IMG/VR virus record: IMGVR_UViG_3300046096_000174
Location: 8,024 to 72,023 of that record
Direction: 5' to 3' (one strand)
DNA: 64,000 nucleotides
Source: a virus
Taxonomy: Duplodnaviria; Heunggongvirae; Uroviricota; Caudoviricetes
In this document: in pieces, positions 1 to 64,000 of the stretch
Layout: each line of letters starts with the position of its first letter
How positions within the stretch are numbered: the stretch's first letter is position 1
Made by a program: the position numbers and the translations under genes
The notes under the pieces: generated by a model
Database searches by the model: none
The model's input: the letters and a program-made list of their open reading frames with translations, nothing else
What the model was told of the DNA's origin: nothing

Positions 1-3000
1 TTAATCCACGGTTAGAATTAGTTTGTGATGGTAATCCAGAGGCAACAGTAACTGCTGGCCCTTGGGCTGAATCTATTTCAACAGAGCATGTTGATTATGT
101 TACTGTAGCACTACACTTCCCACAAGGTTTACGTAAGATTAAATCTAAGGGTGATGGTGCTGGCAATAGTTATACAGCTCCAACTACCTTCGAGTTTGGT
201 GTTTATTACTCAGGTGATTGGCACAGTCTAGGTACAGTCGTGTTAGGTGCAGATGCAGCCAAGAAGGATGCCTTCACTTACACGCAATCCTTTTACGGGT
301 CTGTTGCTTTCCCAGTCACAAACGAAGGTTTAACAATTCGAGTTCGTAGAAACACTGGCGATAATACTGAAGATAATCCTGACTACAGATACTACCATCA
401 AGCTTACTTACAGACAGTAACTTTTACTCGTAATGCAAAACCTGCATTAGACCCTAACGGTTGCAAGATTGCAAAATCAGCTTTCAAGATTAAAGCAACT
501 GACCAGTTAAATGGTTCTATCGAAGGTATTAACGCAATTGTTCAAACATATACAAAAGATTGGAATGGTTCTGCTTGGGTTCTTAACTCAACAAATAACC
601 CTGCATCTTTATTCCGCTATGTATTAGAGCATCCAGCTAATGCTCAAAAGATTACTAACACCAACAAGTTTGACTTAGTTCAGTTACAGCACTGGCATGC
701 ATACTGTGCAGCTAAGGGTTTTACCTTCAATTCAGTATTAGGTACTCAGAAGAGCTTATTAGAGGTCTTACGAGATATTTGTGCTGCAGGTAGAGCTAGT
801 CCAGCCCTTGTGGATGGTAAGTGGACAGTAACTATTGACGAAGAGAAGGCTAACGTAATCCAGCATTTCACACCGCACAACAGTTGGGATTTTGAATCCT
901 CAAAAGCTTTACCTAGAATTCCAGACGGATTAAGAGTAACGTACTTTGACGAAGACCAGAATTACCAAGAGAGTGAAGTAATCGTATATGCTACTGGTAA
1001 GAATAGCAGTAATTCCTCTGTATTTGAATCCATTCAGTTACCGGGCGTTACTAAGAAAGCTAACGTAATTGACCACGCAAGATGGCATATTGCTCAAGCT
1101 AAACTCCGTCCTGAACTCTATACATTAAATACAGATATTGAATATCTTGTTTGTAATAGAGGTGACCGAGTAAAAGTAGCTCACGATATTCCTATGTGGG
1201 GTGTTGGTAGTGGTCGTATTAAGAATAAGCTTTCTAATGTTATTTTAGAACTTGATGAACCTCAAGAATATAGCTCAACTAAGAACTATGTTATTCGCGT
1301 AAGAGGTTCTGACGGTAGCAGCACAGTTCGTAATATCGTACCTTTCAGCACTATTATCAGTCACGATGTAACCGATGGAATTACCACTGTTGTTTTTGAT
1401 GCGATGCATCAATTCTCTGTAGGTCAAACTGTTATTCTCAATATGCAGAATGACGAAAACTTTGTGAATATTCCAGTAACTATTACAGCAATTACAGATA
1501 CAACTATTAGTTATGACTTAAATGAAGGTGAACACGAAAGTGCTGTTTCCTATGGTACAGTTAAATACGCAGACGGTTTTATTGACAAGGTAAAAGTTTC
1601 TGCATCAGTAACAGACGCTGAAGCTGACGATTTAGATTTATTCATCTTCGGTGAATTAGCCTCTGATTCTCAAGACTTAATCGTACTGAGTATTGAACCT
1701 ACAACAAACAAGTCAGCTCGATTAACCTTAATTGATTATGGTGTAACACCAACTTATAATATCTTCACTGATTATTTAAGTTTAACTGAAAGTGTAGTAT
1801 TTGAATCTCAAATTACATTGCCAGCTAAGTTACAAATTGAAAGTTTCAAGCCAGAGCAGATTCCATTTATTACTAAGTTTACTAGTGACGAATCTGTAAT
1901 GGAAAGAATTGCTGCAGGTGTATTTAAATACAACTTGAAATTATCTTATTCAAATGTCACAGGTCTACCTAAAACTGCCGATAAGGTACAAGTACAGTTC
2001 GACTTAGCTGGTGCTACAGATTCGCTAAACCAGCGCATAGTTACTACAGATTTTATGAAAGGCTCTGTAACTATTCCAGATGTAACTGAGGGTGAAAACT
2101 ACAAGTTACGCATTCGTTACATCTCAACTGAGAATAGAGTAGGTACTTGGTCTGAATGGGTGGATACTACGATTGTAGGTAAGACAACCCGACCTAGTAC
2201 TGTTACAAATTTCACAGCTTTGCCTGATATCACTACAGGAAAATTAGACCTAACTTGGGATAATAACACTGAGATTGATATTAAAGGCTATGAAGTACGT
2301 ATAGAAGATACTGGATGGGGTACAAACATTAATCGAGTATTCTACGGTTCTACTAATACGTGCATTGCCGCGCCAGAAGATTCAGGACAGACTAACACGT
2401 ATTTTATCAGAGCCTTCGATTATGGTAATAACTACGCAGATGTAAGTGCCAGTTTAGTATATACTGCACCTACTCCAACTAGTGCTACTAATTTACGTTA
2501 CGTATATGGTACGACCAGTAATACAAACTCTACCGTAACATTTAGTTGGGATGCGGCTGTAGGCTCTTTCTTTAATATTAAAAGTTATATTGTTAAAGTC
2601 AGCCGACCAGAAACACCTGATGAAATTGTTGCAACAGCTAGTACTTCGTTTACTACAAGAGCTGATTGGTTAGGTAACGCTATTCTTTCTGTAACATCTG
2701 TAGATGCTGCAGGTAGTGAAAGTATCCCTGCTGAATTAACTATTCCCAAGTATGCTCCAGACAGTTTAGTTTCATTAGCAACAGAGGTTGTAGACAACAA
2801 CGTATTACTCCGTTGGGTATTACCAGCCACTACAAGCTTACCTGTATCACATGTGACTATCCGTAGGGGTGCTACATGGGAAGCTGCAGACAAAGATATT
2901 GGTACAAAGAACGGTACGTTCACGACAGTTTTCGAACTTTCAGGTGGGCGTTATACTTATTGGATTGCAACTGTTGATACAGATAATAGAGAATCAGAAC

Positions 3001-3953
3001 CAATAGCTGTTTCAGTTACGGTTTCTCAACCTCCTGACTTCGTATTCAACGCTGAGTATGTAAGTGATTTCTCTGGTACAAAAGTTAATACAACTCCAGT
3101 AGTTAATACCAGTGGTTTATTAATGCTTGTCGATACAACTGAAACTTGGTCAGAGCATTTTACATCTAACTCATGGGATACACCTCAAGAACAAATTGAT
3201 GCGGGTTATGCATATTATGCACTCCCTGCAGGTTCTTTAGCAAGTTATCAAGAGGTATTTGATTATGGTCAGACACTTGCAAGCAGTAGTATTACAGTCA
3301 GCCGATTAGGTACAATCATTTCAGGTTTCCCTACAGTTTATTCTGAGATTGAAACCAGTTTAGATGGTTCCTCATGGACTACACCTCAAGCAGTAGATGC
3401 ACTTTTTGCTTTCAACTTTAGATATATCCGAATTACTGTTAAAGCTACAGCCAATAGTGACCAAGATTTATTCACCTTAACCCATTTGGTAGTTCGTTTA
3501 GATAATAAACAGATTACGGATTCAGGTAATGTTGAGGCCTTGAGTACAGATACAGTAGGTACAATTGTGAACTTTAACAAAGAGGTTATCGATGTTCAAA
3601 GTATCACCTTAACACCTGCAGGTACTACACCATTGTCAGCTGTGTATGATTTTAAAGACAGCGTTCAATCAGGAACTTACTCAACTACTTCAGAAGTTTG
3701 TACCGTAAACATTACAAGTCATGGTTTAGAAACTGGACAGAAGGTTAGATTAGCCTTCTTAACAGGTATCGGTGATAGTGGTGTTTACACTGTTACTAAG
3801 ATTACAGCCAACCAGTTTACCGTCAGCGTAACAACTGAAGATTCTTCAGGAACGCTTTCAGCTTATGCTCAGTCTATGAGAGTATATGCATTCAATTCAA
3901 CAAACGGCTCAAGGCAATCTGCTAAAGTTAGCTGGCAAATTAGAGGATATTAA
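1..3953 (+). CDS. Tail fibre / host-specificity protein (gpJ-like, FN3-like repeats), 5' partial. The frame is open from base 3; the track ORF 240..3953 is only the first in-window Met.
   Basis: Continuous open frame from the window start. The >1237 aa protein has repeated beta-rich FN3-like segments (TWDNNTEIDIKGYEVRIED, SWDAAVGSFFNIKSYIVKV). It lies directly upstream of a repeat-containing fibre gene and the lysis cassette. Confidence 0.55.
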   Translation, partial: NPRLELVCDGNPEATVTAGPWAESISTEHVDYVTVALHFPQGLRKIKSKGDGAGNSYTAPTTFEFGVYYSGDWHSLGTVVLGADAAKKDAFTYTQSFYGSVAFPVTNEGLTIRVRRNTGDNTEDNPDYRYYHQAYLQTVTFTRNAKPALDPNGCKIAKSAFKIKATDQLNGSIEGINAIVQTYTKDWNGSAWVLNSTNNPASLFRYVLEHPANAQKITNTNKFDLVQLQHWHAYCAAKGFTFNSVLGTQKSLLEVLRDICAAGRASPALVDGKWTVTIDEEKANVIQHFTPHNSWDFESSKALPRIPDGLRVTYFDEDQNYQESEVIVYATGKNSSNSSVFESIQLPGVTKKANVIDHARWHIAQAKLRPELYTLNTDIEYLVCNRGDRVKVAHDIPMWGVGSGRIKNKLSNVILELDEPQEYSSTKNYVIRVRGSDGSSTVRNIVPFSTIISHDVTDGITTVVFDAMHQFSVGQTVILNMQNDENFVNIPVTITAITDTTISYDLNEGEHESAVSYGTVKYADGFIDKVKVSASVTDAEADDLDLFIFGELASDSQDLIVLSIEPTTNKSARLTLIDYGVTPTYNIFTDYLSLTESVVFESQITLPAKLQIESFKPEQIPFITKFTSDESVMERIAAGVFKYNLKLSYSNVTGLPKTADKVQVQFDLAGATDSLNQRIVTTDFMKGSVTIPDVTEGENYKLRIRYISTENRVGTWSEWVDTTIVGKTTRPSTVTNFTALPDITTGKLDLTWDNNTEIDIKGYEVRIEDTGWGTNINRVFYGSTNTCIAAPEDSGQTNTYFIRAFDYGNNYADVSASLVYTAPTPTSATNLRYVYGTTSNTNSTVTFSWDAAVGSFFNIKSYIVKVSRPETPDEIVATASTSFTTRADWLGNAILSVTSVDAAGSESIPAELTIPKYAPDSLVSLATEVVDNNVLLRWVLPATTSLPVSHVTIRRGATWEAADKDIGTKNGTFTTVFELSGGRYTYWIATVDTDNRESEPIAVSVTVSQPPDFVFNAEYVSDFSGTKVNTTPVVNTSGLLMLVDTTETWSEHFTSNSWDTPQEQIDAGYAYYALPAGSLASYQEVFDYGQTLASSSITVSRLGTIISGFPTVYSEIETSLDGSSWTTPQAVDALFAFNFRYIRITVKATANSDQDLFTLTHLVVRLDNKQITDSGNVEALSTDTVGTIVNFNKEVIDVQSITLTPAGTTPLSAVYDFKDSVQSGTYSTTSEVCTVNITSHGLETGQKVRLAFLTGIGDSGVYTVTKITANQFTVSVTTEDSSGTLSAYAQSMRVYAFNSTNGSRQSAKVSWQIRGY

Positions 3954-3956
3954 AAT

Positions 3957-4721
3957 ATGGCAAATCATAATTTACCTACGCAAACTAGCGGGTACTTGGA
4001 TTTCGTTACTCAAATGGACGCACGATTTGACGATTTAGCAAGGGGGTTAGACCCCGCTAAGTCGCCAGTTGGTGACCCAACTATTAGTAACCTTCCAGTT
4101 GATTCTATCAGCTGGAGTAGCGAGAATAAGAAGTGGCGTAGATGGAACGGTTCTACTTGGGTATCATTAGTAACAGATGATATCTACAGTATTAGTATCT
4201 CAGGTAATGCTGCTACTGTTACTAACGGGGTATATACCAGCGGCGCACAGACAATCACAGGTATTAAGACATTTAGTAGCACTATCGTTGGTTCTATCAA
4301 TGGTAATGCTGCTACTGTTACTAACGGTGTATATACATCAGGTGACCAAACTATCGCAGGTATCAAAACCTTCAGTAGTACTATCGTTGGTTCTATCAAC
4401 GGTAATGCTGCTACTGTTACTGGAGGTGTTTACACTTCTGGTGACCAAACGATTGCTGGCACTAAAACATTCAGCTCTAAGATTACTGGCTCAATCAGTG
4501 GTAACTGTGACGGTAATGCAGCAACGGCTACTACAGCTGGTTCTGCTACTACTGCTACTACTGCCACATCAGCTGGAAGATTAGCAACTACAGGTTGGGT
4601 TGTTGAAGAAGTTGGTACAGTGCTGCAGTTTAAATACGGCGGTAATATCAAGATGACATTAGATGCAGATGGTAACATTAAAGCTCTCGGTGATATCGAA
4701 GCATTTAGCGAAACATTGTAA
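3957..4721 (+). CDS. Tail fibre protein with three tandem 33-aa repeats (GNAATVT-NGVYTSGDQTIAGIKTFSSTIVGSIN).
   Basis: RBS-like ggatattaaaatATG. The internal 99-bp tandem repeat creates spurious overlapping ORFs in other frames. A Thr/Ala/Gly-rich C-terminus is typical of distal fibre proteins. Confidence 0.6.
   Translation: MANHNLPTQTSGYLDFVTQMDARFDDLARGLDPAKSPVGDPTISNLPVDSISWSSENKKWRRWNGSTWVSLVTDDIYSISISGNAATVTNGVYTSGAQTITGIKTFSSTIVGSINGNAATVTNGVYTSGDQTIAGIKTFSSTIVGSINGNAATVTGGVYTSGDQTIAGTKTFSSKITGSISGNCDGNAATATTAGSATTATTATSAGRLATTGWVVEEVGTVLQFKYGGNIKMTLDADGNIKALGDIEAFSETL
4203..4499. repeat. 3 x 99-bp in-frame tandem repeat inside the tail fibre gene
   Basis: Copies start at 4203, 4302 and 4401, each ggtaatgctgctactgttactaacgg...gttggttctatcaay. 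Copy positions were derived from the protein repeat index. Confidence 0.85.
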
Positions 4722-4745
4722 TTTTAAGTAAAGGGAGTTAGTTAT

Positions 4746-4973
4746 ATGCACGAGCAGTTAGAGCATAGAGTTATTAAGCTAGAATTGAAAGTCGAAGACC
4801 ACACTACAGAACTGAAGAAACTTCAGGATATCTCTATTGACCTTCGAAGTTCATTATCTGGTATTGAGAAAACATTAAACCAAATTAAATATTTAGCAAT
4901 GGGGGCGGTACTTGTGATTCTTACACAATCAATGGGTATCACCAATGTTCTTAAAATGGCAGTTGGTCTATAA
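4746..4973 (+). CDS. Small membrane protein (holin/antiholin candidate)
   Basis: RBS taaagggag before the ATG. N-terminal coiled-coil and a C-terminal hydrophobic helix (YLAMGAVLVILTQSMGITNVL). Sits immediately upstream of the lysis genes. Confidence 0.35.
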   Translation: MHEQLEHRVIKLELKVEDHTTELKKLQDISIDLRSSLSGIEKTLNQIKYLAMGAVLVILTQSMGITNVLKMAVGL

Positions 4974-4986
4974 TAAAGGAGAATTT

Positions 4987-5481
4987 ATGTTACCTCTTAT
5001 TGCAGGTATCGTAAGTTCTCTTCTCGCTAATAATCTCCCTAAGGTAGCCCAAGCGGTTATTGATAAAGGTGTTGATTACGTAGAAGAGAAAACTGGTATC
5101 AAATTAGAACCAGATATGACAAACGAGAAAATCGCAGCTTTAAAACTTGAATTGCAAAAGCATGAAGAGTTTCAAACCGCTGAGGATAACAAAAATACAG
5201 CAAGTGCAAGAGACATGAACGCTAAAATCCAAGAGGCAGCTTCTGCTTCTAGTTTAGCTAAGAATGCCGCTTATATTCTGGATTTCGTTATTGTCGCTGC
5301 AGCTGTAATCGTATCTTGGTTAGCATTCTTCAAGGGTGTGCCTCCAGAGAATAAAGAGATTGTTTACATGGCCTTAGGTTCTTTATGGACTTTAACAGGG
5401 ACTATTATTAACTTTCACCGAGGCTCTAGCAGGAACTCACAGGTCAAGGATGAAACAATTAGCAAATTGACAAAACTATGA
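4987..5481 (+). CDS. Membrane protein, holin candidate (start moved to Met15 of track ORF 4945..5481)
   Basis: RBS taaaggagaatttATG. Two hydrophobic segments (LPLIAGIVSSLL; FVIVAAAVIVSWLAFF). Overlaps the endolysin start by ATGA. Confidence 0.4.
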   Translation: MLPLIAGIVSSLLANNLPKVAQAVIDKGVDYVEEKTGIKLEPDMTNEKIAALKLELQKHEEFQTAEDNKNTASARDMNAKIQEAASASSLAKNAAYILDFVIVAAAVIVSWLAFFKGVPPENKEIVYMALGSLWTLTGTIINFHRGSSRNSQVKDETISKLTKL

Positions 5482-5846
5482 AGTACGTTCTATCACAAAA
5501 GTCCCTTGATAAGCTTCAAGGGGTAGATGAGCGCCTTGTAAGGGTTGTAAAACGGGCTATAGCCATCACCAACGTGGATTTCACAGTAGGTGAAGGGGTA
5601 CGTAGCCTAGAGCGTCAAAAGGTCCTTGTAATCCAAGGCAAGAGTCAGACAATGAAATCAAAGCATTTAGTTGGTCTTGCTGTTGACTTGTGGGTTCTAA
5701 AGGATGGCGTTATCACTTGGGACAAACAAGCCTATATTGATTTTGCACCTATTATGAAGCAAGCTGCTAAAGAAGAAGGTGTAGAGATTAGATGGGGAGG
5801 CGATTTCAAAAGCTTCTTCGATGGTCCTCACTTTGAATTAGTATAA
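5478..5846 (+). CDS. Endolysin, peptidase M15 (VanY-like L-alanyl-D-glutamate peptidase)
   Basis: Motifs SKHLVGLAVDL (His-x6-Asp zinc ligands) and GGDF...GPHFEL at the C-terminus are typical of M15 phage endolysins, for example the T5 endolysin. Confidence 0.7.
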   Translation: MKYVLSQKSLDKLQGVDERLVRVVKRAIAITNVDFTVGEGVRSLERQKVLVIQGKSQTMKSKHLVGLAVDLWVLKDGVITWDKQAYIDFAPIMKQAAKEEGVEIRWGGDFKSFFDGPHFELV

Positions 5847-5892
5847 CAGGTTGAATAAGACCTAATAAGTCTTGTTATAGCTTATAACAGAC

Positions 5893-5945
5893 AAAATAAA
5901 ACCCCTTAGCGGATTCCTTTCGGTTTCTACTAAGGGGATTTTTTA
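5893..5945. terminator. Bidirectional rho-independent terminator between the convergent + and - blocks
   Basis: An 8-bp stem CCCCTTAG(5902-5909)/CTAAGGGG(5930-5937) is flanked by an A-run on the left and a T-run on the right. Confidence 0.6.
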
Positions 5946-5954
5946 CGTCTGTAC

Positions 5955-6224
5955 TTATTGTAAGTGCAAGACTGCGGAACTGCCTGATTTATCCTCAGGC
6001 GTATAATGCAAGCTGGCTAACGCATCACGATAGCCTTCTTTGTAAGCAGCTTCATAAGCACCTTTAATCCAGTCAGTTAAGAATCGATTTAAGGTGTCTG
6101 GTTTTTCAGCTGCTATTTGTGCCCATTGAAAACAGCGTTCAGCTTTAAACTGAAAGCCATCCTCACAGTCCCAAAACCATTCTTCGAATTTATCTTCAAT
6201 TCGTTTGTTCGTTTTCACGCACAA
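5955..6224 (-). CDS. Hypothetical protein (Trp/Phe-rich)
   Basis: ORF with tight packing and a 10-nt overlap with the upstream thioredoxin gene. Confidence 0.4.
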   Translation of the reverse strand: MCVKTNKRIEDKFEEWFWDCEDGFQFKAERCFQWAQIAAEKPDTLNRFLTDWIKGAYEAAYKEGYRDALASLHYTPEDKSGSSAVLHLQ

Positions 6225-6460
6225 AACTCCTGCAACTGAGAAGCTGTCATAGCGCCACTAGAACGCTTGATAACCTGATTATCTTCCATCAGTAATACCG
6301 TAGGGACACCTCGCACTGCAAACTCTCTAGCAGCCTCCATATCCTCATCAATATCGATGGTTTTAATCTGCGCTACAGGTAGAGGCAAATCCTGCATAGT
6401 CATTGCCAATGATTTACATGGACCGCACCATGACGCTTTAAATACAACTAGATGTTTCAT
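6215..6460 (-). CDS. Thioredoxin/glutaredoxin-like protein (NrdC/NrdH-type), start at Met18 of the track ORF
   Basis: WCGPCK active-site motif. RBS AAAGGAG (revcomp of 6461-6470). Lies immediately downstream of nrdA. Confidence 0.7.
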   Translation of the reverse strand: MKHLVVFKASWCGPCKSLAMTMQDLPLPVAQIKTIDIDEDMEAAREFAVRGVPTVLLMEDNQVIKRSSGAMTASQLQEFCA

Positions 6461-6470
6461 ACTAACTCCT

Positions 6471-8174
6471 TTATTGACATGCTTCACATTCACCTTTAGC
6501 TGCTTGAACACCAGCCTGAGTGTAAATGTAGTATAACGCTAAAATGCTTTCATCGTGAAAAGCTTCTTTATGAACTTCCGCAATCCAAGCAGGGTCTTCG
6601 TCAGCAGCAAAGAACAGGTTCAATGATTGCCATTGGTCGATGTACTTGCTACGTGCTGAAGCTAATCTTAACACAGCTTTCTGGTTAATTTCAAAAGCTG
6701 TTTTAAACACATTTTTCTCTTCGGCTGTCAACCATTCAACATGCTGTACAGAGCCTTGCTTATCGGTAATCTCTTGTACGTGTTTCTTAGTATATACACC
6801 CTTAGACTTCATTAGACCAAGTAGTACAGGATTCAAACGGTCAATCTCACCAGCTGCAGTCATTTGATTGTAGCTCATAGCAGGGTCAGGATTAATACCT
6901 TCAGAGATACCACCCATTAACAACGCTGTAGACTTTGTAGGAGCAATTGCAATACGGTGAGTATTACGTACACCATAACCTTTGCACCACTCTGGTTCAC
7001 CTAGAATTAAAGCTAAGTCTTGAGTTGCACGTAAGGATTCTTTATCAATATGCGCTTGAATTTCTTGACTTAACATATGAGCATCAAACGATTCGAATGG
7101 CAACATATTCTGCATAAACAGTGTATGGATACCGCACAAACCTAAACCTAATGCACGACTCTTTTCAGTAAAGCGTACCGCCTTCTCTAATCCCTTAATA
7201 TCCTTAGCTCGTTCAATAAATTCACTAGCAACACAATCTAAGAATACTGTAGCCCAATAAGCGGCTTCGGTAGACTTCCATTCATGCCATTTAGAGCCAT
7301 TCATTGAAGATAGAACACAAGTATAGGTATGCTCTAAATCGTTGAATAACATAATCTCAGAACAAAGCTGAGAGTTATTAATCATCAAGCCCAAGTCTTT
7401 ATACATTGCTGGACGTTTAGCATTGGCCTTATCGATAAAGAAAAAGTATCCTTTACCAGTGACCATCTTAACCTTCATGGCAGATTGGAAACGATTCAAA
7501 GCTTCTGCATCACCAGCATTTAGACGGTCAATAAACGATTGTCGAATAGTCCATCCAATATTTAAATCATCAGGCTCTGAAGAGATAAGGTCAACTACTT
7601 CTTGGAAATCACCATGTTCAATATCAAGATAGCAAGCCCATGCACCTCTACGTGCAGTACCTTGTGCAATATTACGCATAGCATTAACGTGTTCTTTAAT
7701 GACAGGAATAACGCCAGAAGCTTTGCCACCTACGCTAATCTTAGAACCACGAGGACGTACATGAGAGAAGTCACTAGCTGTACCAAAACCATGCTTAGTT
7801 AACGTAGCTACTTCATGTAAGTTACTGTAGAAACCATCGACTGAATCACCAACCACTGTACCAGAGCAAGATACTGGCATACCACGAGTAGTACCCATGT
7901 TAGCCAACACTGGTGTAGAGGGGCTTAACCAGCCTTTCCAAAATAAATTAAAGAACTCAGCTTCAGCTGTAGCTTGGAAATCAGCAGGTAAGTGTTTAAC
8001 TGCAGTCTTAGCAATGCGCTCAAACTGTCCACGAATGGAACGCCCGTTTGTTTCATACTCATATTTATCCTTAAACATTTGGTAGCCAGCTGTGGTGTAC
8101 CATTCAGGAACTAAGCCCTTCTCTTGTAACTCTTTACGCTCTTCACTTAACTTCTTGTAAATATTGTCTGTCAT
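6471..8174 (-). CDS. nrdA: Ribonucleotide reductase class I large subunit
   Basis: Motifs NSQLCSEI and GLGLCGIHTLF with a C-terminal Cys pair (ECEACQ). Start set to ATG at 8174 (Met32 of the track ORF), giving a TAAGATG junction with nrdB. Confidence 0.8.
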   Translation of the reverse strand: MTDNIYKKLSEERKELQEKGLVPEWYTTAGYQMFKDKYEYETNGRSIRGQFERIAKTAVKHLPADFQATAEAEFFNLFWKGWLSPSTPVLANMGTTRGMPVSCSGTVVGDSVDGFYSNLHEVATLTKHGFGTASDFSHVRPRGSKISVGGKASGVIPVIKEHVNAMRNIAQGTARRGAWACYLDIEHGDFQEVVDLISSEPDDLNIGWTIRQSFIDRLNAGDAEALNRFQSAMKVKMVTGKGYFFFIDKANAKRPAMYKDLGLMINNSQLCSEIMLFNDLEHTYTCVLSSMNGSKWHEWKSTEAAYWATVFLDCVASEFIERAKDIKGLEKAVRFTEKSRALGLGLCGIHTLFMQNMLPFESFDAHMLSQEIQAHIDKESLRATQDLALILGEPEWCKGYGVRNTHRIAIAPTKSTALLMGGISEGINPDPAMSYNQMTAAGEIDRLNPVLLGLMKSKGVYTKKHVQEITDKQGSVQHVEWLTAEEKNVFKTAFEINQKAVLRLASARSKYIDQWQSLNLFFAADEDPAWIAEVHKEAFHDESILALYYIYTQAGVQAAKGECEACQ

Positions 8175-8175
8175 C

Positions 8176-9159
8176 TTATTCCTTATTCCATACGAACGCT
8201 GAACTGTCCCAATTACGATGATATTGATTACCCATGCCGCTAAAGAAATCGTTGAAAGTATAATCATTAATACCCTTGTAGAACCACTCAGAAATCGGAT
8301 TATACTTTACATCATACTCTTTTCCAAAACCTAAAGTCTTCAAGCATTCGTTTACACGAGACTGCACAAAGTTCTCTAGTTGGTGAGCAGTGATACCTTT
8401 GATTTCACCCTTCTCAAATAGCATAGCAATAATCTGACACTCATGCTCATAAATCTTCTTAGCTACTTCACGAACTTGAGATTCAATAGCTAATTTATGC
8501 AATTCAAAAGCCTCAGGTGTTAGCTCTTGCTTTAATTGCTCAAGCTTATACTTGAAAGCCCATGCACCACCTTGTGAATGCATATTCTCATCACGCACTG
8601 AGAAGTTAATACCCCGTACAATATTCATTAACTTATTCTTGCCTTGGGATTGGTAATGCTTCAAGAAAGCAAATGAACTGTACAGGATAACACCCTCTAC
8701 CATTGAGAAGGCTGCTAATGAAATTAAGTCATCCTTATGGTCAATAATCTCACCGATGTGTGCAACACGGTCCTTCAATACAGGGTTATCCAAATAGGAC
8801 ATATAGAACTCTGGAGTATCAATATGCAACAGTTGGTTAATCTTATTGTAGAACGGAGCATGCACAGCTAATTCAAACATAGAGAAGACAGAAGCCATGC
8901 GGTGAAACTCGGCTCCGTCAAACATATCTTTAAAGCGCCCACCCCAATATTCAGAACCAGCATGTGTTTCATAAATACTAAACAATTTCAAGGTAGTGAT
9001 AACAGCATGCTTTTCAGCCTCTGTGAAGTTCACTAACACATCTTGTACATCTTTCTCTACCTTAATTTCGTCAGGTAACCAGAACACTTTTAACTGTTGG
9101 TCTGCAAACTCCACAGGCTCTGGTCTTTCATTAATCGGTAGCAGGTACTTTTCTAACAT
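8176..9159 (-). CDS. nrdB: Ribonucleotide reductase class I small subunit
   Basis: Ferritin-like di-iron motifs (EAEKHAV...; SVRDENMHS; VEGVILYSSFAFL). Confidence 0.8.
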   Translation of the reverse strand: MLEKYLLPINERPEPVEFADQQLKVFWLPDEIKVEKDVQDVLVNFTEAEKHAVITTLKLFSIYETHAGSEYWGGRFKDMFDGAEFHRMASVFSMFELAVHAPFYNKINQLLHIDTPEFYMSYLDNPVLKDRVAHIGEIIDHKDDLISLAAFSMVEGVILYSSFAFLKHYQSQGKNKLMNIVRGINFSVRDENMHSQGGAWAFKYKLEQLKQELTPEAFELHKLAIESQVREVAKKIYEHECQIIAMLFEKGEIKGITAHQLENFVQSRVNECLKTLGFGKEYDVKYNPISEWFYKGINDYTFNDFFSGMGNQYHRNWDSSAFVWNKE

Positions 9160-9161
9160 TA

Positions 9162-9584
9162 TTATTCCTCTTCGTCTTTTACTACATTGTAGCGGTCACG
9201 AGCCTCAAGTGAATCTTGAGCATCTTGTGTAAGATTCTTACTTCGATATAAATCTTCTAGAATCTTACTACCGCTGGCTTTATCAATTGCTTCCTTACTA
9301 GCGTAACCGCTATATAACCAAGCTTCATCTAATCTCTCTTCACCAACCCACCGACTGCAAATAACAACTTCATTTAAGCGGTTTCTATGCTGTAAACCAT
9401 CTTGTCGGAAGTAAGGTTTGGTAACGTCCATGCCGCAAGAATGTAAGAAGGATTTGAAGCCTACTTCATTATTTTCGTAGTCACTGGTATAGTTAGGCAT
9501 TACCTTAATAATTTCAGATTCTGAAATAATACACAAGGCTACGATTGAGCTAGGACGAGGTGCGAATTGCATTTTTTTATTCAT
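9162..9584 (-). CDS. Hypothetical protein
   Basis: ORF in operon context downstream of nrdB. No recognisable motif. Confidence 0.4.
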   Translation of the reverse strand: MNKKMQFAPRPSSIVALCIISESEIIKVMPNYTSDYENNEVGFKSFLHSCGMDVTKPYFRQDGLQHRNRLNEVVICSRWVGEERLDEAWLYSGYASKEAIDKASGSKILEDLYRSKNLTQDAQDSLEARDRYNVVKDEEE

Positions 9585-9619
9585 GGTTTACCCTTTATTT
9601 TAAGAGAATAGTGATTATA

Positions 9620-9763
9620 TCACAAGGTTGTTGGGAAATCAAGGTCATCTGTTGGTGTATTTAACACCTGTTTAAACTCCTTGTAAATCTTGATAGAAAC
9701 AATACCCATAAGGATATAGGGAGCTACTAAAATCAAGCAAGCCAAATAAATGAGTACTTCCAT
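9620..9763 (-). CDS. Small membrane protein (start at internal Met)
   Basis: Single TM helix LIYLACLILVAPYILMGIVSI. Trimmed to avoid overlap with the upstream gene. Confidence 0.3.
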   Translation of the reverse strand: MEVLIYLACLILVAPYILMGIVSIKIYKEFKQVLNTPTDDLDFPTTL

Positions 9764-9764
9764 A

Positions 9765-10334
9765 TTAATCCTTTTGTAGTTTAGGGTCAAGCATAAATTC
9801 CAACAAGAACATCGCATTAACGGCTACAGCAGCCATGTGAGGCATATCTGGTGCGCTGCTATCAGTGTCATATAATTCGCCCCTTCTAATGGCCTCAAAA
9901 TGCCTCATAAGGGCATCCATATAACGCTGCTCTGCGTTAGGTACTTTCTGCCAGTTATTACGCTCCTTGTACTTCTTTAACCCTTCGGTTAAATTACGTG
10001 CAACTTCCTGTAATGCATACGGAGGTACTAATGTGTATTGTACTTTACCGTCATCATACTTTGTACCTGCCATCTGAGTACCAGTAGTTTCTGGCATACC
10101 TGACGCTATCCAGTTTTCCATTTCACTTTTTACAGCTTTCAATGGGTCCTCCTTATATTCTTTCCAAATAATTTTATCCGCAGAGCAGTTAACTCTTTCA
10201 TTAAGGCTCCTACATAAGGTTACATCGGTATCTGTATTTCCGACACAACCTTCACATGGAGAACCTGAAGGTTCTTTTATAAAGTAGTAGGTCTTACCGT
10301 CAAGCTTCATTTTGAGGGTATCCTTCGAAACCAT
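9765..10334 (-). CDS. Putative dATP/dGTP diphosphohydrolase N-domain-like protein with an N-terminal Cys cluster
   Basis: The C-terminal segment YMDALMRHFEAIRRGELYDTDSSAPDMPHMAAVAVNAMFLLEF resembles the dGTP-diphosphohydrolase N-terminal domain of mycobacteriophage MazG-type proteins. The N-terminus has CEGCVGN...C...C. Confidence 0.45.
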   Translation of the reverse strand: MVSKDTLKMKLDGKTYYFIKEPSGSPCEGCVGNTDTDVTLCRSLNERVNCSADKIIWKEYKEDPLKAVKSEMENWIASGMPETTGTQMAGTKYDDGKVQYTLVPPYALQEVARNLTEGLKKYKERNNWQKVPNAEQRYMDALMRHFEAIRRGELYDTDSSAPDMPHMAAVAVNAMFLLEFMLDPKLQKD

Positions 10335-10818
10335 TGCTCAACACGAACATTGGTACGCAATCGTCTAAATCGTTAGACACAAAGTTGATAGGTTTACGAA
10401 CCTTATCTTGAGCATCTTTAATTACAAACAAGTCATATGCTGAGTTATATGTAACGGTAACATTTACATTATCAGCTTCAAACTTTTGAGCAGTAAGTAC
10501 CGCAATTGATTCCTGCATAGGATACTTGCTCAGGTTATTAACTGCAGTTTTATACAAAGCTTTTTGAGTATTGAAACCTAAAGCTTCCAGTTTCTGTAGT
10601 AAACCTAAACCTGTAACTAGCACATCTACTACACCGTCCAGTACTTCTACTGGATTATTAGTGCTAAGACCTTCAGCTGTTTCTTTAAGTTCTTCTGTGA
10701 TTAAGGCAAACTGTTTACACAAGTCTAAATGCGTAGCAGCTTTATCCTTATCGGCAATTTCATTGAACGCATATACGTCCACTTTAAAGTCATCAAATGT
10801 ATAATCGTTATGTGGCAT
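10300..10818 (-). CDS. MazG-like nucleoside triphosphate pyrophosphohydrolase
   Basis: EELKETAEGL...DGVVDVLVTGLGLL matches the EExxE...D helical pyrophosphatase signature. Confidence 0.5.
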   Translation of the reverse strand: MPHNDYTFDDFKVDVYAFNEIADKDKAATHLDLCKQFALITEELKETAEGLSTNNPVEVLDGVVDVLVTGLGLLQKLEALGFNTQKALYKTAVNNLSKYPMQESIAVLTAQKFEADNVNVTVTYNSAYDLFVIKDAQDKVRKPINFVSNDLDDCVPMFVLSNGFEGYPQNEA

Positions 10819-10819
10819 A

Positions 10820-10981
10820 TTAGTCTTTCTTTAAGTTATAGATATCTTTAAACTCATGCATAGCATCTGCAGCCGCATTCTCAGCGTAAGCTAATAGAAA
10901 CAGTGGCAGCACAAGCAGCCATGCCAAATAGACTACAAACTTCATTTTATGGTTGACACACCATTTAACCCAAGGGCGCAT
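10820..10981 (-). CDS. Small secreted/membrane protein (start at Met with RBS, not the TTG of track ORF 10820..11014)
   Basis: RBS AAAGGAG lies 5 nt upstream of the ATG at 10981. Hydrophobic core KFVVYLAWLLVLPLFLLAYA. Confidence 0.35.
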   Translation of the reverse strand: MRPWVKWCVNHKMKFVVYLAWLLVLPLFLLAYAENAAADAMHEFKDIYNLKKD

Positions 10982-10999
10982 ATAGACTCCTTTCAAGAG

Positions 11000-11030
11000 A
11001 CAAAAAAGCCCCAAGCCGAAACTTGGGGTG
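11000..11030 (-). terminator. Rho-independent terminator (minus strand)
   Basis: On the minus strand, stem CCCCAAG/CTTGGGG with loop UUUCGG is followed by UUUUUU. Confidence 0.55.
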
Positions 11031-11070
11031 TGATTTCAAATTGTTATGCCATTATAGCACAAAGCAAGGC

Positions 11071-12018
11071 TTAAGCCAACAATGATTTGCGTTTATTTGC
11101 ACTTGTGATTGTTTTACGGTCACGATGTACAGCACCACAACTATTACAACGAACTTCTTCAAACTTATTTAAAGAGGTTTCAGTTGTACGGCCTGTTGGA
11201 GATACATCATCACTACCACAAACACGGCAACGAACCTTATCATCTTCGTAGTACAAGGCAGCATTAAAGTCTGAACCTGCACGACCAAGTTGGCGAGTGC
11301 GTAAGTATACCTCATAAAGTAGGTCAACGTCCTGAGCGCAGTAAGTAACCATGTCTTCCATAGCTTTTACATTGCCTTCTTGGACCCTACGCCATAGAGA
11401 AATACCGCCAGTTGAAATCTTACGACCTAAGTTAAAGAATTCACCGATAGCATCTAAACGGTTGCTAGGCAGCTTCAAATATTTCTTAACGAGTAAGAGG
11501 GTATCTAAAACCTTGACCTGAGGTAAAGGAGGGAAACCGTTAACGACTGCACGAGTTTGTACAACCTTATGGTCAAAACCTTGTGAGTTATGAGCAATAA
11601 CAGCATCAGCCTCTTCGTATAACTCAAACAATTGAGCTACTAAGCGACTATCATCTTTCTCAGCTACTTCCTGAGGGGTTAACCAGATACGATGAACTTT
11701 TTGTTCACCTAACCAGCGCCAGCAAGCACATAGCAACCAACCACCGTTATCTAAGATATTGTCCTGAGATAGGTTAACCTTGAATCGACCAAAGGTTAGA
11801 GCCGTAGCTGCAGCTGTTTCAGTATCAAAGATTAGGACACGAGGACCACCTTTATTAAAGGCTACATCGCGTGGGTCATACTGCAGTTCATTGCTGCGCT
11901 GTAGTGCATAATTTACACCACTTTTGCTAATCTCTAAAAGGCCAGCAATATCTCTGGATGATAAACCATTTGCATTTAGGTCTAAGATTGCTTTAATTGT
12001 CTCTTGTGAATATTTCAT
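11071..12018 (-). CDS. HTH - DEDD-type 3'-5' exonuclease (RNase H-like) - C-terminal zinc ribbon protein
   Basis: N-terminal HTH (LSSRDIAGLLEISKSGV). Exo motifs VLIFDTETAA and AHNSQGFDHKV. C-terminal CRVCGSD...CNSCG. Start at Met37 (12018), abutting the upstream gene. Confidence 0.55.
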   Translation of the reverse strand: MKYSQETIKAILDLNANGLSSRDIAGLLEISKSGVNYALQRSNELQYDPRDVAFNKGGPRVLIFDTETAAATALTFGRFKVNLSQDNILDNGGWLLCACWRWLGEQKVHRIWLTPQEVAEKDDSRLVAQLFELYEEADAVIAHNSQGFDHKVVQTRAVVNGFPPLPQVKVLDTLLLVKKYLKLPSNRLDAIGEFFNLGRKISTGGISLWRRVQEGNVKAMEDMVTYCAQDVDLLYEVYLRTRQLGRAGSDFNAALYYEDDKVRCRVCGSDDVSPTGRTTETSLNKFEEVRCNSCGAVHRDRKTITSANKRKSLLA

Positions 12019-12019
12019 G

Positions 12020-12544
12020 TTACTCCTGTTGGTCTTTAAACCTGCGCTTAACTTCTTCAAAGTTAATAGGCTTATAATCTGTGTGTTCCACGCTAACACA
12101 AAGGTAACGTGGGTCAATCTTACCATTTCTCATTACTCGATTATTATGCAAGTGTCCATGAATGTTACCAGCATAGCGTCCCAATGATTCCTCATGGATA
12201 GGCATATGGGTTAGCATATATTTGTCAAGCATATGGTAAGCACGAATATCACGAAAGAAGGGTAAGTACTCTTCTAACCTGAAAATATCGTGGTTGCCTT
12301 TAATCAAAATTTGGTCACCATTCAAACGATGGAGAAGTTTTAAAGCTTTGCGATTAATAACAACATCACCTAAATGATAAACCTTATCTTTAGGGCTTAC
12401 GGTTGAATTCCAAAGCTCTACCATATCTTCATCCATCTGGTCAGGGTCAATCCAAGGTCTGCATTTAGTACCGTCAGCCATGACGAACTTGCAAACCCCA
12501 ACATGACCCCAATGAGTGTCACTTGTCAGAAACACTTCGCTCAT
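12020..12544 (-). CDS. Calcineurin-like metallophosphoesterase (Ser/Thr phosphatase-like)
   Basis: Motifs DTHWGH, HLGDVV, GNHD and H.H, as in lambda PPase-type enzymes. Confidence 0.65.
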   Translation of the reverse strand: MSEVFLTSDTHWGHVGVCKFVMADGTKCRPWIDPDQMDEDMVELWNSTVSPKDKVYHLGDVVINRKALKLLHRLNGDQILIKGNHDIFRLEEYLPFFRDIRAYHMLDKYMLTHMPIHEESLGRYAGNIHGHLHNNRVMRNGKIDPRYLCVSVEHTDYKPINFEEVKRRFKDQQE

Positions 12545-12710
12545 CTACTACCTCACAATCTAATTTACGAATCCAATTGAGACAGTTGTAGTAGCCACGT
12601 TCTCTAGTCCAGTAGACTGCTTCCTCTTCACGTAACACTTCGAATGTCTCACCAATATGTTTCTTATACCAGAGCATTGAATCACAGCAAGCAATTACTT
12701 TTACTTTCAT
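12519..12710 (-). CDS. Hypothetical small protein
   Basis: ORF with start/stop overlaps to its neighbours. Confidence 0.3.
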   Translation of the reverse strand: MKVKVIACCDSMLWYKKHIGETFEVLREEEAVYWTRERGYYNCLNWIRKLDCEVVDERSVSDK

Positions 12711-13204
12711 GATTTAGCTCCTTCGATAATGTCACGAATTGTATCATACTCGAACTGTCTTGTCAAGATAGCCTTCTGAAATAACTTCTTGCGTTCAACT
12801 CCGTTTTTACAAGAAGGTTGACCTAAAGCATTCAGAACTTTGTCTTTATCGGATTCTTTTAGTTTATTAAAAGAAGTGTTAGCCTTTTTAATCCATCCCG
12901 GGTGTCGCCACCGTCTGTCTGGTTTCCTCTCAATGTAGGCTGCACACTTACGTAAGAACTCAGGTAAACCATCTGGATACCAATACAGGTATCTTACCGC
13001 TAGGTTCTCAAGCTTACCCAAAGCAGCATTAGCTTGCTTATGAGCAGCACCTCGAACCAATTGTTCTTCATCATGTTTGTGGTCTAGTGCAAAGTTATTA
13101 CTAGCAGTTGGTATTCCTGTAATTGCACATAAACCATTTTGTTCTTGGATTAGCATTTCCCGAACCTTCTTTACATCAGCTGTATTGTATAAATCTACTG
13201 TCAT
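12707..13204 (-). CDS. Hypothetical protein with a degenerate Endo VII / HNH-like core (CAITG...LDHKHD...H)
   Basis: Weak resemblance to the Endonuclease_7 motif, but most Zn-ligand cysteines are lacking. Could be an inactive paralogue of 14178..14621. Confidence 0.3.
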   Translation of the reverse strand: MTVDLYNTADVKKVREMLIQEQNGLCAITGIPTASNNFALDHKHDEEQLVRGAAHKQANAALGKLENLAVRYLYWYPDGLPEFLRKCAAYIERKPDRRWRHPGWIKKANTSFNKLKESDKDKVLNALGQPSCKNGVERKKLFQKAILTRQFEYDTIRDIIEGAKS

Positions 13205-14181
13205 ACTTCAACTCCCAAGTTTTTAGCGAAAGCAATAAAATCACTATCATCATTCTTAGACCGCTTCATATAGGCACAGCGCCAATACATTTGTAGCATA
13301 TCAAACCAATCTGCATTCATATGCACAACACCATGACAATCTGTATAAGTGAATGGTTCAGGGTACAAGCGTTTAAATTCACTGATTAGTACCAAGAGTA
13401 CTTCTTGTTCGTTATTAGCTGTCAGAAGCGCATTCATAGCCTTTGTAGGGCCATACTTCAAAGTAGACAATTCATAACCACAGTATGTATCTGCAGTATC
13501 ACCAGCTAGGGTTTGATAAGCCAAGAAGCGTAAGCCTTCTCCTTTAATCGTAGTCTTCTCTTTGTAGAGAGTACCTAATTCAGGGATTAGCTTTAATTCC
13601 CAAGGGTCTTTCTGCCAATTCAATACATGCACTCGTTGAGTTTGTTGAGCATCTTTATCGTTACTACTAAGAATAGGGTCATTACCTTTTTCTAATTCCT
13701 CATAAGAACGAATCGTAACCCAATCATCAACCTCTAGGTCAATATCTTTTAAGATAACAGCACCGAATTTATTTACCATGTACTCTCTAGTATCATTCAA
13801 CAGTAAAGGTCGTAATGAATCTTCACGATTGTTTTTATATCCAGATGGCAGTGGTAAGGCATGTCGGAAAGTTTTACCTGAGCCTAAATAAATCTCTACT
13901 CTATCAGCCCATGTGAATTCAGTCATCTTCGTGATAAACTTATTAATGGTTGACATAGTAAAAGCTGCATCACCTACAGTTTGAATATCTTCGATTTCAT
14001 ATTCTTCTGGCACATACGTATAGTTCACTTCTGCAAGATATTCCTTGAAAGCTGTACGTGTTTTAAAGATACGTTCTTTCTTGGATTTGATATGCTTTGC
14101 ACAAATACTACGTTGCTCACCTGCGGCTGCAAATCGGTAAGCAATTAAATCACCATCCACGATTAAAACTTTTTCTGTCAT
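13201..14181 (-). CDS. 5'-3' exonuclease / flap endonuclease (T5 D15 / T7 gp6-like, PIN-FEN fold)
   Basis: N-terminal VLIVDGDLIAYRF with the acidic metal-binding residues typical of the FEN family. Confidence 0.65.
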   Translation of the reverse strand: MTEKVLIVDGDLIAYRFAAAGEQRSICAKHIKSKKERIFKTRTAFKEYLAEVNYTYVPEEYEIEDIQTVGDAAFTMSTINKFITKMTEFTWADRVEIYLGSGKTFRHALPLPSGYKNNREDSLRPLLLNDTREYMVNKFGAVILKDIDLEVDDWVTIRSYEELEKGNDPILSSNDKDAQQTQRVHVLNWQKDPWELKLIPELGTLYKEKTTIKGEGLRFLAYQTLAGDTADTYCGYELSTLKYGPTKAMNALLTANNEQEVLLVLISEFKRLYPEPFTYTDCHGVVHMNADWFDMLQMYWRCAYMKRSKNDDSDFIAFAKNLGVEV

Positions 14182-14621
14182 TTATTCCTTTCCAGATACT
14201 TAATAGCTTCTTGTAGAAACAATGTATTATCTTTAAAACTTCCTAAGCCTCTATTACAATTAGTACATAAAAGACCACGGATTTTACCTGTTGCGTGGCA
14301 GTGGTCGATATGTGTCAATTTACCTTCTTCAGATAAAGAAGTTAAACATATGGCACAAGAATATTGTTGACTCTGCAACATACTCCTTCTATCATCTAGT
14401 GATAAATCATATTTAGTTTTAAAATAAGAACCCCGTCTAGCTTCTTTATAGTAAGGTGAATCTTTATTCTCTGAATGCCATTTCCTAGATTTAGCTGTGG
14501 CACACACTTTGCAATAGTATGCATAGCCTCTGATGGCTGTAGAATCTTTGTGAAATTCTGAGAATATCTTATGGGAATCGCATGCCTTACAGTAGAGAGT
14601 ATCAACTCTTACTTCTATCAT
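14178..14621 (-). CDS. Recombination endonuclease VII-like (HNH-type Holliday junction resolvase)
   Basis: Canonical Endonuclease_7 motif CAICLTSL...HIDHCHATGKIRGLLCTNCNRGLG. Confidence 0.65.
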   Translation of the reverse strand: MIEVRVDTLYCKACDSHKIFSEFHKDSTAIRGYAYYCKVCATAKSRKWHSENKDSPYYKEARRGSYFKTKYDLSLDDRRSMLQSQQYSCAICLTSLSEEGKLTHIDHCHATGKIRGLLCTNCNRGLGSFKDNTLFLQEAIKYLERNK

Positions 14622-14970
14622 GGATTTCCTTCACTAAATAGATAAATACTTCTAGCCTATTTCGTCTAGCTTGCATAATCATGTTTGCAGTTCCTTTGCT
14701 AACACCATCCCATACTGCGATTAAAGCATCAGCATATTCAGCCATTTCTTTATTCCGCATAGGTCCAGCTGCACGACCATTTTTATTCCAATCAGCAGGA
14801 AACCCTACTACAGGAATATTCGCACCTAAGGCATAGATTTCACCTAAGGTATCGACACCTTTTGCTTTACCTGACACTACCTCTGTAATTTCAAATCCAG
14901 AAGCTTTAATAGCATCTTGCACTATATTGAAACTTGTGAAGTCTCTGCCACCAGCAATAATTACTTTCAT
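14602..14970 (-). CDS. SLOG/DprA-LOG-like Rossmann protein (DUF2493-like)
   Basis: MKVIIAGGRDF...GxD...PMRNKEM pattern, as in YspA/LOG-type nucleotide-binding domains. Confidence 0.4.
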   Translation of the reverse strand: MKVIIAGGRDFTSFNIVQDAIKASGFEITEVVSGKAKGVDTLGEIYALGANIPVVGFPADWNKNGRAAGPMRNKEMAEYADALIAVWDGVSKGTANMIMQARRNRLEVFIYLVKEIHDRSKS

Positions 14971-14984
14971 AATTTCTCCTTAAA

Positions 14985-15013
14985 GAAAAACCCGAAGGTT
15001 TTATTCCTTCGGG
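14985..15013 (-). terminator. Rho-independent terminator (minus strand)
   Basis: On the minus strand, stem CCCGAAGG/CCTTCGGG with loop AAUAAAA is followed by UUUUUC. Confidence 0.55.
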
Positions 15014-15022
15014 TTCTAGTGA

Positions 15023-15241
15023 TTAGCTGCGAGAGATATCGATAGCTTTTAGCACTTCATTTGACTTAGCGATTAAGTCATCTACTTTGTTCTTGACGAT
15101 AGCCTTAGCTACTGCACTTAAGATAGCAGGGTCTAAGCCTGATTCTTTAGCTTCATCTTTCACTGCCTTTACGTCTTCAGCTAGTGATTGTTCTTCGGTG
15201 TATAGACGAACGAGTTTTGCGATTGCTTCTTTACTTTGCAT
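15023..15241 (-). CDS. Hypothetical coiled-coil protein
   Basis: ORF located after the terminator. Confidence 0.35.
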   Translation of the reverse strand: MQSKEAIAKLVRLYTEEQSLAEDVKAVKDEAKESGLDPAILSAVAKAIVKNKVDDLIAKSNEVLKAIDISRS

Positions 15242-15242
15242 A

Positions 15243-15449
15243 TTAGTCCTTTGAGAAAGTAGGTTTGTACATCCATGTTAAGTTCATTACCACTACAGCT
15301 AACCAGCTATAGAAGGTGTAAGGAATACTTAAAATAGGGAATAGTGTATTCAAAGCCCAAACTGTTGCAAAAGGTCCGAAGATTACAATAGCAATAATTA
15401 ATAGGCAGAAAAACACTAGTTTGATAATATCTTTAGTTGTCTTAGTCAT
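15243..15449 (-). CDS. Small two-TM membrane protein
   Basis: Two hydrophobic helices. Confidence 0.35.
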   Translation of the reverse strand: MTKTTKDIIKLVFFCLLIIAIVIFGPFATVWALNTLFPILSIPYTFYSWLAVVVMNLTWMYKPTFSKD

Positions 15450-15470
15450 AAATAAATCCTTTCAAGAGAA

Positions 15471-15484
15471 GGGGCCGAAGCCCC
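15471..15484 (-). other. Intercistronic cUUCGg tetraloop hairpin (GGGGC-UUCG-GCCCC on the minus-strand RNA)
   Basis: Perfect 5-bp stem with a UUCG loop, 5 nt downstream of the SSB gene stop. The same element recurs at 29091 and 31560. Confidence 0.4.
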
Positions 15485-15489
15485 GTGAA

Positions 15490-16110
15490 TTAGAATGGTG
15501 AATCGTCTTCAGCCGCTTCGTCTTTAACTACAGGAGCCTTTGCAGGTTTTGCAGCTTTAGTTTTAGCAGGTTTTGCTGGAGCATCATCTTCATCGAATTC
15601 AGAACCCGGTACATAAGTGCCACCAGTTCCTTCTTTCTTCTCATATTCAATGAGTTCGGTAACTAAGATATTTTTCAAACGAGCTACATTACCCTTTGAC
15701 ATTTCCCATAGGTCGATACTCATAGAACCCTTGCTGCCATTGGCAACTAAGACTTCTGCGGTAACATCCTTGTAACCAGTCTCTTCATTCGCATCACGAA
15801 TTTGAACCTTAGGTTGGTAGATATCAGGTACATCTTCACCATTGCCGAGCTTAGTGTTCTTACGTAAGGTAATTACGTATTGCTTCTTAGCGTCAGGAAT
15901 GGGTGGAGCTACTTTGTATTTCGCTTCAAACTCTGAAGTCTTAACTACAGTTGCTGATTGCTTAGGATAGTCCTCGTTCCATGCATCTGCAGTATCTTCA
16001 TCTACAGCGATACTAGCTTTCCATTCTTTGCCCTTTGCTTTTTCAAAGCAATCTACAGGAGATTGAACTTGAACGAATAAGAGAGTACCAGTGAGTTTTT
16101 TAATAGGCAT
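15490..16110 (-). CDS. ssb: Single-stranded DNA-binding protein with an acidic C-terminal tail
   Basis: The C-terminus ...AAEDDSPF mimics the SSB/gp2.5 DDDIPF protein-interaction tail. A Pro/Ala/Lys-rich linker precedes it. Sits in the replication block. Confidence 0.6.
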   Translation of the reverse strand: MPIKKLTGTLLFVQVQSPVDCFEKAKGKEWKASIAVDEDTADAWNEDYPKQSATVVKTSEFEAKYKVAPPIPDAKKQYVITLRKNTKLGNGEDVPDIYQPKVQIRDANEETGYKDVTAEVLVANGSKGSMSIDLWEMSKGNVARLKNILVTELIEYEKKEGTGGTYVPGSEFDEDDAPAKPAKTKAAKPAKAPVVKDEAAEDDSPF

Positions 16111-16233
16111 AATTTTCCTTCCAAATGTTTTACCAAAGTGTGTTAGGTACTGAGACTGCAGTACCGACAGGTTTAAAGCTTTACAGCTTAAAATCTAATT
16201 ATAGCAAGACTTGTGCCAATTGTCAAGCGTTTC

Positions 16234-16677
16234 TTAAACTTTCTCAAATACTGTGACTTGTTTTACTGTAGACTTTACAATAAAGAAGCTTCGCATTTCC
16301 GAACCATCATATGAAGAGTAGTAACCGTCAAACTTAACGAAGCAGTCTTCTACACCATCACTGAAAGAATAAACCTTCCAGTAAACATTACCGTCTTCCT
16401 CTTCATCACCGCCTAGTGATTCAGCAAGATGACAGGCAATATTATGAGGTGCAAAACGTGCCTTAATTTTATTGACAGCTGCAGTATTGCAGTAACCACG
16501 GAACATACATTCCTCTACATCAGAACGAGGTGTATCTTCTAAGAAGTAGATAACCTTATCCGCTAATGAAGCTTTCTTGAGTAATTCTGCTTCTTTCTCA
16601 GCTACCAAGGCAGCAATCTGGTCTTTCAAGGTCTTTGTTTCTTCCTTCAACTGAGCGCGTAATGTCTTCTTAGTCAT
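16234..16677 (-). CDS. Hypothetical protein, paralogue of 16670..17002, with an N-terminal coiled-coil
   Basis: Shares YWKVYSFSDGVEDCFVKFDGYYSSYDGSEM with the neighbouring FYTVYKFTKGDETVFVKFQGWYQSYNGSEM. Confidence 0.4.
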   Translation of the reverse strand: MTKKTLRAQLKEETKTLKDQIAALVAEKEAELLKKASLADKVIYFLEDTPRSDVEECMFRGYCNTAAVNKIKARFAPHNIACHLAESLGGDEEEDGNVYWKVYSFSDGVEDCFVKFDGYYSSYDGSEMRSFFIVKSTVKQVTVFEKV

Positions 16678-17002
16678 AGATAACTACCTCTACTGTTTTA
16701 GGTGTCACGAAAGCCCAACCAGTCATTTCTGAACCGTTGTAGGACTGATACCATCCCTGAAACTTAACGAACACTGTTTCATCGCCTTTAGTGAATTTGT
16801 AGACAGTATAGAAGTCTTCGCCTTCGCCTTCACCACCATGTTGCTCTACGCATTCAAATGCAACGCTTTTATTACGTAATTCATCTCCCAATTCATCGTC
16901 ATCGCTGTAACCACAGTCGATTTCCTCGTGAAAGAAAGCTGATTGTAAATCGCTATCACTTGTAGAATCAAGAAACTCTTTGATTGTATCTTTCAAACTC
17001 AT
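16670..17002 (-). CDS. Hypothetical protein, paralogue of 16234..16677
   Basis: Tandem duplicated domain (see the partner gene). Confidence 0.4.
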   Translation of the reverse strand: MSLKDTIKEFLDSTSDSDLQSAFFHEEIDCGYSDDDELGDELRNKSVAFECVEQHGGEGEGEDFYTVYKFTKGDETVFVKFQGWYQSYNGSEMTGWAFVTPKTVEVVIYD

Positions 17003-17004
17003 AC

Positions 17005-17808
17005 TTACTCCTTTTCTAAGATTGCTTTTACAGCGTTAATTTTGTCTGCATCAAACAGACTGTGAATACTAGGGTAGTTATCGATAGCAAAATCTCTAAA
17101 CCAACCTGAGCATAATGTTGTACATACTTTGTCTAGTGACTTAGTATACGCTAATCGATACGGGTAATCCCATTCTTTAGGTACAAGAAATCTTTCAATA
17201 CTAATTACATACGTTTCTTCAGCTACGCATTGTAACTGTTCAGTATAAGATAACTTATCCCACAATACCTTCTCGCACCAAGCTAACTCTGGATTGTGCT
17301 GCAGTCTAGTATACATCGGTTTTGATTGGTAAGCCACTAGCTCATGCAAATAATCATGATTGTATTTCTTAGTCACAGCATCATCAAAGAAGCCTTCAAC
17401 CGATTGATATAAGTTTGGATTACCTTGTGGATATTCCTTACGAGTAGCCGCAGTACGTTTCTCTAAAAGACTTTCATCTGCTGCATTAAAGTATCTACGG
17501 AAATCGGCTAAACCATTTTTATGATAATGTGTAATGTGCTTTTGAAATGATAAATCACGCCATAAATGGCTGCGTTTAATGATAGCTAATCCCCTTGGAT
17601 TCACTACATAAATAGCTTTACCATTGAACGAAAACTTATAATCTGTAGCATACTGCTCAATCTCATGATTCAACAGAAAATCAGGTTTATGCCACTCAGT
17701 ACCTTCAACAGGCTCTAAGCTAATTACATCATAATCAGTTGTATCTTTAATTTTAACGGTATTACTGAACATAGCTAACGCTCGTGAACCAATCAAAAGA
17801 TTTTTCAT
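17005..17808 (-). CDS. Nucleotidyltransferase-fold protein (minimal NTase head plus helical domain)
   Basis: N-terminal hGS...DhD signature LLIGSRALAMFSNTVKIKDTTDYDVISLE. Confidence 0.4.
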   Translation of the reverse strand: MKNLLIGSRALAMFSNTVKIKDTTDYDVISLEPVEGTEWHKPDFLLNHEIEQYATDYKFSFNGKAIYVVNPRGLAIIKRSHLWRDLSFQKHITHYHKNGLADFRRYFNAADESLLEKRTAATRKEYPQGNPNLYQSVEGFFDDAVTKKYNHDYLHELVAYQSKPMYTRLQHNPELAWCEKVLWDKLSYTEQLQCVAEETYVISIERFLVPKEWDYPYRLAYTKSLDKVCTTLCSGWFRDFAIDNYPSIHSLFDADKINAVKAILEKE

Positions 17809-18135
17809 ATTACTCCTTCAAAGTATACTGAAATACCTAGTGTTACCAAATTACACTACTACCACACCGTAGGTCAGAATCGAACTGACATTAGATACTT
17901 CAGTATACCCTCAGTCCCTAAACTGAAAATATACTGTCTTTCATATTCGGTACAACGTCAGGGGTTGTATTATTCCGTATCTGTTTGACGACTGTCATCA
18001 AGTCTAGAAGGCCCGTACTGTTACTCGACTAATTGTAACATGTATTTTACCTATACGTGCCCTGTCGGGTCGCATAGCGCCGAAGTGTGCTGCTAACTCT
18101 AGGGATACGAGCAACAAGCATGGCGGGACTTATTT

Positions 18136-18237
18136 TGGTGCAACTGGATGGGCTCGAACCATCGGCTTGGTTTTCCCTCTGGCATTAGGTCCTTCACCAT
18201 GAAGAGGTTCCTGCTCTACCAACTGAGCTACAGTCGC
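18136..18237 (-). tRNA. tRNA-like element with an abnormal central region, about 102 nt
   Basis: Minus-strand reading GCGACTG-TA-GCTCAGTTGGTAGAGC ... GATGGTTCGAGCCCATC-CAGTTGC-A-CCA. The acceptor stem, D-arm and T-arm are canonical. The 49-nt segment between the D and T arms has no standard 5-7-5 anticodon arm. Its best pairing is CCTCT/AGAGG enclosing 22 nt. Confidence 0.4.
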
Positions 18238-18587
18238 AAATCGTAATGTCTTTTTCTATGGCAATTCGCACAAAGAAGTAGACACTTATCTAATTCATCT
18301 TCAATTTTCTTACTCCATGATGTTGCCCTTACCTTTGAAATATTAAAATCTTTTTCTTCTGGATTCATATGATGAAAATCATAGATTGCTTGATGGTCAA
18401 TTATACCACAATCTTCACAGCTACCACCCTTATACTCAACCGCCAATTTTTTAAAACTTCTCTGTCTTTCAAGTGTAGTTTCATGGATACAAACCTTGCA
18501 CCAAGAATGGAACTGATTTTTTCTTCTACCATAAAATTCTTTTAAATTTTTCTCTTGCTTACATCTACTACATGTTTTAGTTTCCAT
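18228..18587 (-). CDS. HNH homing endonuclease
   Basis: Cys clusters with CANCHRKRH. The stop codon lies inside the 5' acceptor stem of the downstream tRNA-like element. Confidence 0.7.
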   Translation of the reverse strand: METKTCSRCKQEKNLKEFYGRRKNQFHSWCKVCIHETTLERQRSFKKLAVEYKGGSCEDCGIIDHQAIYDFHHMNPEEKDFNISKVRATSWSKKIEDELDKCLLLCANCHRKRHYDLRL

Positions 18588-18600
18588 ATCACCCTTAAAT

Positions 18601-18679
18601 TGGCGCGTCTGGAGGGATTCGAACCCCCATTGACTCCATTACGATACTACGGTGTAGAAGACCGTTTCGGTACAGACGC
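18601..18679 (-). tRNA. tRNA-like element lacking a normal D-arm (possible Arg-UCU anticodon arm)
   Basis: Acceptor GCGTCTG/CAGACGC-G-CCA. T-arm GGGGG-TTCGAAT-CCCTC. Hairpin ACGGT-CTTCTAC-ACCGT. Only 5 nt separate the acceptor and the anticodon stem. Confidence 0.35.
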
Positions 18680-18747
18680 ATGTTTGTACGGGCCTTGCAC
18701 CCGATGGTAGCTCAATCTCAGCTATGAGTTAACAGGGTGCGACCCTA

Positions 18748-19218
18748 TCATTGCTCCATTGTACCAAGAAATTTGAAGTTCTCAACAACTACTTGCAATT
18801 TAAACAAATAATTTCTACTGTAAGAACCTACATCACCTCCTACTACAATACGATGATACATTTTATCAGCAATCATATCCTTCAACAAATAAGTCTTAAT
18901 GATATAAGCACCGATTGTACCATCTGGTTTATGAATCTTGTACAGGTAGTAGTCAGCTTTTGAAATTGCTATTCCAGAAGCACGACCCCAACTTTCATAT
19001 TCTACACCAATATTGCCAGTTCTTGCACAACTAAAATCTTCTTTGATTTCAATCGTTACCTCACGCCCTTTAGGAAAACGCATACGTAAATCATAGTCTG
19101 AGTTATTACACTCATCTACAAAAGCGAGTCCATGCTTTTCAGCTAGGAAGCTTGCTATTTGCTTTTCAGTTTTACGTGCTATCTTAAAGTCGGTAGCAAA
19201 GTCGTAATTAGGCTGCAT
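18748..19218 (-). CDS. Hypothetical protein (possible PD-(D/E)xK-like D...EIK motif)
   Basis: DYDLRM...VTIEIKED pattern only; weak. Confidence 0.3.
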   Translation of the reverse strand: MQPNYDFATDFKIARKTEKQIASFLAEKHGLAFVDECNNSDYDLRMRFPKGREVTIEIKEDFSCARTGNIGVEYESWGRASGIAISKADYYLYKIHKPDGTIGAYIIKTYLLKDMIADKMYHRIVVGGDVGSYSRNYLFKLQVVVENFKFLGTMEQ

Positions 19219-20938
19219 TCAATTGTGAGTTAAGCAAACTACGAATTTCATCTACACTAGTTTCTTTCACAAGTTTACCATCTTTAAAGACAGTTTGCAA
19301 GCAACCTTGAGCTTCTTGCTCTTTAGTTTGTTGGTCATACAACACAAACTTACCGTCTTCAAACTCAACTCGCAATAAACCCTTAGCAGACTTCTTAGTA
19401 CCGCTGTCAGTGATAGGGTCTTTGTATAACTCAGAACCTTCACCATTAACTTCGGCATAAGTAGCTTTCATAGCAAAACCAAATGAATCACGAGTGACGT
19501 ATTGGTAAGTATAAGAGCCGATACCGAAGACTACGTTACTAGAAGCAAAACCCTTGGCTTTCAAACGCTTGAGAATTTGGTCAGCACGTTCTAAGGTAAT
19601 TGAATCACCGTAGATTAAGCCAACGTGTTCATCAAGCATCTTAAAGCCTTCGGCATTTACTGTGCCACCGAAAGTATCCCATAAGCATTGTACTGCACCT
19701 TTTTGTGCTGGTGACAATTCAACTGGTTCGAAACTAACAAGTCGGCTACCATCAATATAGTAGTATTGTTTGTCGTAACGATTCCACTCAAGTTCAACAG
19801 TTGCCAAATATACTTGACCTTCAAACAAGAAGTAATCACTTGGCGCATCATCACCTATTTCACCGTGGTCGGTTTCTGCACGTACACGAGATTCAATTAC
19901 ATCCTCTGCCCAACGTTTAGCCTCTTCTAGCGTAGTTGAGTTAAGTTTTTGAATCTCAATACCACAAAGAATCTCAACAGGGTCACCACTATCAGGACGG
20001 AATACAACTTTGTTCAAACCGATAGCGTTAGGAGTACGAGCCATAATCTCAGGCTTTAACTCTTTAGCCATGTCGGTAATAACATGCCAGAAATCCCATG
20101 TATCGCTAACAATACTGACAACACCAGAAGGACATACTTCAGTAATCAAACGGCGAAATGTTTCAATCTCTGATTCTTTACCACCAGCGCACATAACGCT
20201 ATGTTCAGTAGCAGGTACAGAACCACCGATAAACGTATTTAAACCACCGTAGAAGGCTTCCAAATAGTCAATGGCAGGGATAGTATCAGTACCCAAGAAA
20301 GACGTTAAGTGACCGCTGGCGCTGGCTGCATCATTCAGACCGCTTAAACCACGGTAGCTGAAGTCGTGACCTTGCCACAATACGAAGTCCAATGGCGCAC
20401 CAGTTTCCTTAGCATATTTGGTAAGAATCTTGCGATACTCAAACGCAGTAGTCGCAGTAGTGATTGGCTTCCACAATTCAGTACTAACTGCAGTCTCAAG
20501 ATAGTTAGTCAACCAGAAAAATTCTGGCAATGTATTCTTGATAGTGAGTACTGGAACTTTGATATCTACCAATGAACCTTCTGGCAAAGCTTTGATTTCG
20601 ATAGGCAAGTAGCCTAAGTCCCACAATGCTGCAATATGGTCAGTACCAACTACACCTTCACCAAGTGCCATATCTACACGGCGCTTGTATTCAGATACTA
20701 CGACAGCTTTTGGTTTGGCGAAGAAACCGTAGTGAAAAGCTTCCATCAAGAAAGACTTGATAAAACCTTGCAAACCAAACATCACAATTTGGTCAGGCTT
20801 CTTAGCGCCAGCACTAGGTGCAAGACGGTTAGAGCGTGGTGTGAAGTTACTGTAAATCATGGTAGTACCTTTAGGGTACATATCTTTGTGACCTACTTTA
20901 TAAAAATCACATGCTGTCATCGGGTTAATATAACTCAT
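19208..20938 (-). CDS. Nicotinamide phosphoribosyltransferase family protein (NadV/NAMPT-like; candidate Namat of a NARP1-type pathway)
   Basis: N-terminal TACDFYKVGHKDMYPKG (NAMPT D-S/F-YK-H motif). About 575 aa. Confidence 0.75.
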   Translation of the reverse strand: MSYINPMTACDFYKVGHKDMYPKGTTMIYSNFTPRSNRLAPSAGAKKPDQIVMFGLQGFIKSFLMEAFHYGFFAKPKAVVVSEYKRRVDMALGEGVVGTDHIAALWDLGYLPIEIKALPEGSLVDIKVPVLTIKNTLPEFFWLTNYLETAVSTELWKPITTATTAFEYRKILTKYAKETGAPLDFVLWQGHDFSYRGLSGLNDAASASGHLTSFLGTDTIPAIDYLEAFYGGLNTFIGGSVPATEHSVMCAGGKESEIETFRRLITEVCPSGVVSIVSDTWDFWHVITDMAKELKPEIMARTPNAIGLNKVVFRPDSGDPVEILCGIEIQKLNSTTLEEAKRWAEDVIESRVRAETDHGEIGDDAPSDYFLFEGQVYLATVELEWNRYDKQYYYIDGSRLVSFEPVELSPAQKGAVQCLWDTFGGTVNAEGFKMLDEHVGLIYGDSITLERADQILKRLKAKGFASSNVVFGIGSYTYQYVTRDSFGFAMKATYAEVNGEGSELYKDPITDSGTKKSAKGLLRVEFEDGKFVLYDQQTKEQEAQGCLQTVFKDGKLVKETSVDEIRSLLNSQLNAA

Positions 20939-20948
20939 TTAAACTCCT

Positions 20949-21749
20949 TTAAATTACTGTCACAGAATCTGCAACAGATTGGTTCATGTTGTTGTGTACG
21001 TAGATTGTAGCATAGAGTTTCAACAATTCATCCGTACCTTTAGAAAAAATTCCGTGGGTTACGTAAAGATTGAGAGATGTAATATTTGGCTGTGTTCGCT
21101 TTAGCATTTCAGCCAAGGACAAGAACGTGGCTCCACCATCACAGATATCATCAACTACGCATACGTTTCCACAGATTGTATCATAAGATTCGTCAACATA
21201 GACTACTTGACCATCTTTACGAACCTTTAGCAGTGTGTGGCAAGGCGTACCTAAGCTAACCTGATAGTGTGTCAGAACCTTATCAGCTGCGCCCTTATCT
21301 GGTGCAATCAATACATCAAATTTAGGTAAGTACTTTGCACAAGATGCTTGTGTCATGTGCTTCAACTGCATACCATAAGAGGCTAAAACATGTGCAGTAA
21401 CCTCACTGTGAACATCCTTCACATAGATGTTGTTGTAGTGCGGGAATGCTTTAAGCATGTGACCGAAGACCCGCAAGGCAAAACTCTCACCTTCATGGCA
21501 TACACGGTCTTGACGACCATAAGGTACGTAGGGAATATGCAAGTCGATTTTCTCACGGGGTACACCTTGCTGATAGAGGGCATCCAGCATGTTAAACGTC
21601 ATGAAAATTTCATCAGAAGAAGGCATGGTCATAATGATATCAACCTTCTCGTGAAGTTCAACCAGTGGTAATTTAATACCAACTTCACCAGCTGGAAATT
21701 TCCATTGCTGAAAACTAGTTGGTTTTCCGTTCAAGCGTAATTCTAACAT
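20949..21749 (-). CDS. Ribose-phosphate pyrophosphokinase (Prs)-family protein (candidate Adps of a NARP1-type pathway)
   Basis: PRPP-binding loop VVDDICDGGATF and a Prs-like N-terminal domain. Lies immediately upstream of the NAMPT-like gene. Confidence 0.65.
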   Translation of the reverse strand: MLELRLNGKPTSFQQWKFPAGEVGIKLPLVELHEKVDIIMTMPSSDEIFMTFNMLDALYQQGVPREKIDLHIPYVPYGRQDRVCHEGESFALRVFGHMLKAFPHYNNIYVKDVHSEVTAHVLASYGMQLKHMTQASCAKYLPKFDVLIAPDKGAADKVLTHYQVSLGTPCHTLLKVRKDGQVVYVDESYDTICGNVCVVDDICDGGATFLSLAEMLKRTQPNITSLNLYVTHGIFSKGTDELLKLYATIYVHNNMNQSVADSVTVI

Positions 21750-21927
21750 CTTCGGTTCCTTTCAATAGTTGAGCAACCTTAAGTAGGTCACTCTCTGGCA
21801 TTTGCATGGCATCAAGTATAACACCATTTTTATCTAGTTTCTGCAAACAGAAAAAATCTTTGCTGTAAGCGTAAGTGAAGTCGTTTTGCATTAGTGGCAC
21901 TGACCCCAAGACATACCGGGAATCCAC
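21715..21927 (-). CDS. Hypothetical small protein
   Basis: ORF between the polymerase and the Prs-like gene, overlapping both. Confidence 0.3.
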   Translation of the reverse strand: MDSRYVLGSVPLMQNDFTYAYSKDFFCLQKLDKNGVILDAMQMPESDLLKVAQLLKGTEDVRITLERKTN

Positions 21928-24182
21928 TCAAAGCCTAACTCTACCTTCAACTTAAGCTCTTCCACGGCCTTCTTAATACCAATATCAATGCACTCAACTG
22001 GAGCCGTTTTAAAGCCTACGTAAGGCCCCTTAGAACCATGTCCAATAGCACTAGAGCCTTCGCACAATGCAGCCTTCGCATCCTCTTCTGTCGCAAAGCC
22101 CTTAACCTGCATCAACTGAGGGTGACAAGCCATTTGTTGCTCGTCATGCATGTGAATCAACCACCAGACTTTTACATCTTCCTTTGAGTGCTTGAATGGG
22201 TCACCTAAGATATTACGCTCTTCCATAGCTTCAGCTAAACGAATAGCAGACCACTTAGCAGAGATAGCACCTCCAGATTGGAATAGGACGTTAATAAGGC
22301 TGTGTTTACTGCGAGTTGATAGCAACCTACCATCCAAGCCTTGAATGTACTTCTTACCGCTGTATTCCCATGACTTCTCAACCCTTTCTTTTAACTCCTT
22401 CAGTGCAGGTACAGCTTCCCAATATTCATTGAATAAGCGTTTACCTTCATCTTCGGAGATACCTAACATCTTAGCAAGCTTCTTAGGTTGAGCGCCATAA
22501 ATCGCAGCATAAGAAAATGACTTAGCTGAGTTACGGTCAATACCTAATTTACGAGCGTTAATACTGTGAATATCGTTAGGCTTTTCTGCCACCAAAGCTT
22601 CAGCTAATGCAGGACCATCCGTATATTTCATAACGTAGTGTCCCATAACTCGTGCCTCAAGTGAAGCGAAGTCATAGCCTAGTTGCCACAAGCCTTTACC
22701 TGCACCAAATAGGTTACGCATTTGTTCACCATACAGCGAAGTAACACGAGGCACATTACAAACAATCTTATGGCGATAACGTCCAGTATTAGCTCCTAAA
22801 GTATCTGCAGGAGTAGGAATGCGACCATCTTCACGGACGTTACTCAAGAAGCCAGTTACAGGGTCACCATCATCGTCCAGCACACCACCAGCAATTGAAT
22901 TACGGCGGTGACGATACGTGTAGTAATGCACTACGTCTTTAACGAAGCCAGCCTTCTCCCCTAAGCTAATCAGGTTAGGGCAGATTTCTTTTTCAACACC
23001 TACAGTAAGCTTTGGAGTTGTTGGCAAGTAAATAGGTTTTGAGCCATTGATTTTACCTTGCAGGAAACGCTCTAGGTTTTCCATCTTGCAGCCAAGCATC
23101 TCTAGGCGCAAGTCTTTGAATACTGAGGTTTCAGTTTGAGCTACGTAGCGTTCAATAGCTACTAAGATTTCGTCATAAGTACGAACAGATTTATCCGTCT
23201 TCTTAACAATATCTCGTTCCTTGACTTCTGAAGGTTCCCAACCTAAGGAAATCAGATAGCCTTTAACCACATCAATATCTTCAATATCTGCAACTACGTG
23301 CGTCTTCAATGGTTCTTGAGTAGTGATAGGAAATGTTTTCCCTTCGAGAACAATCGTTCCCTTATCCTCTGATAATACAGCACCAGTTTTCTCACAGAAC
23401 TTAATCAAGTTAGAAGAGATATCACCATTTTTCTTAAAGCGAATCTTTGGCAGTTCAAAAAAGCTTGCAGCTATCTTAGACATGCGTTTCTGAGGCAGCA
23501 TAGGGTCAACTACTACAGCGATATCCTGCATCATCTTATTGAGTTCTACAAGGTTTTGCTCTGCTAGTTTGACATTGAAATCAAAGCCGAACAGTTCTTG
23601 ACGTAAGGTTAAGTCCGTGAGTTTAATCTCAACAGAGTATGAACGGCTCCAATCATGGTCTTCTTGCTCTTCGATAAGCTTGTAGTGAACAGTTTCGTTG
23701 ACACTAGTATCTTGGATACAGTAGTCCAGCATCTCTTGAGAGAAGCGGTCCCACTCTTCAAAATGGGTTTTATGGTTGCCAAGGCGCTTACCCCATGCAT
23801 CAAGGCTGTGTCCACCAAAGCGGTCAGGACTGAGAAGCTTTGACCACAAGAGTGTATCTGTAACCTTGCAAGGCTTACCAAAGACTAGCGAAGGCTTATC
23901 TGGATAACCAATCTGATAGTCAAGCACACCGTACAGCATGAGTACTGGCAAGTCGAAGGCTACGATGTTGTGACCAATTAGCTCAGTGCAATCACGCAGA
24001 ATGTGCTGAAGCTTTTGCTTAGTAATTTCCTCTTTAACCAAAGAAATTACAGCCTTAGTGTCTAAGTTGCGGATAACCACACACCAGACCTTGTAATCAG
24101 GCTTCAGACAGTAAGGCATAGTCGAGTAGTCCAAACCATTCTGTAGTAGGTTGGTACTCTCAATGTCGATAATGAAACGCAT
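21891..24182 (-). CDS. DNA polymerase, family A (T7 gp5-like) with an N-terminal 3'-5' exonuclease
   Basis: Exo I IDIEST and Exo II GHNIVAFDLPVL. Pol motif A YDFASLEARVMGHY, motif B RNSAKSFSYAAIYG and motif C HMHDEQQ. Confidence 0.85.
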   Translation of the reverse strand: MRFIIDIESTNLLQNGLDYSTMPYCLKPDYKVWCVVIRNLDTKAVISLVKEEITKQKLQHILRDCTELIGHNIVAFDLPVLMLYGVLDYQIGYPDKPSLVFGKPCKVTDTLLWSKLLSPDRFGGHSLDAWGKRLGNHKTHFEEWDRFSQEMLDYCIQDTSVNETVHYKLIEEQEDHDWSRSYSVEIKLTDLTLRQELFGFDFNVKLAEQNLVELNKMMQDIAVVVDPMLPQKRMSKIAASFFELPKIRFKKNGDISSNLIKFCEKTGAVLSEDKGTIVLEGKTFPITTQEPLKTHVVADIEDIDVVKGYLISLGWEPSEVKERDIVKKTDKSVRTYDEILVAIERYVAQTETSVFKDLRLEMLGCKMENLERFLQGKINGSKPIYLPTTPKLTVGVEKEICPNLISLGEKAGFVKDVVHYYTYRHRRNSIAGGVLDDDGDPVTGFLSNVREDGRIPTPADTLGANTGRYRHKIVCNVPRVTSLYGEQMRNLFGAGKGLWQLGYDFASLEARVMGHYVMKYTDGPALAEALVAEKPNDIHSINARKLGIDRNSAKSFSYAAIYGAQPKKLAKMLGISEDEGKRLFNEYWEAVPALKELKERVEKSWEYSGKKYIQGLDGRLLSTRSKHSLINVLFQSGGAISAKWSAIRLAEAMEERNILGDPFKHSKEDVKVWWLIHMHDEQQMACHPQLMQVKGFATEEDAKAALCEGSSAIGHGSKGPYVGFKTAPVECIDIGIKKAVEELKLKVELGFEWIPGMSWGQCH

Positions 24183-24243
24183 AACTTCCTTTCAAAATGC
24201 AATAAGCCCCAAGTATATCACAACTTGGGGCCTAGAGCAACAA

Positions 24244-25986
24244 TTAAATGCTAACTGGATTAGCTTTCTTCCACTCAGTCAGGTTATGAAGAGTGTGTGT
24301 AGCGTTATCGTAGTAGATGAAACCAGCAGGGCCAGTTAAACCACATACACGATTCTTGGTGACGCTAATCTCGGTACTATTTCGAGTAACTTCATCCTCT
24401 GCCATCTTATCACGCTTTAGCAAAATATTTGCAGAAGCTGATTTAATAATGGTACTAGAACCCATGATGTTCTGCTCATTATCTGCTCCGCTTTGACCTG
24501 CAGGGGTCTTACGCATGTGATTAATAAACACGAATGTAACACCGTGGCTCTTAATGAAGCTCTTAGCCCACTTCATGAAAGTAGCTTGTTCGTCATTACT
24601 TAGACCATCTAAGATATCTTGCAAGGGGTCTAGCACGATTACCTTAGCACCACAACCTACTACCAATTCAGCAATAGTCTCTTGAATATCTTCTACTGAA
24701 CCATCACGGTTATCTAGCAGATAGAAACGAGAGTTACCTGATTCATTCAGCATTAGATTTTCAGCTTGTTGTTTAACTCGGTCAGAGCGTAAGAATGCAA
24801 GTTTCTCTTCCTGAGTTGGAATCAAAGATAGCTTCTTTTCGATATGACGAGATAACAGCACTTCACCATATTGTCCTGCATCTAATTCCATAGACACAAT
24901 ACCAATCATATGCGGTGAATTGAAAATCCAGTAGTAAATCATTTCGTTAACTAGTGTAGTTTTACCTACGCCAGTATCTGCAGCAATGTTCACAATATGA
25001 CCTAATGGCATACCACCTACGAATAAATCATTCAGCTCACCCATGAAGGATGGAAACGGAATCTTAGCCATAGCTGATTGATTCAGGATACGGTCATACA
25101 AACCACTTGAGGGTAATACACCTACAGGCACGAAAGTCTTTGCATTGTAGAAGTCACTAATGAACGCTTTAAACTCACCCTTCTCAAGGTACTCATTAGC
25201 ATCCTTATGCTTCATCTGCATAATCTTTACTTTACCCTTAGGCAGTACTTTAACTACTTGCTCAATAGCAGCTTGACCAGCCTTATCGTTATCGTAGGAG
25301 ATAATAATATTGTCGAATGAATCAAAGAACTTATATTGTGCAGCAATTTGCTTATGAGAGTTAGCACCAGTTGTGGGACTAACTACGGCAGTTTCAACAT
25401 CAAGGCCACGGCTCTTATTGTATTCGCTCATCATCTGGTAAGCAGATAACGCATCTACTTCACCTTCAGTAATGACTACATACTTGCCACCACGATTAAA
25501 CTTGAACTGCATAAACAATTCGCAATCAGCACCAGTACGACCCTTAGAGTAAAAGTTCTTTGGTACTTCACGGATTTTATAACCTACCAATTGACCTTCT
25601 TGAGTACAAGGGTAGAATTGTTCCATCACTTCACCAGTTTCTAGAGAATAGGTATAACGCACACCAAATTTACTAGTGGTAGCGTCATCTAAGCCACGAA
25701 AGCCTTTACCCTTAGTGGAGGTTTCAGCCTTCACAATATCCTTCTCTTCAGCCGACAGTGCAGGTTTAGTGCTAGGCTTAATTTCCATATCCATATCTTC
25801 CTTTCCAACTTTACTTTTTACCCTGCTTTTGGGTCTACGTTTTAACTCGTCAAGCTGTTCCTTGAAATCGTCACTAAGCTTTGCGTCTTTGCAGACCCAA
25901 CAGTAATGGCTACCATCATTATAGATAGCCTTACCGTCAGAGCTTCCGCATTTTTCACAATCAGTGTGCTTAATAAATGCTGCCAT
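24244..25986 (-). CDS. Bifunctional primase-helicase (T7 gp4-like)
   Basis: N-terminal Zn ribbon CEKCGSS...HYCWVC, a TOPRIM region, and a DnaB-family helicase with Walker A AADTGVGKTT. Confidence 0.8.
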   Translation of the reverse strand: MAAFIKHTDCEKCGSSDGKAIYNDGSHYCWVCKDAKLSDDFKEQLDELKRRPKSRVKSKVGKEDMDMEIKPSTKPALSAEEKDIVKAETSTKGKGFRGLDDATTSKFGVRYTYSLETGEVMEQFYPCTQEGQLVGYKIREVPKNFYSKGRTGADCELFMQFKFNRGGKYVVITEGEVDALSAYQMMSEYNKSRGLDVETAVVSPTTGANSHKQIAAQYKFFDSFDNIIISYDNDKAGQAAIEQVVKVLPKGKVKIMQMKHKDANEYLEKGEFKAFISDFYNAKTFVPVGVLPSSGLYDRILNQSAMAKIPFPSFMGELNDLFVGGMPLGHIVNIAADTGVGKTTLVNEMIYYWIFNSPHMIGIVSMELDAGQYGEVLLSRHIEKKLSLIPTQEEKLAFLRSDRVKQQAENLMLNESGNSRFYLLDNRDGSVEDIQETIAELVVGCGAKVIVLDPLQDILDGLSNDEQATFMKWAKSFIKSHGVTFVFINHMRKTPAGQSGADNEQNIMGSSTIIKSASANILLKRDKMAEDEVTRNSTEISVTKNRVCGLTGPAGFIYYDNATHTLHNLTEWKKANPVSI

Positions 25987-27011
25987 TATTCTCCATTCTT
26001 AATTAACCATTTGTTACTAATAGCTTTGAAACTGGAGTCATGCACAGTATTGGATTTAAAGACTACACCCTCTCGTTCTGAACCATTGAGTTGAGACTTA
26101 CCTTCTGCAAAGTCGATAATACTTTGAATGGTTTGCTCTTTGATATCGGTGGCAGAAACTAAGATAGGTACGTGCTTTAAGCCTAGACGCTTACATGCAG
26201 CTTCAAGCTGAATTGGCAAGATGTACTCGCCAGTGCTTGTATTGTACATGTCGTACACGTAAAAGTCAAGCTTTGTTTTGTACTGATTGCCTTGAATACC
26301 TTCACCAATCATTTCACCCTGAATTGCCATACCTGAGAGGCTATGGCGGCGCATAACACCTTCGATATCTAATTGCAAGGCTAACTGCCAGAAGGCATTA
26401 CCTTCGGTTTGCTTTAGGTCTAGGTTGCGACTGCATACGTGGAATTCGCCAAATAGGTCAAGATAAAACGTGCATGATGAACCGTCAAGCTTTTCAGTGA
26501 TTGACCATGTATCTTCTTGCAACTTTGGAAAGTTACGAGTAAGGTTTTGAATACGTGCTTGGTCAGTCTTTGGTACTAATGCAGGGAAATTGCCTCGTGC
26601 CATACCAGCAAGTTGAGCATTCATAGGACGCTCCCACTTTAGGATACCGAGTAGTTCTGTTACATCATTTGTGTCATCGGAAAGAGTAGCGACAAATTCA
26701 CCTAGATTCAAAGCATCCATGGACAGCAATAAACCCTGTGATAGTTGACCACGCAGTTTTACAGTACGTAGACGCTCACCTTTTACACCTTCAAATTCAC
26801 GAGGTTCTTTACCTTTGGATAGAAATGGTGCTAATTCTGTTGGAATCCATGCATCAATTTCTACGTAACAAGCGAGTGAATCAACTTGAAATTCACCCTT
26901 CTTAACTACCACTTTCCAACCATCGACTACAGCGACTTCGATTGCATCTGCACCTTCAATAGGCTCTAGTGCAGCAATTTTACGGATGGTTGCTAATTGA
27001 CGTTCTGACAT
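25986..27011 (-). CDS. ATP-dependent RNA ligase-family nucleotidyltransferase
   Basis: Motif I TEKLDGSS, motif IV EREGVVFK and motif V FKAISNKW. Confidence 0.5.
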   Translation of the reverse strand: MSERQLATIRKIAALEPIEGADAIEVAVVDGWKVVVKKGEFQVDSLACYVEIDAWIPTELAPFLSKGKEPREFEGVKGERLRTVKLRGQLSQGLLLSMDALNLGEFVATLSDDTNDVTELLGILKWERPMNAQLAGMARGNFPALVPKTDQARIQNLTRNFPKLQEDTWSITEKLDGSSCTFYLDLFGEFHVCSRNLDLKQTEGNAFWQLALQLDIEGVMRRHSLSGMAIQGEMIGEGIQGNQYKTKLDFYVYDMYNTSTGEYILPIQLEAACKRLGLKHVPILVSATDIKEQTIQSIIDFAEGKSQLNGSEREGVVFKSNTVHDSSFKAISNKWLIKNGE

Positions 27012-27020
27012 GTTTACTCC

Positions 27021-27926
27021 TTACATATCGTCTTTATGACGAATACCTTGAAACACTGGAAAGCGGGGTACGCTATAACCAGTACCTACATCGAAATACT
27101 TGACCTTTGCAAGCTGACCAGCTAGTGTATCACGGATTTCCCACAACTCTGCACGTAGCGCATCAGTAAAGCCACTACCACAACCGAATTCTAAGCCTTC
27201 AGAGGTACGTAGAAGGAGCGTTCCCATAGTATCTAGGGCTACCATACCCTCCTTACTTGTAGAGCGTTCTGTGCGGCCTAATTCGTTAGTCTTTGCTTCA
27301 TTGGTATTGTGGTACTTCGGTTCCCAACCAATGATGTCAAACTCCTTGTCTACGAAACGCTTAACCTTCTGCAGTTCTGGTGTCTTTGTACCAGAGCGAC
27401 CGCACTTATATTTAGCATGTGCATCACGAAGCATAACACCTTCAGCACCTAAATCTAGAAAATAGGCTTCAGCTGCAGCAATATCTTCATCGTCAAGCAT
27501 ATACGTATGCTTAAGTAATTGTGCTCGTTGTGGAAAACGCCCACGGTCAAACATATCGCTCAACTGGTTATAGCGTTCTAACCATGTCTTGTCTGGATGA
27601 TAATAATCGAATACCCACAAACTAAAATCAGGTTCTCCCTCGATACGCATAACACCAGAGGTTGATTGTGTAAATACGTCTGGTGCGTTCTTGTCACCAA
27701 CAATAATTTCACAATCCATGCCTTCTAGTACTGTAGCGTGATGCGCTACATAAGCTTGAATAGAGAGATTAGGAATCTTTTTAAGACTGCGGCTATAAGC
27801 TACACCACCAAAGATGATGCAGCGAATACCATCAAGCTTTTCACTCAGGTAACGTAAGGCTGGCTGTGTTTTTACTTTAGCTTGTTCGATAGCTAAGGAT
27901 GGTTTAAAACCTTCTGGAATTGTCAT
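27021..27926 (-). CDS. ATP-dependent DNA ligase (T7-like)
   Basis: Motif I SEKLDGIRC, motif IV GAEGVMLRD and motif V KYKCGRS. Confidence 0.7.
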   Translation of the reverse strand: MTIPEGFKPSLAIEQAKVKTQPALRYLSEKLDGIRCIIFGGVAYSRSLKKIPNLSIQAYVAHHATVLEGMDCEIIVGDKNAPDVFTQSTSGVMRIEGEPDFSLWVFDYYHPDKTWLERYNQLSDMFDRGRFPQRAQLLKHTYMLDDEDIAAAEAYFLDLGAEGVMLRDAHAKYKCGRSGTKTPELQKVKRFVDKEFDIIGWEPKYHNTNEAKTNELGRTERSTSKEGMVALDTMGTLLLRTSEGLEFGCGSGFTDALRAELWEIRDTLAGQLAKVKYFDVGTGYSVPRFPVFQGIRHKDDM

Positions 27927-28031
27927 TATCTGTCTCCAACTTTAATGATGCGGTAACGCTTGTTACCAATTTTAAGATATAAACCTGCGTAGTAGAAAAG
28001 CTTTGGCGAATGCCAAATTAACTTAGGACAG

Positions 28032-28169
28032 TTCATTGATATAGCACCGCTAAAATCAAATTGATACCCATAACAACTTGTTGTTGCTCTTGGGGACTAA
28101 GTTGGTTCCATCTACGATGTTTACCAAACTTGGAGGATACTGCATCCCAAAACTTTTCTACGTCAGACA
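28032..28169 (-). CDS. Possible 45-aa small protein (below the track threshold)
   Basis: ATG at 28169 just downstream of the 28173 gene end. Open 46 codons. Confidence 0.2.
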
Positions 28170-28172
28170 TAT

Positions 28173-28760
28173 TTACTCCTTAGATTGTTGACCTGCTTCA
28201 AAAGCAACCTGCATCATATCACAAACTTGCTTGAATTTTTCTTCATCATTAGCACAAACTTTGTAAAGAATTTCTGTAAGCAATGGAAGTGCTACACTGT
28301 TAGGGCCGATTGTAGATGATTTAGCTACAAGCATCCACTCAGAGAATGCATCAAGTTGGTGGTCTTCGGTGCCCTCTACTGAACGCCATTCTAACTCATC
28401 TGCAAACAACTGCTCAAGATAAGTACCATGAATGTGATACTGAGTATCAAGTATAGCACGAATATGGTCAGAGGTCATGTCGGCTAAGGCCATAATTTTG
28501 CCCTCAGGAAACTCACCATCTTTACCATAAGATTTCCAAGTTACAACTTGGCGCTTAACCTCGTGAGGGGCATCCATAGTGAGTGACAACTCGGTAGCTG
28601 GAACTGTATTTACGCTACGGCGTTGATAGTCCTTACCACCATCATTGATGTATAACTCACCAGATACGGCGTCCAAGTGTTCTACGTAATCATGACGATG
28701 ACGACTATGCAGGACTGTACCATCAGGAGTACGAATAGCGTTATAAATAAGTTGTGACAT
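28173..28760 (-). CDS. Hypothetical protein
   Basis: ORF. No motif recognised. Confidence 0.4.
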   Translation of the reverse strand: MSQLIYNAIRTPDGTVLHSRHRHDYVEHLDAVSGELYINDGGKDYQRRSVNTVPATELSLTMDAPHEVKRQVVTWKSYGKDGEFPEGKIMALADMTSDHIRAILDTQYHIHGTYLEQLFADELEWRSVEGTEDHQLDAFSEWMLVAKSSTIGPNSVALPLLTEILYKVCANDEEKFKQVCDMMQVAFEAGQQSKE

Positions 28761-28761
28761 A

Positions 28762-29067
28762 TTACTTCTTTACGCAGAGTTCGTTGTAGTGCTTAACATC
28801 GGCAACTAGTAAGTCATAGTGCTGATTGTAGTTGTGAATTAGAGCTGCAAGCAATGCTTCACGGTTTGGAAATAGCGTGGTTTCTTGACCCGGGATTCTC
28901 TTGCCAGCCTTGTAGCCTTCTAATTCTTTCTGTGTCTCAACCAAACTTGCATTGGTAGCAACTAGAGTTTCACGAGTACCTTCATTACAAGTCATGGATT
29001 TATCCAAAGAGGCACAACCAGTAAGCAAGGCAACCAAGGCTGCAACAAATAGTGTTTTCATTTTCAT
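28762..29067 (-). CDS. Lipoprotein
   Basis: Signal peptide MKMKTLFVAALVALLTGCAS with lipobox L-T-G-C. Confidence 0.5.
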   Translation of the reverse strand: MKMKTLFVAALVALLTGCASLDKSMTCNEGTRETLVATNASLVETQKELEGYKAGKRIPGQETTLFPNREALLAALIHNYNQHYDLLVADVKHYNELCVKK

Positions 29068-29090
29068 ATTAATTCCTTTATGTAGAAATA

Positions 29091-29104
29091 GGGGCCGAAG
29101 CCCC
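29091..29104 (-). other. Intercistronic cUUCGg tetraloop hairpin
   Basis: Same GGGGCCGAAGCCCC element as at 15471. Confidence 0.4.
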
Positions 29105-29109
29105 TAGGT

Positions 29110-29511
29110 TTAAACCTCAAGTTCTGCGATTTTCTTCTGCAGCTCTTCAGCAGACAAACTCAACAAATCTTGGTCTTTCTTCTGGTCTAAGATTTCAACC
29201 AAACGATTTTTCTCAGCCTTACGAGCAGAAGCTTTAGCAGCGTCAGCAACTTCAGTCAACTTAACCTGAATGATATGCTTCAAGATATCTAATGATAACT
29301 CAAAACGGTCTTTCAGAGGGTTAACTCGAACAGTAACGAAGCTGTCTTCTGTAGCTGCCTTGAGACTTTGGTTAATCTCACGAGCAACAGTATCCAAGTC
29401 GAAACCACCACGAGAGGTCAAAGGTAGGTCCCACAGCTGTTCAACAGACAGGTCACCACGGTTAGATGGAAAACGTAATTTTGTACGCACGGCTTTTTCA
29501 AACATATTCAA
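29110..29511 (-). CDS. Hypothetical protein with a C-terminal coiled-coil
   Basis: ORF. Confidence 0.4.
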   Translation of the reverse strand: MNMFEKAVRTKLRFPSNRGDLSVEQLWDLPLTSRGGFDLDTVAREINQSLKAATEDSFVTVRVNPLKDRFELSLDILKHIIQVKLTEVADAAKASARKAEKNRLVEILDQKKDQDLLSLSAEELQKKIAELEV

Positions 29512-29517
29512 ACTCCT

Positions 29518-31509
29518 TTAAATAGCTACGCTATAAACTTTGTTAATCTTAGGACCAGTAACCCGAACAGTCACTTTATCCCCACGGGTAGATGATACAC
29601 CAATTCCGCTGAGTTGGTCATCTGTTGGCTGACATTTTGTTTTATCACCAAGAATTTCGAACACCTTGCGGTGCTTCTCTAAACCTGAGTTCAAAAACTC
29701 GTTGTAAATGCCGCGAGTTGGGTCATCATTCTGGCAGGATTCTAGCACAAAGAACCAATGTTTGTTACCTACTTGATTGTCATCCCAATGATTAGGGCTT
29801 AACATCAATGTATTTACCTTCGCAAACTTCTCAGTAGCGATACCCCACTTCTCTTGGCTAATGCTGCCACCAGTTAAACCACTACCAACCTTGATATCAG
29901 CAATGATACCATCTTTCATAGTAATGCTCAACGCAGGGATACAACCCTTAGCTGCCTTAGTGTAAGAGAACTGGTCAATGCGCCCTTGGTTCTCAACTTC
30001 CACAGTAAAGCCTACATCAGTAGTCTCACGCTGGCTGTACTGGTTAATTTCTACTCGGTAAACGCCATCAGGTACTGAAGTGTAACTCACGTTCTCTACA
30101 GGCTCTCGTGTACGACCACCACCAGCATTCATATCTACGTCAAGCTTATTAGCTTTATTACCGAAGTAGATGCGATTACCGTTAGGCTCGTATACATGGA
30201 TATCCAAATCATCGAAGTTGTGCCAAGCTAGGCTAATGCGAAGTTTAGCGGTGGTGACGTTACCGCCAGCCTTCTTAACCTTCTCTTTGATTGAATCGGT
30301 AATGTTACCATCATAGGACCAACCAAAATCATTATTCCACTTGAATAGTTTGCCTGAGTTCTCATGCACTGGTGCAGTCAAGCTCATGAAGTTGGCTTGC
30401 AGTGGATTAGCTACAAACAATTCCATACCAGTAGCCTTAGGCACAACATTCTGCATGAATTCTTCGATAGTGATTTCCTCGGCCTTATCAGTCTTGGTAG
30501 TCTTTACAGCAACAGAACCCAACAACAGACCTTCAATACCGTCTTTCATTTGGTTTTGAACTGCACCATCTACCCACAGTACATTATTCACGCTTACGTC
30601 TGAAATCTTGGCAAAGCGGCGCTGTAAAGCAGCCTCAAGGTCTAATTCCTTGATAGTAGCCATAGCATCAGCAATCATACGAGGTGTAATCAATGCAGTA
30701 GGACGCTTGTAGTTTGTAGGTGCTACCTTGCTCTCGAAAGAACGAACAGCAGCCTCTAAATCTACTCCAGAAGAGAGGTCTTGAATCAACGTACCAATAA
30801 CCGTATTACGGAAACGAGCAGCAGGAGTGTTCAAGTTAGACCATACAAAGATTTCACGCTCGGTAGCGGTCTTCAACTTAGCATATTGCTTCTGCAGGGT
30901 TTGGAATGCTTTGATAGAGGCTTTGAATTCCTCGCCACGATACAGTGACTTGCTATCAATCAGGTCCAGCACATCAGCAAAAGCACCAGCTGTGAGTTCT
31001 TCCAAGCCGCGCTTAAGCACTTGACCAGTTGTATTGAGGTTACCCAACACAGTACCAACATCTTTGGTGAAGTGCATGTCAGCTACTTTACCGTGAAAGT
31101 GATTCCAACGCTTAGTAGAACCGTCAGCAAGCATTTGAACAGTTGAGGCTGCACCGTAAGAGCGTTCACTTGTACGGAACACGCCAACAATGCTACGGGC
31201 CTTAACAAAGGCATCCATGCTTGCAGCTACTACATCGTAAGGGTACTCCAAACCTTTGGCTTCCCAAACTGTTTTAACCTTACCACCTTCGATAGATACG
31301 GTCTTACCTAGGTTACGGATAAAGTTCTTGCAGCATGAACAATCATGCTCTGTGCGTTCTTTGTATGTAGGGTTAGAACCCTCTGGAAAAGAAGCAAGAT
31401 AGTTTGACCAAATTGCATCATCTTCGTCATTTACAACAAAGAGTTCACCCTTGGACATTTTTTCGAAGTTAGCTTGAACAGCTGTGCCGAATGGTTTGAA
31501 GTCTGACAT
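29518..31509 (-). CDS. Large hypothetical protein (663 aa), orphan
   Basis: Long ORF in operon context. Features HDCSCCKNF and a Gly/Asn-rich beta region. No family recognised. Confidence 0.5.
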   Translation of the reverse strand: MSDFKPFGTAVQANFEKMSKGELFVVNDEDDAIWSNYLASFPEGSNPTYKERTEHDCSCCKNFIRNLGKTVSIEGGKVKTVWEAKGLEYPYDVVAASMDAFVKARSIVGVFRTSERSYGAASTVQMLADGSTKRWNHFHGKVADMHFTKDVGTVLGNLNTTGQVLKRGLEELTAGAFADVLDLIDSKSLYRGEEFKASIKAFQTLQKQYAKLKTATEREIFVWSNLNTPAARFRNTVIGTLIQDLSSGVDLEAAVRSFESKVAPTNYKRPTALITPRMIADAMATIKELDLEAALQRRFAKISDVSVNNVLWVDGAVQNQMKDGIEGLLLGSVAVKTTKTDKAEEITIEEFMQNVVPKATGMELFVANPLQANFMSLTAPVHENSGKLFKWNNDFGWSYDGNITDSIKEKVKKAGGNVTTAKLRISLAWHNFDDLDIHVYEPNGNRIYFGNKANKLDVDMNAGGGRTREPVENVSYTSVPDGVYRVEINQYSQRETTDVGFTVEVENQGRIDQFSYTKAAKGCIPALSITMKDGIIADIKVGSGLTGGSISQEKWGIATEKFAKVNTLMLSPNHWDDNQVGNKHWFFVLESCQNDDPTRGIYNEFLNSGLEKHRKVFEILGDKTKCQPTDDQLSGIGVSSTRGDKVTVRVTGPKINKVYSVAI

Positions 31510-31559
31510 TTAAATTCCTTTAATCAGTTGTTACGATGCGTGAAGTATATCACAAAGTT

Positions 31560-31575
31560 AAGGGCCGAAGCCCTT
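31560..31575 (-). other. Intercistronic UUCG hairpin (AAGGGC-UUCG-GCCCUU)
   Basis: Third copy of the hairpin family. Confidence 0.4.
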
Positions 31576-31583
31576 ATTTGAAA

Positions 31584-32381
31584 TTATTTTGTGTTCACGA
31601 TACCTTTGAAGTCCATAGGTACAACGATGGTGTTAACTTTACCTTCGCGGATACCTTCGGCAATCTTCATTTGAGCTTGAGCATTCATGTAAGCAATAGA
31701 TTGACCAGAGTTAGAGGACAAAGCAGCCATACGCTCTGATTCTTTCTTAGCGATTTCCACTTCAGTTTGCTTAATCTTAAGTTCATTTTGAGCGCGAACA
31801 TATTCAGTTGCAGACTTTAAGATATCAGCATTGGGTAGAATACTACGAATTTGCACAACAGTAACACTCATAGATGTATCCAACTTTTCAGCCTTCAATG
31901 TTTCAGAGACTACTGCTAAGATTTCATCTTCCATCTTTTTACGGTTATCTGCAGCTTCTAGCGACTTATAGTTACGAACAACCTTATATGCTGCGTTATT
32001 AACGATTGTAGTCATGTAGTTTTGCATCAAATACGTATCACCTTTATACTCAATATGAAAGCTCTTAGACTTAGTTGAATACAATTCAGCAACAGCTGTA
32101 GGGTTAACAGCATAGACCACTGTGATATCAAAATCCTGCAAAGGACTATTATCAGAAGTCATTGGTGTTTTATTATCAATAGCTACGACAATATCTTTGA
32201 CAGGGAAAGTCAAGATAGAACCAATGACTGTTTGATATAAACCACCAGCAGGTAGTTCATTACCCTCAATTTGTTTAGATGCGTTTATACGCACACCAAC
32301 TTCTCCAGTTTCAATACGAGTGCAGCCAGCACCCATAACTGTAATGAAGAACGCCAAGATAAAGCCAATAATATAGTTCAT
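31584..32381 (-). CDS. SPFH/band-7 (stomatin-prohibitin-HflK/C) family membrane protein
   Basis: N-terminal TM helix followed by the SPFH core (TGEVGVRIN...), then a coiled-coil and a C-terminal tail. Confidence 0.6.
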   Translation of the reverse strand: MNYIIGFILAFFITVMGAGCTRIETGEVGVRINASKQIEGNELPAGGLYQTVIGSILTFPVKDIVVAIDNKTPMTSDNSPLQDFDITVVYAVNPTAVAELYSTKSKSFHIEYKGDTYLMQNYMTTIVNNAAYKVVRNYKSLEAADNRKKMEDEILAVVSETLKAEKLDTSMSVTVVQIRSILPNADILKSATEYVRAQNELKIKQTEVEIAKKESERMAALSSNSGQSIAYMNAQAQMKIAEGIREGKVNTIVVPMDFKGIVNTK

Positions 32382-32395
32382 GTAAACTCCTTTAG

Positions 32396-32548
32396 TTAGA
32401 ACAAAATAACGATGCTAGTCAGGATGACTGCAGCAATGATACCACAACCTACGACACTAATAAAAATTTTCATAAATTTAATTTTGTCGTTGATACTTGA
32501 AGTAGCTGCCCAACGAATGAACATACCTACAGCAAGCATTGTAATCAT
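32396..32548 (-). CDS. Possible 50-aa hydrophobic peptide (or 25-aa from the internal ATG at 32473)
   Basis: Open frame MITMLAVGMF...KIFISVVGCGIIAAVILTSIVILF. Not in the track (<60 aa). Confidence 0.25.
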   Translation of the reverse strand: MITMLAVGMFIRWAATSSINDKIKFMKIFISVVGCGIIAAVILTSIVILF

Positions 32549-32564
32549 GAAGGCTAGAAGTATC

Positions 32565-32870
32565 TTAATCAAGGCTATCTACTCCAAAAGTAGGTTGGAA
32601 CATCCCCATAATCTCTACGGTTGCTTGCTTGTAGATAGTGTTACGGGTTTCAAAACCACCTTCGAACTTATGAAGTACAGTGCTAGTACGTACATTGTGA
32701 CATGTGCCAAGACGAGGGTGGTTAAAGATAAAATTGAGACTAGCAACTTCATCAATACCATTGTGCCAAATCCAAAAGTGAGGTTCACCTAGATAGTAAA
32801 CCTCTGGTTTATTTTGGCTACCATCTGTAACACCTGACGCTACAGAAAGCTGATTGTATGGGTCATTCAT
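32565..32870 (-). CDS. Hypothetical protein (start at the Met with RBS AAAGGAG), first gene of the minus-strand early operon
   Basis: RBS and ATG at 32870. Confidence 0.4.
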   Translation of the reverse strand: MNDPYNQLSVASGVTDGSQNKPEVYYLGEPHFWIWHNGIDEVASLNFIFNHPRLGTCHNVRTSTVLHKFEGGFETRNTIYKQATVEIMGMFQPTFGVDSLD

Positions 32871-32898
32871 AGATTTCTCCTTTAACATTGAAAACCGC

Positions 32899-32915
32899 AG
32901 TGTAACATAGATTTT
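32899..32915 (-). promoter_or_regulatory. Conserved early promoter motif AAAATCTATG-T-TACACT (extended -10), minus strand
   Basis: Member of a four-copy motif family (see findings). Lies about 25 nt upstream of the 32870 start. Confidence 0.35.
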
Positions 32916-32947
32916 GTTAGGTGCATGAAAAATGTTATAAATATTTG

Positions 32948-32976
32948 TTGCAAAGATGAAAAAGCTGTGCTATAGT
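32948..32976 (+). promoter_or_regulatory. Sigma70-type promoter: -35 TTGCAA, 17-bp spacer, extended -10 TGcTATAGT
   Basis: Divergent region between the minus and plus blocks. About 30 nt upstream of the 33006 ATG. Confidence 0.5.
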
Positions 32977-33005
32977 CGAGGCTTCAACAACTTAAAGGAG
33001 CTTAA

Positions 33006-33440
33006 ATGCAACCAGAATTCGAAATCTTGGCTAACCGTATGGGTCTTGGCGAAGAAGAGCGCAGCCTAGCTGAAATCGTTTGGAAACAGTGCGAGAAGAC
33101 TATGACAGGTAAAGGTGGACTTAAGGCCGCATTGTTCGGTGGTGAAGTAGTCAACTTCGAACCTCGCAGCACTGTTATCTTACACAACATTGAAACACTT
33201 ACTCGTGAAGAGATTGATTTCATGGTGTGGTTGAACCGCAACACATTAAACGGTATCGAGGAAATGAAGATGTTTCTCAAACGTAATATTGATTTGGAGT
33301 GGACCCGCGCTAATCCAGATGACCCAATGACGCAAGGTAACTTCGAAATGATGAACAACATGAAAGACATGTCACGTAAACTTAAACGTCAAACAAAGAT
33401 GCTATCATCTATCCAACGTAAACTCAAGAAGGCTCATTAA
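33006..33440 (+). CDS. Hypothetical protein
   Basis: RBS AAAGGAG. ORF. Confidence 0.45.
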   Translation: MQPEFEILANRMGLGEEERSLAEIVWKQCEKTMTGKGGLKAALFGGEVVNFEPRSTVILHNIETLTREEIDFMVWLNRNTLNGIEEMKMFLKRNIDLEWTRANPDDPMTQGNFEMMNNMKDMSRKLKRQTKMLSSIQRKLKKAH

Positions 33441-33787
33441 TGTCTGTTAGGAAACGCTACACTATTGTTGCTACGTGCTTTGACCGTAAAGGTAAGGTAC
33501 TTGGCACTGGTGCAAATAACTACAACAAGTCACATCCTTTGATGCAGCACTTTGCAGTTAAAGCTGGAGAGTCCGATGAAAAGATTTATCAACATGCAGA
33601 GCTAAACGCTGTGCTACAATCTGGACGTAAAGATATCCATAGCATCCTAGTGCAGCGTTTCCACGACAACGGTGATATGGCTATCGCTAAACCGTGCCCA
33701 ACTTGTCAAGCTATGCTGAAAGGTTTTGGTGTTAAGCTTGTGCGTTATACAACTGAAGAAGGAGTTAAAGAATATGAAATTTTATAA
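33440..33787 (+). CDS. Hypothetical protein (CPTCQ Cys pair)
   Basis: ORF coupled by ATGA overlap. Confidence 0.4.
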   Translation: MSVRKRYTIVATCFDRKGKVLGTGANNYNKSHPLMQHFAVKAGESDEKIYQHAELNAVLQSGRKDIHSILVQRFHDNGDMAIAKPCPTCQAMLKGFGVKLVRYTTEEGVKEYEIL

Positions 33788-34028
33788 TCCGTTTAAGCCA
33801 CACATTGTGGAACACGCTAATGGTAAGTTTGCTGTACGCAAACGCTGCTTTTGGGGTTGGGAGTACAAGGACAAAAAGTGCTTCGTAAGCACTTACAGTA
33901 ATGATATTGCATGGTGGAACCTTGATAGTATCAAGTATTGTTATGTTGATAGCTATGATGCTGCTGTAAAGGTAATGGATAGCCGCTATACTAACGAGCA
34001 TGAAGTTATTCGTATCTATCATGTTTAA
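33774..34028 (+). CDS. Hypothetical protein, tandem paralogue A (YNPFKPHIVEHANGKFAVRKR...)
   Basis: RBS GAAGGAG before the ATG at 33774. Paralogous to the next gene. Confidence 0.4.
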   Translation: MKFYNPFKPHIVEHANGKFAVRKRCFWGWEYKDKKCFVSTYSNDIAWWNLDSIKYCYVDSYDAAVKVMDSRYTNEHEVIRIYHV

Positions 34029-34290
34029 GTACAATATTTTCAAACCTCACATCGTAAAGTTTGCCGATGGTAATTATGCTGTGCGTAAGCGTGGTTGGTG
34101 CGGTTTACTGTGGGTCTACAAGGATAGAAGCGCATGGCTTGGAGGCTTCTTTGAAAGTATTATGTGGTGGGATATCGGTCACATTGACCACTGCAAGGTA
34201 AGCACTTTTGACAAAGCCTTAGAGGTTAAACAAATGGAAGCACCTAATAATAAAAAACCTAATGAGATTGTGGAAGTTTACTATGGCTAA
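34021..34290 (+). CDS. Hypothetical protein, tandem paralogue B (YNIFKPHIVKFADGNYAVRKR...)
   Basis: ATGTTTAA overlap with the previous gene. Confidence 0.4.
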   Translation: MFKYNIFKPHIVKFADGNYAVRKRGWCGLLWVYKDRSAWLGGFFESIMWWDIGHIDHCKVSTFDKALEVKQMEAPNNKKPNEIVEVYYG

Positions 34291-34735
34291 TCAAAAAGAA
34301 CTTGACAGTGTGTACATGCAGACTGCATTAACTCATGCAATGCTATCTAAAGCGAAGAGAGCACAGGTAGGGGCCGTTTTAGTCACTGGTCATGGGGTAA
34401 CCCTCACTGGTTATAATGGCACTGCTAGAGGTCGTGATAATCGCTGTGAGGCATTAGAACCACAACCGTTTCCACATGAGTCAATACTAGTCACAAAACC
34501 AGAAGTAATTCACGCTGAATTAAACTGCATCTTAAAAGCTGCTCGTGAAGGTGTAAGCTGCATTGATTCAACAGTGTACGTTACCCTTGCACCGTGTATT
34601 CAGTGCAGTGCTATGATGGTTCAAGCTGGCGTAAGGCGACTAGTCTATAAGACACCTTATCGTGATGCATCTGGACTAGCGCTGCTTGAAGGCTCTGGTG
34701 TACGCATTCAACAGTACAGCGAGACACAATTATGA
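34283..34735 (+). CDS. dCMP deaminase (cytidine/deoxycytidylate deaminase family)
   Basis: Zinc-binding motifs HAELNCI (H-A-E) and PCIQCSAMM (PCxxC). Confidence 0.7.
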   Translation: MANQKELDSVYMQTALTHAMLSKAKRAQVGAVLVTGHGVTLTGYNGTARGRDNRCEALEPQPFPHESILVTKPEVIHAELNCILKAAREGVSCIDSTVYVTLAPCIQCSAMMVQAGVRRLVYKTPYRDASGLALLEGSGVRIQQYSETQL

Positions 34736-34941
34736 TTAAATGGCTAGGCACAATAACCTACCTAATTGGTATGGTATTAACTGCGTTCAACATTTTTCCG
34801 TTAAACTTGGTCTTCAGTGCAATCGGTGGTACACTTTGGTGCATCGCTGGCTTTATTGCTAAAGACAAACCTCTAATCATCGTAGAGATGGCTTCGGCTA
34901 TGATATACTTGATTGGACTAATCCATTGGAGTGTAAAATGA
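34732..34941 (+). CDS. Small two-TM membrane protein
   Basis: Hydrophobic helices. Confidence 0.35.
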   Translation: MIKWLGTITYLIGMVLTAFNIFPLNLVFSAIGGTLWCIAGFIAKDKPLIIVEMASAMIYLIGLIHWSVK

Positions 34942-35092
34942 GTAATCTATGGTTTAATATTCGCTTTGGCACAAGGCATTTTCAATTAAGTAGAGATTGG
35001 GAAATTACGTTCCGTGTTAATCCATACTTCATTGAAAATCCTCCTAAGCGGTACTTTGATATTTATTGCCTATTTGGAAGGCAGGTAGGGTT

Positions 35093-35353
35093 ATGAACAA
35101 AAAATTACAAGCTTTAGCGAAGGAAGCTGGCATCAGTGTCTTATATGAGTATGATGGCTACGATGGTCATGCGGCTGTATGTAATCTAACTGACATTGAG
35201 AAATTTGCCAGTTTAATTATTCGTCAGTGTATGACACAAATCTCTAAACAAAGCGACAAAGATGGTAGTTGGGATGATTGGGACATGGGTTATAACTCTG
35301 GAATTAGAACTGCAAGTGAAACTATCAGTAAATATTTCGGAGTAGATAAATGA
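35093..35353 (+). CDS. Hypothetical protein
   Basis: Start at the Met with an upstream GGG. ORF. Confidence 0.35.
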   Translation: MNKKLQALAKEAGISVLYEYDGYDGHAAVCNLTDIEKFASLIIRQCMTQISKQSDKDGSWDDWDMGYNSGIRTASETISKYFGVDK

Positions 35354-35574
35354 CTAAAAAGAAACCAACTAAAAAGTTTAATTACGCTGTAGGGTTCTAT
35401 TGGGAGGGTGATAGCGGCTCAGTAGGTTGCTACGCTTACGGCAGTGAACACTTTTACGGTACAATGGAAGACGCACAAGGGTTTCTAAAGTACGTACAAC
35501 GCCAGCAAGAAGATAAAAAGAAAAGCGAACGTAAGGAGTACAAGATTTTTCAACTTGTGGAGGTTCCAGTATGA
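35350..35574 (+). CDS. Hypothetical protein
   Basis: ATGA overlap chain. Confidence 0.35.
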   Translation: MTKKKPTKKFNYAVGFYWEGDSGSVGCYAYGSEHFYGTMEDAQGFLKYVQRQQEDKKKSERKEYKIFQLVEVPV

Positions 35575-35777
35575 GCTGGAATAACGTGTTACCCTACTGC
35601 TACTATAACCTAATACACGAGCACGACTTAGCCTCTATGTCTTGTGCATTTGAAGAGGAATGGTTCTCTGGTACATCTAAGGTACTGTCAAAAGCTGCTA
35701 TTTCACATGCAAAGGCTACGTTCAAAACATGGGATGAAGGTGGATGGAACTATGAAATGCAAAAGGAGTTTGGATGA
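35571..35777 (+). CDS. Hypothetical protein
   Basis: ATGA overlap chain. Confidence 0.35.
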   Translation: MSWNNVLPYCYYNLIHEHDLASMSCAFEEEWFSGTSKVLSKAAISHAKATFKTWDEGGWNYEMQKEFG

Positions 35778-35941
35778 AACCTAAACATTGTAAAGATTGT
35801 CTATCATTCGTAAGCCATAAGAATAAAAAGAACTTGACGGAAGCTCAAAAGCGTTATGATAACTGGTGTTGTGCTAAAGGTAAACCTGCTATCAAAAGTA
35901 TTGCACTATGTATTACACATAACATGAAGAGGGTTAAATGA
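35774..35941 (+). CDS. 55-aa Cys-rich mini-protein (CKDC...WCC...C), not in track
   Basis: ATGA overlap with both neighbours. Open 56 codons. Confidence 0.3.
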   Translation: MKPKHCKDCLSFVSHKNKKNLTEAQKRYDNWCCAKGKPAIKSIALCITHNMKRVK

Positions 35942-36117
35942 GCCAAGGTCATAACTTTAATCGTACACTAAATGCTAAGGGTATGTTCATTTACTGCGGA
36001 AAGTGTGGTTTAATACGTCTAGGTAATCGTGTAACCGAAAAGGCTATCAACAAACCTTGTGGTGGTGTACGCGATTTAGATGACGATGAATACTTAAAAC
36101 TGAAAGGTAAGAAATGA
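35938..36117 (+). CDS. 59-aa zinc-ribbon mini-protein (CGKCG...CGG), not in track
   Basis: ATGA overlaps. Open 60 codons. Confidence 0.3.
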   Translation: MSQGHNFNRTLNAKGMFIYCGKCGLIRLGNRVTEKAINKPCGGVRDLDDDEYLKLKGKK

Positions 36118-36512
36118 AACCAATACTATATCTAATCCGTGGCGTAAGTGGCGCTGGTAAAAGTACGTTTGCTCAACGCCTATGGGAAGCTGGTGTTGTA
36201 GAGCGAGTATTTGAAGCTGACGATTGGTTTTATACTGATGGTGAGTATAAGTTCGAGCCTTCAGGTTTGAGGGCTGCACATAACGCATGCCAAGAGAACA
36301 CAAGATTTTGCTTACAGCAAGGCAAGTCTGTGGCTGTAGCTAATACGTCTACAACAGAGTTTGAAGTTCTGGTGTATCGTCACATTGCCGAAGAATGCAA
36401 TGCACATCTTATCAGTGTGATTGTTGAAAATCGCCATGATGGTGTTAACATCCACGGTGTACCAGAAGAGAAACTTAAACAGATGAAGGAGCGTTTTAGT
36501 GTTAAGCTTTGA
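36114..36512 (+). CDS. P-loop kinase (polynucleotide kinase / nucleotide kinase-like)
   Basis: Walker A GVSGAGKST at the N-terminus. 132 aa, minimal kinase domain. Confidence 0.55.
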   Translation: MKPILYLIRGVSGAGKSTFAQRLWEAGVVERVFEADDWFYTDGEYKFEPSGLRAAHNACQENTRFCLQQGKSVAVANTSTTEFEVLVYRHIAEECNAHLISVIVENRHDGVNIHGVPEEKLKQMKERFSVKL

Positions 36513-37365
36513 CCAACAAATGAACTTAGTGAACCGTGGGTTAGCTATCATGAAGAATGACGGTAAATTCACTACGTTTAAATACCACCGCCGAGCTATG
36601 TACGAATATCTGTGGTTCAATGAATATGACCTTCACGAATGTCGTGGGCATGTCTATGATTCAGCAACTAAAGAGTTAGTACAAGCAGCACCACGCAAGT
36701 CTTTCAATTATAAAGAGAATGACCTATGGTGGGCCGCTACAGATTTAGATACACGAGTAGAAGTGTATAAGAAAGTCAATGGCTACATGGCATGTGCTAC
36801 GTTGCACAATGGTGAATTAGTGGTATCAACTACTGGCTCAACTACTTCTGAATATGCTCAGTGGGCTAAGGAGTTAATTGTCAAAGATTATGCACTATAT
36901 GACATGATTATTGACAAGGACGCTACTGTGCTATTTGAAGTCGTAGTACCGCAAGACCCTCATATTGTTGAAGAACGTATGGGTTTACACTTGTTAGGTA
37001 TCCGTGAAAAAGCTAGTGGTAAGTTCCATCCATCAGGTCGTGCTGGTCTTATGACTTTAGCAGAAGCTATTGCATTGGCTGAAACAGACCGAGGTGAAGG
37101 CTTTATGGTTTATCGTGCAGATTGTGCAGAGAAAACCGCACCATGCAAGTTAAAGACACCTTACTATGTTGGTAAGAAGAAACTAATGCGTATGTCAGCT
37201 AAGAATGTAAGTGCTATGTATGATAATGGCTTTCAGATTGCAAATACATTACCAGATATGTGGTACGATGTACCTAGAGTTATTGTACAAACCTATACCA
37301 AAGAAGATTGGTTAAGTTTCAATGACCAACAACGCCGAGTATTTTTAGAAGCTTTGAAAGGTTAA
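36499..37365 (+). CDS. ATP-dependent RNA ligase-like nucleotidyltransferase
   Basis: Motif I KVNGYMA, motif IV GEGFMVYR and motif V KLKTPYY. Adjacent to the P-loop kinase. Confidence 0.5.
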   Translation: MLSFDQQMNLVNRGLAIMKNDGKFTTFKYHRRAMYEYLWFNEYDLHECRGHVYDSATKELVQAAPRKSFNYKENDLWWAATDLDTRVEVYKKVNGYMACATLHNGELVVSTTGSTTSEYAQWAKELIVKDYALYDMIIDKDATVLFEVVVPQDPHIVEERMGLHLLGIREKASGKFHPSGRAGLMTLAEAIALAETDRGEGFMVYRADCAEKTAPCKLKTPYYVGKKKLMRMSAKNVSAMYDNGFQIANTLPDMWYDVPRVIVQTYTKEDWLSFNDQQRRVFLEALKG

Positions 37366-37366
37366 T

Positions 37367-37744
37367 ATGTACCTATGCATTTTCCCGCAGAACCTGTATC
37401 TTGAACATGTTGTAATCAAGGACAATAAGCTGGTAGCTGGTTGGGTAGTCAATGGTGCATGGTGGTGGGTATTAAATGACCAACGAGAAGAAGCTTATTA
37501 TTCTAAAGATAATCCTGTATTGGTTAACTCATGGAATCATCGAGAGTTTGAAAAGATTGTACATGTGCCTTGGGATAAGGCTACATTCGACTACAATGCT
37601 GTACTTCAGTGGGCTGAAGAGCAGGAAGGTTTTGTAATTGAAGAAAATTCTTTAGCTGATTTATTAGACCTAGATGCGCTAGATGAAATAAATCTAAAGA
37701 AACTATACCATGATGAAGACTATGATGACAGATTTGTATTTTAA
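37367..37744 (+). CDS. Hypothetical acidic protein
   Basis: ORF. Confidence 0.35.
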   Translation: MYLCIFPQNLYLEHVVIKDNKLVAGWVVNGAWWWVLNDQREEAYYSKDNPVLVNSWNHREFEKIVHVPWDKATFDYNAVLQWAEEQEGFVIEENSLADLLDLDALDEINLKKLYHDEDYDDRFVF

Positions 37745-37753
37745 GGAGAATAT

Positions 37754-38248
37754 ATGAAACATTTAGAAGGTGATTTGATTGAATTAGCTCGTGCAGGGCA
37801 TTTCAACTATATCGTTCAAGGTTGCAATTGTTTTTGCACTATGGGTAAAGGTATCGCTAAACAAATTAAGAAAGAATTTCCTGCAGCTTATGCAGCCGAT
37901 TGCTTGACTTTCTATGGTGACCGTGCTAAACTCGGTACATACAGTATTATGTATGGCCCTATCACCGTTATCAATGCATACACTCAGTATGATTTTGCTA
38001 AAGGCTACGATGGTACTGGTGATTACTTCGAGTACGAAGCATTCCAAAAAGTCCTAGACCGTTTGGTTAAAGACCACGGTCACCGTGACTTCGGTTTTCC
38101 CTACATTGGTATGGGACTAGCTGGAGGTGATAGTAAACGCATTCTAGGTATGCTACAAGGCTTTGCAGATGCTGTTAAGCTTAAGGGAGGGTCAGTAACA
38201 TTAGTGAAGTACCCTATGAATAGAATTTTACGAAAGGAAACAGCTTGA
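37754..38248 (+). CDS. Macro domain protein (ADP-ribose / ADPR-1''-phosphate processing family)
   Basis: Macro signatures IVQGCNCFCTMGKGIA and GFPYIGMGLAGGD. Confidence 0.6.
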   Translation: MKHLEGDLIELARAGHFNYIVQGCNCFCTMGKGIAKQIKKEFPAAYAADCLTFYGDRAKLGTYSIMYGPITVINAYTQYDFAKGYDGTGDYFEYEAFQKVLDRLVKDHGHRDFGFPYIGMGLAGGDSKRILGMLQGFADAVKLKGGSVTLVKYPMNRILRKETA

Positions 38249-39144
38249 TTTCAGCTAAAATTATTGCCGACAGTTTTAACCCAACTTTCGATGCACGTAT
38301 TACAACTTTCGAATTGGTATACCCACGATTTATTCACGGTGAGTTAATGACCCACCGAGTATTCAGCCGCAATGCTGCAAGTTCTCGTGCTATTCCAATC
38401 GATAAGGTTATTGAGCTAGTCGAAGCAACTCCAGCTATGCCTGTGCATTGGGGTGCTAACCAAGCAGGTATGCAAGCCAAAGAAGAAGTCGTAGGTAAAG
38501 AACTAGCTAAGTTATTATGGCTTAATGCTCGTGATAGTGCCGTAGCTAACGCACGACTATTACAGAAGGCAGGACTGCATAAGCAGATTGTCAACCGTGT
38601 ATTGGAACCATTCCAACTCATTAAAACAATCGTCACTGCTACTCAATGGAATAACTGGTTTTGGTTGCGTGACCATGTGGATGCACAACCAGAGATTGCA
38701 GAATTAGCTGCAGTTATGGCTATTGCTTATGATGCAAGCGCACCAGAATTACTAGTTAATAACGAATGGCATGTACCTTACGTTAAAACATTGGTAAGTC
38801 CCTATCAAGGTCGTATCTATTTAGATGAACTTGATAACTACATTACTGTAGAAGAAGCGCGAATGATTAGTGCCAGCTGTTGCGCTCAGGTTAGCTATCG
38901 TAAGAATGATGGTAGCCTAGAGAAAGCTTCTATGGTATTTGACCGATTAATTAACTCAGTGCCAGTGCATGCTTCACCAGTTGAGCATATCGCTACACCG
39001 ATTCCTTATGAGAGTTTCGCAGGTGATTATTTAGATATTGAAGGTGTAACCCATATCGACAAGAATAATGTCCCACACAGCGGTAATTTTCATGGTTGGA
39101 TTCAATTCCGTCAGTTAATTCCTAACAACGTCAAAGCACTATGA
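38245..39144 (+). CDS. thyX: Flavin-dependent thymidylate synthase
   Basis: ThyX signature RHR-x7-S (MTHRVFSRNAASSRA). Confidence 0.75.
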   Translation: MISAKIIADSFNPTFDARITTFELVYPRFIHGELMTHRVFSRNAASSRAIPIDKVIELVEATPAMPVHWGANQAGMQAKEEVVGKELAKLLWLNARDSAVANARLLQKAGLHKQIVNRVLEPFQLIKTIVTATQWNNWFWLRDHVDAQPEIAELAAVMAIAYDASAPELLVNNEWHVPYVKTLVSPYQGRIYLDELDNYITVEEARMISASCCAQVSYRKNDGSLEKASMVFDRLINSVPVHASPVEHIATPIPYESFAGDYLDIEGVTHIDKNNVPHSGNFHGWIQFRQLIPNNVKAL

Positions 39145-39458
39145 AAAAAGAAAAACCATTAAGTACTAAGGAATTAATACGTATGGTTGCATCCTCTTCC
39201 AAATACCATGTGTACGAGGTGGAGGATGTTCTATCACATGCTATTGCTCACATCCAAGAAGCTGTTTCTAAGGGTAAAAGCGTAAAGCTGAGTGGTATTG
39301 GTACGTTAAGCCGAAAACTTTTTAAGCCAAGGTTTGTAACTTTAGATGGTAGACCTCCAGTTATGGTGTACAATATTGTCGGAATGTCTGTTAAACTAGA
39401 CGACACAATGAAACAACTCCTAAAGGAAAACTATGACAAAACCAGAGCAGACCAATAA
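39141..39458 (+). CDS. HU/IHF-like DNA-binding protein
   Basis: HU-family pattern ...VKLSGIGTLS...R.GR.P.... Confidence 0.5.
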   Translation: MKKEKPLSTKELIRMVASSSKYHVYEVEDVLSHAIAHIQEAVSKGKSVKLSGIGTLSRKLFKPRFVTLDGRPPVMVYNIVGMSVKLDDTMKQLLKENYDKTRADQ

Positions 39459-39581
39459 AGCTGTGTGGCCCTTCCCTACTAACAATGGTGTACGTACTCC
39501 AGAGAGCCAAGCCTTGTTAGACCAGAAGCGCCACTACACCACTAAGCCTGATTTATCAGATGTACCTGAGGCATTGTTCTA

Positions 39582-40073
39582 ATGGGTTTCGATTTCTCAA
39601 ATATTAAGCCAGAGGGTTACTATCTGCACTTAGATAAAATTGTAGCTGCTACAGACTTACCTGAGTTTATTATCCGAGCTGGTAAAGAGTTACAAGAAAG
39701 TGGTTACTTGACTGCAGGAGACTTCTTCGAGAAGCTTGATGATGTAGAGGTTCTACTCTTAGGTGTAATGATGGATTCAGTTAAAACTGATGACTTTCAA
39801 AACTACCGAGTAGATACCGCTGACGCAGAACGTAATCTGTATCACCTATCGCTGATATGCTTTGTGCTGGCGCTAGGGGAGGGCATTGTTGAGCTTGATA
39901 CTGACTTCATTCATGGAGCTATGCAAGCCTTATGGGTGCTGATTGCAGTCGAGAACATGTACAGGCGTGGAGCAGTCCAAGTCTTCAGGGAGAATTTCTC
40001 AGTAGTTGAGAGCTTTTATCCTGTAGCTAAAGTTATTACAGGAGGTAAGGATGAAAACACTAAGGGAGCTTGA
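39582..40073 (+). CDS. Hypothetical protein
   Basis: ORF. Confidence 0.35.
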   Translation: MGFDFSNIKPEGYYLHLDKIVAATDLPEFIIRAGKELQESGYLTAGDFFEKLDDVEVLLLGVMMDSVKTDDFQNYRVDTADAERNLYHLSLICFVLALGEGIVELDTDFIHGAMQALWVLIAVENMYRRGAVQVFRENFSVVESFYPVAKVITGGKDENTKGA

Positions 40074-40314
40074 GGTTGAAGCCTATCTAGCTGGAGCTTT
40101 AGTTGCTGCAGAGTTATACGCTCGTACAGAAGAGGCTGAAGCTAATAACAGTACTGCATTCACATCACAGTTGTGGGAAACTGAAAAGTACCAAAACCTT
40201 TTACGTTCTTGTGAAGAAGACCTAGAAGATGCTGAATATACAATCTTTAAGCTTAAAGGCAGACTAGAGGAATTAGAATTTGTGGCGTGGAGATTAGAAC
40301 AGCTTGAAAAATAA
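40051..40314 (+). CDS. Hypothetical coiled-coil protein
   Basis: ORF. Confidence 0.3.
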   Translation: MKTLRELEVEAYLAGALVAAELYARTEEAEANNSTAFTSQLWETEKYQNLLRSCEEDLEDAEYTIFKLKGRLEELEFVAWRLEQLEK

Positions 40315-40486
40315 AACTAAGAAAACCAAAAAATCTACAAAACTTGATGTATACTCAAACTTCTCTGAAGATGACTTGGGTTTTGTAACCGCACAAGATG
40401 AACGAGAAGCTATTGCACATGTGCTATACTCTCAGGAAAGAGAATTTTTTAACCATGAAAGGGAATACTATGACCAAAATCACTGA
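40304..40486 (+). CDS. Hypothetical small basic/acidic protein
   Basis: ORF overlapping both neighbours. Confidence 0.25.
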   Translation: MKNKTKKTKKSTKLDVYSNFSEDDLGFVTAQDEREAIAHVLYSQEREFFNHEREYYDQNH

Positions 40487-40688
40487 AGCAGAGTTCAAGA
40501 AAGCACTTGACGAAATCGTTACTGCTGGCTTAAACTCTTTGGATGTATCTGTTGTATTTGGACAACTAAGCATCACAAAACAATTTGTTGAAGTTGTTTA
40601 CGACACAAACGTGGTAAACTATCTCGAACGCATGAAACAAGAGCAAGCTGCAAAGCAAGCTCAGGCTCCAGATACTCCTGCAGCCTAA
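40470..40688 (+). CDS. Hypothetical protein (start at Met25 of the track ORF)
   Basis: ORF. Confidence 0.3.
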   Translation: MTKITEAEFKKALDEIVTAGLNSLDVSVVFGQLSITKQFVEVVYDTNVVNYLERMKQEQAAKQAQAPDTPAA

Positions 40689-41144
40689 TGGATGCTCAAG
40701 CGTTTGAGTGGAAACTGCAGCAACTAGTTCACGAGGCTAATGCTGCAGGTGTGCAAATTGATGATGTGTATAAGGCACTGAATGGTCAGGCTTTAATTGC
40801 TGAAACAATTTTAAAGTTAGAAATCGAACAAGCTTATAAAGAAAGGTTCAAATAATGCGTTATACTGTAAAATGGACAAACGGATATTGGAAGTCATTCG
40901 ATACCGTACAATACACAGATGTTGCTCTGCACTATCTGAAAACCGAAGCCGAAGCTAACGTAGCTCGTCTTAACAACCGTTAATTAAAGGACTCCTAAAA
41001 TGCAAACCTCTTACCTTCAAAACAACAAGGGCAAGAAGAAACGCTTTGATGATGCTGGATACGAAGAGTATCAAGGCAACCAGAAGAAACGCAAGAAGAA
41101 AGATTTTTCTCAACAACGTCAAACTAAACGTGGAGAAATGCTCT

Positions 41145-41699
41145 ATGCATGAATCCACCAAAAGTGATTCTCTGTACTTTGCAGCGTGTGTTTGCATTTT
41201 AGGTGCTGTATTAGTTTTCTTAGCTTTACAGCTTAACGGTGTTATGGTAAAGCAGAACGAACAAGAGGTAGTCATGCAAGAGTTTAAAAACTCAGAGCGT
41301 GATTGCTTGATTGCTGCTTTATACCATGAAGCTCGTAGCGAAGGTAAGTTAGGTCTTGAGGCTGTAGCTTCGGTTATCTATAATCGTAAGAATCATCCTT
41401 ACTTTCCTACTACTTACTGTGGTATTACCAACCAGTACAAACAGTTCAGCTATACATTATTGGATAAACCCTTTGGTGAACAGCTAGAAGCCCTTGTACC
41501 GCCTTACGAAGGTAAAGTCTATGGCGAGATATTGGTTCTTGCTGAAAGCATGGTTAATGACCGTTTTAAAGCTACCTTGCCATCCTCTGTGATGTGGTAT
41601 ACTACCAAAAAGGTCAGTAACAAGTGGACTAAGAAAAAGCAAGTAGTAGCTGAGATTGGTAAACATCGTTTTTATGCAGACAAGAAAGGTAAAATCTAA
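41145..41699 (+). CDS. Membrane-anchored SleB-like cell-wall hydrolase (Hydrolase_2 family)
   Basis: N-terminal TM helix, then the SleB signature CLIAALYHEARSEGKLGLEAVASVIYNR. Confidence 0.55.
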   Translation: MHESTKSDSLYFAACVCILGAVLVFLALQLNGVMVKQNEQEVVMQEFKNSERDCLIAALYHEARSEGKLGLEAVASVIYNRKNHPYFPTTYCGITNQYKQFSYTLLDKPFGEQLEALVPPYEGKVYGEILVLAESMVNDRFKATLPSSVMWYTTKKVSNKWTKKKQVVAEIGKHRFYADKKGKI

Positions 41700-42013
41700 T
41701 GATTAAACGTAAGGTCCGAGTGACTATTGAAAAAGATATTGAAATTCGGTTGCATCCTGCCTATGATGACCCTGAGTTTGTTGCAAATGAAATCAAAGAA
41801 TTTAGTGAGACTTTTCATAAGGTCGATTCATTAGATGATATCATTCTTTATCTTGCAGAAAATGTAGCCAGATTTGGTACAGAGTACTTTATCGAAGGTA
41901 TCGGTCGTGCGGTAGAGTTCTATGATGCGAATAAACTGGATGATAAACACGACTATTCAAATACTGCAGCTGTTCGTATGGAAGATACTGACATTCAATC
42001 GGAGTTTATCTAA
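41699..42013 (+). CDS. Hypothetical protein
   Basis: ATGA-coupled ORF. Confidence 0.35.
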   Translation: MIKRKVRVTIEKDIEIRLHPAYDDPEFVANEIKEFSETFHKVDSLDDIILYLAENVARFGTEYFIEGIGRAVEFYDANKLDDKHDYSNTAAVRMEDTDIQSEFI

Positions 42014-42312
42014 TGCTTAATTCTCGCATTATCTGTGCAGCTAATCGCGTAACTTTAACCAATGCAACAACTATTCTATTAGTTGGTCCAAGGCATTGGG
42101 ATAAAACCATGCATAATAGCTTTGATAATATGAATCCTTATGATTATGCTATTGAATACGAAGTACAAGGTTTCATTGACCAGTTTGGCAATTTCTATGA
42201 TAGAGAAGATGCATGGGTTATCGCTGAAACCAATGGTCAAATCTATCGCCGAGTAGGTGGTGATACAACCTTGGATGGTAAAGGACGTTTGTTCTCAGAG
42301 AATCTTTACTAA
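42013..42312 (+). CDS. Hypothetical protein
   Basis: ATGA-coupled ORF. Confidence 0.35.
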   Translation: MLNSRIICAANRVTLTNATTILLVGPRHWDKTMHNSFDNMNPYDYAIEYEVQGFIDQFGNFYDREDAWVIAETNGQIYRRVGGDTTLDGKGRLFSENLY

Positions 42313-42380
42313 GTTGTAGGGTTATTAGCATAGGTCTAAAAATCTATGCTATACTCTCTTCATCTTAACAAGGAGTTGAT

Positions 42381-42833
42381 ATGAAAACAGTTCTTTCCGT
42401 TGACCGTGGTGTTACCTCTACCGCTGAATCAAGTGACTGCACAGTACGTGCTTTGGCTAATGCAGCTGATGTACCGTATGATGTAGCTCACCGTGTTCTC
42501 AAGAAGCATGGTCGTAAAGACCGCTGTGGTGCTACATTCAAAACACTGCATGCAGCCTATGAAGAGTGTGGTTTTCGTTTGGTTAGTTTACACGGTGATG
42601 GTAAACGCGCTCGTTTTGCTGCTCGTCACACTGGTACTGAACATGCTCGTAAGTGGCAGGACGGTATCACCTTTGGTAAGCTGGTAGAATCACTGCCGCC
42701 ATATGGTGAGTACATCATCAACGTAACAGGTCATGCTGTTGCAGTCGTTAACGGTAAGGTTATCGATACCTTTAATAACAACGCTCGTAAGCGTGTTGTT
42801 GCTGTCTATAAACGTATTAACTTTGGAGAATAA
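42381..42833 (+). CDS. Hypothetical protein
   Basis: Preceded by the conserved promoter-RBS block (42336..42380). Confidence 0.4.
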   Translation: MKTVLSVDRGVTSTAESSDCTVRALANAADVPYDVAHRVLKKHGRKDRCGATFKTLHAAYEECGFRLVSLHGDGKRARFAARHTGTEHARKWQDGITFGKLVESLPPYGEYIINVTGHAVAVVNGKVIDTFNNNARKRVVAVYKRINFGE

Positions 42834-42834
42834 T

Positions 42835-43182
42835 ATGCCATTAAAACCTAGTCAAGCTTTGTTGCGTGTGAAGTCTATGTTGCCTACTACCGTTGAGGAT
42901 TACGATATTGATAGTGATGAGTCACCATACATTTGTGATAATATTCAAGAGTTATATCGTAAGGGTAAGATTGATGTAGAAACAAAAGATTTACTACATA
43001 ATCATATCAAGACTTTACTTGACGATAGATTTTCACTAAGTAGCTGGTTAACTGGTAATGGTTATATCACACCAGAACAATTAGCGGAAGATTTGAAGAA
43101 TAATAATGGTGAAATGTTGCAGTATACTCGCCAAAATTGGTTGAATGATATGCACTTCTACTTTAAATCGAAAGGTATGTAA
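42835..43182 (+). CDS. Hypothetical protein (start at Met35 of track ORF 42733..43182)
   Basis: RBS GGAG before the ATG at 42835. Confidence 0.4.
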   Translation: MPLKPSQALLRVKSMLPTTVEDYDIDSDESPYICDNIQELYRKGKIDVETKDLLHNHIKTLLDDRFSLSSWLTGNGYITPEQLAEDLKNNNGEMLQYTRQNWLNDMHFYFKSKGM

Positions 43183-43376
43183 TGACTAAATGCCGCATCT
43201 TAAAGAAACAGATTTCAGGTTATGCTCCTACGTATGAGTTTCAAGTTCGTGGTTTTCTATACCTCTGGTTTATGCAGGTATGGAGTACTGACTTAGGTTG
43301 CATTGAACGCTATCGAGATAACTACATTAAAAATTTAGTGCCTGATGAACCATTAGGCGTAATTTGGGAGAATTAA
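43182..43376 (+). CDS. Hypothetical protein
   Basis: ORF. Confidence 0.3.
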   Translation: MTKCRILKKQISGYAPTYEFQVRGFLYLWFMQVWSTDLGCIERYRDNYIKNLVPDEPLGVIWEN

Positions 43377-43613
43377 ATGGCACATGACGCAGGTAAAGGG
43401 GCAAAGCCCCGTCCATTCGGTGTTAGTCAAGAAGACTATACCAACAACTTAGCTACCATCCTAGGTAACTCTCGTCCAGATTCACTAGATGATGAAGATG
43501 AAGATGCTGACTGCAAGGTATGTGGCGGTCCAATGTACACGCAGATTCATTGGCGTTATAGCTATTGTGACGACTGTGGTGCAAGTATTAAGAAGGAGCC
43601 AATGGAACCATGA
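43377..43613 (+). CDS. Zinc-ribbon protein (CKVCGG...CDDCG)
   Basis: Two CxxC pairs. Confidence 0.35.
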   Translation: MAHDAGKGAKPRPFGVSQEDYTNNLATILGNSRPDSLDDEDEDADCKVCGGPMYTQIHWRYSYCDDCGASIKKEPMEP

Positions 43614-43846
43614 CACAAGATGAAGAAACAGGTGGACCTGCCTTTCCAATTGACCGCCTAGCAGTCAACAAAGAGTTTGGTTCTAGCGGTATGACGCTAC
43701 GAGACTACATTGCTATCGAAGCTATGACTGCTTTGCTAAATATCCACGGTGATGTTTCACGCATCACTGATTCTGATGGTTGGGTTCGTTTGCATATTCG
43801 TGCTTATGAACATGCTGATATGATGCTTAGTGCCAGAACTAAATAA
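43610..43846 (+). CDS. Hypothetical protein
   Basis: ORF. Confidence 0.35.
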   Translation: MTQDEETGGPAFPIDRLAVNKEFGSSGMTLRDYIAIEAMTALLNIHGDVSRITDSDGWVRLHIRAYEHADMMLSARTK

Positions 43847-43856
43847 TACTTGACTT

Positions 43857-43888
43857 CCCTGTATGGTTAACGCCATGCAGGGATTTTT
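43857..43888 (+). terminator. Rho-independent terminator, followed by the extended -10 promoter TGTTATACT (43893..43898)
   Basis: 10-bp stem CCCTGTATGG/CCATGCAGGG with a ttaacg loop, then ATTTTT. Confidence 0.6.
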
Positions 43889-43929
43889 CTGTTATACTTC
43901 TTGCATCGACAAACACACAGGAGTTTAAA

Positions 43930-44217
43930 ATGTCAAAGGTTTACAAGTTCTACGCAGATGCAGGTCACGGTTGGTTGGCAGTTAAGACTGCAGAGTTGCA
44001 CGACTTAGGTATCTTTAACGATATTACTTTGTACAGCTACGTCAAAGGTCAGACTACGTATCTCGAAGAAGACTATGATATGTATTTGTTCTCAAAAGCC
44101 TACGAAGCCAAGTACAATAAGAAGCCTGACTACCTCTACAAGAATGTAGGCGATGTTAGTCCCATCCGTAGCTATCAACGCTTCCCTTCTCAGGTTCGCA
44201 ACTATAGGGGTCTATAA
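43930..44217 (+). CDS. Hypothetical protein
   Basis: RBS AGGAG. ORF. Confidence 0.4.
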   Translation: MSKVYKFYADAGHGWLAVKTAELHDLGIFNDITLYSYVKGQTTYLEEDYDMYLFSKAYEAKYNKKPDYLYKNVGDVSPIRSYQRFPSQVRNYRGL

Positions 44218-44477
44218 TGCAACAAAATGAAGGTATCCCACCAATTCTAAAAGTAGCTTCTATGCTAGGAATTACCTTGCTGAATGAAGATGCTGCTAAG
44301 TTGTTGCATATACTTGAGGTAATCAAATCCTCGCATTACAATGCTGGTATTATGGCTGAACGCCAACGCTGCCTTAAAATCTGCGAGGATAATGCAAATT
44401 CAGGAGAAATTTGGTGGGATTCTGCTATGGGTTTCTTGACTGAAAAAATCAAAGGAGTTGATAATGAAACTAGCTGA
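44217..44477 (+). CDS. Hypothetical protein
   Basis: ORF. Confidence 0.35.
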   Translation: MQQNEGIPPILKVASMLGITLLNEDAAKLLHILEVIKSSHYNAGIMAERQRCLKICEDNANSGEIWWDSAMGFLTEKIKGVDNETS

Positions 44478-44646
44478 TAAATACTTTGCTCATCTTCTTG
44501 CAGGTAATTCAGATGCTGCATTTATTCTAGAGTGCAAGTTCGGTTTGGCTGGATATCCACCTGAGTTAGTATCTGTCGCTTTAAAAGCAATTGATGCTGG
44601 TGAAGACCCATTAGAAGCTATCATTAAGCACACAGGACTAGATTAA
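44458..44646 (+). CDS. Hypothetical protein
   Basis: ORF. Confidence 0.3.
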   Translation: MIMKLADKYFAHLLAGNSDAAFILECKFGLAGYPPELVSVALKAIDAGEDPLEAIIKHTGLD

Positions 44647-44861
44647 TGCCAGACAAGAGAGTTCACCTAAGTAGTTCTTGTACTCTAGAGTTCTATCAGT
44701 GGAATGAAAACCATAAGGATGTTTGCCTTGAGTACGTAGAGCATTCAAGCGACCATTGGCATTCTGATAGTCAAACCTCGATTGATATTGATATTAACTT
44801 AGCACAAGAGATTGTCAAGTTATTACTAACAGCTTTCCCTGAATTAAAGGAGATTAAATGA
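44646..44861 (+). CDS. Hypothetical protein
   Basis: ORF. Confidence 0.3.
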   Translation: MPDKRVHLSSSCTLEFYQWNENHKDVCLEYVEHSSDHWHSDSQTSIDIDINLAQEIVKLLLTAFPELKEIK

Positions 44862-45082
44862 GCCATGAACTAGCAGAAACCGAATGGAAAGGTATGCCTG
44901 AGTTCGTACAAGACAAGCAAGAACCCTATGCTAAGATTATCATTCGCTTTCGCAATCAAGAAGACTTAGACGAGTTTGCTAACCTAGTCGGTCAAAAGCT
45001 TACAGCTAAAACCAAAAGCATGTGGCATCCGTTCTTAGAGCGAGGTATCAACGCGAATAAAAGGTACGTAGATGAATCCTAA
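44858..45082 (+). CDS. Hypothetical protein
   Basis: ORF. Confidence 0.3.
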   Translation: MSHELAETEWKGMPEFVQDKQEPYAKIIIRFRNQEDLDEFANLVGQKLTAKTKSMWHPFLERGINANKRYVDES

Positions 45083-45941
45083 ATATCCTATTTACATTGT
45101 ATCTAAGGGAAGGGCACATACTCGGTTGACTAGCAAGGCGCTAGAACGCATGCAAGTGCCCTACAGCATCGTTGTTGAAGAGCAGGAATACCTAGAGTAC
45201 TCCAAGGTAATTGACCCCTCTAAAATCCTCGTATTACCGCAGAGCTGGTTGGACGAATACGATACGTGTGATGACTTGGGTAATACGCTGAGTAAGGGAC
45301 CGGGAGCAGCGCGGAACTTCTGCTGGTGGCATGCAAAGCACCTAGGGGCTAAACGTCATTGGGTTATGGACGATAACCTAGATGCTTTCCATCGCCTAAA
45401 CCATAACATGAAAGTTGTGGTAGAAACTGGCTCATGTTTTAAAGCAGCCGAGGATTTTGTTGACCGTTATACCAATGTTCCGTTAGCTGGTTTTAACTAC
45501 TACTCGTTTGCGAAAGCTACAGATAAAGTACCACCTTTTATTGCAAATACCCGTATCTACTCTTGTCTCTTGATTGAAAATTCTGCACCGTATTACTGGC
45601 GTGGACGCTACAATGAAGATACGGACTTATCCCTACGGATATTGAAGGATGGATGGTGTACAATTCAATTCAATGCATTCTTGCAGGGTAAGGTAACTAC
45701 GCAGCGCATGCGTGGAGGAAATACCGAAGAGTTCTATCGTCACGAAGGCACTAAGAACAAATCACAGATGCTGGTGGACTTACATCCAGATGTAACCGAG
45801 CTGGTATGGAAGTTCAACCGTTGGCATCATCATGTTGATTACAGGCCATTCAAAAATAATCTGTTGATTAAACGCGAAAGTCTAGAAATCTCTGATACAA
45901 TCGACAACTACGGAATGAAACTAATTGAAAGGACAAGATAA
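45072..45941 (+). CDS. Hypothetical protein with a DxD-like motif (possible nucleotide-sugar/glycosyltransferase-like fold)
   Basis: IYIVSKGRA...HWVMDDNLDAF (DxD). Weak; no family assignment possible by eye. Confidence 0.35.
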   Translation: MNPKYPIYIVSKGRAHTRLTSKALERMQVPYSIVVEEQEYLEYSKVIDPSKILVLPQSWLDEYDTCDDLGNTLSKGPGAARNFCWWHAKHLGAKRHWVMDDNLDAFHRLNHNMKVVVETGSCFKAAEDFVDRYTNVPLAGFNYYSFAKATDKVPPFIANTRIYSCLLIENSAPYYWRGRYNEDTDLSLRILKDGWCTIQFNAFLQGKVTTQRMRGGNTEEFYRHEGTKNKSQMLVDLHPDVTELVWKFNRWHHHVDYRPFKNNLLIKRESLEISDTIDNYGMKLIERTR

Positions 45942-46162
45942 TGCAAACTATGAAAATTATTGCCACTGGCTTACCTGCTAGTGTAGAAGACTATCAACTG
46001 GCCCTCAATGCCGCTTTCGCTGGTGGTGCTGCTTACGGTACAGCTAAAGAACGAGAAGAATGTGCAAAGTTAGCACAGCAAACAATTTGTGATACCCATA
46101 CCCCAACAGGTGTAAATATCTATGGCACACGAGTAGCTAAATTAATTCGAGCAAGAGGTTAA
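45941..46162 (+). CDS. Hypothetical protein
   Basis: ORF. Confidence 0.3.
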   Translation: MQTMKIIATGLPASVEDYQLALNAAFAGGAAYGTAKEREECAKLAQQTICDTHTPTGVNIYGTRVAKLIRARG

Positions 46163-46164
46163 AC

Positions 46165-46386
46165 ATGTCTAAACAAACTACATTCAAAGTCACGATGGAA
46201 GTACGTAATTTCGATTCTATCGGTATCTTCGAGAAGAAACCTTTGCTAATCTGTGCAGAGAATAGCCAAGAGGCTACACAGAAAGCTGTAGCATATGCTA
46301 ATATCTTAGGTATGGAAACCCGATTTGTTTTGTCGGTTATTGAACATCCAGAAGAAGTGTGCTATACTCACCACTACAACAACTGA
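46165..46386 (+). CDS. Hypothetical protein
   Basis: ORF. Confidence 0.3.
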   Translation: MSKQTTFKVTMEVRNFDSIGIFEKKPLLICAENSQEATQKAVAYANILGMETRFVLSVIEHPEEVCYTHHYNN

Positions 46387-46399
46387 TTGAAAGACTAAT

Positions 46400-46693
46400 A
46401 TGCTCGTAGAGGCTCCTAAGTGCAAGTTTAATGAAGGTTCTAACTTTGACCGTACTGGTCAGTGGATTATCGCCAAATATCTCGACTGTGCTTGGGTAAC
46501 TGGCATTGTGCAGGATAGCCGTGTAAAATACGGTGGTAAGGTTCAGCATAGTATCATTACAGATTCTCCTACGTTTATCGGTGGAGCTGATGTAATTGAT
46601 GGTGTAGCTACACGCAGAGAAGAGCTTCGTAATATTGGGAGTACTTTCTTAATTGAAGAACAGCATGTAATGATTGCTCAGGAGGGTTTTTAA
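46400..46693 (+). CDS. Hypothetical protein
   Basis: ORF. Confidence 0.3.
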   Translation: MLVEAPKCKFNEGSNFDRTGQWIIAKYLDCAWVTGIVQDSRVKYGGKVQHSIITDSPTFIGGADVIDGVATRREELRNIGSTFLIEEQHVMIAQEGF

Positions 46694-46876
46694 ATGAAAC
46701 ATGATACACTTATATTTAGTATGTGCCTAGTCTCTGCACTCGTTGCAATGGCTATTCAATCTGCGTGTGAACCTAAATGGATTGACCATGCACGTAAATC
46801 TAAGGCAGAATGCGAAGAAAACATTCCACGTAAAGAGGCATGTGTAGCAGTGTTCTTTCCACGTTCAAAGGATTGA
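46694..46876 (+). CDS. Small secreted Cys-containing protein (signal peptide)
   Basis: Signal peptide LVSALVAMAIQSAC and 4 Cys. Confidence 0.3.
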   Translation: MKHDTLIFSMCLVSALVAMAIQSACEPKWIDHARKSKAECEENIPRKEACVAVFFPRSKD

Positions 46877-46877
46877 T

Positions 46878-47372
46878 ATGAATGAATTACTTATTACACC
46901 TTTAATGGAACAGCAGATGTTCGATGATTGGTGCCCTTACACTGGTAATCCAGACCCTCGTACAGTCTGGTCAGCTGCGATTGAAGCAGTAAACGGTCTT
47001 CATCTAACAGCATCACAACCAAAAGAGCCAGAGCAGGAGCCGCAGAAAGGTGGATGCACATGGTGCGGCGGTGATTGCCCACAATTTGAGTGCGACACAC
47101 ACAGCACTTGGATGAACGAGCCTGTGGCGTTTCTCCACGAGTGCAGAAAAAAGCCAGAGCTAAAAGTGCTTTCCTTTAAAAAGAATGCGCCAGAGCTTTC
47201 TACCAAGGGGTATAAAGCAACCCCTCTTGGCTACCTCACCTCACCACAGCGCAAGCCGCTGACAAGAGCAGTTGTGTGGAAGCTATGGTGCGATGCCAAG
47301 TTTGAAAGTGCTGGTTTCTTTTGGCTTGTATTTGCCCGAGCTATCGAAGCCGCCCACGGCATTAAGGAGTAA
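46878..47372 (+). CDS. Hypothetical Cys-rich protein
   Basis: GGCTWCGGDCPQFECD cluster. Confidence 0.35.
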   Translation: MNELLITPLMEQQMFDDWCPYTGNPDPRTVWSAAIEAVNGLHLTASQPKEPEQEPQKGGCTWCGGDCPQFECDTHSTWMNEPVAFLHECRKKPELKVLSFKKNAPELSTKGYKATPLGYLTSPQRKPLTRAVVWKLWCDAKFESAGFFWLVFARAIEAAHGIKE

Positions 47373-47375
47373 GAC

Positions 47376-47573
47376 ATGACTGCTAACCCTAATTGGTGTA
47401 ATGGCTGTAATCCACACAATTGTCAAGGCTGTGGACCAGCTGCAAAGGTGAATAAGTGTGTTCAATGCAAGAAGGAATATAAATACGGTTCAAACACTGT
47501 AGGTTGTCCTAAATGTGCGCCGAACGTAGTTATTCCAGAATCAGAATTTGAATTACCTGTAACCAAGGATTGA
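47376..47573 (+). CDS. Cys-rich mini-protein (9 Cys in 65 aa)
   Basis: CNGCNPHNCQGCG...CVQCKK...CPKC. Confidence 0.35.
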   Translation: MTANPNWCNGCNPHNCQGCGPAAKVNKCVQCKKEYKYGSNTVGCPKCAPNVVIPESEFELPVTKD

Positions 47574-47738
47574 TATGAAGATGAAAATCGATGGACTATA
47601 CAAATGGAAGCATGAAGTACAGCAACTAGTTTATCTAGGTAGATTCGGTAGCTGGCATCAGTTTGCACTGGCAGAAGCACCAGAGCATATCTGGTGTGAG
47701 GTTCTTACTCAAGATTTACATATGTTGGAGGCTATCTA

Positions 47739-48026
47739 ATGAGTTCGGGACACTATTGCGATGGATGCGCTCAAGCATACTATAAATGCGTTTGCGGAAA
47801 AACAAACGGACGAATTAAAGAACTTGCTGAACAGGCTGGTGGATATGTATCACTATCCCATGAGCACGATGGCAAATTGATATTGTCAGGTGAAGACATT
47901 GTGCAAAAGTTCGCCGAGTTGATTGTTAGGGAATGTGCGTCTATTGCTGGTAAGGCAGAGTATAGTGACACTTGGTTTGTGCCAGTTGAGGAAACGATTA
48001 AACAACATTTTGGAGTAAAAGCATGA
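47739..48026 (+). CDS. Hypothetical protein (CDGC...CVCG)
   Basis: ORF. Confidence 0.3.
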   Translation: MSSGHYCDGCAQAYYKCVCGKTNGRIKELAEQAGGYVSLSHEHDGKLILSGEDIVQKFAELIVRECASIAGKAEYSDTWFVPVEETIKQHFGVKA

Positions 48027-48233
48027 ACGATACATTTTGGACAGGCGTTATTATCTTTTCAATTGCTTTTGGCTCCGCAGCTGGCGCTGCAGTAGGTTGG
48101 GGATTCTTTGGCTTGATGCTAATGTTCGGTGGTATTGTTCGGTACGTGAATGATAATAACCATAGGAAGTAGTCAAGTATTTACAGCTCCAAAAATCTGT
48201 GATATACTTGCATCAACTTAACAAGGAGTTGAT

Positions 48234-48413
48234 ATGCAAGTTTTTATCGTGAAGATTGAATCGATTTATGATGGTGCTTCTCACTGGCAAATTGACCGTA
48301 CATTCTCTACCATGCAATCCGCTAAGGATTACATTGCAGCGCGTAAGGCAGAGTACCGTGGTATCTACGACATTCCAGAATTTGACATTGAAGTTGAAGA
48401 AGTTCTCGTATAA
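48234..48413 (+). CDS. 59-aa protein (not in track) downstream of the duplicated promoter-RBS block
   Basis: RBS AAGGAG followed by ATG 48234. Open 60 codons. Confidence 0.35.
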   Translation: MQVFIVKIESIYDGASHWQIDRTFSTMQSAKDYIAARKAEYRGIYDIPEFDIEVEEVLV

Positions 48414-48463
48414 CCGAAAATCTGTGATATACTTACTGCACTGAAACACACTAGGAGTTACAA

Positions 48464-48886
48464 ATGGCTTGGGTTCAAAAAGAGACAGTTACTAAGGTTC
48501 GTGAAGCTTTGAAAGTACTGAACAAAGAGTACGGCATGAAGACCAGCGTATCAGGTACTAATTCTTCTAGCTTGAATGTCCGTATTAGCTCTGGTAAGAT
48601 TGACCTTATCGGTAACTACATTGAGACTGTAGGCGCTGCTAACGTCATGCGTGATTACGAAGAAGTAGCTAAGTATGTTAAGCGCACAGGCTATATCCAA
48701 GTCAATCACTACTGGCTTGATACAGCTTACACGGGTCGTGCGTTGGAGTATCTGGAGAAAGTCAAGGCTATCATGGCTGTTGACCATTGGGATAAGTCAG
48801 ACATTCAATCTGATTACTTTCATTGTGCTTACTATATGAATATCAATATTGGTGCATGGGATAAATCTTTTGAGGTGACTAACTGA
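48464..48886 (+). CDS. Hypothetical protein
   Basis: Preceded by the promoter motif at 48420..48440 and RBS AGGAG. Confidence 0.4.
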   Translation: MAWVQKETVTKVREALKVLNKEYGMKTSVSGTNSSSLNVRISSGKIDLIGNYIETVGAANVMRDYEEVAKYVKRTGYIQVNHYWLDTAYTGRALEYLEKVKAIMAVDHWDKSDIQSDYFHCAYYMNINIGAWDKSFEVTN

Positions 48887-49311
48887 TGCAAAATACACCC
48901 GAGTTTTGGATGTATATCCTACCAATTAGCATGGTTACTATAACCTACGCTGTTCTAATCTGTGTTAAACTTGTGAAAGATATCCTAAAGGAGTTATTAT
49001 GTATCTAATCAATTTATTCTGTTGCCTCGTAGCTGTGCATTTCATGGTAGAATTGCAAGATAATCGTCTGTTATTCTGGTTGAATGCATTGTCGCTAGTT
49101 TTGAACTTTCTGGCCTTTGCTATGGCTGTACTTCCATAATGGAAAAGAATTGTCAAAGCTGTAAGTTTCATACACAAGGTATCGGTGCAGTTACTGCCAA
49201 TGGTACTAAGTGGATGTGGCAAGAGTGTAGTAAGAATTGGGGTAAACCAACACCCATTGGAGTTCTCAAAAACCTATGTGGGTTATATCAACCGAAAGAA
49301 GGTAGCAAATC

Positions 49312-49548
49312 ATGAGTGAAAATCTGGTAGAATATACTGAACAAGAATTAATAACTCGCTATATTATCCGTATAGAGCAACAGCGTATTCTTGAAGCTAA
49401 TAAGGTAATTGCAGAATGGCGTGAGGACTGTGAGCATAGGCACGTTAATATCGAACATAAGCGCATCGATTCACATCCTCCAGAGTTCTATAGCAATATG
49501 CGTTGCTTAGTGTGTGGTAAACGCTGGACAGAAGAGGGTAGTAAATAA
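49312..49548 (+). CDS. Hypothetical protein (C-terminal CxxC)
   Basis: ORF. The last gene before the GC-rich island. Confidence 0.35.
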   Translation: MSENLVEYTEQELITRYIIRIEQQRILEANKVIAEWREDCEHRHVNIEHKRIDSHPPEFYSNMRCLVCGKRWTEEGSK

Positions 49549-49552
49549 AATC

Positions 49553-50265
49553 CAAAAACCTACTTGGGTTCTACTGGACTGAAAAGCCGCGAAGGGTTTA
49601 AAAATCCGCGATAGGTTTGAAATCTAAAAAGTACCCAAAAACCTACGCCCCCTTTGGTGAACAAAAACAACTGGCATTTTCCCTCGCGGGGCGATGCTTC
49701 GCAAAATGCGAAGATTTATCAGAATCATAAGCTTCTCGATTTGATATGGCACGGACTTTGCTAATAGCAAGAAGCATGCCAACCAGAAAACCAAGCAAGA
49801 ATTGTGCCAGCTGGATGCAAGCAAATATCATGCCAATAATACCCGACCAGCATCAGGGGTTATTACGTGGCGCGGTTTTTGCTAATAGCAGGAAGCATGC
49901 CAGCAGGGGCAAGGGCAAGAAACGTGCCAGCCAACTTTACACAGGACCGATTTAAACGCCCCACAAGGCCCCGAAGCCATGCCAAGCCACTACCACACCA
50001 GCCGAAGTTATCCACAGCACTAGTGGTACTTATCCACAATTTGAACTCTTATATAAGACTAATAAACTGTGGATAACTTTTTGACGTATTGGAAACAAAG
50101 GTATTCAGGGGCAACCATTCAGGAAACAAAAGTTAACATTCTGGCCATCATAGGTTTTGACTATAGACCCGATTAAAAATATTAATCACATCCCCGCCGA
50201 TAGCGGGGTTTTTCGCATATACTGGAGGCACTGGAATAAACCAGCAACAGCAACAGGGGCAGAGA
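49553..50265. repeat. Ori-like noncoding region: direct repeats, an inverted repeat, iteron-like ~120-bp duplicated units and a DnaA-box cluster
   Basis: Direct repeats CCAAAAACCTAC (49553, 49634) and GCGAWAGGTTT (x2). Palindrome CTTCGCAAAATGCGAAG (~49698). Duplicated unit TTTGCTAATAGCARGAAGCATGCCARC...GCAAGAANNGTGCCAGC at 49757..49815 and 49878..49932. No credible CDS; the track ORFs here run on both strands as GC-driven artefacts. Confidence 0.5.
50008..50076. promoter_or_regulatory. Three perfect DnaA boxes (TTATCCACA at 50008 and 50030; TGTGGATAA at 50068) flanking an AT-rich 30-bp core
   Basis: Exact matches to the 9-mer DnaA box consensus in both orientations within 70 bp. AT-rich segment aatttgaactcttatataagactaataaac between them. 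Confidence 0.6.
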
Positions 50266-50451
50266 ATGACACAGGACCAAATCAAGAACAGCGCATACAT
50301 GCAAGCGGTACAACAGGCAGGACGCGAAGCCGCCAACAGCGATAAAATGACGCACTACGCAGTGCAAGAAGCCGCCGACAAATACGGCGTACAATACAAT
50401 CAAGTTCGTTTTGCCATGTTCGACATTATCAACAACAAGAAGACAAAATAA
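50266..50451 (+). CDS. Hypothetical protein (GC-rich island gene 1)
   Basis: RBS-like AGGGGCAGAGA before the ATG. GC3-rich codon usage distinct from the rest of the phage. Confidence 0.4.
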   Translation: MTQDQIKNSAYMQAVQQAGREAANSDKMTHYAVQEAADKYGVQYNQVRFAMFDIINNKKTK

Positions 50452-50524
50452 ATTTTACAGGGTAGCCGATAACGTCAAATTATCGGTTACACTATCAACA
50501 ACAGCAACAAAACAGGGTTTCCAA

Positions 50525-50611
50525 ATGTCCGAATTTTCCGCATATCTCGCCAGCCTCGCAATTGTCCTACTTTTTGTGGGGTTTATTCTGGACCTCGCAA
50601 ACCGCCCATAA
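50525..50611 (+). CDS. 28-aa hydrophobic peptide (island)
   Basis: MSEFSAYLASLAIVLLFVGFILDLANRP. Upstream CAGGGTTTCC. Sub-threshold size. Confidence 0.25.
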   Translation: MSEFSAYLASLAIVLLFVGFILDLANRP

Positions 50612-50770
50612 TTTCGGGTATAATTTCAGCACCAACAACCGAAAGCCTGAACCATGAAAACCAAGCAAACCGCCGCCGATTATCTCGCCGCCTTATGTAT
50701 AGCCGCCGCCTTATGCGTGGGCGCGTTGGCATACTTTGATTGTCTCACCAAGTAAACAAGGGCCAACACC

Positions 50771-50956
50771 ATGACCAAATCAGAAGCCAAAGAACTGACT
50801 AAAATCAAACTATTTCACCAAATGGGCCACCACGACACCGCCGCCCGAAGCCTAAGCGCCTTGATTAGAGCCACCAGAACCACCGCCAACAAGGCCGACA
50901 TGATAAAGACAGCCGAAGCCCTCAAACTTACCGCAAACCCTGATTTTATCGTATAG
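50771..50956 (+). CDS. Hypothetical protein (island)
   Basis: ORF. Confidence 0.35.
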   Translation: MTKSEAKELTKIKLFHQMGHHDTAARSLSALIRATRTTANKADMIKTAEALKLTANPDFIV

Positions 50957-51038
50957 AATACCAGCTTATGCCCTACAGGTTAGCCCCTGAGAGCATAGGC
51001 GGGAATTTTCCCGATAACGTCAAACAGGATAGACCACC

Positions 51039-51320
51039 ATGACAAACGCAAACCAAGCCACCACCGTGACCACCGAAGCACCACGCGCCAACGCTGGACA
51101 CTTTACCAAAACGCGTATTTTCTCGCAGTTCGACCAGCTGGACCACCTGAAGGCGGGGCAATGGGTGCAGACCGATACAGGGGCGCGGGGCCAGTACTTA
51201 GGCAAGACAGAGCAAGGGGCGCAGGTTATCAACTGGGTTAAAAATGGAAAGTTCGACACCAAAATGGCATTGTCTAATTCTCCCCTCCGCAAGTTCGCCA
51301 AGATTAACGGCAGCAAATAA
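51039..51320 (+). CDS. Hypothetical protein (island)
   Basis: ORF. Confidence 0.35.
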   Translation: MTNANQATTVTTEAPRANAGHFTKTRIFSQFDQLDHLKAGQWVQTDTGARGQYLGKTEQGAQVINWVKNGKFDTKMALSNSPLRKFAKINGSK

Positions 51321-51330
51321 GGGGCACGAC

Positions 51331-51519
51331 ATGGACCGCATCACCTTGACCATCCACGAAAACGGCAGCGCAACAGCGCGGGGCATTTTCACCGACAGCC
51401 GCGACAACCGCGCCAGCATGAACCGCACGTATGCAACAGAGCAACAGGCGCGGCAAGAATTCCACGACATGCGAGAGCGCGGGGCCGAATTCTCTTACAC
51501 TATCAACCGCAAGGCATAA
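51331..51519 (+). CDS. Hypothetical protein (island; start at Met30 of the track ORF)
   Basis: AAGGGG RBS before the ATG at 51331. Confidence 0.35.
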   Translation: MDRITLTIHENGSATARGIFTDSRDNRASMNRTYATEQQARQEFHDMRERGAEFSYTINRKA

Positions 51520-51600
51520 AACGCCAAGCAAGGCCCCGAAGCTTTACCGCCTAGGGGTTAGCCTACCAACCGACAAACAACAGCCACAAAGGGGCCTAAA

Positions 51601-51969
51601 ATGTCAGCTTTTATCGTGTCAGACCTTCACACCTTCACAATCGCCAGCTTCGCAGCTGGACGCCTTCGCCTAGGCTCGCATTTTGACCGCGACCAGTTAG
51701 CCCAAAGCCTCGCCAACAGCTTAAAGCGTGTTAACGTGGAAAGCGTCAATTTTCGCTATGCAGAGAAGACACCGCGCACCAAGTGCAAGGCCCAAGCCGT
51801 GACCATCACCGACCCCGCGCAGGTTTACCGCCTCGCCCGATGCTGGATATATCAGGCATGCGAGAACCAGCAAAACGCCGATTTTCACGCCCTGAGCGCC
51901 TTATTAGAGGCAGCATTCACACAGGACGAAAAACGCCAGAGCGACAACGTGGAAATCTGGACAATTTAA
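51601..51969 (+). CDS. Hypothetical protein (island)
   Basis: RBS AAAGGGG. ORF. Confidence 0.4.
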   Translation: MSAFIVSDLHTFTIASFAAGRLRLGSHFDRDQLAQSLANSLKRVNVESVNFRYAEKTPRTKCKAQAVTITDPAQVYRLARCWIYQACENQQNADFHALSALLEAAFTQDEKRQSDNVEIWTI

Positions 51970-51981
51970 ACAGGGGCTAAC

Positions 51982-52881
51982 ATGCACAACACACCAGAAC
52001 AAAACGCAGCATTTAGGGCAGCTTGGGACGCTACCAACGCCCGATATAAAGCCGCCGTAAAAGCCGACCAATTAGCAGCCCAACAAACCAAACCAGAAGC
52101 CGACAGCATGACCACCAGCACCACCCCAAAACGCACCAAGAAGCCACAGAGCGCCATTATTTACAGCGGCCCGAGCTTGATTGATGGAAGCCCGATAGTA
52201 TGCGTGGCAATTGTCACAAGCGGCAATGTGAAGACCGGGAACATGATACAGACCCACATTATCCGCGCCGATATCTCACCACTAGAGGCCAGCAAGACAG
52301 GCGCAGATTTTGCCATATGCGGTAATTGTAAGCACAGGGGCCAAGCCACCACCGACAGCACACGCAAACAGGCACAGGGGCGCACCTGCTACGTGAATCT
52401 TGGACAAGGGCCAAGCCAAGTATTTAAACGCCTTACAGGTACAGGTTACCCCACGGCAACAGCCGAACAGGTTCAAGCCATAGGCCGCGCCCGTATGGTC
52501 AGGCTCGGGACATATGGCGACCCCGCCGCCGTACCTTCGCACATATGGGACCACCTACTAAAAGAAGCCGCAGGGCATACAGGCTACACACACCAGCACG
52601 ACAAAGCGCCCGATTATGCGCGACTGATGCACTCAGCCGACACCAAGGCCGAAGCACTACAGGCACACCGCGCCAACCGCAGGACTTTTCGGGTTATCCC
52701 CGTGGCAGAGTACAACGCACAGGGACCAGCCGCCCTACTTAAGACCGAAATTTTATGCCCCGCAAGTAAAGAAGCAGGGCAGCGGGTAACGTGTGACAAG
52801 TGCAAATTATGCAGCGGCAGCAGCGTACAGGCTAAAAGCGTAGCGATTGTGGCCCACGGAACCAGCAAGGCAGGGGTTTAA
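51982..52881 (+). CDS. Hypothetical Cys-cluster protein, 299 aa (island)
   Basis: RBS CAGGGG. Two Cys clusters (CGNCKHRGQ...C and CDKCKLCSG). No recognisable family. Confidence 0.45.
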   Translation: MHNTPEQNAAFRAAWDATNARYKAAVKADQLAAQQTKPEADSMTTSTTPKRTKKPQSAIIYSGPSLIDGSPIVCVAIVTSGNVKTGNMIQTHIIRADISPLEASKTGADFAICGNCKHRGQATTDSTRKQAQGRTCYVNLGQGPSQVFKRLTGTGYPTATAEQVQAIGRARMVRLGTYGDPAAVPSHIWDHLLKEAAGHTGYTHQHDKAPDYARLMHSADTKAEALQAHRANRRTFRVIPVAEYNAQGPAALLKTEILCPASKEAGQRVTCDKCKLCSGSSVQAKSVAIVAHGTSKAGV

Positions 52882-52883
52882 TT

Positions 52884-53006
52884 ATGCGCGACATTCTTGC
52901 CTTCTTTCTAGCCGCCTACCTTACATTGTGGCTACTATGCGCGGGGCTATATCTCGCAGCATATACCCGCCACTGCATGCACCGCCGAAAGCACCCCACG
53001 GCATAA
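52884..53006 (+). CDS. 40-aa membrane peptide (island)
   Basis: MRDILAFFLAAYLTLWLLCAGLYLAAY.... Sub-threshold size. Confidence 0.25.
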   Translation: MRDILAFFLAAYLTLWLLCAGLYLAAYTRHCMHRRKHPTA

Positions 53007-53018
53007 CCCAAGCACAAA

Positions 53019-53046
53019 CCCCGCCCTAATAAGCGGGGATTTTTTA
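53019..53046 (+). terminator. Rho-independent terminator closing the island operon
   Basis: Stem CCCCGC/GCGGGG with loop cctaataa, followed by ATTTTTT. Confidence 0.65.
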
Positions 53047-53488
53047 CGCCTGAAAGAACCTACAGGGGACCAGCTGCAGGGTATAACCTGAGCAAAAGCA
53101 AAGGCAAAACGCGGGATTGTAGAGGGGAGGATTAGCCAAGCTGCCTAATGAATCAAGCGGGACGCTATACAAGAGGCCTATATTGTCCGATTGTGCATAA
53201 AATCCACGGGTTAAAACCGCCAAGCCTAAACCCTACCGCCTAAAATAAAAATCGACTCGCTACGCTCGTTTAATTACCCTTCGGATATATACTAGAGGGT
53301 TATCTAACCATTGATATCATTGATATTTTAGAATCGTAAGTTATAACCGAGACATAAAGGCGGGGTCCATCAAGCACCTAGGTCATACTGCAGATTTAAA
53401 ACTTTTAAGCATCTAATCCACGAAAATAACCAGCAATTCTATGCATAAAAGTACAAGGTAAAGAACAGCGCATAAACAGTATCAAGCT

Positions 53489-53497
53489 TGTGGATAA
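53489..53497. promoter_or_regulatory. Fourth perfect DnaA box (TGTGGATAA) in the 630-bp noncoding spacer
   Basis: Exact 9-mer, with a weaker TATCCAGA 4 nt downstream. Confidence 0.4.
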
Positions 53498-53679
53498 CAC
53501 TATCCAGATGCCTCTGTAAGGCTCCAAAACGGTCTGTAAGAGCTTGTATTAGCTGCCGAGTACCAATGTAGCCTAAACCTTAATAATGGCTCCTAGAGGC
53601 TTCTATGCAACTAGATATATTAGACGTAAAAAATCCCCAAAGGCTGTTAACCGATGGGGATAAATTTTCTAGATAAATT

Positions 53680-54450
53680 TTATTTTTTATTTTTAGCTTT
53701 TGGAGCTTTAGGCTCTTCTGCTTTTTCTAACTCTTCAACCAAAGCTTCAACCTCTGCACTTGAAAGCTCATCTAACTTCTTCATTAGTGCCTTCTCAGCT
53801 TTCTTCAGCTCGGTTAATTCCTTCTTGTGTCTAGCCTGAATGAGTTCTTCTCTGCGTTGTAGTCTTTCTACAATCTCTTCAGAACTGAACCACATTTCCT
53901 TACCCATGATTACATCGGAAAGTTCTTTCTCGGTTAGGAAGTCCTTGTAAACATCGTGCATTAAACCCTTCACTTGCTTATCTACGAAAGAAGCGTGAGA
54001 GATAACATCGGATTGCTTACCGTAGGCTCCAAACGTAGCAGCATGAATCATCATACTGGCGTAAGGGCTTACACTTACAGAAGGACTTGCCAAAGCAATT
54101 AGACTACCAGCACTAGCGGCAATACCATCGATATGGCAATGCACATTAGCATCTGTATTCTGGATAGAATTGATAAGAGCGATGGCTCCATCTAAGTGTC
54201 CACCATAGGTATTAATACTAAGGTACACAGCGTCACCTTCACCAAGGCTATCAATCGTATGGATTAAATTCCTGTAGTACTTCGCTTCTCGAACACCTTC
54301 ATCAATATATGCTTTGATGCATCGCAGTGTTTGAGTGCTTTGGAAATAAGGCAAATGCTGATTAGCAAGCATAGGGTTAGTAAAATCGTCATCATCGTCA
54401 TCCAGTTTAATATAGATAGGGTTTAAGTCTTCAGTTTTGTTTCTTGGCAT
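53680..54450 (-). CDS. ClpP-family serine protease with a C-terminal coiled-coil/basic extension
   Basis: ClpP motifs GIAASAGSLIALAS (catalytic Ser) and MMIHAATFG (His). RBS AAGGAG. Hairpin terminator on the minus strand at 53625..53660. Confidence 0.65.
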   Translation of the reverse strand: MPRNKTEDLNPIYIKLDDDDDDFTNPMLANQHLPYFQSTQTLRCIKAYIDEGVREAKYYRNLIHTIDSLGEGDAVYLSINTYGGHLDGAIALINSIQNTDANVHCHIDGIAASAGSLIALASPSVSVSPYASMMIHAATFGAYGKQSDVISHASFVDKQVKGLMHDVYKDFLTEKELSDVIMGKEMWFSSEEIVERLQRREELIQARHKKELTELKKAEKALMKKLDELSSAEVEALVEELEKAEEPKAPKAKNKK

Positions 54451-55210
54451 TTGGCTTCTCCTTAGGTTTATCTTGGGTTACAGCAGTACCATTGCCTTCA
54501 GCTACTAACTCGTCTTCAAAAGCAATTACGAACTCTTTGGTTAGACCGCTACGAACTACGTCTTCTCTTCCAAAGGTTGTAAAGCTACAATCATCAATGT
54601 TATATTTATAACAAATCTTCTCTAAGTAGGTAAGACCGTCCATACCTTTCTTTACGTCAGTTTGAGGACCTGTGTTGTCTCCACAGAATACAATCTGAGA
54701 GTTTAAGCCTACACGGGTAGTCAAGGCTTGAATCTCTGGAACATAAAGGTTCTGGCTTTCATCTACGATGATAATGCTATCATTCCAGCTACGACCACGG
54801 ATGGTTTCTAAGCTGCAGATTTCGATAGTTTTATTCTTGAGGTGAATCTCGGTGGTTGCTTTGCCTAGGTAGTCTTCGAAGTAGTCAATCATTTGTTGGT
54901 AGAAGGGGAGTAGCTTCTCTTCCGCTGTGCCGGGGAGAAACCCAATGGACCGACCTGCCAATGGCTGATAAGCTCGGATTAATACTACCTTCTTAATATC
55001 TGCAAAATGCAACTTCTTCGCAGCATGCCATACTGCCAGTAAGGTCTTACCTGTACCTGCACTACCTCTAGCTACAACCAGTGTGTTGTACTTGAGGGCT
55101 TCCAGCAATTCTGACTGCTTTGTATTCATAGGCAATAGAGCAGGGAACTGAGCGCGTTGGAACTTTTCTTTTTGAACCCGTTGGGATGCAACTTTTTGAT
55201 TTCTTTTCAT
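54431..55210 (-). CDS. phoH: PhoH-family ATPase
   Basis: Walker A VARGSAGTGKTLLAV and the PhoH-like C-terminal region. RBS AGGAGG before the ATG at 55210. Confidence 0.7.
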   Translation of the reverse strand: MKRNQKVASQRVQKEKFQRAQFPALLPMNTKQSELLEALKYNTLVVARGSAGTGKTLLAVWHAAKKLHFADIKKVVLIRAYQPLAGRSIGFLPGTAEEKLLPFYQQMIDYFEDYLGKATTEIHLKNKTIEICSLETIRGRSWNDSIIIVDESQNLYVPEIQALTTRVGLNSQIVFCGDNTGPQTDVKKGMDGLTYLEKICYKYNIDDCSFTTFGREDVVRSGLTKEFVIAFEDELVAEGNGTAVTQDKPKEKPNAKKQN

Positions 55211-55285
55211 AGACCTCCTGAAATAAATAAGCCCCATGAAAGCGCAGCTTGAATGCTACGCCCTATTAAGGGGCTGCTACACTAA

Positions 55286-55618
55286 TTACTTAGCTTTGGA
55301 CTTAGGACCGCGCTTTGCAGGAGCAGCTTCAGCGACCTCTTGTGCTTCGGTAGCTACTTCCTCTACTTCAGTAGCGGTTTGTTCAACATCCTGTACAATC
55401 TCAGCGATTTGTTCAGTTTGAGTAACAGTTTCTTCTTCTGTCTCTGTCTCTGCATCTTGGTCAAGCTTAACAAGACCGCAAGTAAGCATAGTGCCGTAAG
55501 CCGTAGGAAAGTTTTCGTTAGTCTCAAAGTCGAAGGTATAGCCTTCGTAGAAAGCAGCTTCGATATCTTTGCAGAAGTCGAAGAGGCCATAAGATTCAAT
55601 GCGTTTAACATCTGTCAT
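55286..55618 (-). CDS. Highly acidic protein with a basic C-terminal tail (DNA-mimic candidate)
   Basis: About 40% Asp/Glu/Thr run (DQDAETETEEETVTQTEQIAEIVQDVEQTATEVEEVATEAQEVAEAA), then KRGPKSKAK. RBS AAAGGAG. Confidence 0.4.
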   Translation of the reverse strand: MTDVKRIESYGLFDFCKDIEAAFYEGYTFDFETNENFPTAYGTMLTCGLVKLDQDAETETEEETVTQTEQIAEIVQDVEQTATEVEEVATEAQEVAEAAPAKRGPKSKAK

Positions 55619-55704
55619 AGTACTCCTTTTAGGGTTAATAAAGGTTTATTATAGCACAAGCCAAGCCAATATGCAAGGATTCTTAAATATATTTACCCTA
55701 GTTG

Positions 55705-55733
55705 TTGACAAACGCCAAAACGTGTGATAGCAT
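55705..55733 (+). promoter_or_regulatory. Sigma70-type promoter: -35 TTGACA, 17-bp spacer, extended -10 TGaTAGCAT
   Basis: Consensus -35. Shares the AAAACGTGTGATA core with the promoters at 56931 and 57155. Confidence 0.5.
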
Positions 55734-55757
55734 AATAGGCTTGATAAAGGAGTTTTT

Positions 55758-56153
55758 GTGCAACCAACTAACATTTCGAGGCTTGAGCAGAAGAAAGGTC
55801 CACGTAATACATGGATTAGGTCTTCGCACGAGCTTTTACGTAGAAAAGACCTAACAGCTAGTGCTAAGTTAGTGTATACACACATGCTGGATAAGTACAC
55901 ATTCTTTAGCCGACAGGAAAAAGAGTACTATGAGAATCTAGTAGACATAGGTGAAGCACTTGGTGGTATGGCTAAACAGACAGTGAGCGATTGTGTAAGA
56001 AAACTGAAGGAATTGGGTTTGATTGAGGTGTATGTCAAAAAGGTATATGCAACAGACAAATCGATAACTTCCAATAGTTACGTAGTGAAAGATATCTACG
56101 GCATTTATGCACCTGCTGTTGTTGCACCTATCATAGACGATTCACCTTTCTAA
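55758..56153 (+). CDS. Winged-helix DNA-binding protein (GTG start)
   Basis: wHTH pattern LTASAKLVYTHMLDKY...IGEALGGMAKQTVSDCVRKLKELGLIEV. RBS AAAGGAG. Confidence 0.45.
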   Translation: MQPTNISRLEQKKGPRNTWIRSSHELLRRKDLTASAKLVYTHMLDKYTFFSRQEKEYYENLVDIGEALGGMAKQTVSDCVRKLKELGLIEVYVKKVYATDKSITSNSYVVKDIYGIYAPAVVAPIIDDSPF

Positions 56154-56172
56154 TAGGGCGAAATTTGCACCT

Positions 56173-56232
56173 ACTAGTCCGAGAATGTTACCTATGATAG
56201 TCCGAAATTTAGTCTTAACTAGTCCGAAAATT
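56173..56232. repeat. Three direct repeats aTAGTCCGARAAT at 56175, 56198 and 56220 (period 22-23 bp)
   Basis: Immediately downstream of the wHTH gene. Related CTAGTCC copies also occur at 57664 and 57681. Confidence 0.45.
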
Positions 56233-56396
56233 AGCCCCTAATAAGACTGACGAACAATACTGAAAGAATAATACTGAAGGTTATAACCTACAGGTTAGAA
56301 GCCTGTTACGTGAACCTGTCTTGTTTGCTGGTTTGTTGTATAAAAACAACAGTTCAACCCTAAACCTACTGACCAACATATAGCACAAACCTAAGA

Positions 56397-56924
56397 TTGT
56401 TGTGCCTTGAACCCTTTACCCCATATTTAAACTACAAGGTTACCATGTATAAAGATTTATTAAGTTATAGTGCCTTAGATGGTGCTTTTTATATTCTGAA
56501 AGAAGGTAAGCCCTTTCGTAGAATATTTCCAGATGATGATGGCTACCTGATTTTCTATAAGAAAGGCAGGAAGTATAAACTGAAAGCTAATAGGGTAGCA
56601 GTTGAACTAGGGAATGCCTTGGTTATGCCTAGAGATAAAGTTGTCTTGCACAAGAATCTAAATCCTGAGGACTACAGGCTACAGAATCTTAAGCTTGTCA
56701 CTCGCAAGGCGCACAATTCCATCAAAGAGGCTCAACGTAACCTTGCTGGTGCTTTAAAGATTGTGCCTCACTACCAAGATATGTTTGCTTATACCTTGTG
56801 CTGGAGGGAAGAAGGCAAGGATAGAGCATTAGTAGTTCAAGATATCGTAGTAGTCCGAAGGTTATACACTAGGCTTCAACTAAAGTATGCTAAGATTCTA
56901 AGCAAATACTGTATATTTGATTGA
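56397..56924 (+). CDS. Hypothetical protein
   Basis: ORF. Confidence 0.4.
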   Translation: MLCLEPFTPYLNYKVTMYKDLLSYSALDGAFYILKEGKPFRRIFPDDDGYLIFYKKGRKYKLKANRVAVELGNALVMPRDKVVLHKNLNPEDYRLQNLKLVTRKAHNSIKEAQRNLAGALKIVPHYQDMFAYTLCWREEGKDRALVVQDIVVVRRLYTRLQLKYAKILSKYCIFD

Positions 56925-56930
56925 TTGCTC

Positions 56931-56959
56931 TTGATATTTACAGAAAGTTGTGATATAAT
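56931..56959 (+). promoter_or_regulatory. Sigma70-type promoter: -35 TTGATA, 17-bp spacer, extended -10 TGaTATAAT
   Basis: Near-consensus promoter. Confidence 0.5.
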
Positions 56960-57154
56960 TAGTTCTGTTGTAGTAAATTTCAGTTTAAGCTTCTAGCAAA
57001 TACTAACATTAAGAGTTAGTACCCTACTAGAATTAATTCCCACTGCAAGACTACTACGACATAACCTTTTCAGGTTTGTAGTTGCTTTCAAACTCCTTTC
57101 ACAGCTGCTTTCCTGAAAGCTGGATAAGTAACCAGCACTAATTTACAAAAGGTA

Positions 57155-57182
57155 TTGACAACCTGAAAAGTTGTGATACAAT
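57155..57182 (+). promoter_or_regulatory. Sigma70-type promoter: -35 TTGACA, 16-bp spacer, extended -10 TGaTACAAT
   Basis: Near-consensus promoter 30 nt upstream of the ATG at 57212. Confidence 0.55.
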
Positions 57183-57211
57183 CTAAGAATAACAACAAGA
57201 AAAGAGACAAC

Positions 57212-57406
57212 ATGAAATGTATCGTCTGTAACCAGTACTTTAAGCAATCGGTTTTTAACCAAGGCTATGAATGCGAAGATTGCTCAAGCGCAGTACTGGA
57301 CGAAGTGGACCAAGAGACAGAAGTTGATTTAGGCTTATTGCTAAACCCTAATGGGAAAACAAAAGCACAAATTAATTACGATTGGGACGATTCACACGGT
57401 TTCTAA
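57212..57406 (+). CDS. Small zinc-finger protein (CIVCNQ...CEDC)
   Basis: Start at the ATG after the promoter. The track ORF begins at GTG 57173 within the -10 element. Confidence 0.4.
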   Translation: MKCIVCNQYFKQSVFNQGYECEDCSSAVLDEVDQETEVDLGLLLNPNGKTKAQINYDWDDSHGF

Positions 57407-57451
57407 TGCCAAAGGCATTGAGACTCGGTTTTTGATGTATAATACACATAT

Positions 57452-57529
57452 AGCAGAGTAGAGAAGTGGTCTATCTCGCTACCCTCATAAGGTAGAAATC
57501 GGCGGTTCGAATCCGTCCTCATGCTTCCA
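57452..57529 (+). tRNA. tRNA-like, anticodon CAU (Met/Ile2) with a poorly paired acceptor stem
   Basis: D-arm GAGA-AGTGGTCTA-TCTC. Anticodon arm CTACC-CTCATAA-GGTAG. T-arm GGCGG-TTCGAAT-CCGTC. Acceptor AGCAGAG vs CTCATGC pairs only 3/7, so it is a possible pseudo-tRNA or the boundaries are off. Confidence 0.4.
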
Positions 57530-57715
57530 GAATTTATTTGCTATTTCCGAATAGCGAATAGCCAGAGCATAAGCCGAAGGCTCGTAGCTTAATCTAACGC
57601 TACTGAGGTTGAATCTGAATCCAAAGGATGAAGAGGATGTAGACACCGAAAGTCAGAAGTCTACTAGTCCTGCATGGAACCTAGTCCTCTGCAGGTACGA
57701 ATATACTCTAGGCTT

Positions 57716-57789
57716 GCCCTGTTAGTTAAGTGGTATAACACCTGTTTTGTAATCAGGTATTGGCAGTTCGATTCTGTCACGGGGCACCA
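57716..57789 (+). tRNA. tRNA-Thr (UGU)
   Basis: Acceptor GCCCTGT/ACGGGGC. D-arm GTTA-AGTGGTA-TAAC. Anticodon loop TTTGTAA. T-arm GGCAG-TTCGATT-CTGTC. Ends with CCA. Confidence 0.7.
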
Positions 57790-57795
57790 AATTTC

Positions 57796-57871
57796 GCGGA
57801 GATAGCTCAGTTGGTAGAGCGTTGTCTTGATAAGGCAAATGTCACTGGTTCAAGCCCAGTTCTCCGTACCA
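57796..57871 (+). tRNA. tRNA-Ile (GAU)
   Basis: GCGGAGA-TA-GCTCAGTTGGTAGAGC-G-TTGTC-TTGATAA-GGCAA...ACTGG-TTCAAGC-CCAGT-TCTCCGT-A-CCA. Confidence 0.75.
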
Positions 57872-57949
57872 ATTTCGAGAAGATTACAAGTATTTGTTCA
57901 TAGCCTGTGTAACCTTTTGGTTTTGTGCTATAATCTTCTCAATTAATTT

Positions 57950-58024
57950 ACTGCATTCGTCTATCGGTTAGGACACTCGGTTTTCATCCGAGCAAGGGGA
58001 GTTCGATTCTCCCATGCAGTACCA
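57950..58024 (+). tRNA. tRNA-Glu (UUC)
   Basis: Acceptor ACTGCAT/ATGCAGT is perfect. Anticodon arm CTCGG-TTTTCAT-CCGAG. T-arm GGGAG-TTCGATT-CTCCC. Ends with CCA. An extended -10 TGcTATAAT lies at 57925..57934 upstream. Confidence 0.75.
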
Positions 58025-58029
58025 AATAT

Positions 58030-58116
58030 GGATTGTTGGCTGAACGGTTAAGGCAGCGGATTGTAAATCCGTCATCCCAAGGGATATTAGTGGTTCGAAT
58101 CCATTGCAATCCACCA
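58030..58116 (+). tRNA. tRNA-Tyr (GUA) with a long variable arm
   Basis: Acceptor GGATTGT/GCAATCC. Anticodon arm GCGGA-TTGTAAA-TCCGT. Variable arm ATCCC-AA-GGGAT. T-arm AGTGG-TTCGAAT-CCATT. Ends with CCA. Confidence 0.7.
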
Positions 58117-58351
58117 AATTTTGTAGTCTTAGTCTGGAACTAGGGTAAAGGGTGTTGCGGAAGCTTAAATGCCGTTAAATATCGAAGCGCAACTTTAATG
58201 AATGTGTGCAGCCTACTATAATTAATAAGTCGGAGTAATTAGCCGAATAGTAAACACCCGCCAGCGAGGTAGCATGGTGGCAATCGCAGGGAATCCAGCG
58301 TGAGTAAAAGGGTGGGGTCAGAGTCCTCAAAAATAATGCTACTCGAAATTT
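58117..58351 (+). other. 235-nt noncoding gap inside the tRNA cluster (possible structured RNA)
   Basis: No plausible CDS; the 72-aa minus-strand track ORF lacks an RBS and context. Several local stems. By analogy, T4/T5 tRNA regions carry small stable RNAs. Confidence 0.25.
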
Positions 58352-58427
58352 TGGCATATAGCTCAGTTGGTAGAGCGTTTGACTGTTAATCAAAATGTCC
58401 GTGGTTCGACCCCACGTATGCCAGCCA
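58352..58427 (+). tRNA. tRNA-Asn (GUU)
   Basis: TGGCATA-TA-GCTCAGTTGGTAGAGC-G-TTTGA-CTGTTAA-TCAAA...CGTGG-TTCGACC-CCACG-TATGCCA-G-CCA. Confidence 0.75.
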
Positions 58428-58432
58428 GTTAA

Positions 58433-58500
58433 GGGTATGATGATTCAGCCTTCCTATTGCAGGAGGTAGCAGGTAGGTTTAATTCCTACGATATCCACCA
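58433..58500 (+). tRNA. Short (68-nt) tRNA-like element with a reduced D-region (possible UUG/Gln-type anticodon hairpin)
   Basis: Acceptor GGGTATG/GATATCC (6/7). T-arm GTAGG-TTTAATT-CCTAC. Ends with CCA. The candidate anticodon hairpin CTTCC-TATTGCA-GGAGG has a non-canonical loop. Confidence 0.3.
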
Positions 58501-58504
58501 CTTC

Positions 58505-58580
58505 GTTCCGATAGCTCAACTAGGCAGAGCAGTGGATTCCAAATCCGAAGGTTGGAGGTTCGATTCCTTCTCGGTTCGCA
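58505..58580 (+). tRNA. tRNA-Trp (CCA)-like with two U-U mismatches in the acceptor stem and a 3' GCA instead of CCA
   Basis: D-arm GCTC-AACTAGGCA-GAGC. Anticodon arm GTGGA-TTCCAAA-TCCGA. T-arm GGAGG-TTCGATT-CCTTC. Acceptor GTTCCGA vs TCGGTTC. Confidence 0.45.
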
Positions 58581-58602
58581 AATATAATATACAGGAGCAT
58601 TT

Positions 58603-58674
58603 ATGAATAATGAAGGTTGGGATGGTATCTCAAATGAAGGCTCAGGATACGCAGAGAAAATTCCTCGTATCTAA
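58603..58674 (+). CDS. 23-codon micro-ORF (MNNEGWDGISNEGSGYAEKIPRI) with a strong RBS, inside the tRNA cluster
   Basis: ACAGGAGCATTT-ATG spacing is ideal. Lies between the tRNA-Trp-like and tRNA-Ser genes. Far below the track threshold. Confidence 0.25.
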   Translation: MNNEGWDGISNEGSGYAEKIPRI

Positions 58675-58682
58675 ATAATCAA

Positions 58683-58772
58683 GGGTGGTTGGCAGAGAGG
58701 CCGATTGCAGAGGGTTGCTAACCCTTAAGCCGCTAACGTGGCTCATAGGTTCAAATCCTATACTACCCGCCA
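58683..58772 (+). tRNA. tRNA-Ser (GCU), long variable arm
   Basis: Acceptor GGGTGGT/ACTACCC. 3-bp D-stem. Anticodon arm GAGGG-TTGCTAA-CCCTT. Variable arm GCCGC-TAAC-GTGGC. T-arm ATAGG-TTCAAAT-CCTAT. Ends with G-CCA. Confidence 0.7.
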
Positions 58773-58777
58773 AATTG

Positions 58778-58865
58778 GGATGGGTGGCAGAGTGGTCGAT
58801 TGCGACAGGCTTGAACCCTGTTGGTCCGAAAGGGTCCGTGAGTTCGAATCTCACCTCATCCTCCA
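58778..58865 (+). tRNA. tRNA-Ser (UGA), long variable arm
   Basis: Acceptor GGATGGG/CTCATCC. Anticodon arm ACAGG-CTTGAAC-CCTGT. Variable arm TGGTCCGAAAGGGTCCGT. T-arm GTGAG-TTCGAAT-CTCAC. Ends with CCA. Confidence 0.7.
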
Positions 58866-58875
58866 AATACAATAT

Positions 58876-58953
58876 CCGTTTTTAGGCTAGTCTGGTTAAG
58901 TCACTTGGTTTGGGGCCAAGATATCGTAGGTTCGAATCCTACAGAACGGACCA
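58876..58953 (+). tRNA. tRNA-Pro (UGG)
   Basis: Acceptor CCGTTTT/AGAACGG. D-arm GGCT-AGTCTGGTTA-AGTC. Anticodon arm CTTGG-TTTGGGG-CCAAG. T-arm GTAGG-TTCGAAT-CCTAC. Ends with A-CCA. Confidence 0.7.
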
Positions 58954-58974
58954 ATTTTTAACATAAGGTGAATT

Positions 58975-59976
58975 ATGGCATTACCATCAACAGGTTCGAT
59001 TTCAATGCTTCAAGTTCGTACAGAGCTTGGAGCTTCTGGCGCTATTAGCTTAGGTCAAGCTAGTGTACGTTCATTAGCTGGTGTAGCTAGTGGTGCTATC
59101 AGTTTAAATAATTTACGTGGTAAGGCTAATGCGTTTAATGCCGCTATTACCTCTAACCAAACTAACTTAAACCTACGTACATGGGCTTTAGCTAACGGTT
59201 GGAATGGTACAACAGCTGCAACTATTACCATTAATAGTGGTGTATACATTTACGCTACAAGCACGGCAAATGCAGGTTTAACTATTAATGGTTCTTGGCC
59301 AGCGGGTATTACCTTAATTAATAATGGTTTTATTATGGGTATGGGCGGCAAAGGTACTGACTCTAGTACCTCACTTGCTGGAGCTGCTGCAGGTCCTGCT
59401 ATTAGTTTAGGTGTCAGTTGTAATATTACTAATAACTCTTACATCGCAGGTGGAGGTGGCGGCGGCGGCGCTGGAGCAGGTGGTGGCGGTGGTGGCGCAG
59501 GTGGTGGTGCAGGTGGAAAAGCTTACTATTCGTTTGGAAACATTGCAGGTGGTGCAGGTGGTGGACCGGGCGCAAGTGGTGCAAATGGTTCAGGTAGTGC
59601 CAACTTGAGCGATGCAGGTGGTGGCGGCGGCAGAATTCTACCGGGTGCTGGCGGTGCTGGCGGTTTCGCAGGTGCGGGACCTTATCATCAGGTTGGTAAT
59701 GTCGGTAAAGGTGGAGGCTCTGGCGGCGGCGGCGGTGGACTAAAACCCGGAATACCAGTTCCCGGAAACTCCACTGGCGGTGCTGGCGGTTCAGGTTCTG
59801 CGGTAGGCGGTGCAGGTACTGGAAGCTTTAAGGGTGGAGGTGGCGGTGGCGGTTGGGGTGCAGCTGGTGGTTCATCTTATACCTACGCTGGCGGCGCAGC
59901 TGGAAAAGCTGTTGCCTTAAATGGTTTCGCTATTACTTGGAACGCTGTAGGTACTCGATACGGTGCAATTAGTTAA
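58975..59976 (+). CDS. Glycine-rich protein (about 45% Gly in the C-terminal two-thirds; poly-Gly/Ala tracts)
   Basis: RBS AAGGTG. The N-terminal ~150 aa is Ser/Thr/Asn-rich and beta-like. Tracts GGGGGGGAGAGGGGGGAGGGAGG recur. The embedded track ORF 59411..59608 is a frame artefact of the GGN repeats. Confidence 0.5.
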   Translation: MALPSTGSISMLQVRTELGASGAISLGQASVRSLAGVASGAISLNNLRGKANAFNAAITSNQTNLNLRTWALANGWNGTTAATITINSGVYIYATSTANAGLTINGSWPAGITLINNGFIMGMGGKGTDSSTSLAGAAAGPAISLGVSCNITNNSYIAGGGGGGGAGAGGGGGGAGGGAGGKAYYSFGNIAGGAGGGPGASGANGSGSANLSDAGGGGGRILPGAGGAGGFAGAGPYHQVGNVGKGGGSGGGGGGLKPGIPVPGNSTGGAGGSGSAVGGAGTGSFKGGGGGGGWGAAGGSSYTYAGGAAGKAVALNGFAITWNAVGTRYGAIS

Positions 59977-59987
59977 AGGATATATAC

Positions 59988-60263
59988 ATGAAAATTAAAT
60001 ATGCAGTTTATGATGCAATTACTGGTGAGAATACATTGTACGATTCAAAAGAGCAAGCTTTGGAAGCTTTCTGGGCTTATGTAGTGGCCTTAGCAAAAAG
60101 CCATTTTAATAATTCAGCTTATACTGTAGTAGAACAATATGAAGATGGAACAGAAAAATGGTTTAATGACAATAACCAAGAAATTGAAGTAGAGATTTTT
60201 GATAAAACGGACTATATTTTAGCAGGTGGTCCACTAAGAACAACTGTGGAGGTATTACCATGA
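59988..60263 (+). CDS. Hypothetical protein
   Basis: ORF. Confidence 0.4.
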   Translation: MKIKYAVYDAITGENTLYDSKEQALEAFWAYVVALAKSHFNNSAYTVVEQYEDGTEKWFNDNNQEIEVEIFDKTDYILAGGPLRTTVEVLP

Positions 60264-60655
60264 ATAAAATAGGTGATTTAGGGTATTTTGGAAATATTTG
60301 GGTACGTCAAAACCTTCTTGAAAAAGTGGGAGATGATAATTATGGAGGTCACACGCATAAGTTTGACCACGTATCCTTATTAACTAAGGGTAAGGTGCTA
60401 GTTGAGATTGAAGGGCATCCTGCTAAAGAATTTACTGCACCTACTTTTATTGTAGTACGTAAAGAACATAAACACAAGTTTACTGCTTTGGAAGAGAATA
60501 CGGTTTGGTACTGTATTTTTGCACTTAGGGATTTAGATGGTGAACCTATTGACGAGCTTTTTGACCCAAATATTCACGACCCAATGAGTGCAGGGGCAAC
60601 AGACCCTAATTACTGGCAAAAAGCAGCAGATTTAGATGCTAAAACTTCTCATTAA
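60260..60655 (+). CDS. Hypothetical protein (His-rich HTHKFDH...HKHKF)
   Basis: ATGA overlap. Confidence 0.4.
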   Translation: MNKIGDLGYFGNIWVRQNLLEKVGDDNYGGHTHKFDHVSLLTKGKVLVEIEGHPAKEFTAPTFIVVRKEHKHKFTALEENTVWYCIFALRDLDGEPIDELFDPNIHDPMSAGATDPNYWQKAADLDAKTSH

Positions 60656-60859
60656 TAAGAACCTACCTTAGGGTCCGTTGTCGCTAACGGTTATCTACTA
60701 TGTAGAAGGCGTCCCTCGGTTCTTGATACGAGGTAACAAGAGATAGGATAATCTCTAGGCTTATTTGCCAAAGTAAGTTTTAAAAGCAAGCGTATTAATC
60801 GGCGGTGCTACGAAAAGCGCACTCTGGAATCGTAACCAGAACTAATTCAAGGAGATAGT

Positions 60860-61213
60860 ATGGCTTTTGAAAAAGGCAAATCGGGTAATCCTAATGGTCG
60901 CCCAAAGAAGACGAGCGTGTTAGATAAACCGACTAACCGTGACCTAAAAGAGCGTGAGTTAATCATGCTATTACGCAAAATCAAACCTCACGTTGCCAAA
61001 GCTATCTCTCAAGCTGCAGAAATTATGCAGAATGAAGAAGCTAGTCACCAGAACCAACTTAAGGCTGCAACCATATTACTAGATAATTACCGCAGACTTA
61101 CACTTGACGTTTATGACGGTGAAGATGCTGACGATAAAGAAGGTACTGAGATTCAACAACAAAATGCTCCGCTTTTCTCACTTACGGTGATTGACAACGA
61201 GAAAGCAGCTTAA
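60860..61213 (+). CDS. Putative terminase small subunit
   Basis: N-terminal KSGNPNGRPKK motif, common in phage TerS/DUF5681 proteins. Lies immediately upstream of TerL. RBS AAGGAG. Confidence 0.45.
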   Translation: MAFEKGKSGNPNGRPKKTSVLDKPTNRDLKERELIMLLRKIKPHVAKAISQAAEIMQNEEASHQNQLKAATILLDNYRRLTLDVYDGEDADDKEGTEIQQQNAPLFSLTVIDNEKAA

Positions 61214-61222
61214 AGGATACAA

Positions 61223-62695
61223 ATGAGTGAACAAGTAGTTATTGGACCTGCAAGTAAAAAACAAGAATTATTCCTTAACAGTGATGCAACAATTACGTTA
61301 GCTGGTGGGGCTGCAGGTTCAGGTAAAACCTATACTTCTTTACTCATCGCTTTAAGGTTCATGCAGCATCCTAGAGCTACAGGGGTTATCTTTCGTAGAA
61401 CGTCCAAGATGTTAACCGCACCCGGCAGTATCTGGCAAGAAGCCTGTAGCCTCTACAGCGCGTTATTTCCAAATCTACGTATCCGCAGTAGGGAACTTGA
61501 AATTGTCTTCCCTAACGGGGCTTTGCTCAAGTTTAGCCACATGCAGCATGCTATGAACATGTACGACCACAAAGGTGGTCAATACTCTTTGGTTATTTTC
61601 GATGAAGCAACCGACTTCGAAGAAGAAATGATTGTCTATCTGTTATCTCGTATGCGTAACGCCTACGTTAACTACAGACCTCAAATGTTCTTGATGACCA
61701 ACCCTGATTATAATAGCTTCTTACGCACATGGCTTGAAGACTATTACCTAGACCCTCAAACGGGTATCCCATTGGCTGAAAAGACAGGCCATAAACGCTT
61801 CTTCTTCCGTCAAGGTAACTCAATGCTTTGGTATAACTCCTTAGGAGAAGCTGAAGCAGTTCATGGAGCAGGTGATGAATCAGGTATTAGCTCATTTACA
61901 TTCATTGGTGCGACCTGTAGAGATAACCCTCCACTTCTAAAAGCACAACCAGATTATATCAGCCGATTAATGTCCTTACCTCGTGTAGAAAAGGAACGAT
62001 TGCTTGATGGCTCATGGTTTGCTCGACAAGAATCAGCAGGGCTATTTAAACGCGAATGGTGCGGTTTAGTTGACTACCCTAATGGTAGGGCCAAGCAACG
62101 CATTAGAGCGTGGGATTTCGCCTTTAGCAAGCCTTCTGAGCAGTATCCTAATCCCGATTGGACGCGAGGTGTTCTAGTCTCGAAAGATGATGCAAAAGTT
62201 TATACAGTAGAAGATGTTGTGTCCTTACGTGATAGGGTTCACGAAGTAGAGAAACTAATCTTTGAAACAGCCAGAGCTGACGGTCAAGGTGTGATTATTT
62301 CTATTCCTTTAGACCCTGCAGCTGCAGCTGGTGCTTATGCCAAGGACTTGCAGCGTAAGTTAGCTGAAATGGGTTTCGTTTGTAGATTAACTAAACCAGT
62401 TAAATCTAAGATTACTCGTTTTGCTCCATTCTCAAGTCTAGCGCAAGCTGGCTTCGTTAATATTGTAAAAGCTAACTGGAACAAAGATTTCTTTGACGAG
62501 CTTGAAGTCTTCGATGGTGACCCTAAGAAAAAGGATGACCAAGTTGACTGCTGTAGCGATTGTATCTTGCTTTTAAACAAGGATACACAGCTCCCAATAT
62601 TTTCATTACCTGATTTAACAGGTTCTAATCCATTCGATAGCATGCCTTCGCAGAGCTTATCAATGCCTCAATTCACAACTATCGGACTTAATTAA
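61223..62695 (+). CDS. terL: Terminase large subunit
   Basis: Walker A TLAGGAAGSGKTY and Walker B LVIFDEATDF. C-terminal RNase H-like nuclease region with acidic residues. Confidence 0.85.
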   Translation: MSEQVVIGPASKKQELFLNSDATITLAGGAAGSGKTYTSLLIALRFMQHPRATGVIFRRTSKMLTAPGSIWQEACSLYSALFPNLRIRSRELEIVFPNGALLKFSHMQHAMNMYDHKGGQYSLVIFDEATDFEEEMIVYLLSRMRNAYVNYRPQMFLMTNPDYNSFLRTWLEDYYLDPQTGIPLAEKTGHKRFFFRQGNSMLWYNSLGEAEAVHGAGDESGISSFTFIGATCRDNPPLLKAQPDYISRLMSLPRVEKERLLDGSWFARQESAGLFKREWCGLVDYPNGRAKQRIRAWDFAFSKPSEQYPNPDWTRGVLVSKDDAKVYTVEDVVSLRDRVHEVEKLIFETARADGQGVIISIPLDPAAAAGAYAKDLQRKLAEMGFVCRLTKPVKSKITRFAPFSSLAQAGFVNIVKANWNKDFFDELEVFDGDPKKKDDQVDCCSDCILLLNKDTQLPIFSLPDLTGSNPFDSMPSQSLSMPQFTTIGLN

Positions 62696-62706
62696 GGAGC
62701 CTATAA

Positions 62707-64000
62707 ATGGCACGACCAAAGAAACAAGAAACTGTTGCTAAAGCTACTATGAATGATACACCTGACAGATTTAAATTAGCTGAAGCTGGTTATCTAGGTT
62801 TAAATATTTATGCTGGTTTAAGTGAAGATGAGATTAAGAAGGAATTAAACTTTCCAGCTAGTATCACAACATACAAGCAAATGTCTTACCATTCAACCGT
62901 AAACTCTGCTTTAACTTTATTTGATAACCTAGTCGGTAAAGCCGATTGGAAATTCAAAGCCCCAAAAGATGCCACCGAAATTGAACTAAACCAAGCCAAG
63001 CTCATTAATGAAATGATGCAAGACATGGAAGGCCAGACTTGGGCTGACTTCGTTAGTGAAGCACTAAGCTGCAACGTATTCGGTTTCGCAGTACATGAGA
63101 AGGTCTACCGCAGACGCTTAAAAGCTAACGGTTCTAAATACAATGACGGTATTATCGGTTGGAAAAAGCTTCCAATTCGTAACCAAGAGACTATCTCTCG
63201 CTTTGTCTTCTCAGACGATGGTAATGATATCTTAGGTGTACGCCAAGACCTTAGCCGAGTTAATGACCCTTACAATCGCTACTCTAAGCGTACTGAAAAC
63301 GTAGTTGTGCTACCTCGTAGCAAGATTATGCTATTCCGCGCAGGTAAGCATAAGGGTGACCCATACGGTAAATCACCCTTACGTGATGCTTACTTAGCAT
63401 GGCGCTTCTTATCTGTAATCGAAGAGATTGAAGCCAACGGTGTTGCTAAAGACTTAGCTGGTTTACCAGTTCTCAAGCTACCACCACAATATCTAGCTGC
63501 TGATGCTTCTCCAGACCAGAAGGCTATCCGCGCTTATTACGAAAACGTAATGCGTAACTTGCAAATGAATCAGCAATCAGCTTTGATTCTACCACAAGCT
63601 TATGACCAAGACACCCGCCAACCTCTATTTAGCTTAGAACTCCTAAGTTTAAATGGTAGCAAGGCAATGGATACAAGCAAGATTAAAGAATACTACAAGA
63701 ATTTAATCCTTACTTCCTTATTTGCTGACTTACTCGTAATGGGTCAAACTGGCGGTGGCTCTTTTGCCTTAGGTCAGATTAAAAGCTCATTATCAGGTAA
63801 TGCTGCAGAGGCTATGCTCAAGAAGATTACTCAAGTAATCAACGAGGATTTAGTTCGTCAAACCTATGAACTCAATGGTTGGGATACCGCCAGAATGGGT
63901 ACTATGGATTACGACAATATCCAAACTGAAGACTTAGAATCATTCAGCAAGGCAATCCAACGCTATGCAAGTACAGGTATGCTTGAAATTGACCGTCCAG
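62707..64000 (+). CDS. Putative portal protein, 3' partial (runs off the window)
   Basis: RBS TAAGGAG before the ATG at 62707. The frame is open to the window end (431 codons). Position directly after terL. Confidence 0.45.
   Translation, partial: MARPKKQETVAKATMNDTPDRFKLAEAGYLGLNIYAGLSEDEIKKELNFPASITTYKQMSYHSTVNSALTLFDNLVGKADWKFKAPKDATEIELNQAKLINEMMQDMEGQTWADFVSEALSCNVFGFAVHEKVYRRRLKANGSKYNDGIIGWKKLPIRNQETISRFVFSDDGNDILGVRQDLSRVNDPYNRYSKRTENVVVLPRSKIMLFRAGKHKGDPYGKSPLRDAYLAWRFLSVIEEIEANGVAKDLAGLPVLKLPPQYLAADASPDQKAIRAYYENVMRNLQMNQQSALILPQAYDQDTRQPLFSLELLSLNGSKAMDTSKIKEYYKNLILTSLFADLLVMGQTGGGSFALGQIKSSLSGNAAEAMLKKITQVINEDLVRQTYELNGWDTARMGTMDYDNIQTEDLESFSKAIQRYASTGMLEIDRP

What the first reader, a model, noticed from the sequence alone, without database searches (positions are those of the whole stretch)
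36114..38248. P-loop kinase plus RNA ligase plus macro-domain protein cluster: probable RNA-repair / ADP-ribose-processing module
A minimal Walker-A kinase (GVSGAGKST) is followed by a nucleotidyltransferase ligase (KVNG, EGFMVYR, KLKTPYY), one unknown small ORF, and a macro domain (GCNCFCTMGKGIA, GFPYIGMGLAGGD). A polynucleotide kinase plus ligase is the T4 strategy against anticodon nucleases. A macro domain could instead remove ADP-ribose marks (DarT-type toxins) or process ADPR-1''-phosphate arising from RNA ligation by-products. The combination suggests a counter-defence module directed at host tRNA- or DNA-targeting toxins. The phage also carries its own tRNA set, consistent with tRNA-targeting pressure.
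Basis: partly seen in the sequence, partly recalled or inferred. Interest (0 to 1): 0.6.

Follow-up and report, generated by a model that had tools for sequence, protein, structure and literature searches.

The report
Phage RNA-repair pair plus macro hydrolase
A freshwater phage carries a T4-like kinase-plus-ligase pair for mending cut RNA, and directly beside it a separate enzyme that processes ADP-ribose; both belong to known phage counter-defence families, so this is a sound annotation, not a new system.

Summary

In other lineages a calcineurin-like phosphoesterase sits beside the pair. Here the only homologue lies 24 kb away (12020-12544, minus strand).

The macro gene is not part of that unit. 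Its slot between ligase and ThyX holds other genes in close relatives, and the family is unlinked from the ligase in several phages. It belongs to the T4 Tk.4 family, which has two tested members: AdfM (anti-DarTG2) and Adpp (ADPR-1''-phosphate phosphatase serving NARP1). This phage carries a NARP1-like pair.

Verdict: two independent, known counter-defence functions sitting side by side. New member of a known kind; modest interest.

The parts
36114..36512 (+). Stand-alone P-loop polynucleotide-5'-kinase-like protein (132 aa), with no fused phosphatase domain
36499..37365 (+). Rnl1-family ATP-dependent RNA ligase (288 aa) with a short helical C-terminal domain
   Evidence: phrog_562 2.2e-41. 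Homologues carry PF09511. Profile against PDB: T4 Rnl1 1.1e-9. hhalign: probability 96.7%, with K92=K99, E147=E159, E200/G201=E227/G228, K217/K219=K240/K242, R49=R54, K67=K75, F69=F77. Foldseek: T4 Rnl1 1.2e-11.
37367..37744 (+). ORF C: small accessory gene of unknown function with an acidic C-terminus; an insertion, not part of either function
   Evidence: Only 26 cluster representatives in 1.84 billion proteins at E<=1e-3. phrog_10586, function unknown. Absent from the 78%-identical relative L007, where macro directly follows the ligase. No homologue in DC31.
37754..38248 (+). Tk.4/AdfM/Adpp-family macro-domain ADP-ribose hydrolase (164 aa)
   Evidence: Pfam Macro 25 bits (cut-off 22), phrog_335 1.2e-41. 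32% identical to T4 Tk.4, E 2e-19. 44.6% identical to the Acinetobacter TAC1 macro that directly follows Namat, and 34% to Vibrio Bennett gp178, which is 94% identical to the tested Adpp of phage Gary. Profile against PDB: BT1257 6.5e-10, SCO6735 1.7e-9, Poa1p 4.5e-9, DarG 3.9e-8.
12020..12544 (-). Calcineurin-like metallophosphoesterase (174 aa): candidate 3'-end-healing partner of the kinase-ligase pair, unlinked here
   Evidence: Found by tblastn with the phosphoesterases that flank the pair in phi92, HMD-6, PAK_P2, Bitten, Bennett and DC31 (E 1e-10 to 5e-15). Intact ORF with DxH, GD, GNHD and GHxH motifs. Metallophos_2 4.6e-5. PDB 1XM7 3.5e-7. The role in RNA repair is inferred only.
19208..21749 (-). 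NARP1-like pair: Prs-like (Adps-type) gene 20949-21749 and Nampt-like (Namat-type) gene 19208-20938; probable metabolic partner of the macro enzyme
   Evidence: phrog_619 7e-57 and phrog_448 7.5e-199. Homologous to the pairs in Bennett, PAK_P2 and TAC1. An adjacent phage Prs-like plus Nampt-like pair is the operational definition of NARP1.
57452..58953 (+). Array of ten tRNA genes (context only)
   Evidence: ARAGORN and Rfam agree.

Best explanation
The region holds two independent phage counter-defence functions that happen to be neighbours in a tightly packed early or middle gene array.

(1) RNA heal-and-seal pair. The 132-aa kinase phosphorylates the 5'-OH end of a broken RNA. The likeliest substrate is a tRNA cut in its anticodon loop by a host nuclease. 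The 288-aa Rnl1-type ligase then acts in three steps: K92 is adenylylated by ATP, AMP is passed to the 5'-phosphate, and the 3'-OH attacks to seal the break. The 2',3'-cyclic phosphate that such nucleases leave must first be removed. The best candidate for that step is the calcineurin-like phosphoesterase at 12020-12544, which does T4's phosphatase job from a separate gene.

(2) Macro enzyme. This is a Tk.4/Adpp-family ADP-ribose-1''-X hydrolase working on its own. In this genome its likeliest job is to turn ADPR-1''-phosphate, made when RES-type defences break down NAD+, into ADPR. The phage's NARP1-like enzymes (19208-21749) then rebuild ADPR into NAD+. Removing DarT2 ADP-ribose marks from phage DNA is a second, non-exclusive job.

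Shown here: family membership, conserved catalytic residues, predicted folds, gene linkage patterns. Inferred: every enzymatic activity and every substrate.
For: Kinase: fold and profile are closest to polynucleotide kinases, with the P-loop and catalytic Asp conserved. The closest solved sequence relatives are the stand-alone Mucorales RNA 5'-OH kinases (PMC11571804).

Ligase: all nucleotidyltransferase motifs and the Rnl1-specific residues R54, K75 and F77 are conserved, and T4 Rnl1 is the top match by sequence and by structure.

Pairing: kinase hits 621 phage records and ligase hits 616, with the same genus counts. The two genes were 16-896 nt apart in all 12 records present in both lists.

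Phosphoesterase: it lies within about 1.5 kb of the pair in phi92, HMD-6, PAK_P2, Bitten, Bennett and DC31. DC31 and the window each have exactly one homologue. The rV5/Mydo neighbourhood was already read as RNA repair by Iyer et al. (PMC9503650).

Macro: homologous to the tested AdfM and Adpp proteins. It is more similar to the NARP1-linked members (112 and 85 bits) than to T4 Tk.4 (67 bits). A NARP1-like pair is present in the window. The macro slot is variable.
Against: No activity has been measured for any protein of this kinase-ligase clade.

Kinase: it lacks the T4 Arg38 equivalent (F39 at that position).

Ligase: it lacks the T4 Lys119 equivalent (T112) and most of the tRNA-specific C-terminal domain. 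It scores far below the curated T4 RnlA cut-off (33.8 against 242 bits).

Phosphoesterase: the window's copy is 24 kb away and only 30-35% identical to the ligase-linked ones. It belongs to a broad family found in 2169 phage records, most without the ligase pair.

Macro: the gene is 16 kb from the NARP1-like genes and on the other strand, so it fails the operational definition of NARP1-AP (within two genes). Similarity to Adpp and to AdfM is low in both cases (32-45%), and a short NJ tree without bootstraps does not separate the functions.
Confidence: 0.6

Rival explanations
1. The macro enzyme is chiefly an AdfM-type DNA ADP-ribosylglycohydrolase. It strips the ADP-ribose that DarT2 places on thymidines of phage single-stranded DNA and has nothing to do with NARP1.
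For: T4 Tk.4 (32% identical, E 2e-19) is required for T4 to grow on DarTG2 hosts (bioRxiv 10.1101/2025.11.20.689424). SCO6735, among the closest solved relatives (1.7e-9), cleaves thymidine-linked ADP-ribosylation of DNA (PMC9411070, title). DarG is also a hit. The family occurs in 2419 phage records, more than the 859 NARP1 pathways counted in an older, smaller phage set. T4 shows a member with no annotated NARP1 genes in the stretches read.
Against: The window protein is more similar to the NARP1-linked macros than to Tk.4 (112 and 85 bits against 67), and the phage does carry a NARP1-like pair. The family has no conserved residue that aligns reliably with the catalytic lysine of DarG/TARG1. 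The T4 evidence is genetic only. The two roles are not mutually exclusive.
Confidence: 0.3
2. One integrated module. The ligase works like fungal Trl1 or the stand-alone Mucorales ligases and leaves a 2'-phosphate at the junction. A Tpt1/KptA enzyme removes it with NAD+, and the macro enzyme clears the resulting ADPR-1''-phosphate as yeast Poa1p does.
For: The closest solved sequence relatives of the kinase are Mucorales tRNA-splicing kinases. Trl1 ligase domains score nearly as well as T4 Rnl1 by Foldseek (5e-10). Poa1p is among the closest solved relatives of the macro family (4.5e-9). The macro gene lies one gene downstream of the ligase here and directly next to it in L007.
Against: No 2H cyclic phosphodiesterase and no Tpt1/KptA was found among the window ORFs of 130 aa or more that were scanned, and the flanking DNA read on near-identical contigs encodes virion proteins. 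The macro gene is absent from DC31-type relatives that keep kinase and ligase, and it is unlinked in T4, Klebsiella and Erwinia phages. In other lineages the partner is a metallophosphoesterase, which fits a T4-like 3'-OH end.
Confidence: 0.06
3. The kinase and ligase serve the phage's own nucleic-acid metabolism rather than counter-defence. Possible roles are DNA 5'-end repair or processing of phage RNAs.
For: The Mucorales and T4 kinases also phosphorylate DNA ends (PMC11571804). The genes lie among nucleotide-metabolism genes (dCMP deaminases, ThyX). The phage has two further ligases.
Against: The ligase is of the Rnl1 type, whose known biological role is tRNA repair. A dedicated DNA ligase and a nick-sealing Rnl5-type RNA ligase are already present. 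The pair recurs next to anti-defence genes (NARP1, sirtuin/cREC) in several lineages.
Confidence: 0.1
4. The kinase and the ligase-like adenylyltransferase act on NAD+ precursors. The kinase would act as a nicotinamide riboside kinase and the ligase would pass AMP to NMN, adding another NAD+ rebuilding route beside NARP1.
Confidence: 0.03

Closest known systems
Phage T4 Pnkp (PseT) plus Rnl1 (gp63) tRNA repair against the PrrC anticodon nuclease
   Same: The kinase fold and catalytic residues match (K, S, D). The ligase has the same nucleotidyltransferase motifs and Rnl1-specific ATP-site residues. In T4 too the genes lie close together, near a dCMP deaminase and other nucleotide-metabolism genes.
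   Different: The kinase stands alone at 132 aa, with no fused HAD 3'-phosphatase. 3'-healing, if phage-encoded, is by an unrelated calcineurin-like phosphoesterase. The ligase is 288 aa instead of 374 and lacks most of the tRNA-binding C-terminal domain and the K119 equivalent. It scores far below the T4 RnlA equivalog cut-off.
rV5 / Mydo / phi92 / Pakpunavirus 'T4-like tRNA ligase + nucleotide kinase (+ calcineurin phosphoesterase, cREC, sirtuin, MazG)' neighbourhood (Iyer et al. 2022, PMC9503650)
   Same: The ligase and kinase families are orthologous (30-42% identity), with the same tight pairing.
   Different: The window has no cREC or sirtuin gene near the pair (cREC and SIR2 queries gave no tblastn hit). 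The phosphoesterase is 24 kb away. A macro gene occupies the slot where DC31-type relatives have the phosphoesterase.
Adpp, the macro-domain ADPR-1''-phosphate phosphatase of NARP1-AP (Vibrio phage Gary; bioRxiv 10.64898/2026.01.28.702374)
   Same: Same macro family (34% identity to the 94%-identical Bennett orthologue; 44.6% to the TAC1 macro that follows Namat). The phage also has a NARP1-like pair.
   Different: The gene is not inside or next to the NARP1 operon: it is 16 kb away on the opposite strand. Activity is untested.
T4 Tk.4 = AdfM, anti-DarTG2 macrodomain (bioRxiv 10.1101/2025.11.20.689424)
   Same: Homologous over the full length (32% identity, E 2e-19), with the same GCNCF..MGxG and IGxG..G loops.
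   Different: It is the most distant of the phage homologues compared (67 bits). No annotated NARP1 genes lie in the T4 stretches read, whereas this phage has a NARP1-like pair.
Mucorales stand-alone tRNA-splicing RNA 5'-OH kinases (RazKIN 9D8A, LcoKIN 9DRZ; PMC11571804)
   Same: Best sequence-profile matches in the PDB (1e-5 and 1e-4). Both are stand-alone small P-loop polynucleotide kinases, and the MciKIN member has an essential Asp36.
   Different: The similarity is weak. The window protein is about 40 residues shorter than these kinases (132 aa against 165-176), so it may lack the G-loop region that gives them GTP specificity; the donor nucleotide here is unknown.

Membership tests
T4 Rnl1-family RNA ligase (PF09511 / TIGR02308) | Motif I lysine nucleophile (KxxG; T4 K99) | tested here: met
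   K92 in KVNG aligns with T4 K99 and is invariant in 22 and 28 homologues.
T4 Rnl1-family RNA ligase (PF09511 / TIGR02308) | Motifs III, IV and V (T4 E159, E227-G228, K240/K242) and the Rnl1-specific R54, K75, F77 | tested here: met
   E147, E200-G201, K217/K219, R49, K67 and F69 align and are invariant.
T4 Rnl1-family RNA ligase (PF09511 / TIGR02308) | T4 Lys119 equivalent (listed as essential in T4 Rnl1, from my own knowledge of the mutational work) | tested here: not met
   T112 is at that position in the hhalign alignment.
T4 Rnl1-family RNA ligase (PF09511 / TIGR02308) | C-terminal tRNA-specificity domain (T4 residues about 255-374) | tested here: not met
   Only about 65 helical residues follow motif V (helices 221-287), and the profile match ends at T4 residue 267.
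T4 Rnl1-family RNA ligase (PF09511 / TIGR02308) | Score above the curated family cut-off | tested here: not met
   No Pfam hit at E<=0.01. TIGR02308 scores 33.8 bits against a 242-bit cut-off. Many homologues do carry a precomputed PF09511 hit. It is therefore a divergent relative, not an equivalog.
T4 Rnl1-family RNA ligase (PF09511 / TIGR02308) | Closest fold is Rnl1 rather than a DNA ligase, Rnl2 or Rnl5 | tested here: met
   Foldseek: T4 Rnl1 1.2e-11, Trl1-LIG 5e-10, Rnl3 5e-10, Rnl5 5e-6, Rnl2 1e-4, DNA ligases 4e-3 or worse.
Polynucleotide 5'-kinase (T4 Pnkp kinase-domain type) | P-loop GxxGxGK[ST] and catalytic Asp (T4 D35) | tested here: met
   G10-VSGAGKS-T18. D36 aligns with D35; it is invariant in 22 homologues and nearly invariant in 29.
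Polynucleotide 5'-kinase (T4 Pnkp kinase-domain type) | Arg contacting the acceptor nucleotide (T4 R38) | tested here: not met
   F39 at that position, mostly aromatic across the family.
Polynucleotide 5'-kinase (T4 Pnkp kinase-domain type) | Lid arginine over the NTP phosphates (T4 R126) | tested here: inconclusive
   The invariant R107 lies in the aligned lid segment but is offset from R122/R126. The model is of lower confidence there (pLDDT 59-69 for residues 101-130).
Polynucleotide 5'-kinase (T4 Pnkp kinase-domain type) | Fold closer to polynucleotide kinases than to NMP/dNMP or nucleoside kinases | tested here: met
Polynucleotide 5'-kinase (T4 Pnkp kinase-domain type) | Fused 3'-phosphatase domain (bifunctional Pnkp) | tested here: not met
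   The protein ends after the kinase domain at residue 132.
Complete heal-and-seal RNA repair system | An enzyme that removes 2',3'-cyclic or 3'-phosphate | tested here: inconclusive
   A candidate metallophosphoesterase lies at 12020-12544. It is unlinked and belongs to a broad family. No HAD phosphatase, 2H or cREC protein was found.
Complete heal-and-seal RNA repair system | Repair of nuclease-cut tRNA in vivo or in vitro | not testable with these tools
   Needs biochemistry or genetics.
Tk.4 / AdfM / Adpp macro family (phrog_335) | Macro fold with both glycine-rich ADP-ribose-binding loops | tested here: met
   Pfam Macro is above its cut-off. G31, G33, G119 and G121 are invariant; G124 and G125 are nearly invariant.
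Tk.4 / AdfM / Adpp macro family (phrog_335) | Full-length homology to the tested members | tested here: met
   T4 Tk.4 E 2e-19. Bennett gp178 E 8e-25; this protein is 94% identical to Gary Adpp.
NARP1-AP (Adps-Adpp-Namat operon) | Macro gene within two genes of the Adps/Namat pair | tested here: not met
   The macro gene is at 37754 on the + strand; the Adps/Namat-like genes are at 19208-21749 on the - strand. Definition.
NARP1-AP (Adps-Adpp-Namat operon) | Adjacent Prs-like and Nampt-like genes in the same genome | tested here: met
   Whether the Prs-like protein falls in the Adps clade was not tested by phylogeny.
DarG / TARG1-type ADP-ribosylglycohydrolase | Catalytic lysine (TARG1 K84, DarG K80; residue numbers from my own knowledge) | tested here: inconclusive
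   The HMMER alignments to DarG, BT1257 and SCO6735 disagree by 1-4 positions in this segment. No lysine is conserved there in the family; N74, Y76, T77 and Q78 are invariant instead.
Fungal/plant Trl1-type 2'-phosphate pathway | 2H cyclic phosphodiesterase and Tpt1/KptA phosphotransferase | tested here: not met
   Neither was found among the window ORFs of 130 aa or more scanned with PHROGs and/or Pfam, and the flanking DNA read encodes virion proteins. A host KptA cannot be excluded.

The most novel reading that the evidence does not exclude
The macro enzyme and the kinase-ligase pair are functionally coupled in a fungal-type RNA repair route. The cyclic phosphate is opened to a 2'-phosphate, the Rnl1/Trl1-like ligase seals a 2'-PO4 junction, a host KptA removes the phosphate with NAD+, and the Poa1p-like macro enzyme recycles the ADPR-1''-P by-product into ADPR for NARP1. 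This would link tRNA repair to NAD+ rebuilding, and it could also explain why the repair genes and NARP1 genes are neighbours in five phage lineages.
Probability: 0.05. Interest if true: 0.75.

Novelty: new member of a known kind. Interest (0 to 1): 0.3.

Why it matters
The split kinase / short-Rnl1 / metallophosphoesterase set occurs in more than 600 sequenced phages, including therapy-relevant Pseudomonas, Klebsiella, Acinetobacter and E. coli phages. I found no report of a member being tested biochemically or genetically. If it repairs tRNA, it would be the main non-T4 form of phage tRNA repair and would predict which anticodon-nuclease defences these phages escape. The macro gene adds a case in which an Adpp/AdfM-family enzyme and a NARP1-like pair are in one genome but not in one operon. 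Operon-based counts of NARP1-AP would then underestimate how many phages can use ADPR-1''-phosphate. For this window itself the value is a corrected, more complete annotation.

Tried and rejected
- Megablast of the region against phages gave only 50-nt chance-size hits.
- Single-sequence phmmer against the PDB found nothing for the ligase and almost nothing for the kinase. Profiles were needed.
- ORF C as the missing 3'-healing enzyme: rejected. It has no family, no HxT/S motifs, only 26 relatives, and is absent from the nearest relatives.
- Macro as a conserved third member of the module: rejected on synteny.
- Kinase as a dNMP/NMP kinase: rejected on structure.
- Ligase as a DNA-ligase paralogue: rejected.
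- cREC and sirtuin partners of the rV5 type: no homologue in the window.
- NARP3 (PnuC plus NadR) as an alternative identity for the kinase: unrelated components.
- Promoter and terminator scan of 32-41.5 kb: counts equal to shuffled expectation, so there is no operon boundary evidence.
- HIDEN-SEQ data on the rV5-like phage Bas54: nothing reported for its ligase or kinase.
- An NJ tree of macro proteins did not resolve Adpp-type from AdfM-type.
- Assigning a catalytic residue in the macro domain from the PDB alignments failed because the alignments disagree.
Full report
**Observation.** The four co-directional ORFs are present exactly as described. They are packed head to tail:
- The kinase start overlaps the previous stop codon.
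- The ligase GTG start lies 7 nt after an AAGGAG and overlaps the kinase end by 14 nt.
- ORF C starts one base after the ligase stop.
- The macro ATG follows a second AAGGAG.

Family scans give AAA_33 and phrog_2071 for the kinase, phrog_562 (T4 RnlA type) for the ligase, nothing informative for ORF C, and Pfam Macro plus phrog_335 for the last ORF. The window is a phage. It encodes a tail protein, ribonucleotide reductase, DNA polymerase, primase-helicase and large terminase and ten tRNAs. Flanking DNA read on near-identical metagenome contigs encodes portal, capsid and tape-measure proteins. The nearest isolate is Limnohabitans phage DC31. An identical ligase protein sits on an 83-kb metagenome contig.

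**Kinase.**
- A profile of 22 homologues matches the T4 PseT kinase domain (hhalign probability 95.8%, E 7e-9). K16/S17 sit on the P-loop residues and D36 on the catalytic Asp35, but F39 replaces Arg38.
- In the PDB the best sequence matches are the stand-alone Mucorales tRNA-splicing RNA 5'-OH kinases. Mammalian PNKP, Pnkp1, T4 Pnk and CthPnkp follow (PMC11571804).
- The protein is therefore polynucleotide-kinase-like and has no phosphatase domain.

**Ligase.**
- Many homologues carry PF09511.
- The family profile finds T4 Rnl1 at 1.1e-9 in the PDB.
- It aligns with T4 Rnl1 residues 31-267 with K92=K99, E147=E159, E200/G201=E227/G228, K217/K219=K240/K242, R49=R54, K67=K75 and F69=F77. T112 replaces K119.
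- The model (pLDDT 82) is closest to T4 Rnl1 (1.2e-11), then fungal Trl1 ligase domains and archaeal Rnl3. DNA ligases are at 4e-3 or worse.
- Only about 65 helical residues follow motif V, so most of the T4 tRNA-specificity domain is missing.
- The protein scores far below the curated T4 RnlA cut-off. It is a divergent, shortened Rnl1 relative.
- The phage separately encodes a DNA ligase (27021-27926) and a DraRnl/Rnl5-type RNA ligase (25986-27011).

**The kinase and ligase are a fixed pair.**
- tblastn finds the kinase in 621 phage records and the ligase in 616. The leading genus counts are almost the same: Escherichia 198/199, Pseudomonas 173/175, Klebsiella 36/36, Acinetobacter 24/24 and so on.
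- In the twelve records that appear in both printed lists, the genes are 16-896 nt apart.
- Iyer et al. (PMC9503650) already described the rV5/Mydo version as an RNA-end clean-up and ligation neighbourhood. It comprises a T4-like tRNA ligase, a nucleotide kinase, cREC, a sirtuin, MazG and sometimes a calcineurin-like phosphoesterase.
- I found no experimental work on it. The HIDEN-SEQ study of the rV5-like phage Bas54 reports nothing for these genes.

**The missing 3'-end step.** A kinase alone cannot prepare a 2',3'-cyclic phosphate end for an Rnl1-type ligase.
- In phi92 a 183-aa phosphoesterase, the ligase and the kinase are contiguous.
- In HMD-6 the phosphoesterase abuts the kinase.
- In PAK_P2, Bitten, Bennett and DC31 it lies within about 1.5 kb.
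- tblastn with these proteins finds one homologue in the window, a 174-aa ORF at 12020-12544 on the minus strand. It has the DxH, GD, GNHD and GHxH motifs, a Metallophos_2 match and PDB relative 1XM7. My first gene call missed it because the neighbouring exonuclease ORF over-extends upstream.
- DC31 has a single homologue too, but in the slot between ligase and ThyX and not at the window's position.

The link of the window's copy to RNA repair is an inference. It is only 30-35% identical to the ligase-linked copies, and its family occurs in 2169 phage records.

**Macro gene.**
- It is homologous to T4 Tk.4 (32% identity, E 2e-19).
- The family profile finds BT1257, SCO6735, yeast Poa1p, DarG and TARG1 in the PDB. 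Both glycine-rich loops are invariant or nearly so.
- Two members have been tested. T4 Tk.4 (renamed AdfM) is needed on DarTG2 hosts (bioRxiv 10.1101/2025.11.20.689424). [quoted passage not shown]
- Bennett gp178, which sits between the Prs-like and Nampt-like genes, is 94% identical to the Gary protein.
- The window protein scores 85 bits against Bennett gp178, 112 bits against the Acinetobacter TAC1 macro that directly follows Namat, and 67 bits against T4 Tk.4.
- The window carries an adjacent Prs-like and Nampt-like pair at 19208-21749. That is how NARP1 is recognised.

I therefore favour the Adpp-type role, with DarT2 reversal as a second and compatible role. Sequence alone cannot decide between them.

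**The macro gene is not part of the kinase-ligase unit.**
- In a relative with a 78%-identical ligase, the order is kinase, ligase, macro, ThyX, with no ORF C.
- In 65-66% relatives the slot holds two small ORFs and the phosphoesterase, plus an HNH gene in L008/L009. DC31 has no macro gene anywhere in its genome.
- A 61%-identical macro gene sits elsewhere on a contig that shares neighbouring gene families with the DC31-type contigs. Other close homologues lie beside NMNAT/Nampt genes or topoisomerase genes.
- In Klebsiella FKP3, Erwinia pEp_SNUABM_01 and T4, the macro and ligase genes are 67-81 kb apart.
- Macro domains occur in 41% of myoviruses (PMC9503650), so adjacency here is unremarkable.

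**Mechanism, with status.**
- Shown: family membership, conserved catalytic residues, predicted folds, and linkage patterns.
- Inferred for RNA repair: a host nuclease cuts a tRNA; the phosphoesterase or a host enzyme removes the cyclic phosphate; the kinase phosphorylates the 5'-OH; the ligase seals through K92-AMP.
- Inferred for the macro enzyme: it independently hydrolyses ADPR-1''-P to feed the NARP1-like enzymes and/or removes DarT2 marks.

**Rivals and tested-and-failed ideas.**
- The fungal-type 2'-phosphate pathway would tie the macro enzyme to ligation. It is disfavoured because no 2H or Tpt1 gene was found among the ORFs of 130 aa or more that were scanned, and because the macro gene is dispensable in relatives.
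- The promoter and terminator scan was uninformative.

**Verdict.** Its T4 analogy for kinase plus ligase is supported, and both of its chemical suggestions for the macro domain match tested relatives. The "one module" reading is not supported. All parts belong to known families, so this is a new member of a known kind. The only open biology is the untested, widespread split RNA-repair set.

Noticed in passing
window 19208-21749 (- strand): Adjacent Prs-like (266 aa) and Nampt-like (576 aa) genes. [quoted passage not shown] DC31 lacks both.
   Followed up: partly
window 18139-18237 and 18604-18679 (- strand): Rfam finds two tRNA-like genes that ARAGORN missed. One has about 26 extra nucleotides in the anticodon-arm region, like an intron. 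The other has its D-arm reduced to 4 nt, a 17-nt variable region and the anticodon loop CUUCUAC. Both lie next to the Nampt-like gene.
   Followed up: partly
window 25986-27926 (- strand): A DraRnl/Rnl5-type RNA ligase (N-terminal OB domain; TIGR02306 above its cut-off) lies directly beside an ATP-dependent DNA ligase. The phage therefore has three ligases.
   Followed up: partly
window 12020-12544 (- strand) against ORF 11071-12126: The longest-ORF call for the polymerase-exonuclease gene over-extends upstream by about 36 codons and hides a real 174-aa metallophosphoesterase gene. The true exonuclease start is probably near 12018.
   Followed up: yes
window 38245-39144; 33440-33787; 34262-34735; 45072-45941: The 299-aa ThyX-like protein has no detectable similarity to the 222-aa ThyX at the same position in DC31. 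With two dCMP-deaminase-like genes and a glucosyltransferase-like gene (phrog_842, 2e-54), this hints at DNA base modification.
   Followed up: no
window 50001-54000: GC content is 0.48-0.50 against about 0.40 elsewhere, with strong positive AT skew (+0.15 to +0.27) and few long ORFs between 49 and 52 kb. The cause is unknown.
   Followed up: no
loci L002, L003, L011, L012, L018 (Bitten, Bennett, PAK_P2, phi92, TAC1): The phosphoesterase / Rnl1-like ligase / kinase genes lie within a few kb of the NARP1 genes in five different phage lineages. This recurrent neighbourhood has no explanation so far.
   Followed up: partly
window 37367-38248 and loci L001, L007, L008: The interval between the ligase and ThyX is a variable slot. 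It holds ORF C plus macro here, macro alone in L007, and small ORFs plus a phosphoesterase (with an HNH endonuclease in L008/L009) in DC31-type genomes.
   Followed up: yes
window 53680-55237 (- strand): A ClpP-like / head-maturation protease-like gene and a PhoH-like ATPase gene lie next to each other, upstream of the tRNA array.
   Followed up: no

Follow-up and report, generated by a model that had tools for sequence, protein, structure and literature searches.

Theta origins of the iteron-plus-DnaA-box type, such as P1 oriR, F oriS, RK2 oriV and that of pSC101, combine DnaA boxes, iterons and an AT-rich stretch and make use of host DnaA. The non-coding leader described here resembles them in its cluster of consensus DnaA boxes, its iteron-type direct repeats of about 17 nt and a short AT-rich stretch, and the putative origin would likewise rely on host DnaA, with its own replication proteins supplied by the replicon. 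Unlike those origins, the leader has no Rep-like initiator that we could find beside its DnaA-box module; the only gene linked to the module encodes a protein of 74-93 aa without known relatives, and we know of no counterpart for the palindrome TCTTATATAAGA that lies between the inverted boxes.

A second point of comparison is the iss/first-step-transfer region of phage T5, where the repeats with DnaA boxes at the injection stop signal have been proposed as a membrane-anchoring or injection-pause site (bioRxiv 10.1101/866236). Like our leader, that region is conserved (above the level of neighbouring ORFs), untranslated, dense in repeats and palindromes, equipped with inverted DnaA boxes and adjacent to small early genes. 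In T5 iss, however, the boxes number eight and form pairs with a spacing of 3 bp, set in long inverted repeats within a terminal repeat, whereas the leader has three, arranged about a single 12-bp palindrome, and gives no evidence of a terminal repeat. The phage is also not T5-like, its nearest relatives being Limnohabitans phage DC31 and Curvibacter phage P26059A. The operon behind the leader shares with phage morons and other deviant cassettes a self-contained set of small genes, its own terminator, a replaceable slot and an off-backbone composition. It differs from them in its vertical inheritance across a clade, in a deviation that deepens gradually within the lineage, and in a one-sided exchange of T for C in place of the donor-like composition expected of imports.

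The window analysed here is a 64-kb stretch of a Caudoviricetes genome (IMG/VR record IMGVR_UViG_3300046096_000174). On balance, we lean towards an explanation in two parts: a cis-acting region of the phage backbone at the left, followed by an accessory operon that was inherited vertically and recoded within the lineage. The features of the left part, and one related site further right, are as follows.

49549..50265, no strand: non-coding leader (717 bp, GC 0.45), part of the phage backbone and either origin-like or a control region
49552..49563, + strand: CCAAAAACCTAC repeat, first exact copy
49635..49646, + strand: CCAAAAACCTAC repeat, second exact copy
49747..49990, + strand: two tandem units of ~121 bp with 17-nt iterons, covered by repeat families D1-D3
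50008..50076, no strand: core module of DnaA boxes and palindrome, covered by inverted repeats I2 and I3
50008-50016, + strand: DnaA box 1, perfect, 13 nt from the next box
50030-50038, + strand: DnaA box 2, perfect, 8 nt from the palindrome
50047-50058, no strand: 12-bp palindrome TCTTATATAAGA, 9 nt from the inverted box
50068-50076, - strand: inverted DnaA box 3, perfect
50192..50213, + strand: GC-rich hairpin with a trailing T-run, ahead of the first gene (terminator scan), kept in L003 and L006
53489..53497, - strand: fourth perfect DnaA box, right of the operon (box search of the window)

No conserved ORF was found in the leader, and its repeat density is well above chance, which bears out the initial annotation's description of about 700 bp of repeat-dense, origin-like non-coding DNA. 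Blocks of the leader are kept in the related contigs L003 and L006, with a deletion of ~70 nt within one repeat unit in L003. The two exact copies of CCAAAAACCTAC are the only ones in 64 kb, and DC31 has three at the equivalent place. The 17-nt iteron GCAAGAANNNTGCCAGC occurs in four copies (at 49767, 49795, 49888 and 49915) with a degenerate fifth at 49821; four copies within 165 bp compare with 0.55 expected in the whole window, and none of 100 shuffles reached five matches. A related motif, GCAAnnATCATGCC, lies between DnaA boxes in other module-carrying contigs. Three of the four perfect TTATCCACA DnaA boxes in the window fall within 70 bp at the core module, and the perfect form of the fourth is not kept in relatives. 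The hairpin at 50192-50213 may serve as an insulating terminator, as an attenuator or as a 5' stem-loop.

The core of the leader is kept in DC31 and P26059A, and a search for a DnaA box 6-9 nt from the palindrome retrieved more than 119 viral contigs from IMG/VR; a wider module layout is common to the listed sequences among these matches, most of which have no detectable protein in common with the window. The same pattern was present in just 3 of ~185,000 bacterial genomes, in each case in a metagenome-derived contig. Because DC31 carries the leader with different, AT-rich genes behind it, and because so many other contigs carry the module, the leader is best regarded as a backbone element that is not tied to the GC-rich genes. 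The module of DC31 is inverted relative to its flanking genes, so its function would be independent of orientation. In another phage lineage, the module sits in a 1-kb gap heading an early operon that ends in primase/helicase. Homologues of phrog_21585 are found in at least 48 loci at 180-1700 bp from the palindrome, with transcription pointing away from it; in L164 the homologue (E 8e-26) is the first gene after the module. No solved structure was found among the relatives of this protein.

In the explanation towards which we lean, the segment at 49.55-50.21 kb would be a cis-acting region of the phage backbone that brings in host DnaA and a dimeric factor binding TCTTATATAAGA, and the phrog_21585 protein is a candidate for that factor. 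The resulting complex would initiate phage DNA replication in the manner of the P1, F and RK2 origins, and the region may also gate the neighbouring early operon. Three observations speak against an origin: (i) the cumulative GC skew has no origin-type minimum at 50 kb, its local maximum there being a product of the operon's own skew; (ii) family searches recognised no initiator or Rep gene; and (iii) the AT-rich spacer between the DnaA boxes measures just ~30 bp.

The module might instead be a DnaA-dependent transcription switch, or a site of membrane anchoring or injection pausing, with the operon as a pre-early gene set; we regard this as possible but doubtful. It would fit the position of the module between divergently transcribed blocks in most lineages (L164, for example), the change of sign of the mean skews at the module in 109 loci, and the fact that the box-to-palindrome spacing places TTATCC 16-17 nt from TATAAG on both strands. 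However, no hexamer of the palindrome has both A2 and T6 of a sigma-70 -10 element, and a promoter scan found nothing there. For a pause site, precedent comes from T5-like phages, in which several kb of pre-early genes lie between inverted pairs of DnaA boxes (bioRxiv 10.1101/866236), and a fourth perfect box does lie 3.4 kb rightward in the window; yet this right-hand box is not kept in relatives, and the T5 model is itself a proposal. Contigs end within 300 bp of the module in 8 of 45 cases against 3.7 expected, a mild enrichment, and DUF7227, the family of the operon's largest protein, stands at a genome end in mycobacteriophage RhynO and roseophage CRP-118. Set against this, the break points vary among relatives and so give no sign of a fixed physical end.

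Behind the leader come nine ORFs on the + strand, 28-299 aa long; they are listed here with the terminator and two motifs to its right.

50266..50451, + strand: 61-aa ORF, 89% identical in L006 only, no family match
50525..50611, + strand: 28-aa hydrophobic peptide, 82% identical in L003-L005 and 65% in L007
50654..50755, + strand: 33-aa hydrophobic peptide, tblastn homologues at 47-59% identity
50771..50956, + strand: second 61-aa ORF, 93% identical in L006 and 85% in L007
51039..51320, + strand: 93-aa protein linked to the DnaA module, phrog_21585 (E 2e-6)
51331..51519, + strand: 62-aa ORF of the operon core, homologues in L003-L007 and L009
51601..51969, + strand: 122-aa clade-specific protein, predicted five-helix bundle (AlphaFold2 model, pLDDT 90)
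51982..52881, + strand: 299-aa cysteine-rich protein, the operon's anchor gene (DUF7227/phrog_2554)
52884..53006, + strand: 40-aa hydrophobic peptide with a basic tail, last operon gene, 79% identical in L003 and 68% in L006
53019..53045, + strand: intrinsic terminator of the operon (hairpin and T-run), kept in L003, L006 and L007
53322-53338, no strand: conserved non-coding motif 1, GATATTTTAGAATCGTA, right-hand intergenic, unique in the window
53369-53392, no strand: conserved non-coding motif 2, ATCAAGCACCTAGGTCATACTGCA, right-hand intergenic

The stretch at 50.27-53.05 kb would form an accessory operon in a replaceable slot between the cis-acting region and the convergent ClpP/PhoH genes, its products being DUF7227, the phrog_21585 protein, three putative tiny membrane peptides and four further proteins. 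The initial annotation had correctly seen a self-contained unit of small genes with a strong terminator of its own, a 299-aa cysteine-cluster protein and membrane peptides of 28 and 40 aa; its count of about eight proteins falls short by one, and it missed the third hydrophobic peptide, of 33 aa. With tblastn, homologues of the latter turned up close to the DnaA module in roughly a dozen otherwise unrelated contigs, and alignment places a small ORF at the position of the 40-aa gene in L007, L009 and DC31 as well. For the 122-aa protein 32 homologues were found in all, and its model had no fold match in the PDB. Motifs GATATTTTAGAATCGTA and ATCAAGCACCTAGGTCATACTGCA are kept in 15 loci, DC31 included, and the intergenic segment at 53322..53392 returned no conserved RNA fold and no Rfam match.

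The view that nothing here belongs to a nameable family did not survive the searches, which matched phrog_21585 and, for the 299-aa protein, phrog_2554 (E 2.9e-64) and PF23872/DUF7227 (below its cut-off). DUF7227 is a widespread phage family, with clear homologues (39-57% identical along 80% of the protein) in mycobacteriophages and in Gordonia, Klebsiella, roseobacter and Caulobacter phages, and a remote DUF7227-like gene occupies the equivalent slot in P26059A. The window protein has the same cysteine pattern as its relatives in other phages but differs from them in having an additional helix of ~55 residues at its N-terminus, which leads into a disordered linker. The family went unmentioned in the literature searched; we infer a cysteine-rich putative enzyme, probably metal- or Fe-S-binding.

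With regard to composition, the GC content of 1-kb windows is 0.547-0.558 at 51-53 kb and 0.355-0.499 everywhere else in the 64 kb. In 200-bp windows it runs at 0.50-0.60 from ~50.6 to 53.1 kb against ~0.40 elsewhere, so the contrast described initially (50-70% against about 40%) is real, although the maximum is 0.60 and not 70%. As the leader reaches just 0.43-0.53, the GC-rich block within the deviant stretch spans ~2.6 kb and not 3.5 kb. GC at codon position 3 is 0.61 in the island and 0.35 in 20 backbone genes, as expected from the reported GC3-rich codon usage, but this is no general shift from AT to GC: T3 is 0.39 in the backbone and 0.13 in the island, and C3 is 0.18 and 0.41, whereas A3 is 0.26 in both and G3 barely differs (0.16 and 0.20). 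C-ending codons replace GCT, ACT, CCT, GGT and CGT, and the share of A-ending codons is unchanged. The + strand of the block has C in place of T, with an AT skew of +0.3 to +0.5 and a negative GC skew. The excess of A over T extends beyond the island limits first given, from ~49.6 to 53.6 kb, and non-coding DNA is T-poor too (T = 0.16 at 49746-49990 and 53047-53250). The AGGGG type of Shine-Dalgarno sequence, in place of AAGGAG, also held up: AGGGG precedes 5 of 9 island genes and GGAG none, against GGGG before 0 and GGAG before 15 of 38 backbone genes (Fisher p = 8e-5), and AGGGG sites are confined to GC-rich alleles of the operon.

These coherent deviations in GC, codon use and ribosome-binding site are what would be expected if the operon, with or without its leader, had arrived by horizontal transfer as a GC-rich cassette, be it a moron, host DNA or a satellite or plasmid remnant, and had yet to drift to phage composition. 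Known hosts of the phage family have ~59% GC (PMC12195039), DUF7227 has a patchy distribution across phages that differ widely, and the slot is exchangeable, since DC31 (large terminase 85% identical) has unrelated AT-rich genes in it. Nevertheless, we consider importation quite unlikely, and the initial proposal of a foreign module, acquired horizontally together with a replication or regulatory leader of its own, is not supported; nor is a recent acquisition. The leader, as noted above, belongs to the backbone across the family. In at least 10 related contigs (L003-L007, L009 and L217-L220, from phages of ~80 kb) the operon occupies the same position, with a 140-aa gene on one side and ClpP/PhoH on the other, so that the segment is largely conserved and syntenic in relatives and has ordinary phage homologues. 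Divergence at four-fold sites is similar in the operon (0.35-0.51) and in flanking genes (0.21-0.64), and the DUF7227 tree is broadly congruent with those of PhoH and ClpP. T at four-fold sites of DUF7227 declines from 0.25-0.43 in outgroups through 0.12-0.24 in the sister group to 0.09-0.16 in the window's clade, while PhoH and ClpP hold steady at 0.37-0.64; the congruence and this stepwise fall argue for change in situ rather than import. Moreover, T-directed substitutions are rare in spite of 35-50% four-fold-site divergence, and searches turned up neither an integrase nor a Rep protein, att repeats or any other mobility gene, which also speaks against a satellite or plasmid cassette. A genome of 59% GC from a betaproteobacterium would be expected to show a different profile from an exchange of T for C with A3 constant and G3 barely raised.

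An assembly chimera, for which only the abrupt change of composition could be cited, was rejected as practically inconceivable: the same sequence, its DUF7227 100% identical, recurs in three independent assemblies of different samples (L010-L012), and diverged copies exist in many other contigs.

Polarised changes at four-fold sites indicate that the bias against T is still maintained in the island. The island had C>T in 1 of 15 cases and the flanks in 7 of 11 (p = 0.003), and A>T in 3 of 12 and 17 of 23 cases (p = 0.011); an eight-taxon count of A>T gave 2 of 9 and 12 of 15 (p = 0.010). These counts are small (21-34 island changes), and some of the "substitutions" may be imported alleles since recombination among alleles is evident: the DUF7227 of the window pairs with that of L003, the PhoH and ClpP trees pair the window with L006, and private changes number 1 in the window and 6-15 in the others.

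As to the cause, the folding energy per 150 nt is -33.2 kcal/mol for sense RNA of the block, similar to that of backbone mRNAs (-32 to -35), and -45.5 for antisense RNA, close to that of unskewed random sequence of 55% GC (-44). The duplex has thus gained ~13 points of GC without more mRNA structure, which favors selection at the level of DNA or of expression. We favor the possibility that selection on local duplex stability, on avoidance of an AT-directed host factor, or on expression drives the putative recoding. Early genes upstream on the same strand have ordinary AT-rich composition, so "early expression" cannot account for the recoding of this operon only. We think it unlikely that the skew reflects a regional, strand-asymmetric mutational effect, such as a - strand left single-stranded for long near an origin (in a D-loop or antisense R-loop, as in the strand-displacement replication of animal mitochondrial DNA), or GC-biased gene conversion at a hot spot of recombination. 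The T-to-C region does adjoin the putative origin, the + strand is A/C-rich and the - strand G/T-rich in coding and non-coding DNA alike over ~49.6-53.6 kb, and recombination in the slot would suit gene conversion. However, island changes on the + strand are mainly C>A and A>G, with few of the G>A and T>C changes that deamination of the - strand should produce; gene conversion should have raised G as it raised C, which is not what G3 shows; and ordinary replication skews are far smaller than an AT skew of up to 0.5.

In the two-part explanation that we prefer, the GC excess would have arisen in the phage lineage itself as C took the place of T on the sense strand, both at synonymous sites and in non-coding DNA, and through a shift in amino-acid choice towards Ala and Thr. 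The GC-rich stretch would then be an old, inherited accessory operon of this freshwater phage family and not foreign DNA.

The DNA analysed here belongs to a tailed phage of about 40% GC whose genes include those for a J-like tail protein, ribonucleotide reductase, nicotinamide phosphoribosyltransferase, a family-A DNA polymerase, a primase/helicase, PhoH, a ClpP-like protease and a large terminase, together with ten tRNA genes. Its closest cultured relative is Limnohabitans phage DC31 (85% amino-acid identity in the terminase), and a second is Curvibacter phage P26059A (49%). DC31 has a GC content of 37.6%, compared with 59.25% for its host (PMC12195039). An initial annotation had described a horizontally acquired, GC-rich island in this phage; we find that the compositional feature is real and that the interpretation is not supported. 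GC was 0.547 and 0.558 in two 1-kb windows at 51-53 kb versus 0.355-0.499 elsewhere, and 200-bp windows gave 0.50-0.60 between ~50.6 and 53.1 kb, so that the claimed upper value of 70% was nowhere attained. The leader has a GC of 0.43-0.53 at the same resolution. Over the GC-rich stretch A very strongly outnumbers T on the plus strand (skew +0.3 to +0.5) and C outnumbers G, the A>T skew extending from ~49.6 to 53.6 kb. A 717-bp leader is followed by nine plus-strand ORFs (61, 28, 33, 61, 93, 62, 122, 299 and 40 aa, in order) and then by a hairpin and T-run at 53019-53045. The annotation's remark on ribosome-binding sites was borne out: AGGGG precedes five of the nine island genes and GGAG none of them, versus GGGG in 0 and GGAG in 15 of 38 backbone genes.

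Features of the leader, the operon and the right-hand intergenic region
Leftmost in the leader, non-coding: CCAAAAACCTAC repeats, two copies, the only exact ones in the window
Leader, non-coding: 17-mer GCAAGAANNNTGCCAGC iterons, four copies within 165 bp, in two tandem ~121-bp units (0.55 expected)
50008-50076, non-coding: core, consisting of a DnaA box, 13 nt, a DnaA box, 8 nt, the palindrome TCTTATATAAGA, 9 nt and an inverted DnaA box
50192-50213, right part of the leader, non-coding: GC-rich hairpin with a T-run
51039-51320, plus strand: 93-aa protein
51982-52881, plus strand: 299-aa protein (anchor gene)
53322-53392, non-coding, between the convergent operon and ClpP gene: GATATTTTAGAATCGTA and ATCAAGCACCTAnGACnnACTGCA, conserved in 15 loci including DC31

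A second GC bump was seen at 58975-59976 (GC 0.50, GC skew +0.26), just past the tRNA cluster. It encodes a 333-aa protein that is rich in glycine and contains long G/A/S runs, and the amino-acid composition of this protein explains the bump.

The operon, an ancient accessory cassette, was inherited and not inserted. Many ~80-kb contigs carry homologues of the 299-aa protein, and in ten related phage contigs (L003-L007, L009 and L217-L220) the anchor gene occupies an identical position, after the leader and before a gap of ~0.7-0.8 kb beyond which lie convergent ClpP and PhoH genes. In P26059A this slot is occupied by a remote homologue (hhalign E 1.7e-4), and of the examined loci that share the gene order DC31 alone is without the operon; a 252-aa gene of DC31 was considered as a diverged version of the 299-aa gene and rejected (hhalign probability 0.1%). 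Gene content near the anchor is variable, the 62-, 122-, 28- and 40-aa genes being frequent and the rest sporadic. Identical copies in three independent assemblies exclude an artefact. Neighbour-joining trees of the 299-aa protein, PhoH and ClpP were broadly congruent, with a local conflict in which the window pairs with L003 for the 299-aa protein and with L006 for PhoH and ClpP; such conflicts, along with a near absence of private changes in the window, show recombination among close relatives. Composition deviates as expected of a horizontally acquired island, but such an origin is not supported, given synteny in at least 10 relatives and the broad congruence of the trees. No integrase, transposase or relaxase was found in the operon (Pfam, PHROGs, NCBIfam), and no direct repeats flanking it appeared in a repeat scan of the leader or in alignments of the flanks. 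The suggestion of a satellite- or plasmid-derived cassette fares no better, as the operon has no Rep, primase, integrase or capsid-redirecting gene of its own by Pfam, PHROGs, NCBIfam or PADLOC.

The foreign look of the operon is instead a lineage-specific, one-sided recoding. Third codon positions are 0.39 T and 0.18 C in the backbone and 0.13 T and 0.41 C in the island, A staying at 0.26 and G going from 0.16 to 0.20; codon positions 1 and 2 shift in the same direction, with Ala doubled. T-ending codons, which make up 0.43-0.70 of the GCN, ACN, CCN, GGN and CGN boxes of the backbone, give way to C-ending ones and the A-ending share is unchanged, and CAY, AAY, GAY, TGY and AGY are also shifted, unlike TTY and ATY. 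Adaptation to the phage's own tRNAs was rejected as the cause, given that A-ending codons, which are read by the phage's UNN-anticodon tRNAs, are equally frequent in island and backbone. Non-coding DNA at 49746-49990 and 53047-53250 is T-poor as well (0.16). The raised GC is common to the window clade (0.52-0.57 versus 0.38-0.41 in L003-L006; 0.43-0.51 versus 0.35 in L007), and AGGGG sites occur with GC-rich alleles only. Outgroup alleles (L008, L009, L016, L018, L019 and L020) have T at 0.25-0.43 of their four-fold sites, the sister group (L203, L013, L015 and L017) at 0.12-0.24 and the window clade at 0.09-0.16; in PhoH and ClpP of the same phages the value is 0.37-0.64. Four-fold divergence of the anchor gene (0.35-0.51) is similar to that of the flanking genes (0.21-0.64).

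When four-fold changes were polarised by majority among four taxa, T was involved in 5 of 34 changes in the island versus 66 of 78 in the flanks. C>T accounted for 1 of 15 island changes from C versus 7 of 11 in the flanks (p = 0.003), and A>T for 3/12 versus 17/23 (p = 0.011); the analysis was repeated with eight taxa and gave 1/7 versus 6/8 for C>T (p = 0.04) and 2/9 versus 12/15 for A>T (p = 0.010). The rarity of T-directed changes, in counts that are small and to which recombination may contribute, argues against a passively decaying import. With regard to RNA, the sense strand of the island (53% GC) folds at -33.2 kcal/mol per 150 nt versus -32 to -35 for backbone mRNAs, and the antisense strand at -45.5, an unskewed random sequence of 55% GC giving -44. 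Since the sense RNA folds like backbone mRNAs, the T-to-C route raises duplex GC without added mRNA structure. Such a pattern is consistent with selection acting on the DNA while the mRNA is constrained, although it is not proof of it. An E. coli Chi octamer, GCTGGTGG, is present on the minus strand at 52100-52125, opposite a run of ACC/AGC codons; G and T abound on this strand of the operon, and the octamer is probably a by-product of codon choice.

The leader is part of the phage backbone and not of the GC-rich genes. A megablast search with the island and the 9.5 kb upstream against 50,697 phage records gave no match, and the sole blastn match to known phages was a ~75-bp module, the core of DnaA boxes and palindrome, which is common to DC31 and P26059A. 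All leader blocks (repeats, iterons, core and hairpin) are kept in close relatives. DC31 has three CCAAAAACCTAC copies and iterons of its own, followed by unrelated AT-rich genes (GC 0.28-0.31); its core (12001-12121) is inverted relative to the flanking genes, and the phage has five perfect DnaA boxes. In the related contig L006 five additional perfect DnaA boxes lie upstream, at 7512-7624.

Beyond these phages, the pattern TTATCCACA-N6-9-TCTTATATAAGA is present in more than 119 IMG/VR contigs, with an identical layout of boxes and palindrome among the matches listed. Most module-bearing contigs have no protein in common with the window, and high GC is not general among them. The same pattern was found in 3 of 185,579 species genomes, all three times in metagenome-derived contigs, which indicates that the module is phage-specific; we therefore rejected the idea that it is a copy of a host oriC. 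In L164, a contig of another phage lineage, the module occupies a 1-kb gap. A terminase/portal block runs leftward from this gap and an early operon rightward, and the last gene of that operon is for a primase/helicase that shares its PHROG with the one in the window. Purine skews averaged over 109 loci flip sign at the module, indicating divergent transcription. Among whole-contig loci, the module was 300 bp or less from a contig end in 8 of 45 (3.7 expected), and several ~80-kb contigs (L013, L014, L017 and L020) begin exactly at the anchor gene. These starts and ends may be due to assemblies breaking where a region is variable or invertible; a fixed genome end at the module is unsupported, as the break points differ among relatives.

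Judged by its sequence, the leader is most like an iteron-plus-DnaA-box origin. Our reasoning for this is that: (i) the 64 kb contain four perfect TTATCCACA DnaA boxes, three of them inside the 70 bp of the core, for a chance expectation of ~0.5 (our own estimate from sequence length), which makes a cluster of consensus boxes; and (ii) the iterons are direct repeats by sequence. As a possible DNA-unwinding element, there is only the ~30-bp AT-rich spacer around the palindrome (GC 0.36 at 49991-50090), and no 13-mer repeats were seen; no Rep, DnaA or helicase-loader family was found among the nine operon ORFs (Pfam, PHROGs, NCBIfam); and an origin-type skew switch is absent at 50 kb, where cumulative GC skew has a local maximum only, its minimum being at 32-33 kb, the point where gene orientation switches. 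By analogy with a model proposed for phage T5, the leader could alternatively be an injection stop, the T5 first-step-transfer region (iss) also containing DnaA boxes. In T5, however, the boxes are paired 3 bp apart inside long inverted repeats that are part of a terminal repeat, whereas in the window they are 13 nt apart or inverted around a palindrome. A sigma-70 promoter within the palindrome was also dismissed as the main reading because neither the sequence nor a promoter scan offered a hexamer with both A2 and T6. A moderate sigma-70-like candidate, TTGACT-N17-TATTAA, is located at 50157-50186, directly upstream of the hairpin at 50192-50213; it is only partially conserved in L006 and L003 and was not called by the promoter scan.

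Within the operon, the only initiator candidate is the putative product of the 93-aa ORF, which matches phrog_21585. In at least 48 loci a homologue is located at a distance of 0.2-1.7 kb from the palindrome and is oriented away from it, and in L164 the homologue is the first gene after the module. As a word-indexed search with the 93-aa protein gave only two close homologues, the family alignment was built from these loci; it has a compact conserved core, GQWV..KG..LG..VVAW..LRxYAK. No relative of the protein was found among solved structures (PDB). We regard it as a candidate binder of the palindrome or the iterons. The 28-, 33- and 40-aa ORFs encode hydrophobic peptides that are conserved in relatives. 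For the 33-aa peptide (50654-50755), tblastn also detected homologues of 47-59% identity near the DnaA module in other contigs (L107, L129, L152, L156, L168, L177, L179, L183, L190, L194 and L197), which have no other protein in common with the window.

The 299-aa protein is a member of DUF7227/phrog_2554. It matches phrog_2554 over residues 25-296 (E 2.9e-64), and its Pfam score for PF23872/DUF7227 is 21 bits, under the 27-bit cut-off, with close homologues having a precomputed PF23872 match. Seven cysteines, in the pattern CxxC...C and CP-x10-CxxCxxC, are invariant across 48 sequences, and the motifs GTYGDP and HTGYTHQH correspond to the family forms GxYGDP and TGYTHQ; a search with these motifs retrieved 591 viral loci. 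The 299-aa protein has 6083 homologues at E<=1e-10, and homologues also in 152 phage records, from phages of Mycobacterium, Gordonia, Klebsiella, Microcystis, roseobacters and Caulobacter, often near the genome end. The predicted structure is confident (pLDDT 85.5) with alternating strands and helices, and Foldseek gave no match to it. The protein does not fit a radical-SAM enzyme, for which a CxxxCxxC cluster motif and a partial TIM-barrel fold would be expected; it is probably a metal- or Fe-S-binding enzyme. A literature search returned no papers on DUF7227. With Pfam, NCBIfam and PADLOC, eight of the nine operon ORFs were without a significant match, and none of the six soluble ORFs scanned (61-299 aa) matched a defence model. 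The 122-aa protein is clade-specific and its confident model is a five-helix bundle, for which structure searches yielded no fold match.

To the right of the operon, the intergenic region at 53046-53679 contains two motifs conserved even in DC31, GATATTTTAGAATCGTA, which occurs once in the window, and ATCAAGCACCTA-GAC--ACTGCA. A non-coding RNA was considered for this region and rejected: the motifs have no conserved RNA fold, and both strands of 53040-53330 are less stable than dinucleotide shuffles (z = +1.8 and +2.0), indicating unusually little structure. Rfam gave no match at E<=1 across 49.3-53.8 kb. Also in this region, at 53489, is the fourth perfect DnaA box, which relatives do not conserve.

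Over the window as a whole, Rfam at gathering thresholds reported tRNAs only, including two tRNA-like sequences on the minus strand, at 18139-18237 (99 nt) and 18604-18679 (45 and 39.5 bits), that are absent from the ARAGORN output. Genes for a 289-aa TET-associated glycosyltransferase (45072-45941; PF20691, E 2.6e-50) and a 299-aa Thy1-like protein (38245-39144; E 3.3e-8) suggest that the phage hypermodifies a DNA pyrimidine; a modification directed at C or T could have a bearing on the C-rich operon. In L007, the early region corresponding to these genes contains a Mom-like gene.

A scenario uniting these observations can be put forward, although we consider it a long shot. A phage of ~40% GC, whose known relatives' hosts have ~59% GC, would have progressively recoded one 3-kb operon beside its origin, from T to C on one strand and including non-coding DNA, under selection on the DNA duplex for higher local GC with no extra mRNA structure; the ribosome-binding sites of this operon are AGGGG-type. 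The phage might in this way evade AT-directed host factors, for example H-NS-like xenogeneic silencers, or provide the unwinding origin with a stable flank. The module with its phrog_21585 partner would be a widespread kind of phage origin or switch, not described before, that relies on host DnaA.

Our analysis has several implications. A GC island that looks foreign can evolve within a phage, and horizontal transfer is poorly diagnosed from composition on its own; one-sided T-to-C recoding, which raises duplex GC and leaves mRNA folding as it was, is a concrete, testable case for asking what shapes local composition in phages whose AT content is far above that of their hosts. The abundant phage protein DUF7227 (over 6000 homologues at E<=1e-10), in which seven cysteines are invariant and for which no fold relative is known, is a worthwhile biochemical target. 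Finally, should the leader prove to be an origin or a DnaA-dependent switch, a large group of freshwater phages, for the most part uncultured, would have a conserved cis-element that is simple to search for: a DnaA box, 6-9 nt and TCTTATATAAGA, present in more than 119 contigs and at least two lineages, with phrog_21585 as the candidate partner.

Follow-up and report, generated by a model that had tools for sequence, protein, structure and literature searches.

The non-coding gap at positions 49549-50265 of the window, that is, of the whole 64,000-nucleotide stretch of phage DNA analysed here, contains a portable cassette of freshwater phages that most likely acts as a control region operated by the host. 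Its core comprises three perfect DnaA boxes and a central palindromic site, and is accompanied by an array of sigma-54-type promoter elements. Lytic phages that encode a replisome are generally taken to begin replicating independently of the host initiator. Our leading but still tentative interpretation, to which we would give somewhat less than even weight, is that the locus may constitute a DnaA-assisted, transcription-coupled phage replication origin together with its control region. This reading, which is ranked first, accounts together for the autonomy of the core, its independence of orientation, its single copy, its spread over lineages and the origin-like repeats of its relatives. The features of the locus, and two located outside the gap, are as follows.

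49549-50265, no strand: whole non-coding gap, between two plus-strand gene blocks (from the ORF list and the sequence)
49552-49563 and 49635-49646, plus strand: two CCAAAAACCTAC repeats, lineage-specific periphery
49582-49622, plus strand: 19-bp repeat in 2.2 copies, within the lineage-specific periphery (49552-49646)
49697-49713, plus strand: hairpin palindrome CTTCGCAAAATGCGAAG, read from the sequence and not conserved in locus L014
49747-49761, plus strand: sigma-54-type -24/-12 element TGGCACGGACTTTGC, strict match, facing the next element
49767-49781, minus strand: sigma-54-type element TGGCATGCTTCTTGC, strict match
49795-49809, minus strand: sigma-54-type element TGGCACAATTCTTGC, strict match
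49821-49835, minus strand: sigma-54-type element TGGCATGATATTTGC, strict match
49868-49882, plus strand: looser sigma-54-type element TGGCGCGGTTTTTGC, loose pattern
49888-49902, minus strand: looser sigma-54-type element TGGCATGCTTCCTGC, loose pattern
49915-49929, minus strand: sigma-54-type element TGGCACGTTTCTTGC, nearest to the core, about 80 bp from box 1
49948-50079, plus strand: core cassette of about 140 bp, from the alignment of 44 non-identical copies
50008-50016, plus strand: DnaA box 1, exact TTATCCACA, inside AAGTTATCCACAG
50030-50038, plus strand: DnaA box 2, exact TTATCCACA
50047-50060, no strand: invariant TCTTATATAAGACT, a 12-16-bp palindrome in the centre of the 30-bp low-stability segment (from alignment and stability)
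50068-50076, minus strand: DnaA box 3, exact TTATCCACA inverted, inside CTGTGGATAACTT
50091-50133, plus strand: two GGAAACAAAGGT(ATTCAGG) direct repeats, 31 bp apart
50192-50213, plus strand: intrinsic-terminator-like hairpin CCCCGCCGATAGCGGGG followed by a T run, conserved in loci L014 and L052
53489-53497, minus strand: a further exact DnaA box, the fourth, inside the non-coding gap that follows (53010-53680)
39141-39458, plus strand: phage-encoded DNA-bending protein of the HU/IHF family (Pfam Bac_DNA_binding, 1.6e-7)

On both strands of the 64-kb window, four exact DnaA boxes occur, compared with a mean of 0.56 in dinucleotide shuffles, none of which (0 of 100) reached four, and the three boxes of the gap fall within 70 bp. 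Boxes with one mismatch number 23 genome-wide where 18 are expected, which corresponds to chance level; hence, the clustering is confined to perfect boxes. The trio at 50008, 50030 and 50068 had been described in an earlier note on this DNA, made from its letters alone, and is confirmed here, with the genome-wide count placing it above chance expectation. In addition, boxes 1 and 3 lie within a perfect 13-nt inverted repeat, AAGTTATCCACAG / CTGTGGATAACTT. More than 50 phage contigs retain the arrangement although their flanks can no longer be aligned, which indicates that the DnaA boxes are under strong selection. Docking of DnaA on the core is, as judged from the sequence, well supported.

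The 30 bp between boxes 2 and 3 (50038-50067) are 80% A+T and thus correspond to the AT-rich stretch that the same note had pointed out. This segment constitutes the least stable duplex of the gap and ranks in the top 0.15-0.2% of all 30-bp segments of the window, while at the 100-bp scale the AT-rich centre reaches only the top 2.5-5% for low stability. Its designation as a DUE-like element gained no clear support, given that it extends over only about 30 bp, 14 bases of which are invariant in 44 sequences. Such invariance of TCTTATATAAGACT is the pattern of a protein-binding site and not that of an unwinding element defined by composition only, and TCTTATATAAGACT is presumed to be a candidate protein-binding or bending site. 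Inspection of the core by eye for the consensus sequences of IHF, Fis, NtrC and NrdR gave nothing convincing, and no match to WATCAANNNNTTR was found by eye in its centre.

The core is arranged in the order CGATTTAAACG, about 45 nt, box 1, 13 nt, box 2, 8 nt, TCTTATATAAGACT, 7 nt and box 3, which in the alignment of 44 copies resolves into the blocks CGATTTAAACG, about 45 nt, AAGTTATCCACA, 13 nt, TTATCCACA, 8 nt, TCTTATATAAGACT, 7 nt including flanks, and TGTGGATAA. In this alignment the boxes hardly vary, and no variation at all is seen in box 3 or in the 14-nt palindromic site; box 3 and ten bases of the palindromic site were, however, fixed by the scan pattern, and only the remaining bases add evidence. 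A sensitive blastn search with 1.2 kb around the site matched only 49982-50080, in Limnohabitans phage DC31 and Curvibacter phage P26059A, two lytic siphoviruses of Comamonadaceae (PMC5964084, PMC12195039), both of which carry the core once per genome within long unannotated gaps. Pattern scans of IMG/VR for the core returned 12 contigs in a first round and 49 in a second. Among 185,579 bacterial genomes, the pattern of palindrome and box 3 was encountered once, on a 7.5-kb MAG contig that is phage-like and carries genes common to the core-bearing phages; a copy of a host oriC was rejected on this ground. Likewise, blastn against 72,556 plasmids gave no match to the element.

With the conserved neighbour genes as reference, the core has one orientation in the window, L014, L005 and P26059A, and is reversed with respect to the same neighbours in DC31, L003, L004, L011, L012, L013 and L015. 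The occurrence of both orientations fits an origin and not a dedicated gene promoter. Moreover, the core spans at least two phage lineages with different terminases, terL belonging to phrog_979 in the window and to phrog_2 in lineage 2, and P26059A was reported with a family B DNA polymerase (PMC5964084) where the window has Pol A. Being common to lineages that differ in terL and polymerase, the core fits an element that needs host factors only. The position of the element is syntenic in related phages, while clustering of the ORFs within 5 kb across loci revealed no protein gene that always lies beside the core. Its commonest neighbours are terS and terL of lineage 2 (19-22 loci), in which the core is situated in a non-coding region of about 1 kb, roughly 800 bp upstream of terS and a 418-aa terL. 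A cos or pac site, considered on account of this proximity to terS, was dismissed, as the terL of the window is 11 kb off and the sites are perfect DnaA boxes.

The window encodes Pol A and a T7-type primase-helicase, both in accordance with the earlier note, as well as ligases, RNR, NAMPT, a large terminase, a tail fibre and ten tRNAs. The Pol A of the window and a river-water phage fragment share 90% identity, and genes as well as gene order, including ClpP, PhoH and small genes, are common to the window, P26059A and DC31. The small neighbour proteins were assigned only unknown function by PHROGs, NCBIfam and Pfam. When 108 candidate ORFs of the window were scanned against Pfam, where the scans in alignment mode list families and not family members, no Rep, DnaA, RpoN, enhancer-binding protein or integrase was detected. 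When the HU/IHF-like protein was compared with 50,697 phage records by tblastn, only DC31 and P26059A matched, both cultured carriers of the core; its gene follows ThyX in syntenic position in these two phages and in the window, and its IMG/VR homologues reside on core-bearing contigs. The HU/IHF-like protein is a candidate partner of the core palindrome, though its co-occurrence with the core may simply reflect shared clade ancestry.

The array at 49747-49929 comprises five strict and two looser sigma-54-type elements, mostly on the minus strand and 26-28 bp apart, within which two pairs of elements stand face to face. Strict matches in the window amount to seven, compared with 0.34 expected. 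The elements of the window show the sigma-54 promoter layout, in which GG (-24) and GC (-12) are a constant distance apart (TGGCAC-N5-TTGC, the reverse complement of which is GCAAGAANNGTGCCAGC), and the consensus of 47 elements, TGGCAtG-N4-TTGCT, is that of sigma-54 (TGGCAYG-N4-TTGCT). Drift affects the spacers but not GG, TGCCA and TTGC, both between the window, L014 and L052 and across the 47 elements, which corresponds to the criterion of selection on the important promoter positions only (PMC4591121). On these grounds, recognition of the elements by sigma-54 is likely. Of 58 such elements in the 528 kb examined, 52 fall within 600 bp of the core, where they occupy two conserved positions: one at +31, abutting box 3 and directed away from the core, and one at -130 to -166, directed away on the other side. 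Arrays of 5-8 elements are present in the window, L014 and L052, and that of the window is directed back at the upstream operon, at its 3' end, and precedes no conserved ORF. Loci of the DC31 type and of lineage 2 do have one sigma-54-type promoter that faces genes. Sigma54_activat was absent from the 108 candidate ORFs of the window, and an activator could be provided by the host. To our knowledge, sigma-54 promoters are essentially undescribed in phage genomes.

The array also accounts for what the earlier note had called iterons. The duplicated unit it described is real, the two copies (49747-49781 and 49868-49902) being 89% identical and 121 bp apart, but the repeats are not of the Rep type and instead represent promoter-type elements of the -24/-12 (sigma-54) class, in mixed orientation with the minus strand predominating. 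The palindrome CTTCGCAAAATGCGAAG is likewise present at 49697-49713 and possibly serves as a terminator of the upstream operon. The short repeats exist as well: CCAAAAACCTAC occurs twice on the plus strand, and the consensus GCGAWAGGTTT fits the first copy with one mismatch. Taken alone, the CCAAAAACCTAC pair is not significant, as 10 of 100 shuffles also give at least two; the motif is found in three copies at the same gene-proximal end of the gap in DC31 and is absent in L014.

With respect to the gap as a whole, conservation with the closest relatives, L014 and L052, is good at 49747-50213, and 49549-49746 is not alignable. The gap is considered non-coding because 1-nt indels separate the conserved blocks among relatives (block offsets of -39/-17, -38/-16 and -37/-16), which rules out a coding region across it; the ORFs listed there are by-products of DNA conservation. 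The GGAAACAAAGGT(ATTCAGG) direct repeats are 100% conserved in L014 and L052. As for sigma-70 promoters, the gap yielded weak matches only, and TTGACT-17-TATTAA was read by eye at 50157-50185. An Rfam scan of 48.5-54 kb returned no known RNA family at E <= 1.

Relatives supplement the core with lineage-specific additions. In DC31-type and some lineage 2 loci, DnaA boxes lie beyond the promoter at +31, at positions +53, +71 and +82, while nine other loci carry a LexA-type box (ACTGT-N8-ACAGT) at exactly +51, over the predicted start. Overall, LexA-type boxes occur 15 times within 300 bp of the core, compared with 4 times in 496 kb elsewhere. DC31-type relatives have up to four additional DnaA boxes, and their loci harbor AT-rich 16-bp tandem repeats (3.4 to 7.8 copies) containing the core's CTTATATAAG motif as well as 20-bp repeats (4.6 copies); the motif, which is also part of TCTTATATAAGACT, is thereby tandemly repeated beside the core. 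None of these 16-bp and 20-bp tandem repeats is found in the window. The loci of the L009/L017/L018/L024 type possess the core without a sigma-54 element and feature a sigma-70 promoter with ACCCAGTGGGT operators, and P26059A, too, has kept the core without a sigma-54 element.

For a DnaA-assisted origin, the following course of events can be envisaged. Host DnaA would occupy the three boxes, while a bending protein, either IHF/HU of the host or the HU/IHF-like protein of the phage (39141-39458), would bind or bend the central palindrome, and the resulting complex would destabilise the 30-bp centre. Host RNA polymerase at the outward-facing promoters, which are of the sigma-54 type here and of other types in other lineages, would add negative supercoiling and possibly an RNA primer. 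Subsequently, the T7-type primase-helicase of the phage would load itself on the opened DNA. Firing would be gated by sensors of the host state, namely DnaA and, in some relatives, LexA.

Several observations argue for this origin: the enrichment of boxes, the conservation and phage specificity of the core, its presence in both orientations and its sharing across lineages. The extra boxes of the DC31-type loci, together with their AT-rich 16-bp and their 20-bp repeats, make up the classical origin triad. Outward promoters flanking a cluster of DnaA boxes, one of them overlapped by DnaA boxes, recall gidA and mioC at E. coli oriC. Furthermore, both sets of boxes point to the central least-stable segment, as the BUS orientation rule has it (PMC8287927). 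At oriC, datA and DARS2, DnaA has IHF as its usual partner (PMC5742627), and the phage clade encodes an IHF/HU-like protein of its own.

Other observations argue against an origin. The AT-rich centre measures about 30 bp and its sequence is more invariant than a DUE needs, the AT-rich tandem repeats of the relatives are missing from the window, and the GC skew has the wrong sense: it is positive to the left of the site and becomes negative beyond it, opposite to the expectation for a bidirectional origin, a flip that is confounded by a GC-rich compositional island beside the site, which is absent in DC31. Sigma-54 promoters require an enhancer-binding ATPase, and none was found among the scanned ORFs of the window. 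With their elements in tandem or face to face, the sigma-54 arrays resemble arrays of binding sites more than promoters in productive use, and the LexA and DnaA boxes that relatives carry exactly over the promoter start argue at least as strongly for control of transcription. Finally, the DnaA-trios, read by eye against the published definition (PMC8287927), appear weak and not conserved. According to this definition, a BUS consists of a box, a spacer of at most 16 bp and at least three DnaA-trios (PMC8287927). The pattern is permissive in A+T-rich DNA; the window shows four NAN trios beside box 3 and another five in the stretch from box 1 to box 2, but in the DC31-type sequence the former run breaks down and the latter is interrupted.

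The main rival reading, ranked second and less likely than not, is that the locus is a transcription switch only. The core would then be an enhancer or operator hub for outward sigma-54 promoters gated by DnaA or LexA and would be devoid of origin function, the gating signal being the replication or damage state of the host, or the copy number of the phage genome as conveyed by titration of DnaA. The near confinement of the sigma-54 elements to the locus, their outward direction from two conserved positions and the retention of GG and TTGC in spite of drifting spacers are in agreement with such a switch. In addition, the core is located 80-150 bp upstream of sigma-54 elements, which is the usual distance of a sigma-54 enhancer. 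In relatives, DnaA box 3 abuts the -24 element of the +31 promoter, and the alternation of DnaA boxes at +53/+71/+82 with a LexA-type box at +51 over the predicted start resembles an operator swap. The lineage 2 promoter faces terS/terL about 700 bp away, a distance resembling the long 5' untranslated regions reported for sigma-54 mRNAs (PMC4591121). On the contrary, the array in the window, L014 and L052 points at the 3' end of the upstream operon without a conserved ORF downstream, its 5-8 elements at intervals of 26-28 bp, some face to face, are unlike working promoters, and the window ORFs scanned include no enhancer-binding protein. Since several lineages, namely P26059A and the L009/L017/L018/L024 type, keep the core without a sigma-54 element, the core has a role of its own. 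Moreover, we know of no case in which DnaA activates sigma-54.

It appears doubtful that the locus is a host-factor decoy or a DnaA modulator. In that case, amplified phage DNA would titrate DnaA or shift its nucleotide state in the manner of DARS or datA and would also titrate the sigma-54 holoenzyme, whereby host initiation would be blocked, DnaA-repressed genes (nrd) derepressed and the sigma-54 regulon silenced. The topology of one inverted and two direct boxes is that of the DARS core (PMC5742627), box 3 and its flanks (CTGTGGATAAC) equal DARS1 box II, the 5-8 consensus sigma-54 sites without a downstream gene fit a binding array, and an IHF-like protein is available. However, the spacing of DARS is not reproduced (29 + 13 bp versus 5 + 3 bp), the boxes of datA share one orientation (PMC5742627), and three boxes per genome represent a weak sink. 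A single LexA box positioned exactly on the start site furthermore indicates regulation and not titration.

A more elaborate version of the origin reading strikes us as quite improbable. The cassette would be a self-contained, horizontally exchangeable host-factor origin that is bent by the IHF-like protein of the phage and the centre of which is melted by DnaA, an AAA+ initiator; DnaA would also replace the enhancer-binding protein and open sigma-54 closed complexes that prime or license replication, and the arrays would double as a sink for scarce host sigma-54. Such a coupling of DnaA and sigma-54, if true, would be one unknown in bacteria.

The iteron-type theta origin of a hitchhiking plasmid-like element, which the earlier note had suggested, is largely refuted and very improbable: the DnaA boxes do adjoin repeated units, and a compositionally distinct 2.7-kb block follows, beyond which another DnaA box is located, but the repeats are sigma-54-type elements, the scanned ORFs contain no Rep, DnaA, partition or integrase family, the 72,556 plasmids showed neither a match nor similarity of a plasmid origin, and the element is syntenic in position, as are the genes of the 2.7-kb block in related phages whichever way the core faces. 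In summary, the DnaA boxes of that note stand, being above chance and selected, its iteron and hitchhiker parts are not supported, its DUE-like element gains no clear support, and an origin using host DnaA and a DnaA-titration site both remain live readings.

Perfect sites for conserved host proteins, i.e., DnaA, sigma-54 and, in some lineages, LexA, make up the cassette, and it is conserved nearly base for base among phage lineages that otherwise have little in common. As an origin, it would offer phages a portable means of drawing on host initiation; as a switch, it would let phages read the replication and damage state of the host via DnaA and LexA. Both possibilities are open to direct experiment, since DC31 and P26059A, two carriers that infect Comamonadaceae, have been cultured. 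The papers on DC31 (PMC12195039) and P26059A (PMC5964084) do not mention DnaA, and in the literature on DnaA boxes in lytic phages, on phage use of sigma-54 and on DnaA with sigma-54 no comparable element was found, with the exception of an Ori-Finder prediction in a Pseudomonas phage.

Among known systems, the sigma-54 (RpoN) promoters with upstream enhancers share with the locus the exact TGGCAYG-N4-TTGCT sequence and a conserved element 80-150 bp upstream, but here the promoters form tandem and face-to-face arrays, no enhancer-binding protein is among the ORFs scanned and the upstream element consists of DnaA boxes. Iteron origins (P1 oriR, F ori2, RK2 oriV) resemble the core in combining DnaA boxes, repeats and an A+T-rich stretch on extrachromosomal DNA, and resemble the DC31-type relatives in their tandem repeats, of 16 and 20 bp in these phages. 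In contrast to them, no Rep gene is among the ORFs scanned, the repeats of the window are sigma-54 -24/-12 elements and similarity to plasmids is lacking.

The T7 primary origin, T4 oriF/oriG and lambda ori with pR likewise feature a promoter beside an easily melted segment, and the window, with its T7-type replisome, is akin to these transcription-activated phage origins, in which regulators of the promoter would gate firing. Their promoters are, however, phage or sigma-70 promoters without a DnaA-box core, whereas those found here are of the sigma-54 type and directed outward. The cores of DARS1 and DARS2 comprise three boxes, one inverted against two, as does the cassette; the order > > < of the core and > < < of E. 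coli DARS1 are the same topology read on the other strand, and DARS1 box II with its flanks is identical to CTGTGGATAAC of box 3 over 11-12 nt. DARS2 depends on IHF, and the box spacing of DARS1 and DARS2 is fixed and tight (PMC5742627), whereas the core has gaps of 29 + 13 bp instead of 5 + 3 bp and a palindrome inserted between the convergent boxes. In datA, the essential boxes lie in one orientation around an IHF site (PMC5742627), while box 3 of the core is inverted.

In comparison with E. coli oriC, the core has only three boxes, its 30-bp AT-rich segment lies between the boxes and not outside them, 13-mer repeats and a GATC cluster are lacking, the flanking promoters are of the sigma-54 type, and the whole resides on a lytic phage with its own helicase-primase. 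Nevertheless, oriC with gidA and mioC and the core have in common clustered high-affinity DnaA boxes in both orientations with a bending-protein site, presumed in the core, among them, flanking promoters, one of which is overlapped by DnaA boxes, and an unwinding site, putative in the core, where the orientation of the boxes predicts it.

Among related contigs that carry the conserved core, a non-coding cassette with three exact DnaA boxes, LexA-type boxes (ACTGT-N8-ACAGT) are located at +51 from the core in nine (L020, L027, L030, L032, L034, L037, L041, L046 and L050) and on its left side in four (L016, L036, L040 and L047), while L009, L017, L018 and L024 carry ACCCAGTGGGT palindromes instead, together with a TTGACC-17-TATAAT promoter. 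The core also occurs, alongside genes of the window's phage group, on L015 (CAZLJI010000109.1), a contig of 7.5 kb that was assigned to an Ignavibacteriaceae MAG and is probably a mis-binned phage fragment.

Away from the core, the window comprises the following elements:
14498, plus strand: sigma-54-type element, inside a gene and antisense to it
16197-16241, minus strand: perfect sigma-70 promoter (TTGACA and TATAAT, 17 nt apart), upstream of the gene at 15490-16110
50266-53010: island 3' of the main gap, with small ORFs and one 299-aa protein (phrog_2554 / weak DUF7227)
53010-53680: second long non-coding gap

The spacer of the sigma-70 promoter itself constitutes a sigma-54-type element, TGGCACAAGTCTTGC. 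In the second gap, the minus strand carries an exact DnaA box at 53489 and single-mismatch boxes at 53192 and 53655, and the least stable 30-bp and 50-bp duplexes of the window start at 53661. The island stands out compositionally, featuring a GC content of 0.55 vs ~0.40 elsewhere, and its AT skew of +0.3 and negative GC skew render the coding strand A+C-rich. It is common to the window and its close relative L014 (78-80% identity) and present in part in L012 and the Curvibacter phage P26059A; the counterpart in the Limnohabitans phage DC31 has a GC content of ~0.30.

Further genes are encoded as follows:
19208-21749 and 53680-55237: auxiliary genes
21891-24182, minus strand: Pol A
33440-33787, 38245-39144, 45072-45941 and other ORFs: candidate DNA-modification set
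39141-39458, plus strand: HU/IHF-family protein, directly 3' of ThyX
57452-58953: ten clustered tRNA genes, upstream of terminase

The candidate modification set encompasses a TET-associated glycosyltransferase, ThyX, dCMP deaminase-like proteins and a dATP/dGTP diphosphohydrolase N-terminal domain, which suggests that the phage DNA is modified; modified bases, if present, could alter binding by DnaA or sigma-54. The tRNAs are Met, Thr, Ile, Glu, Tyr, Asn, Trp, Ser (two) and Pro.

Among 50,697 phage records, matches of the HU/IHF-family protein are limited to DC31 and P26059A. Another small ORF of the window yields a GapR-like DNA-binding match. Among the auxiliary genes, NAMPT is accompanied by a PRPP-synthetase-like protein; the other two, a ClpP-like protease and PhoH, are syntenic with P26059A and DC31. 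Pol A most closely matches 'Flumine myo-like phage 1' (OM954188), a 2.5-kb record from river water (90% identity), followed at ~44% by Edwardsiella, Acinetobacter and Cellulophaga phages.
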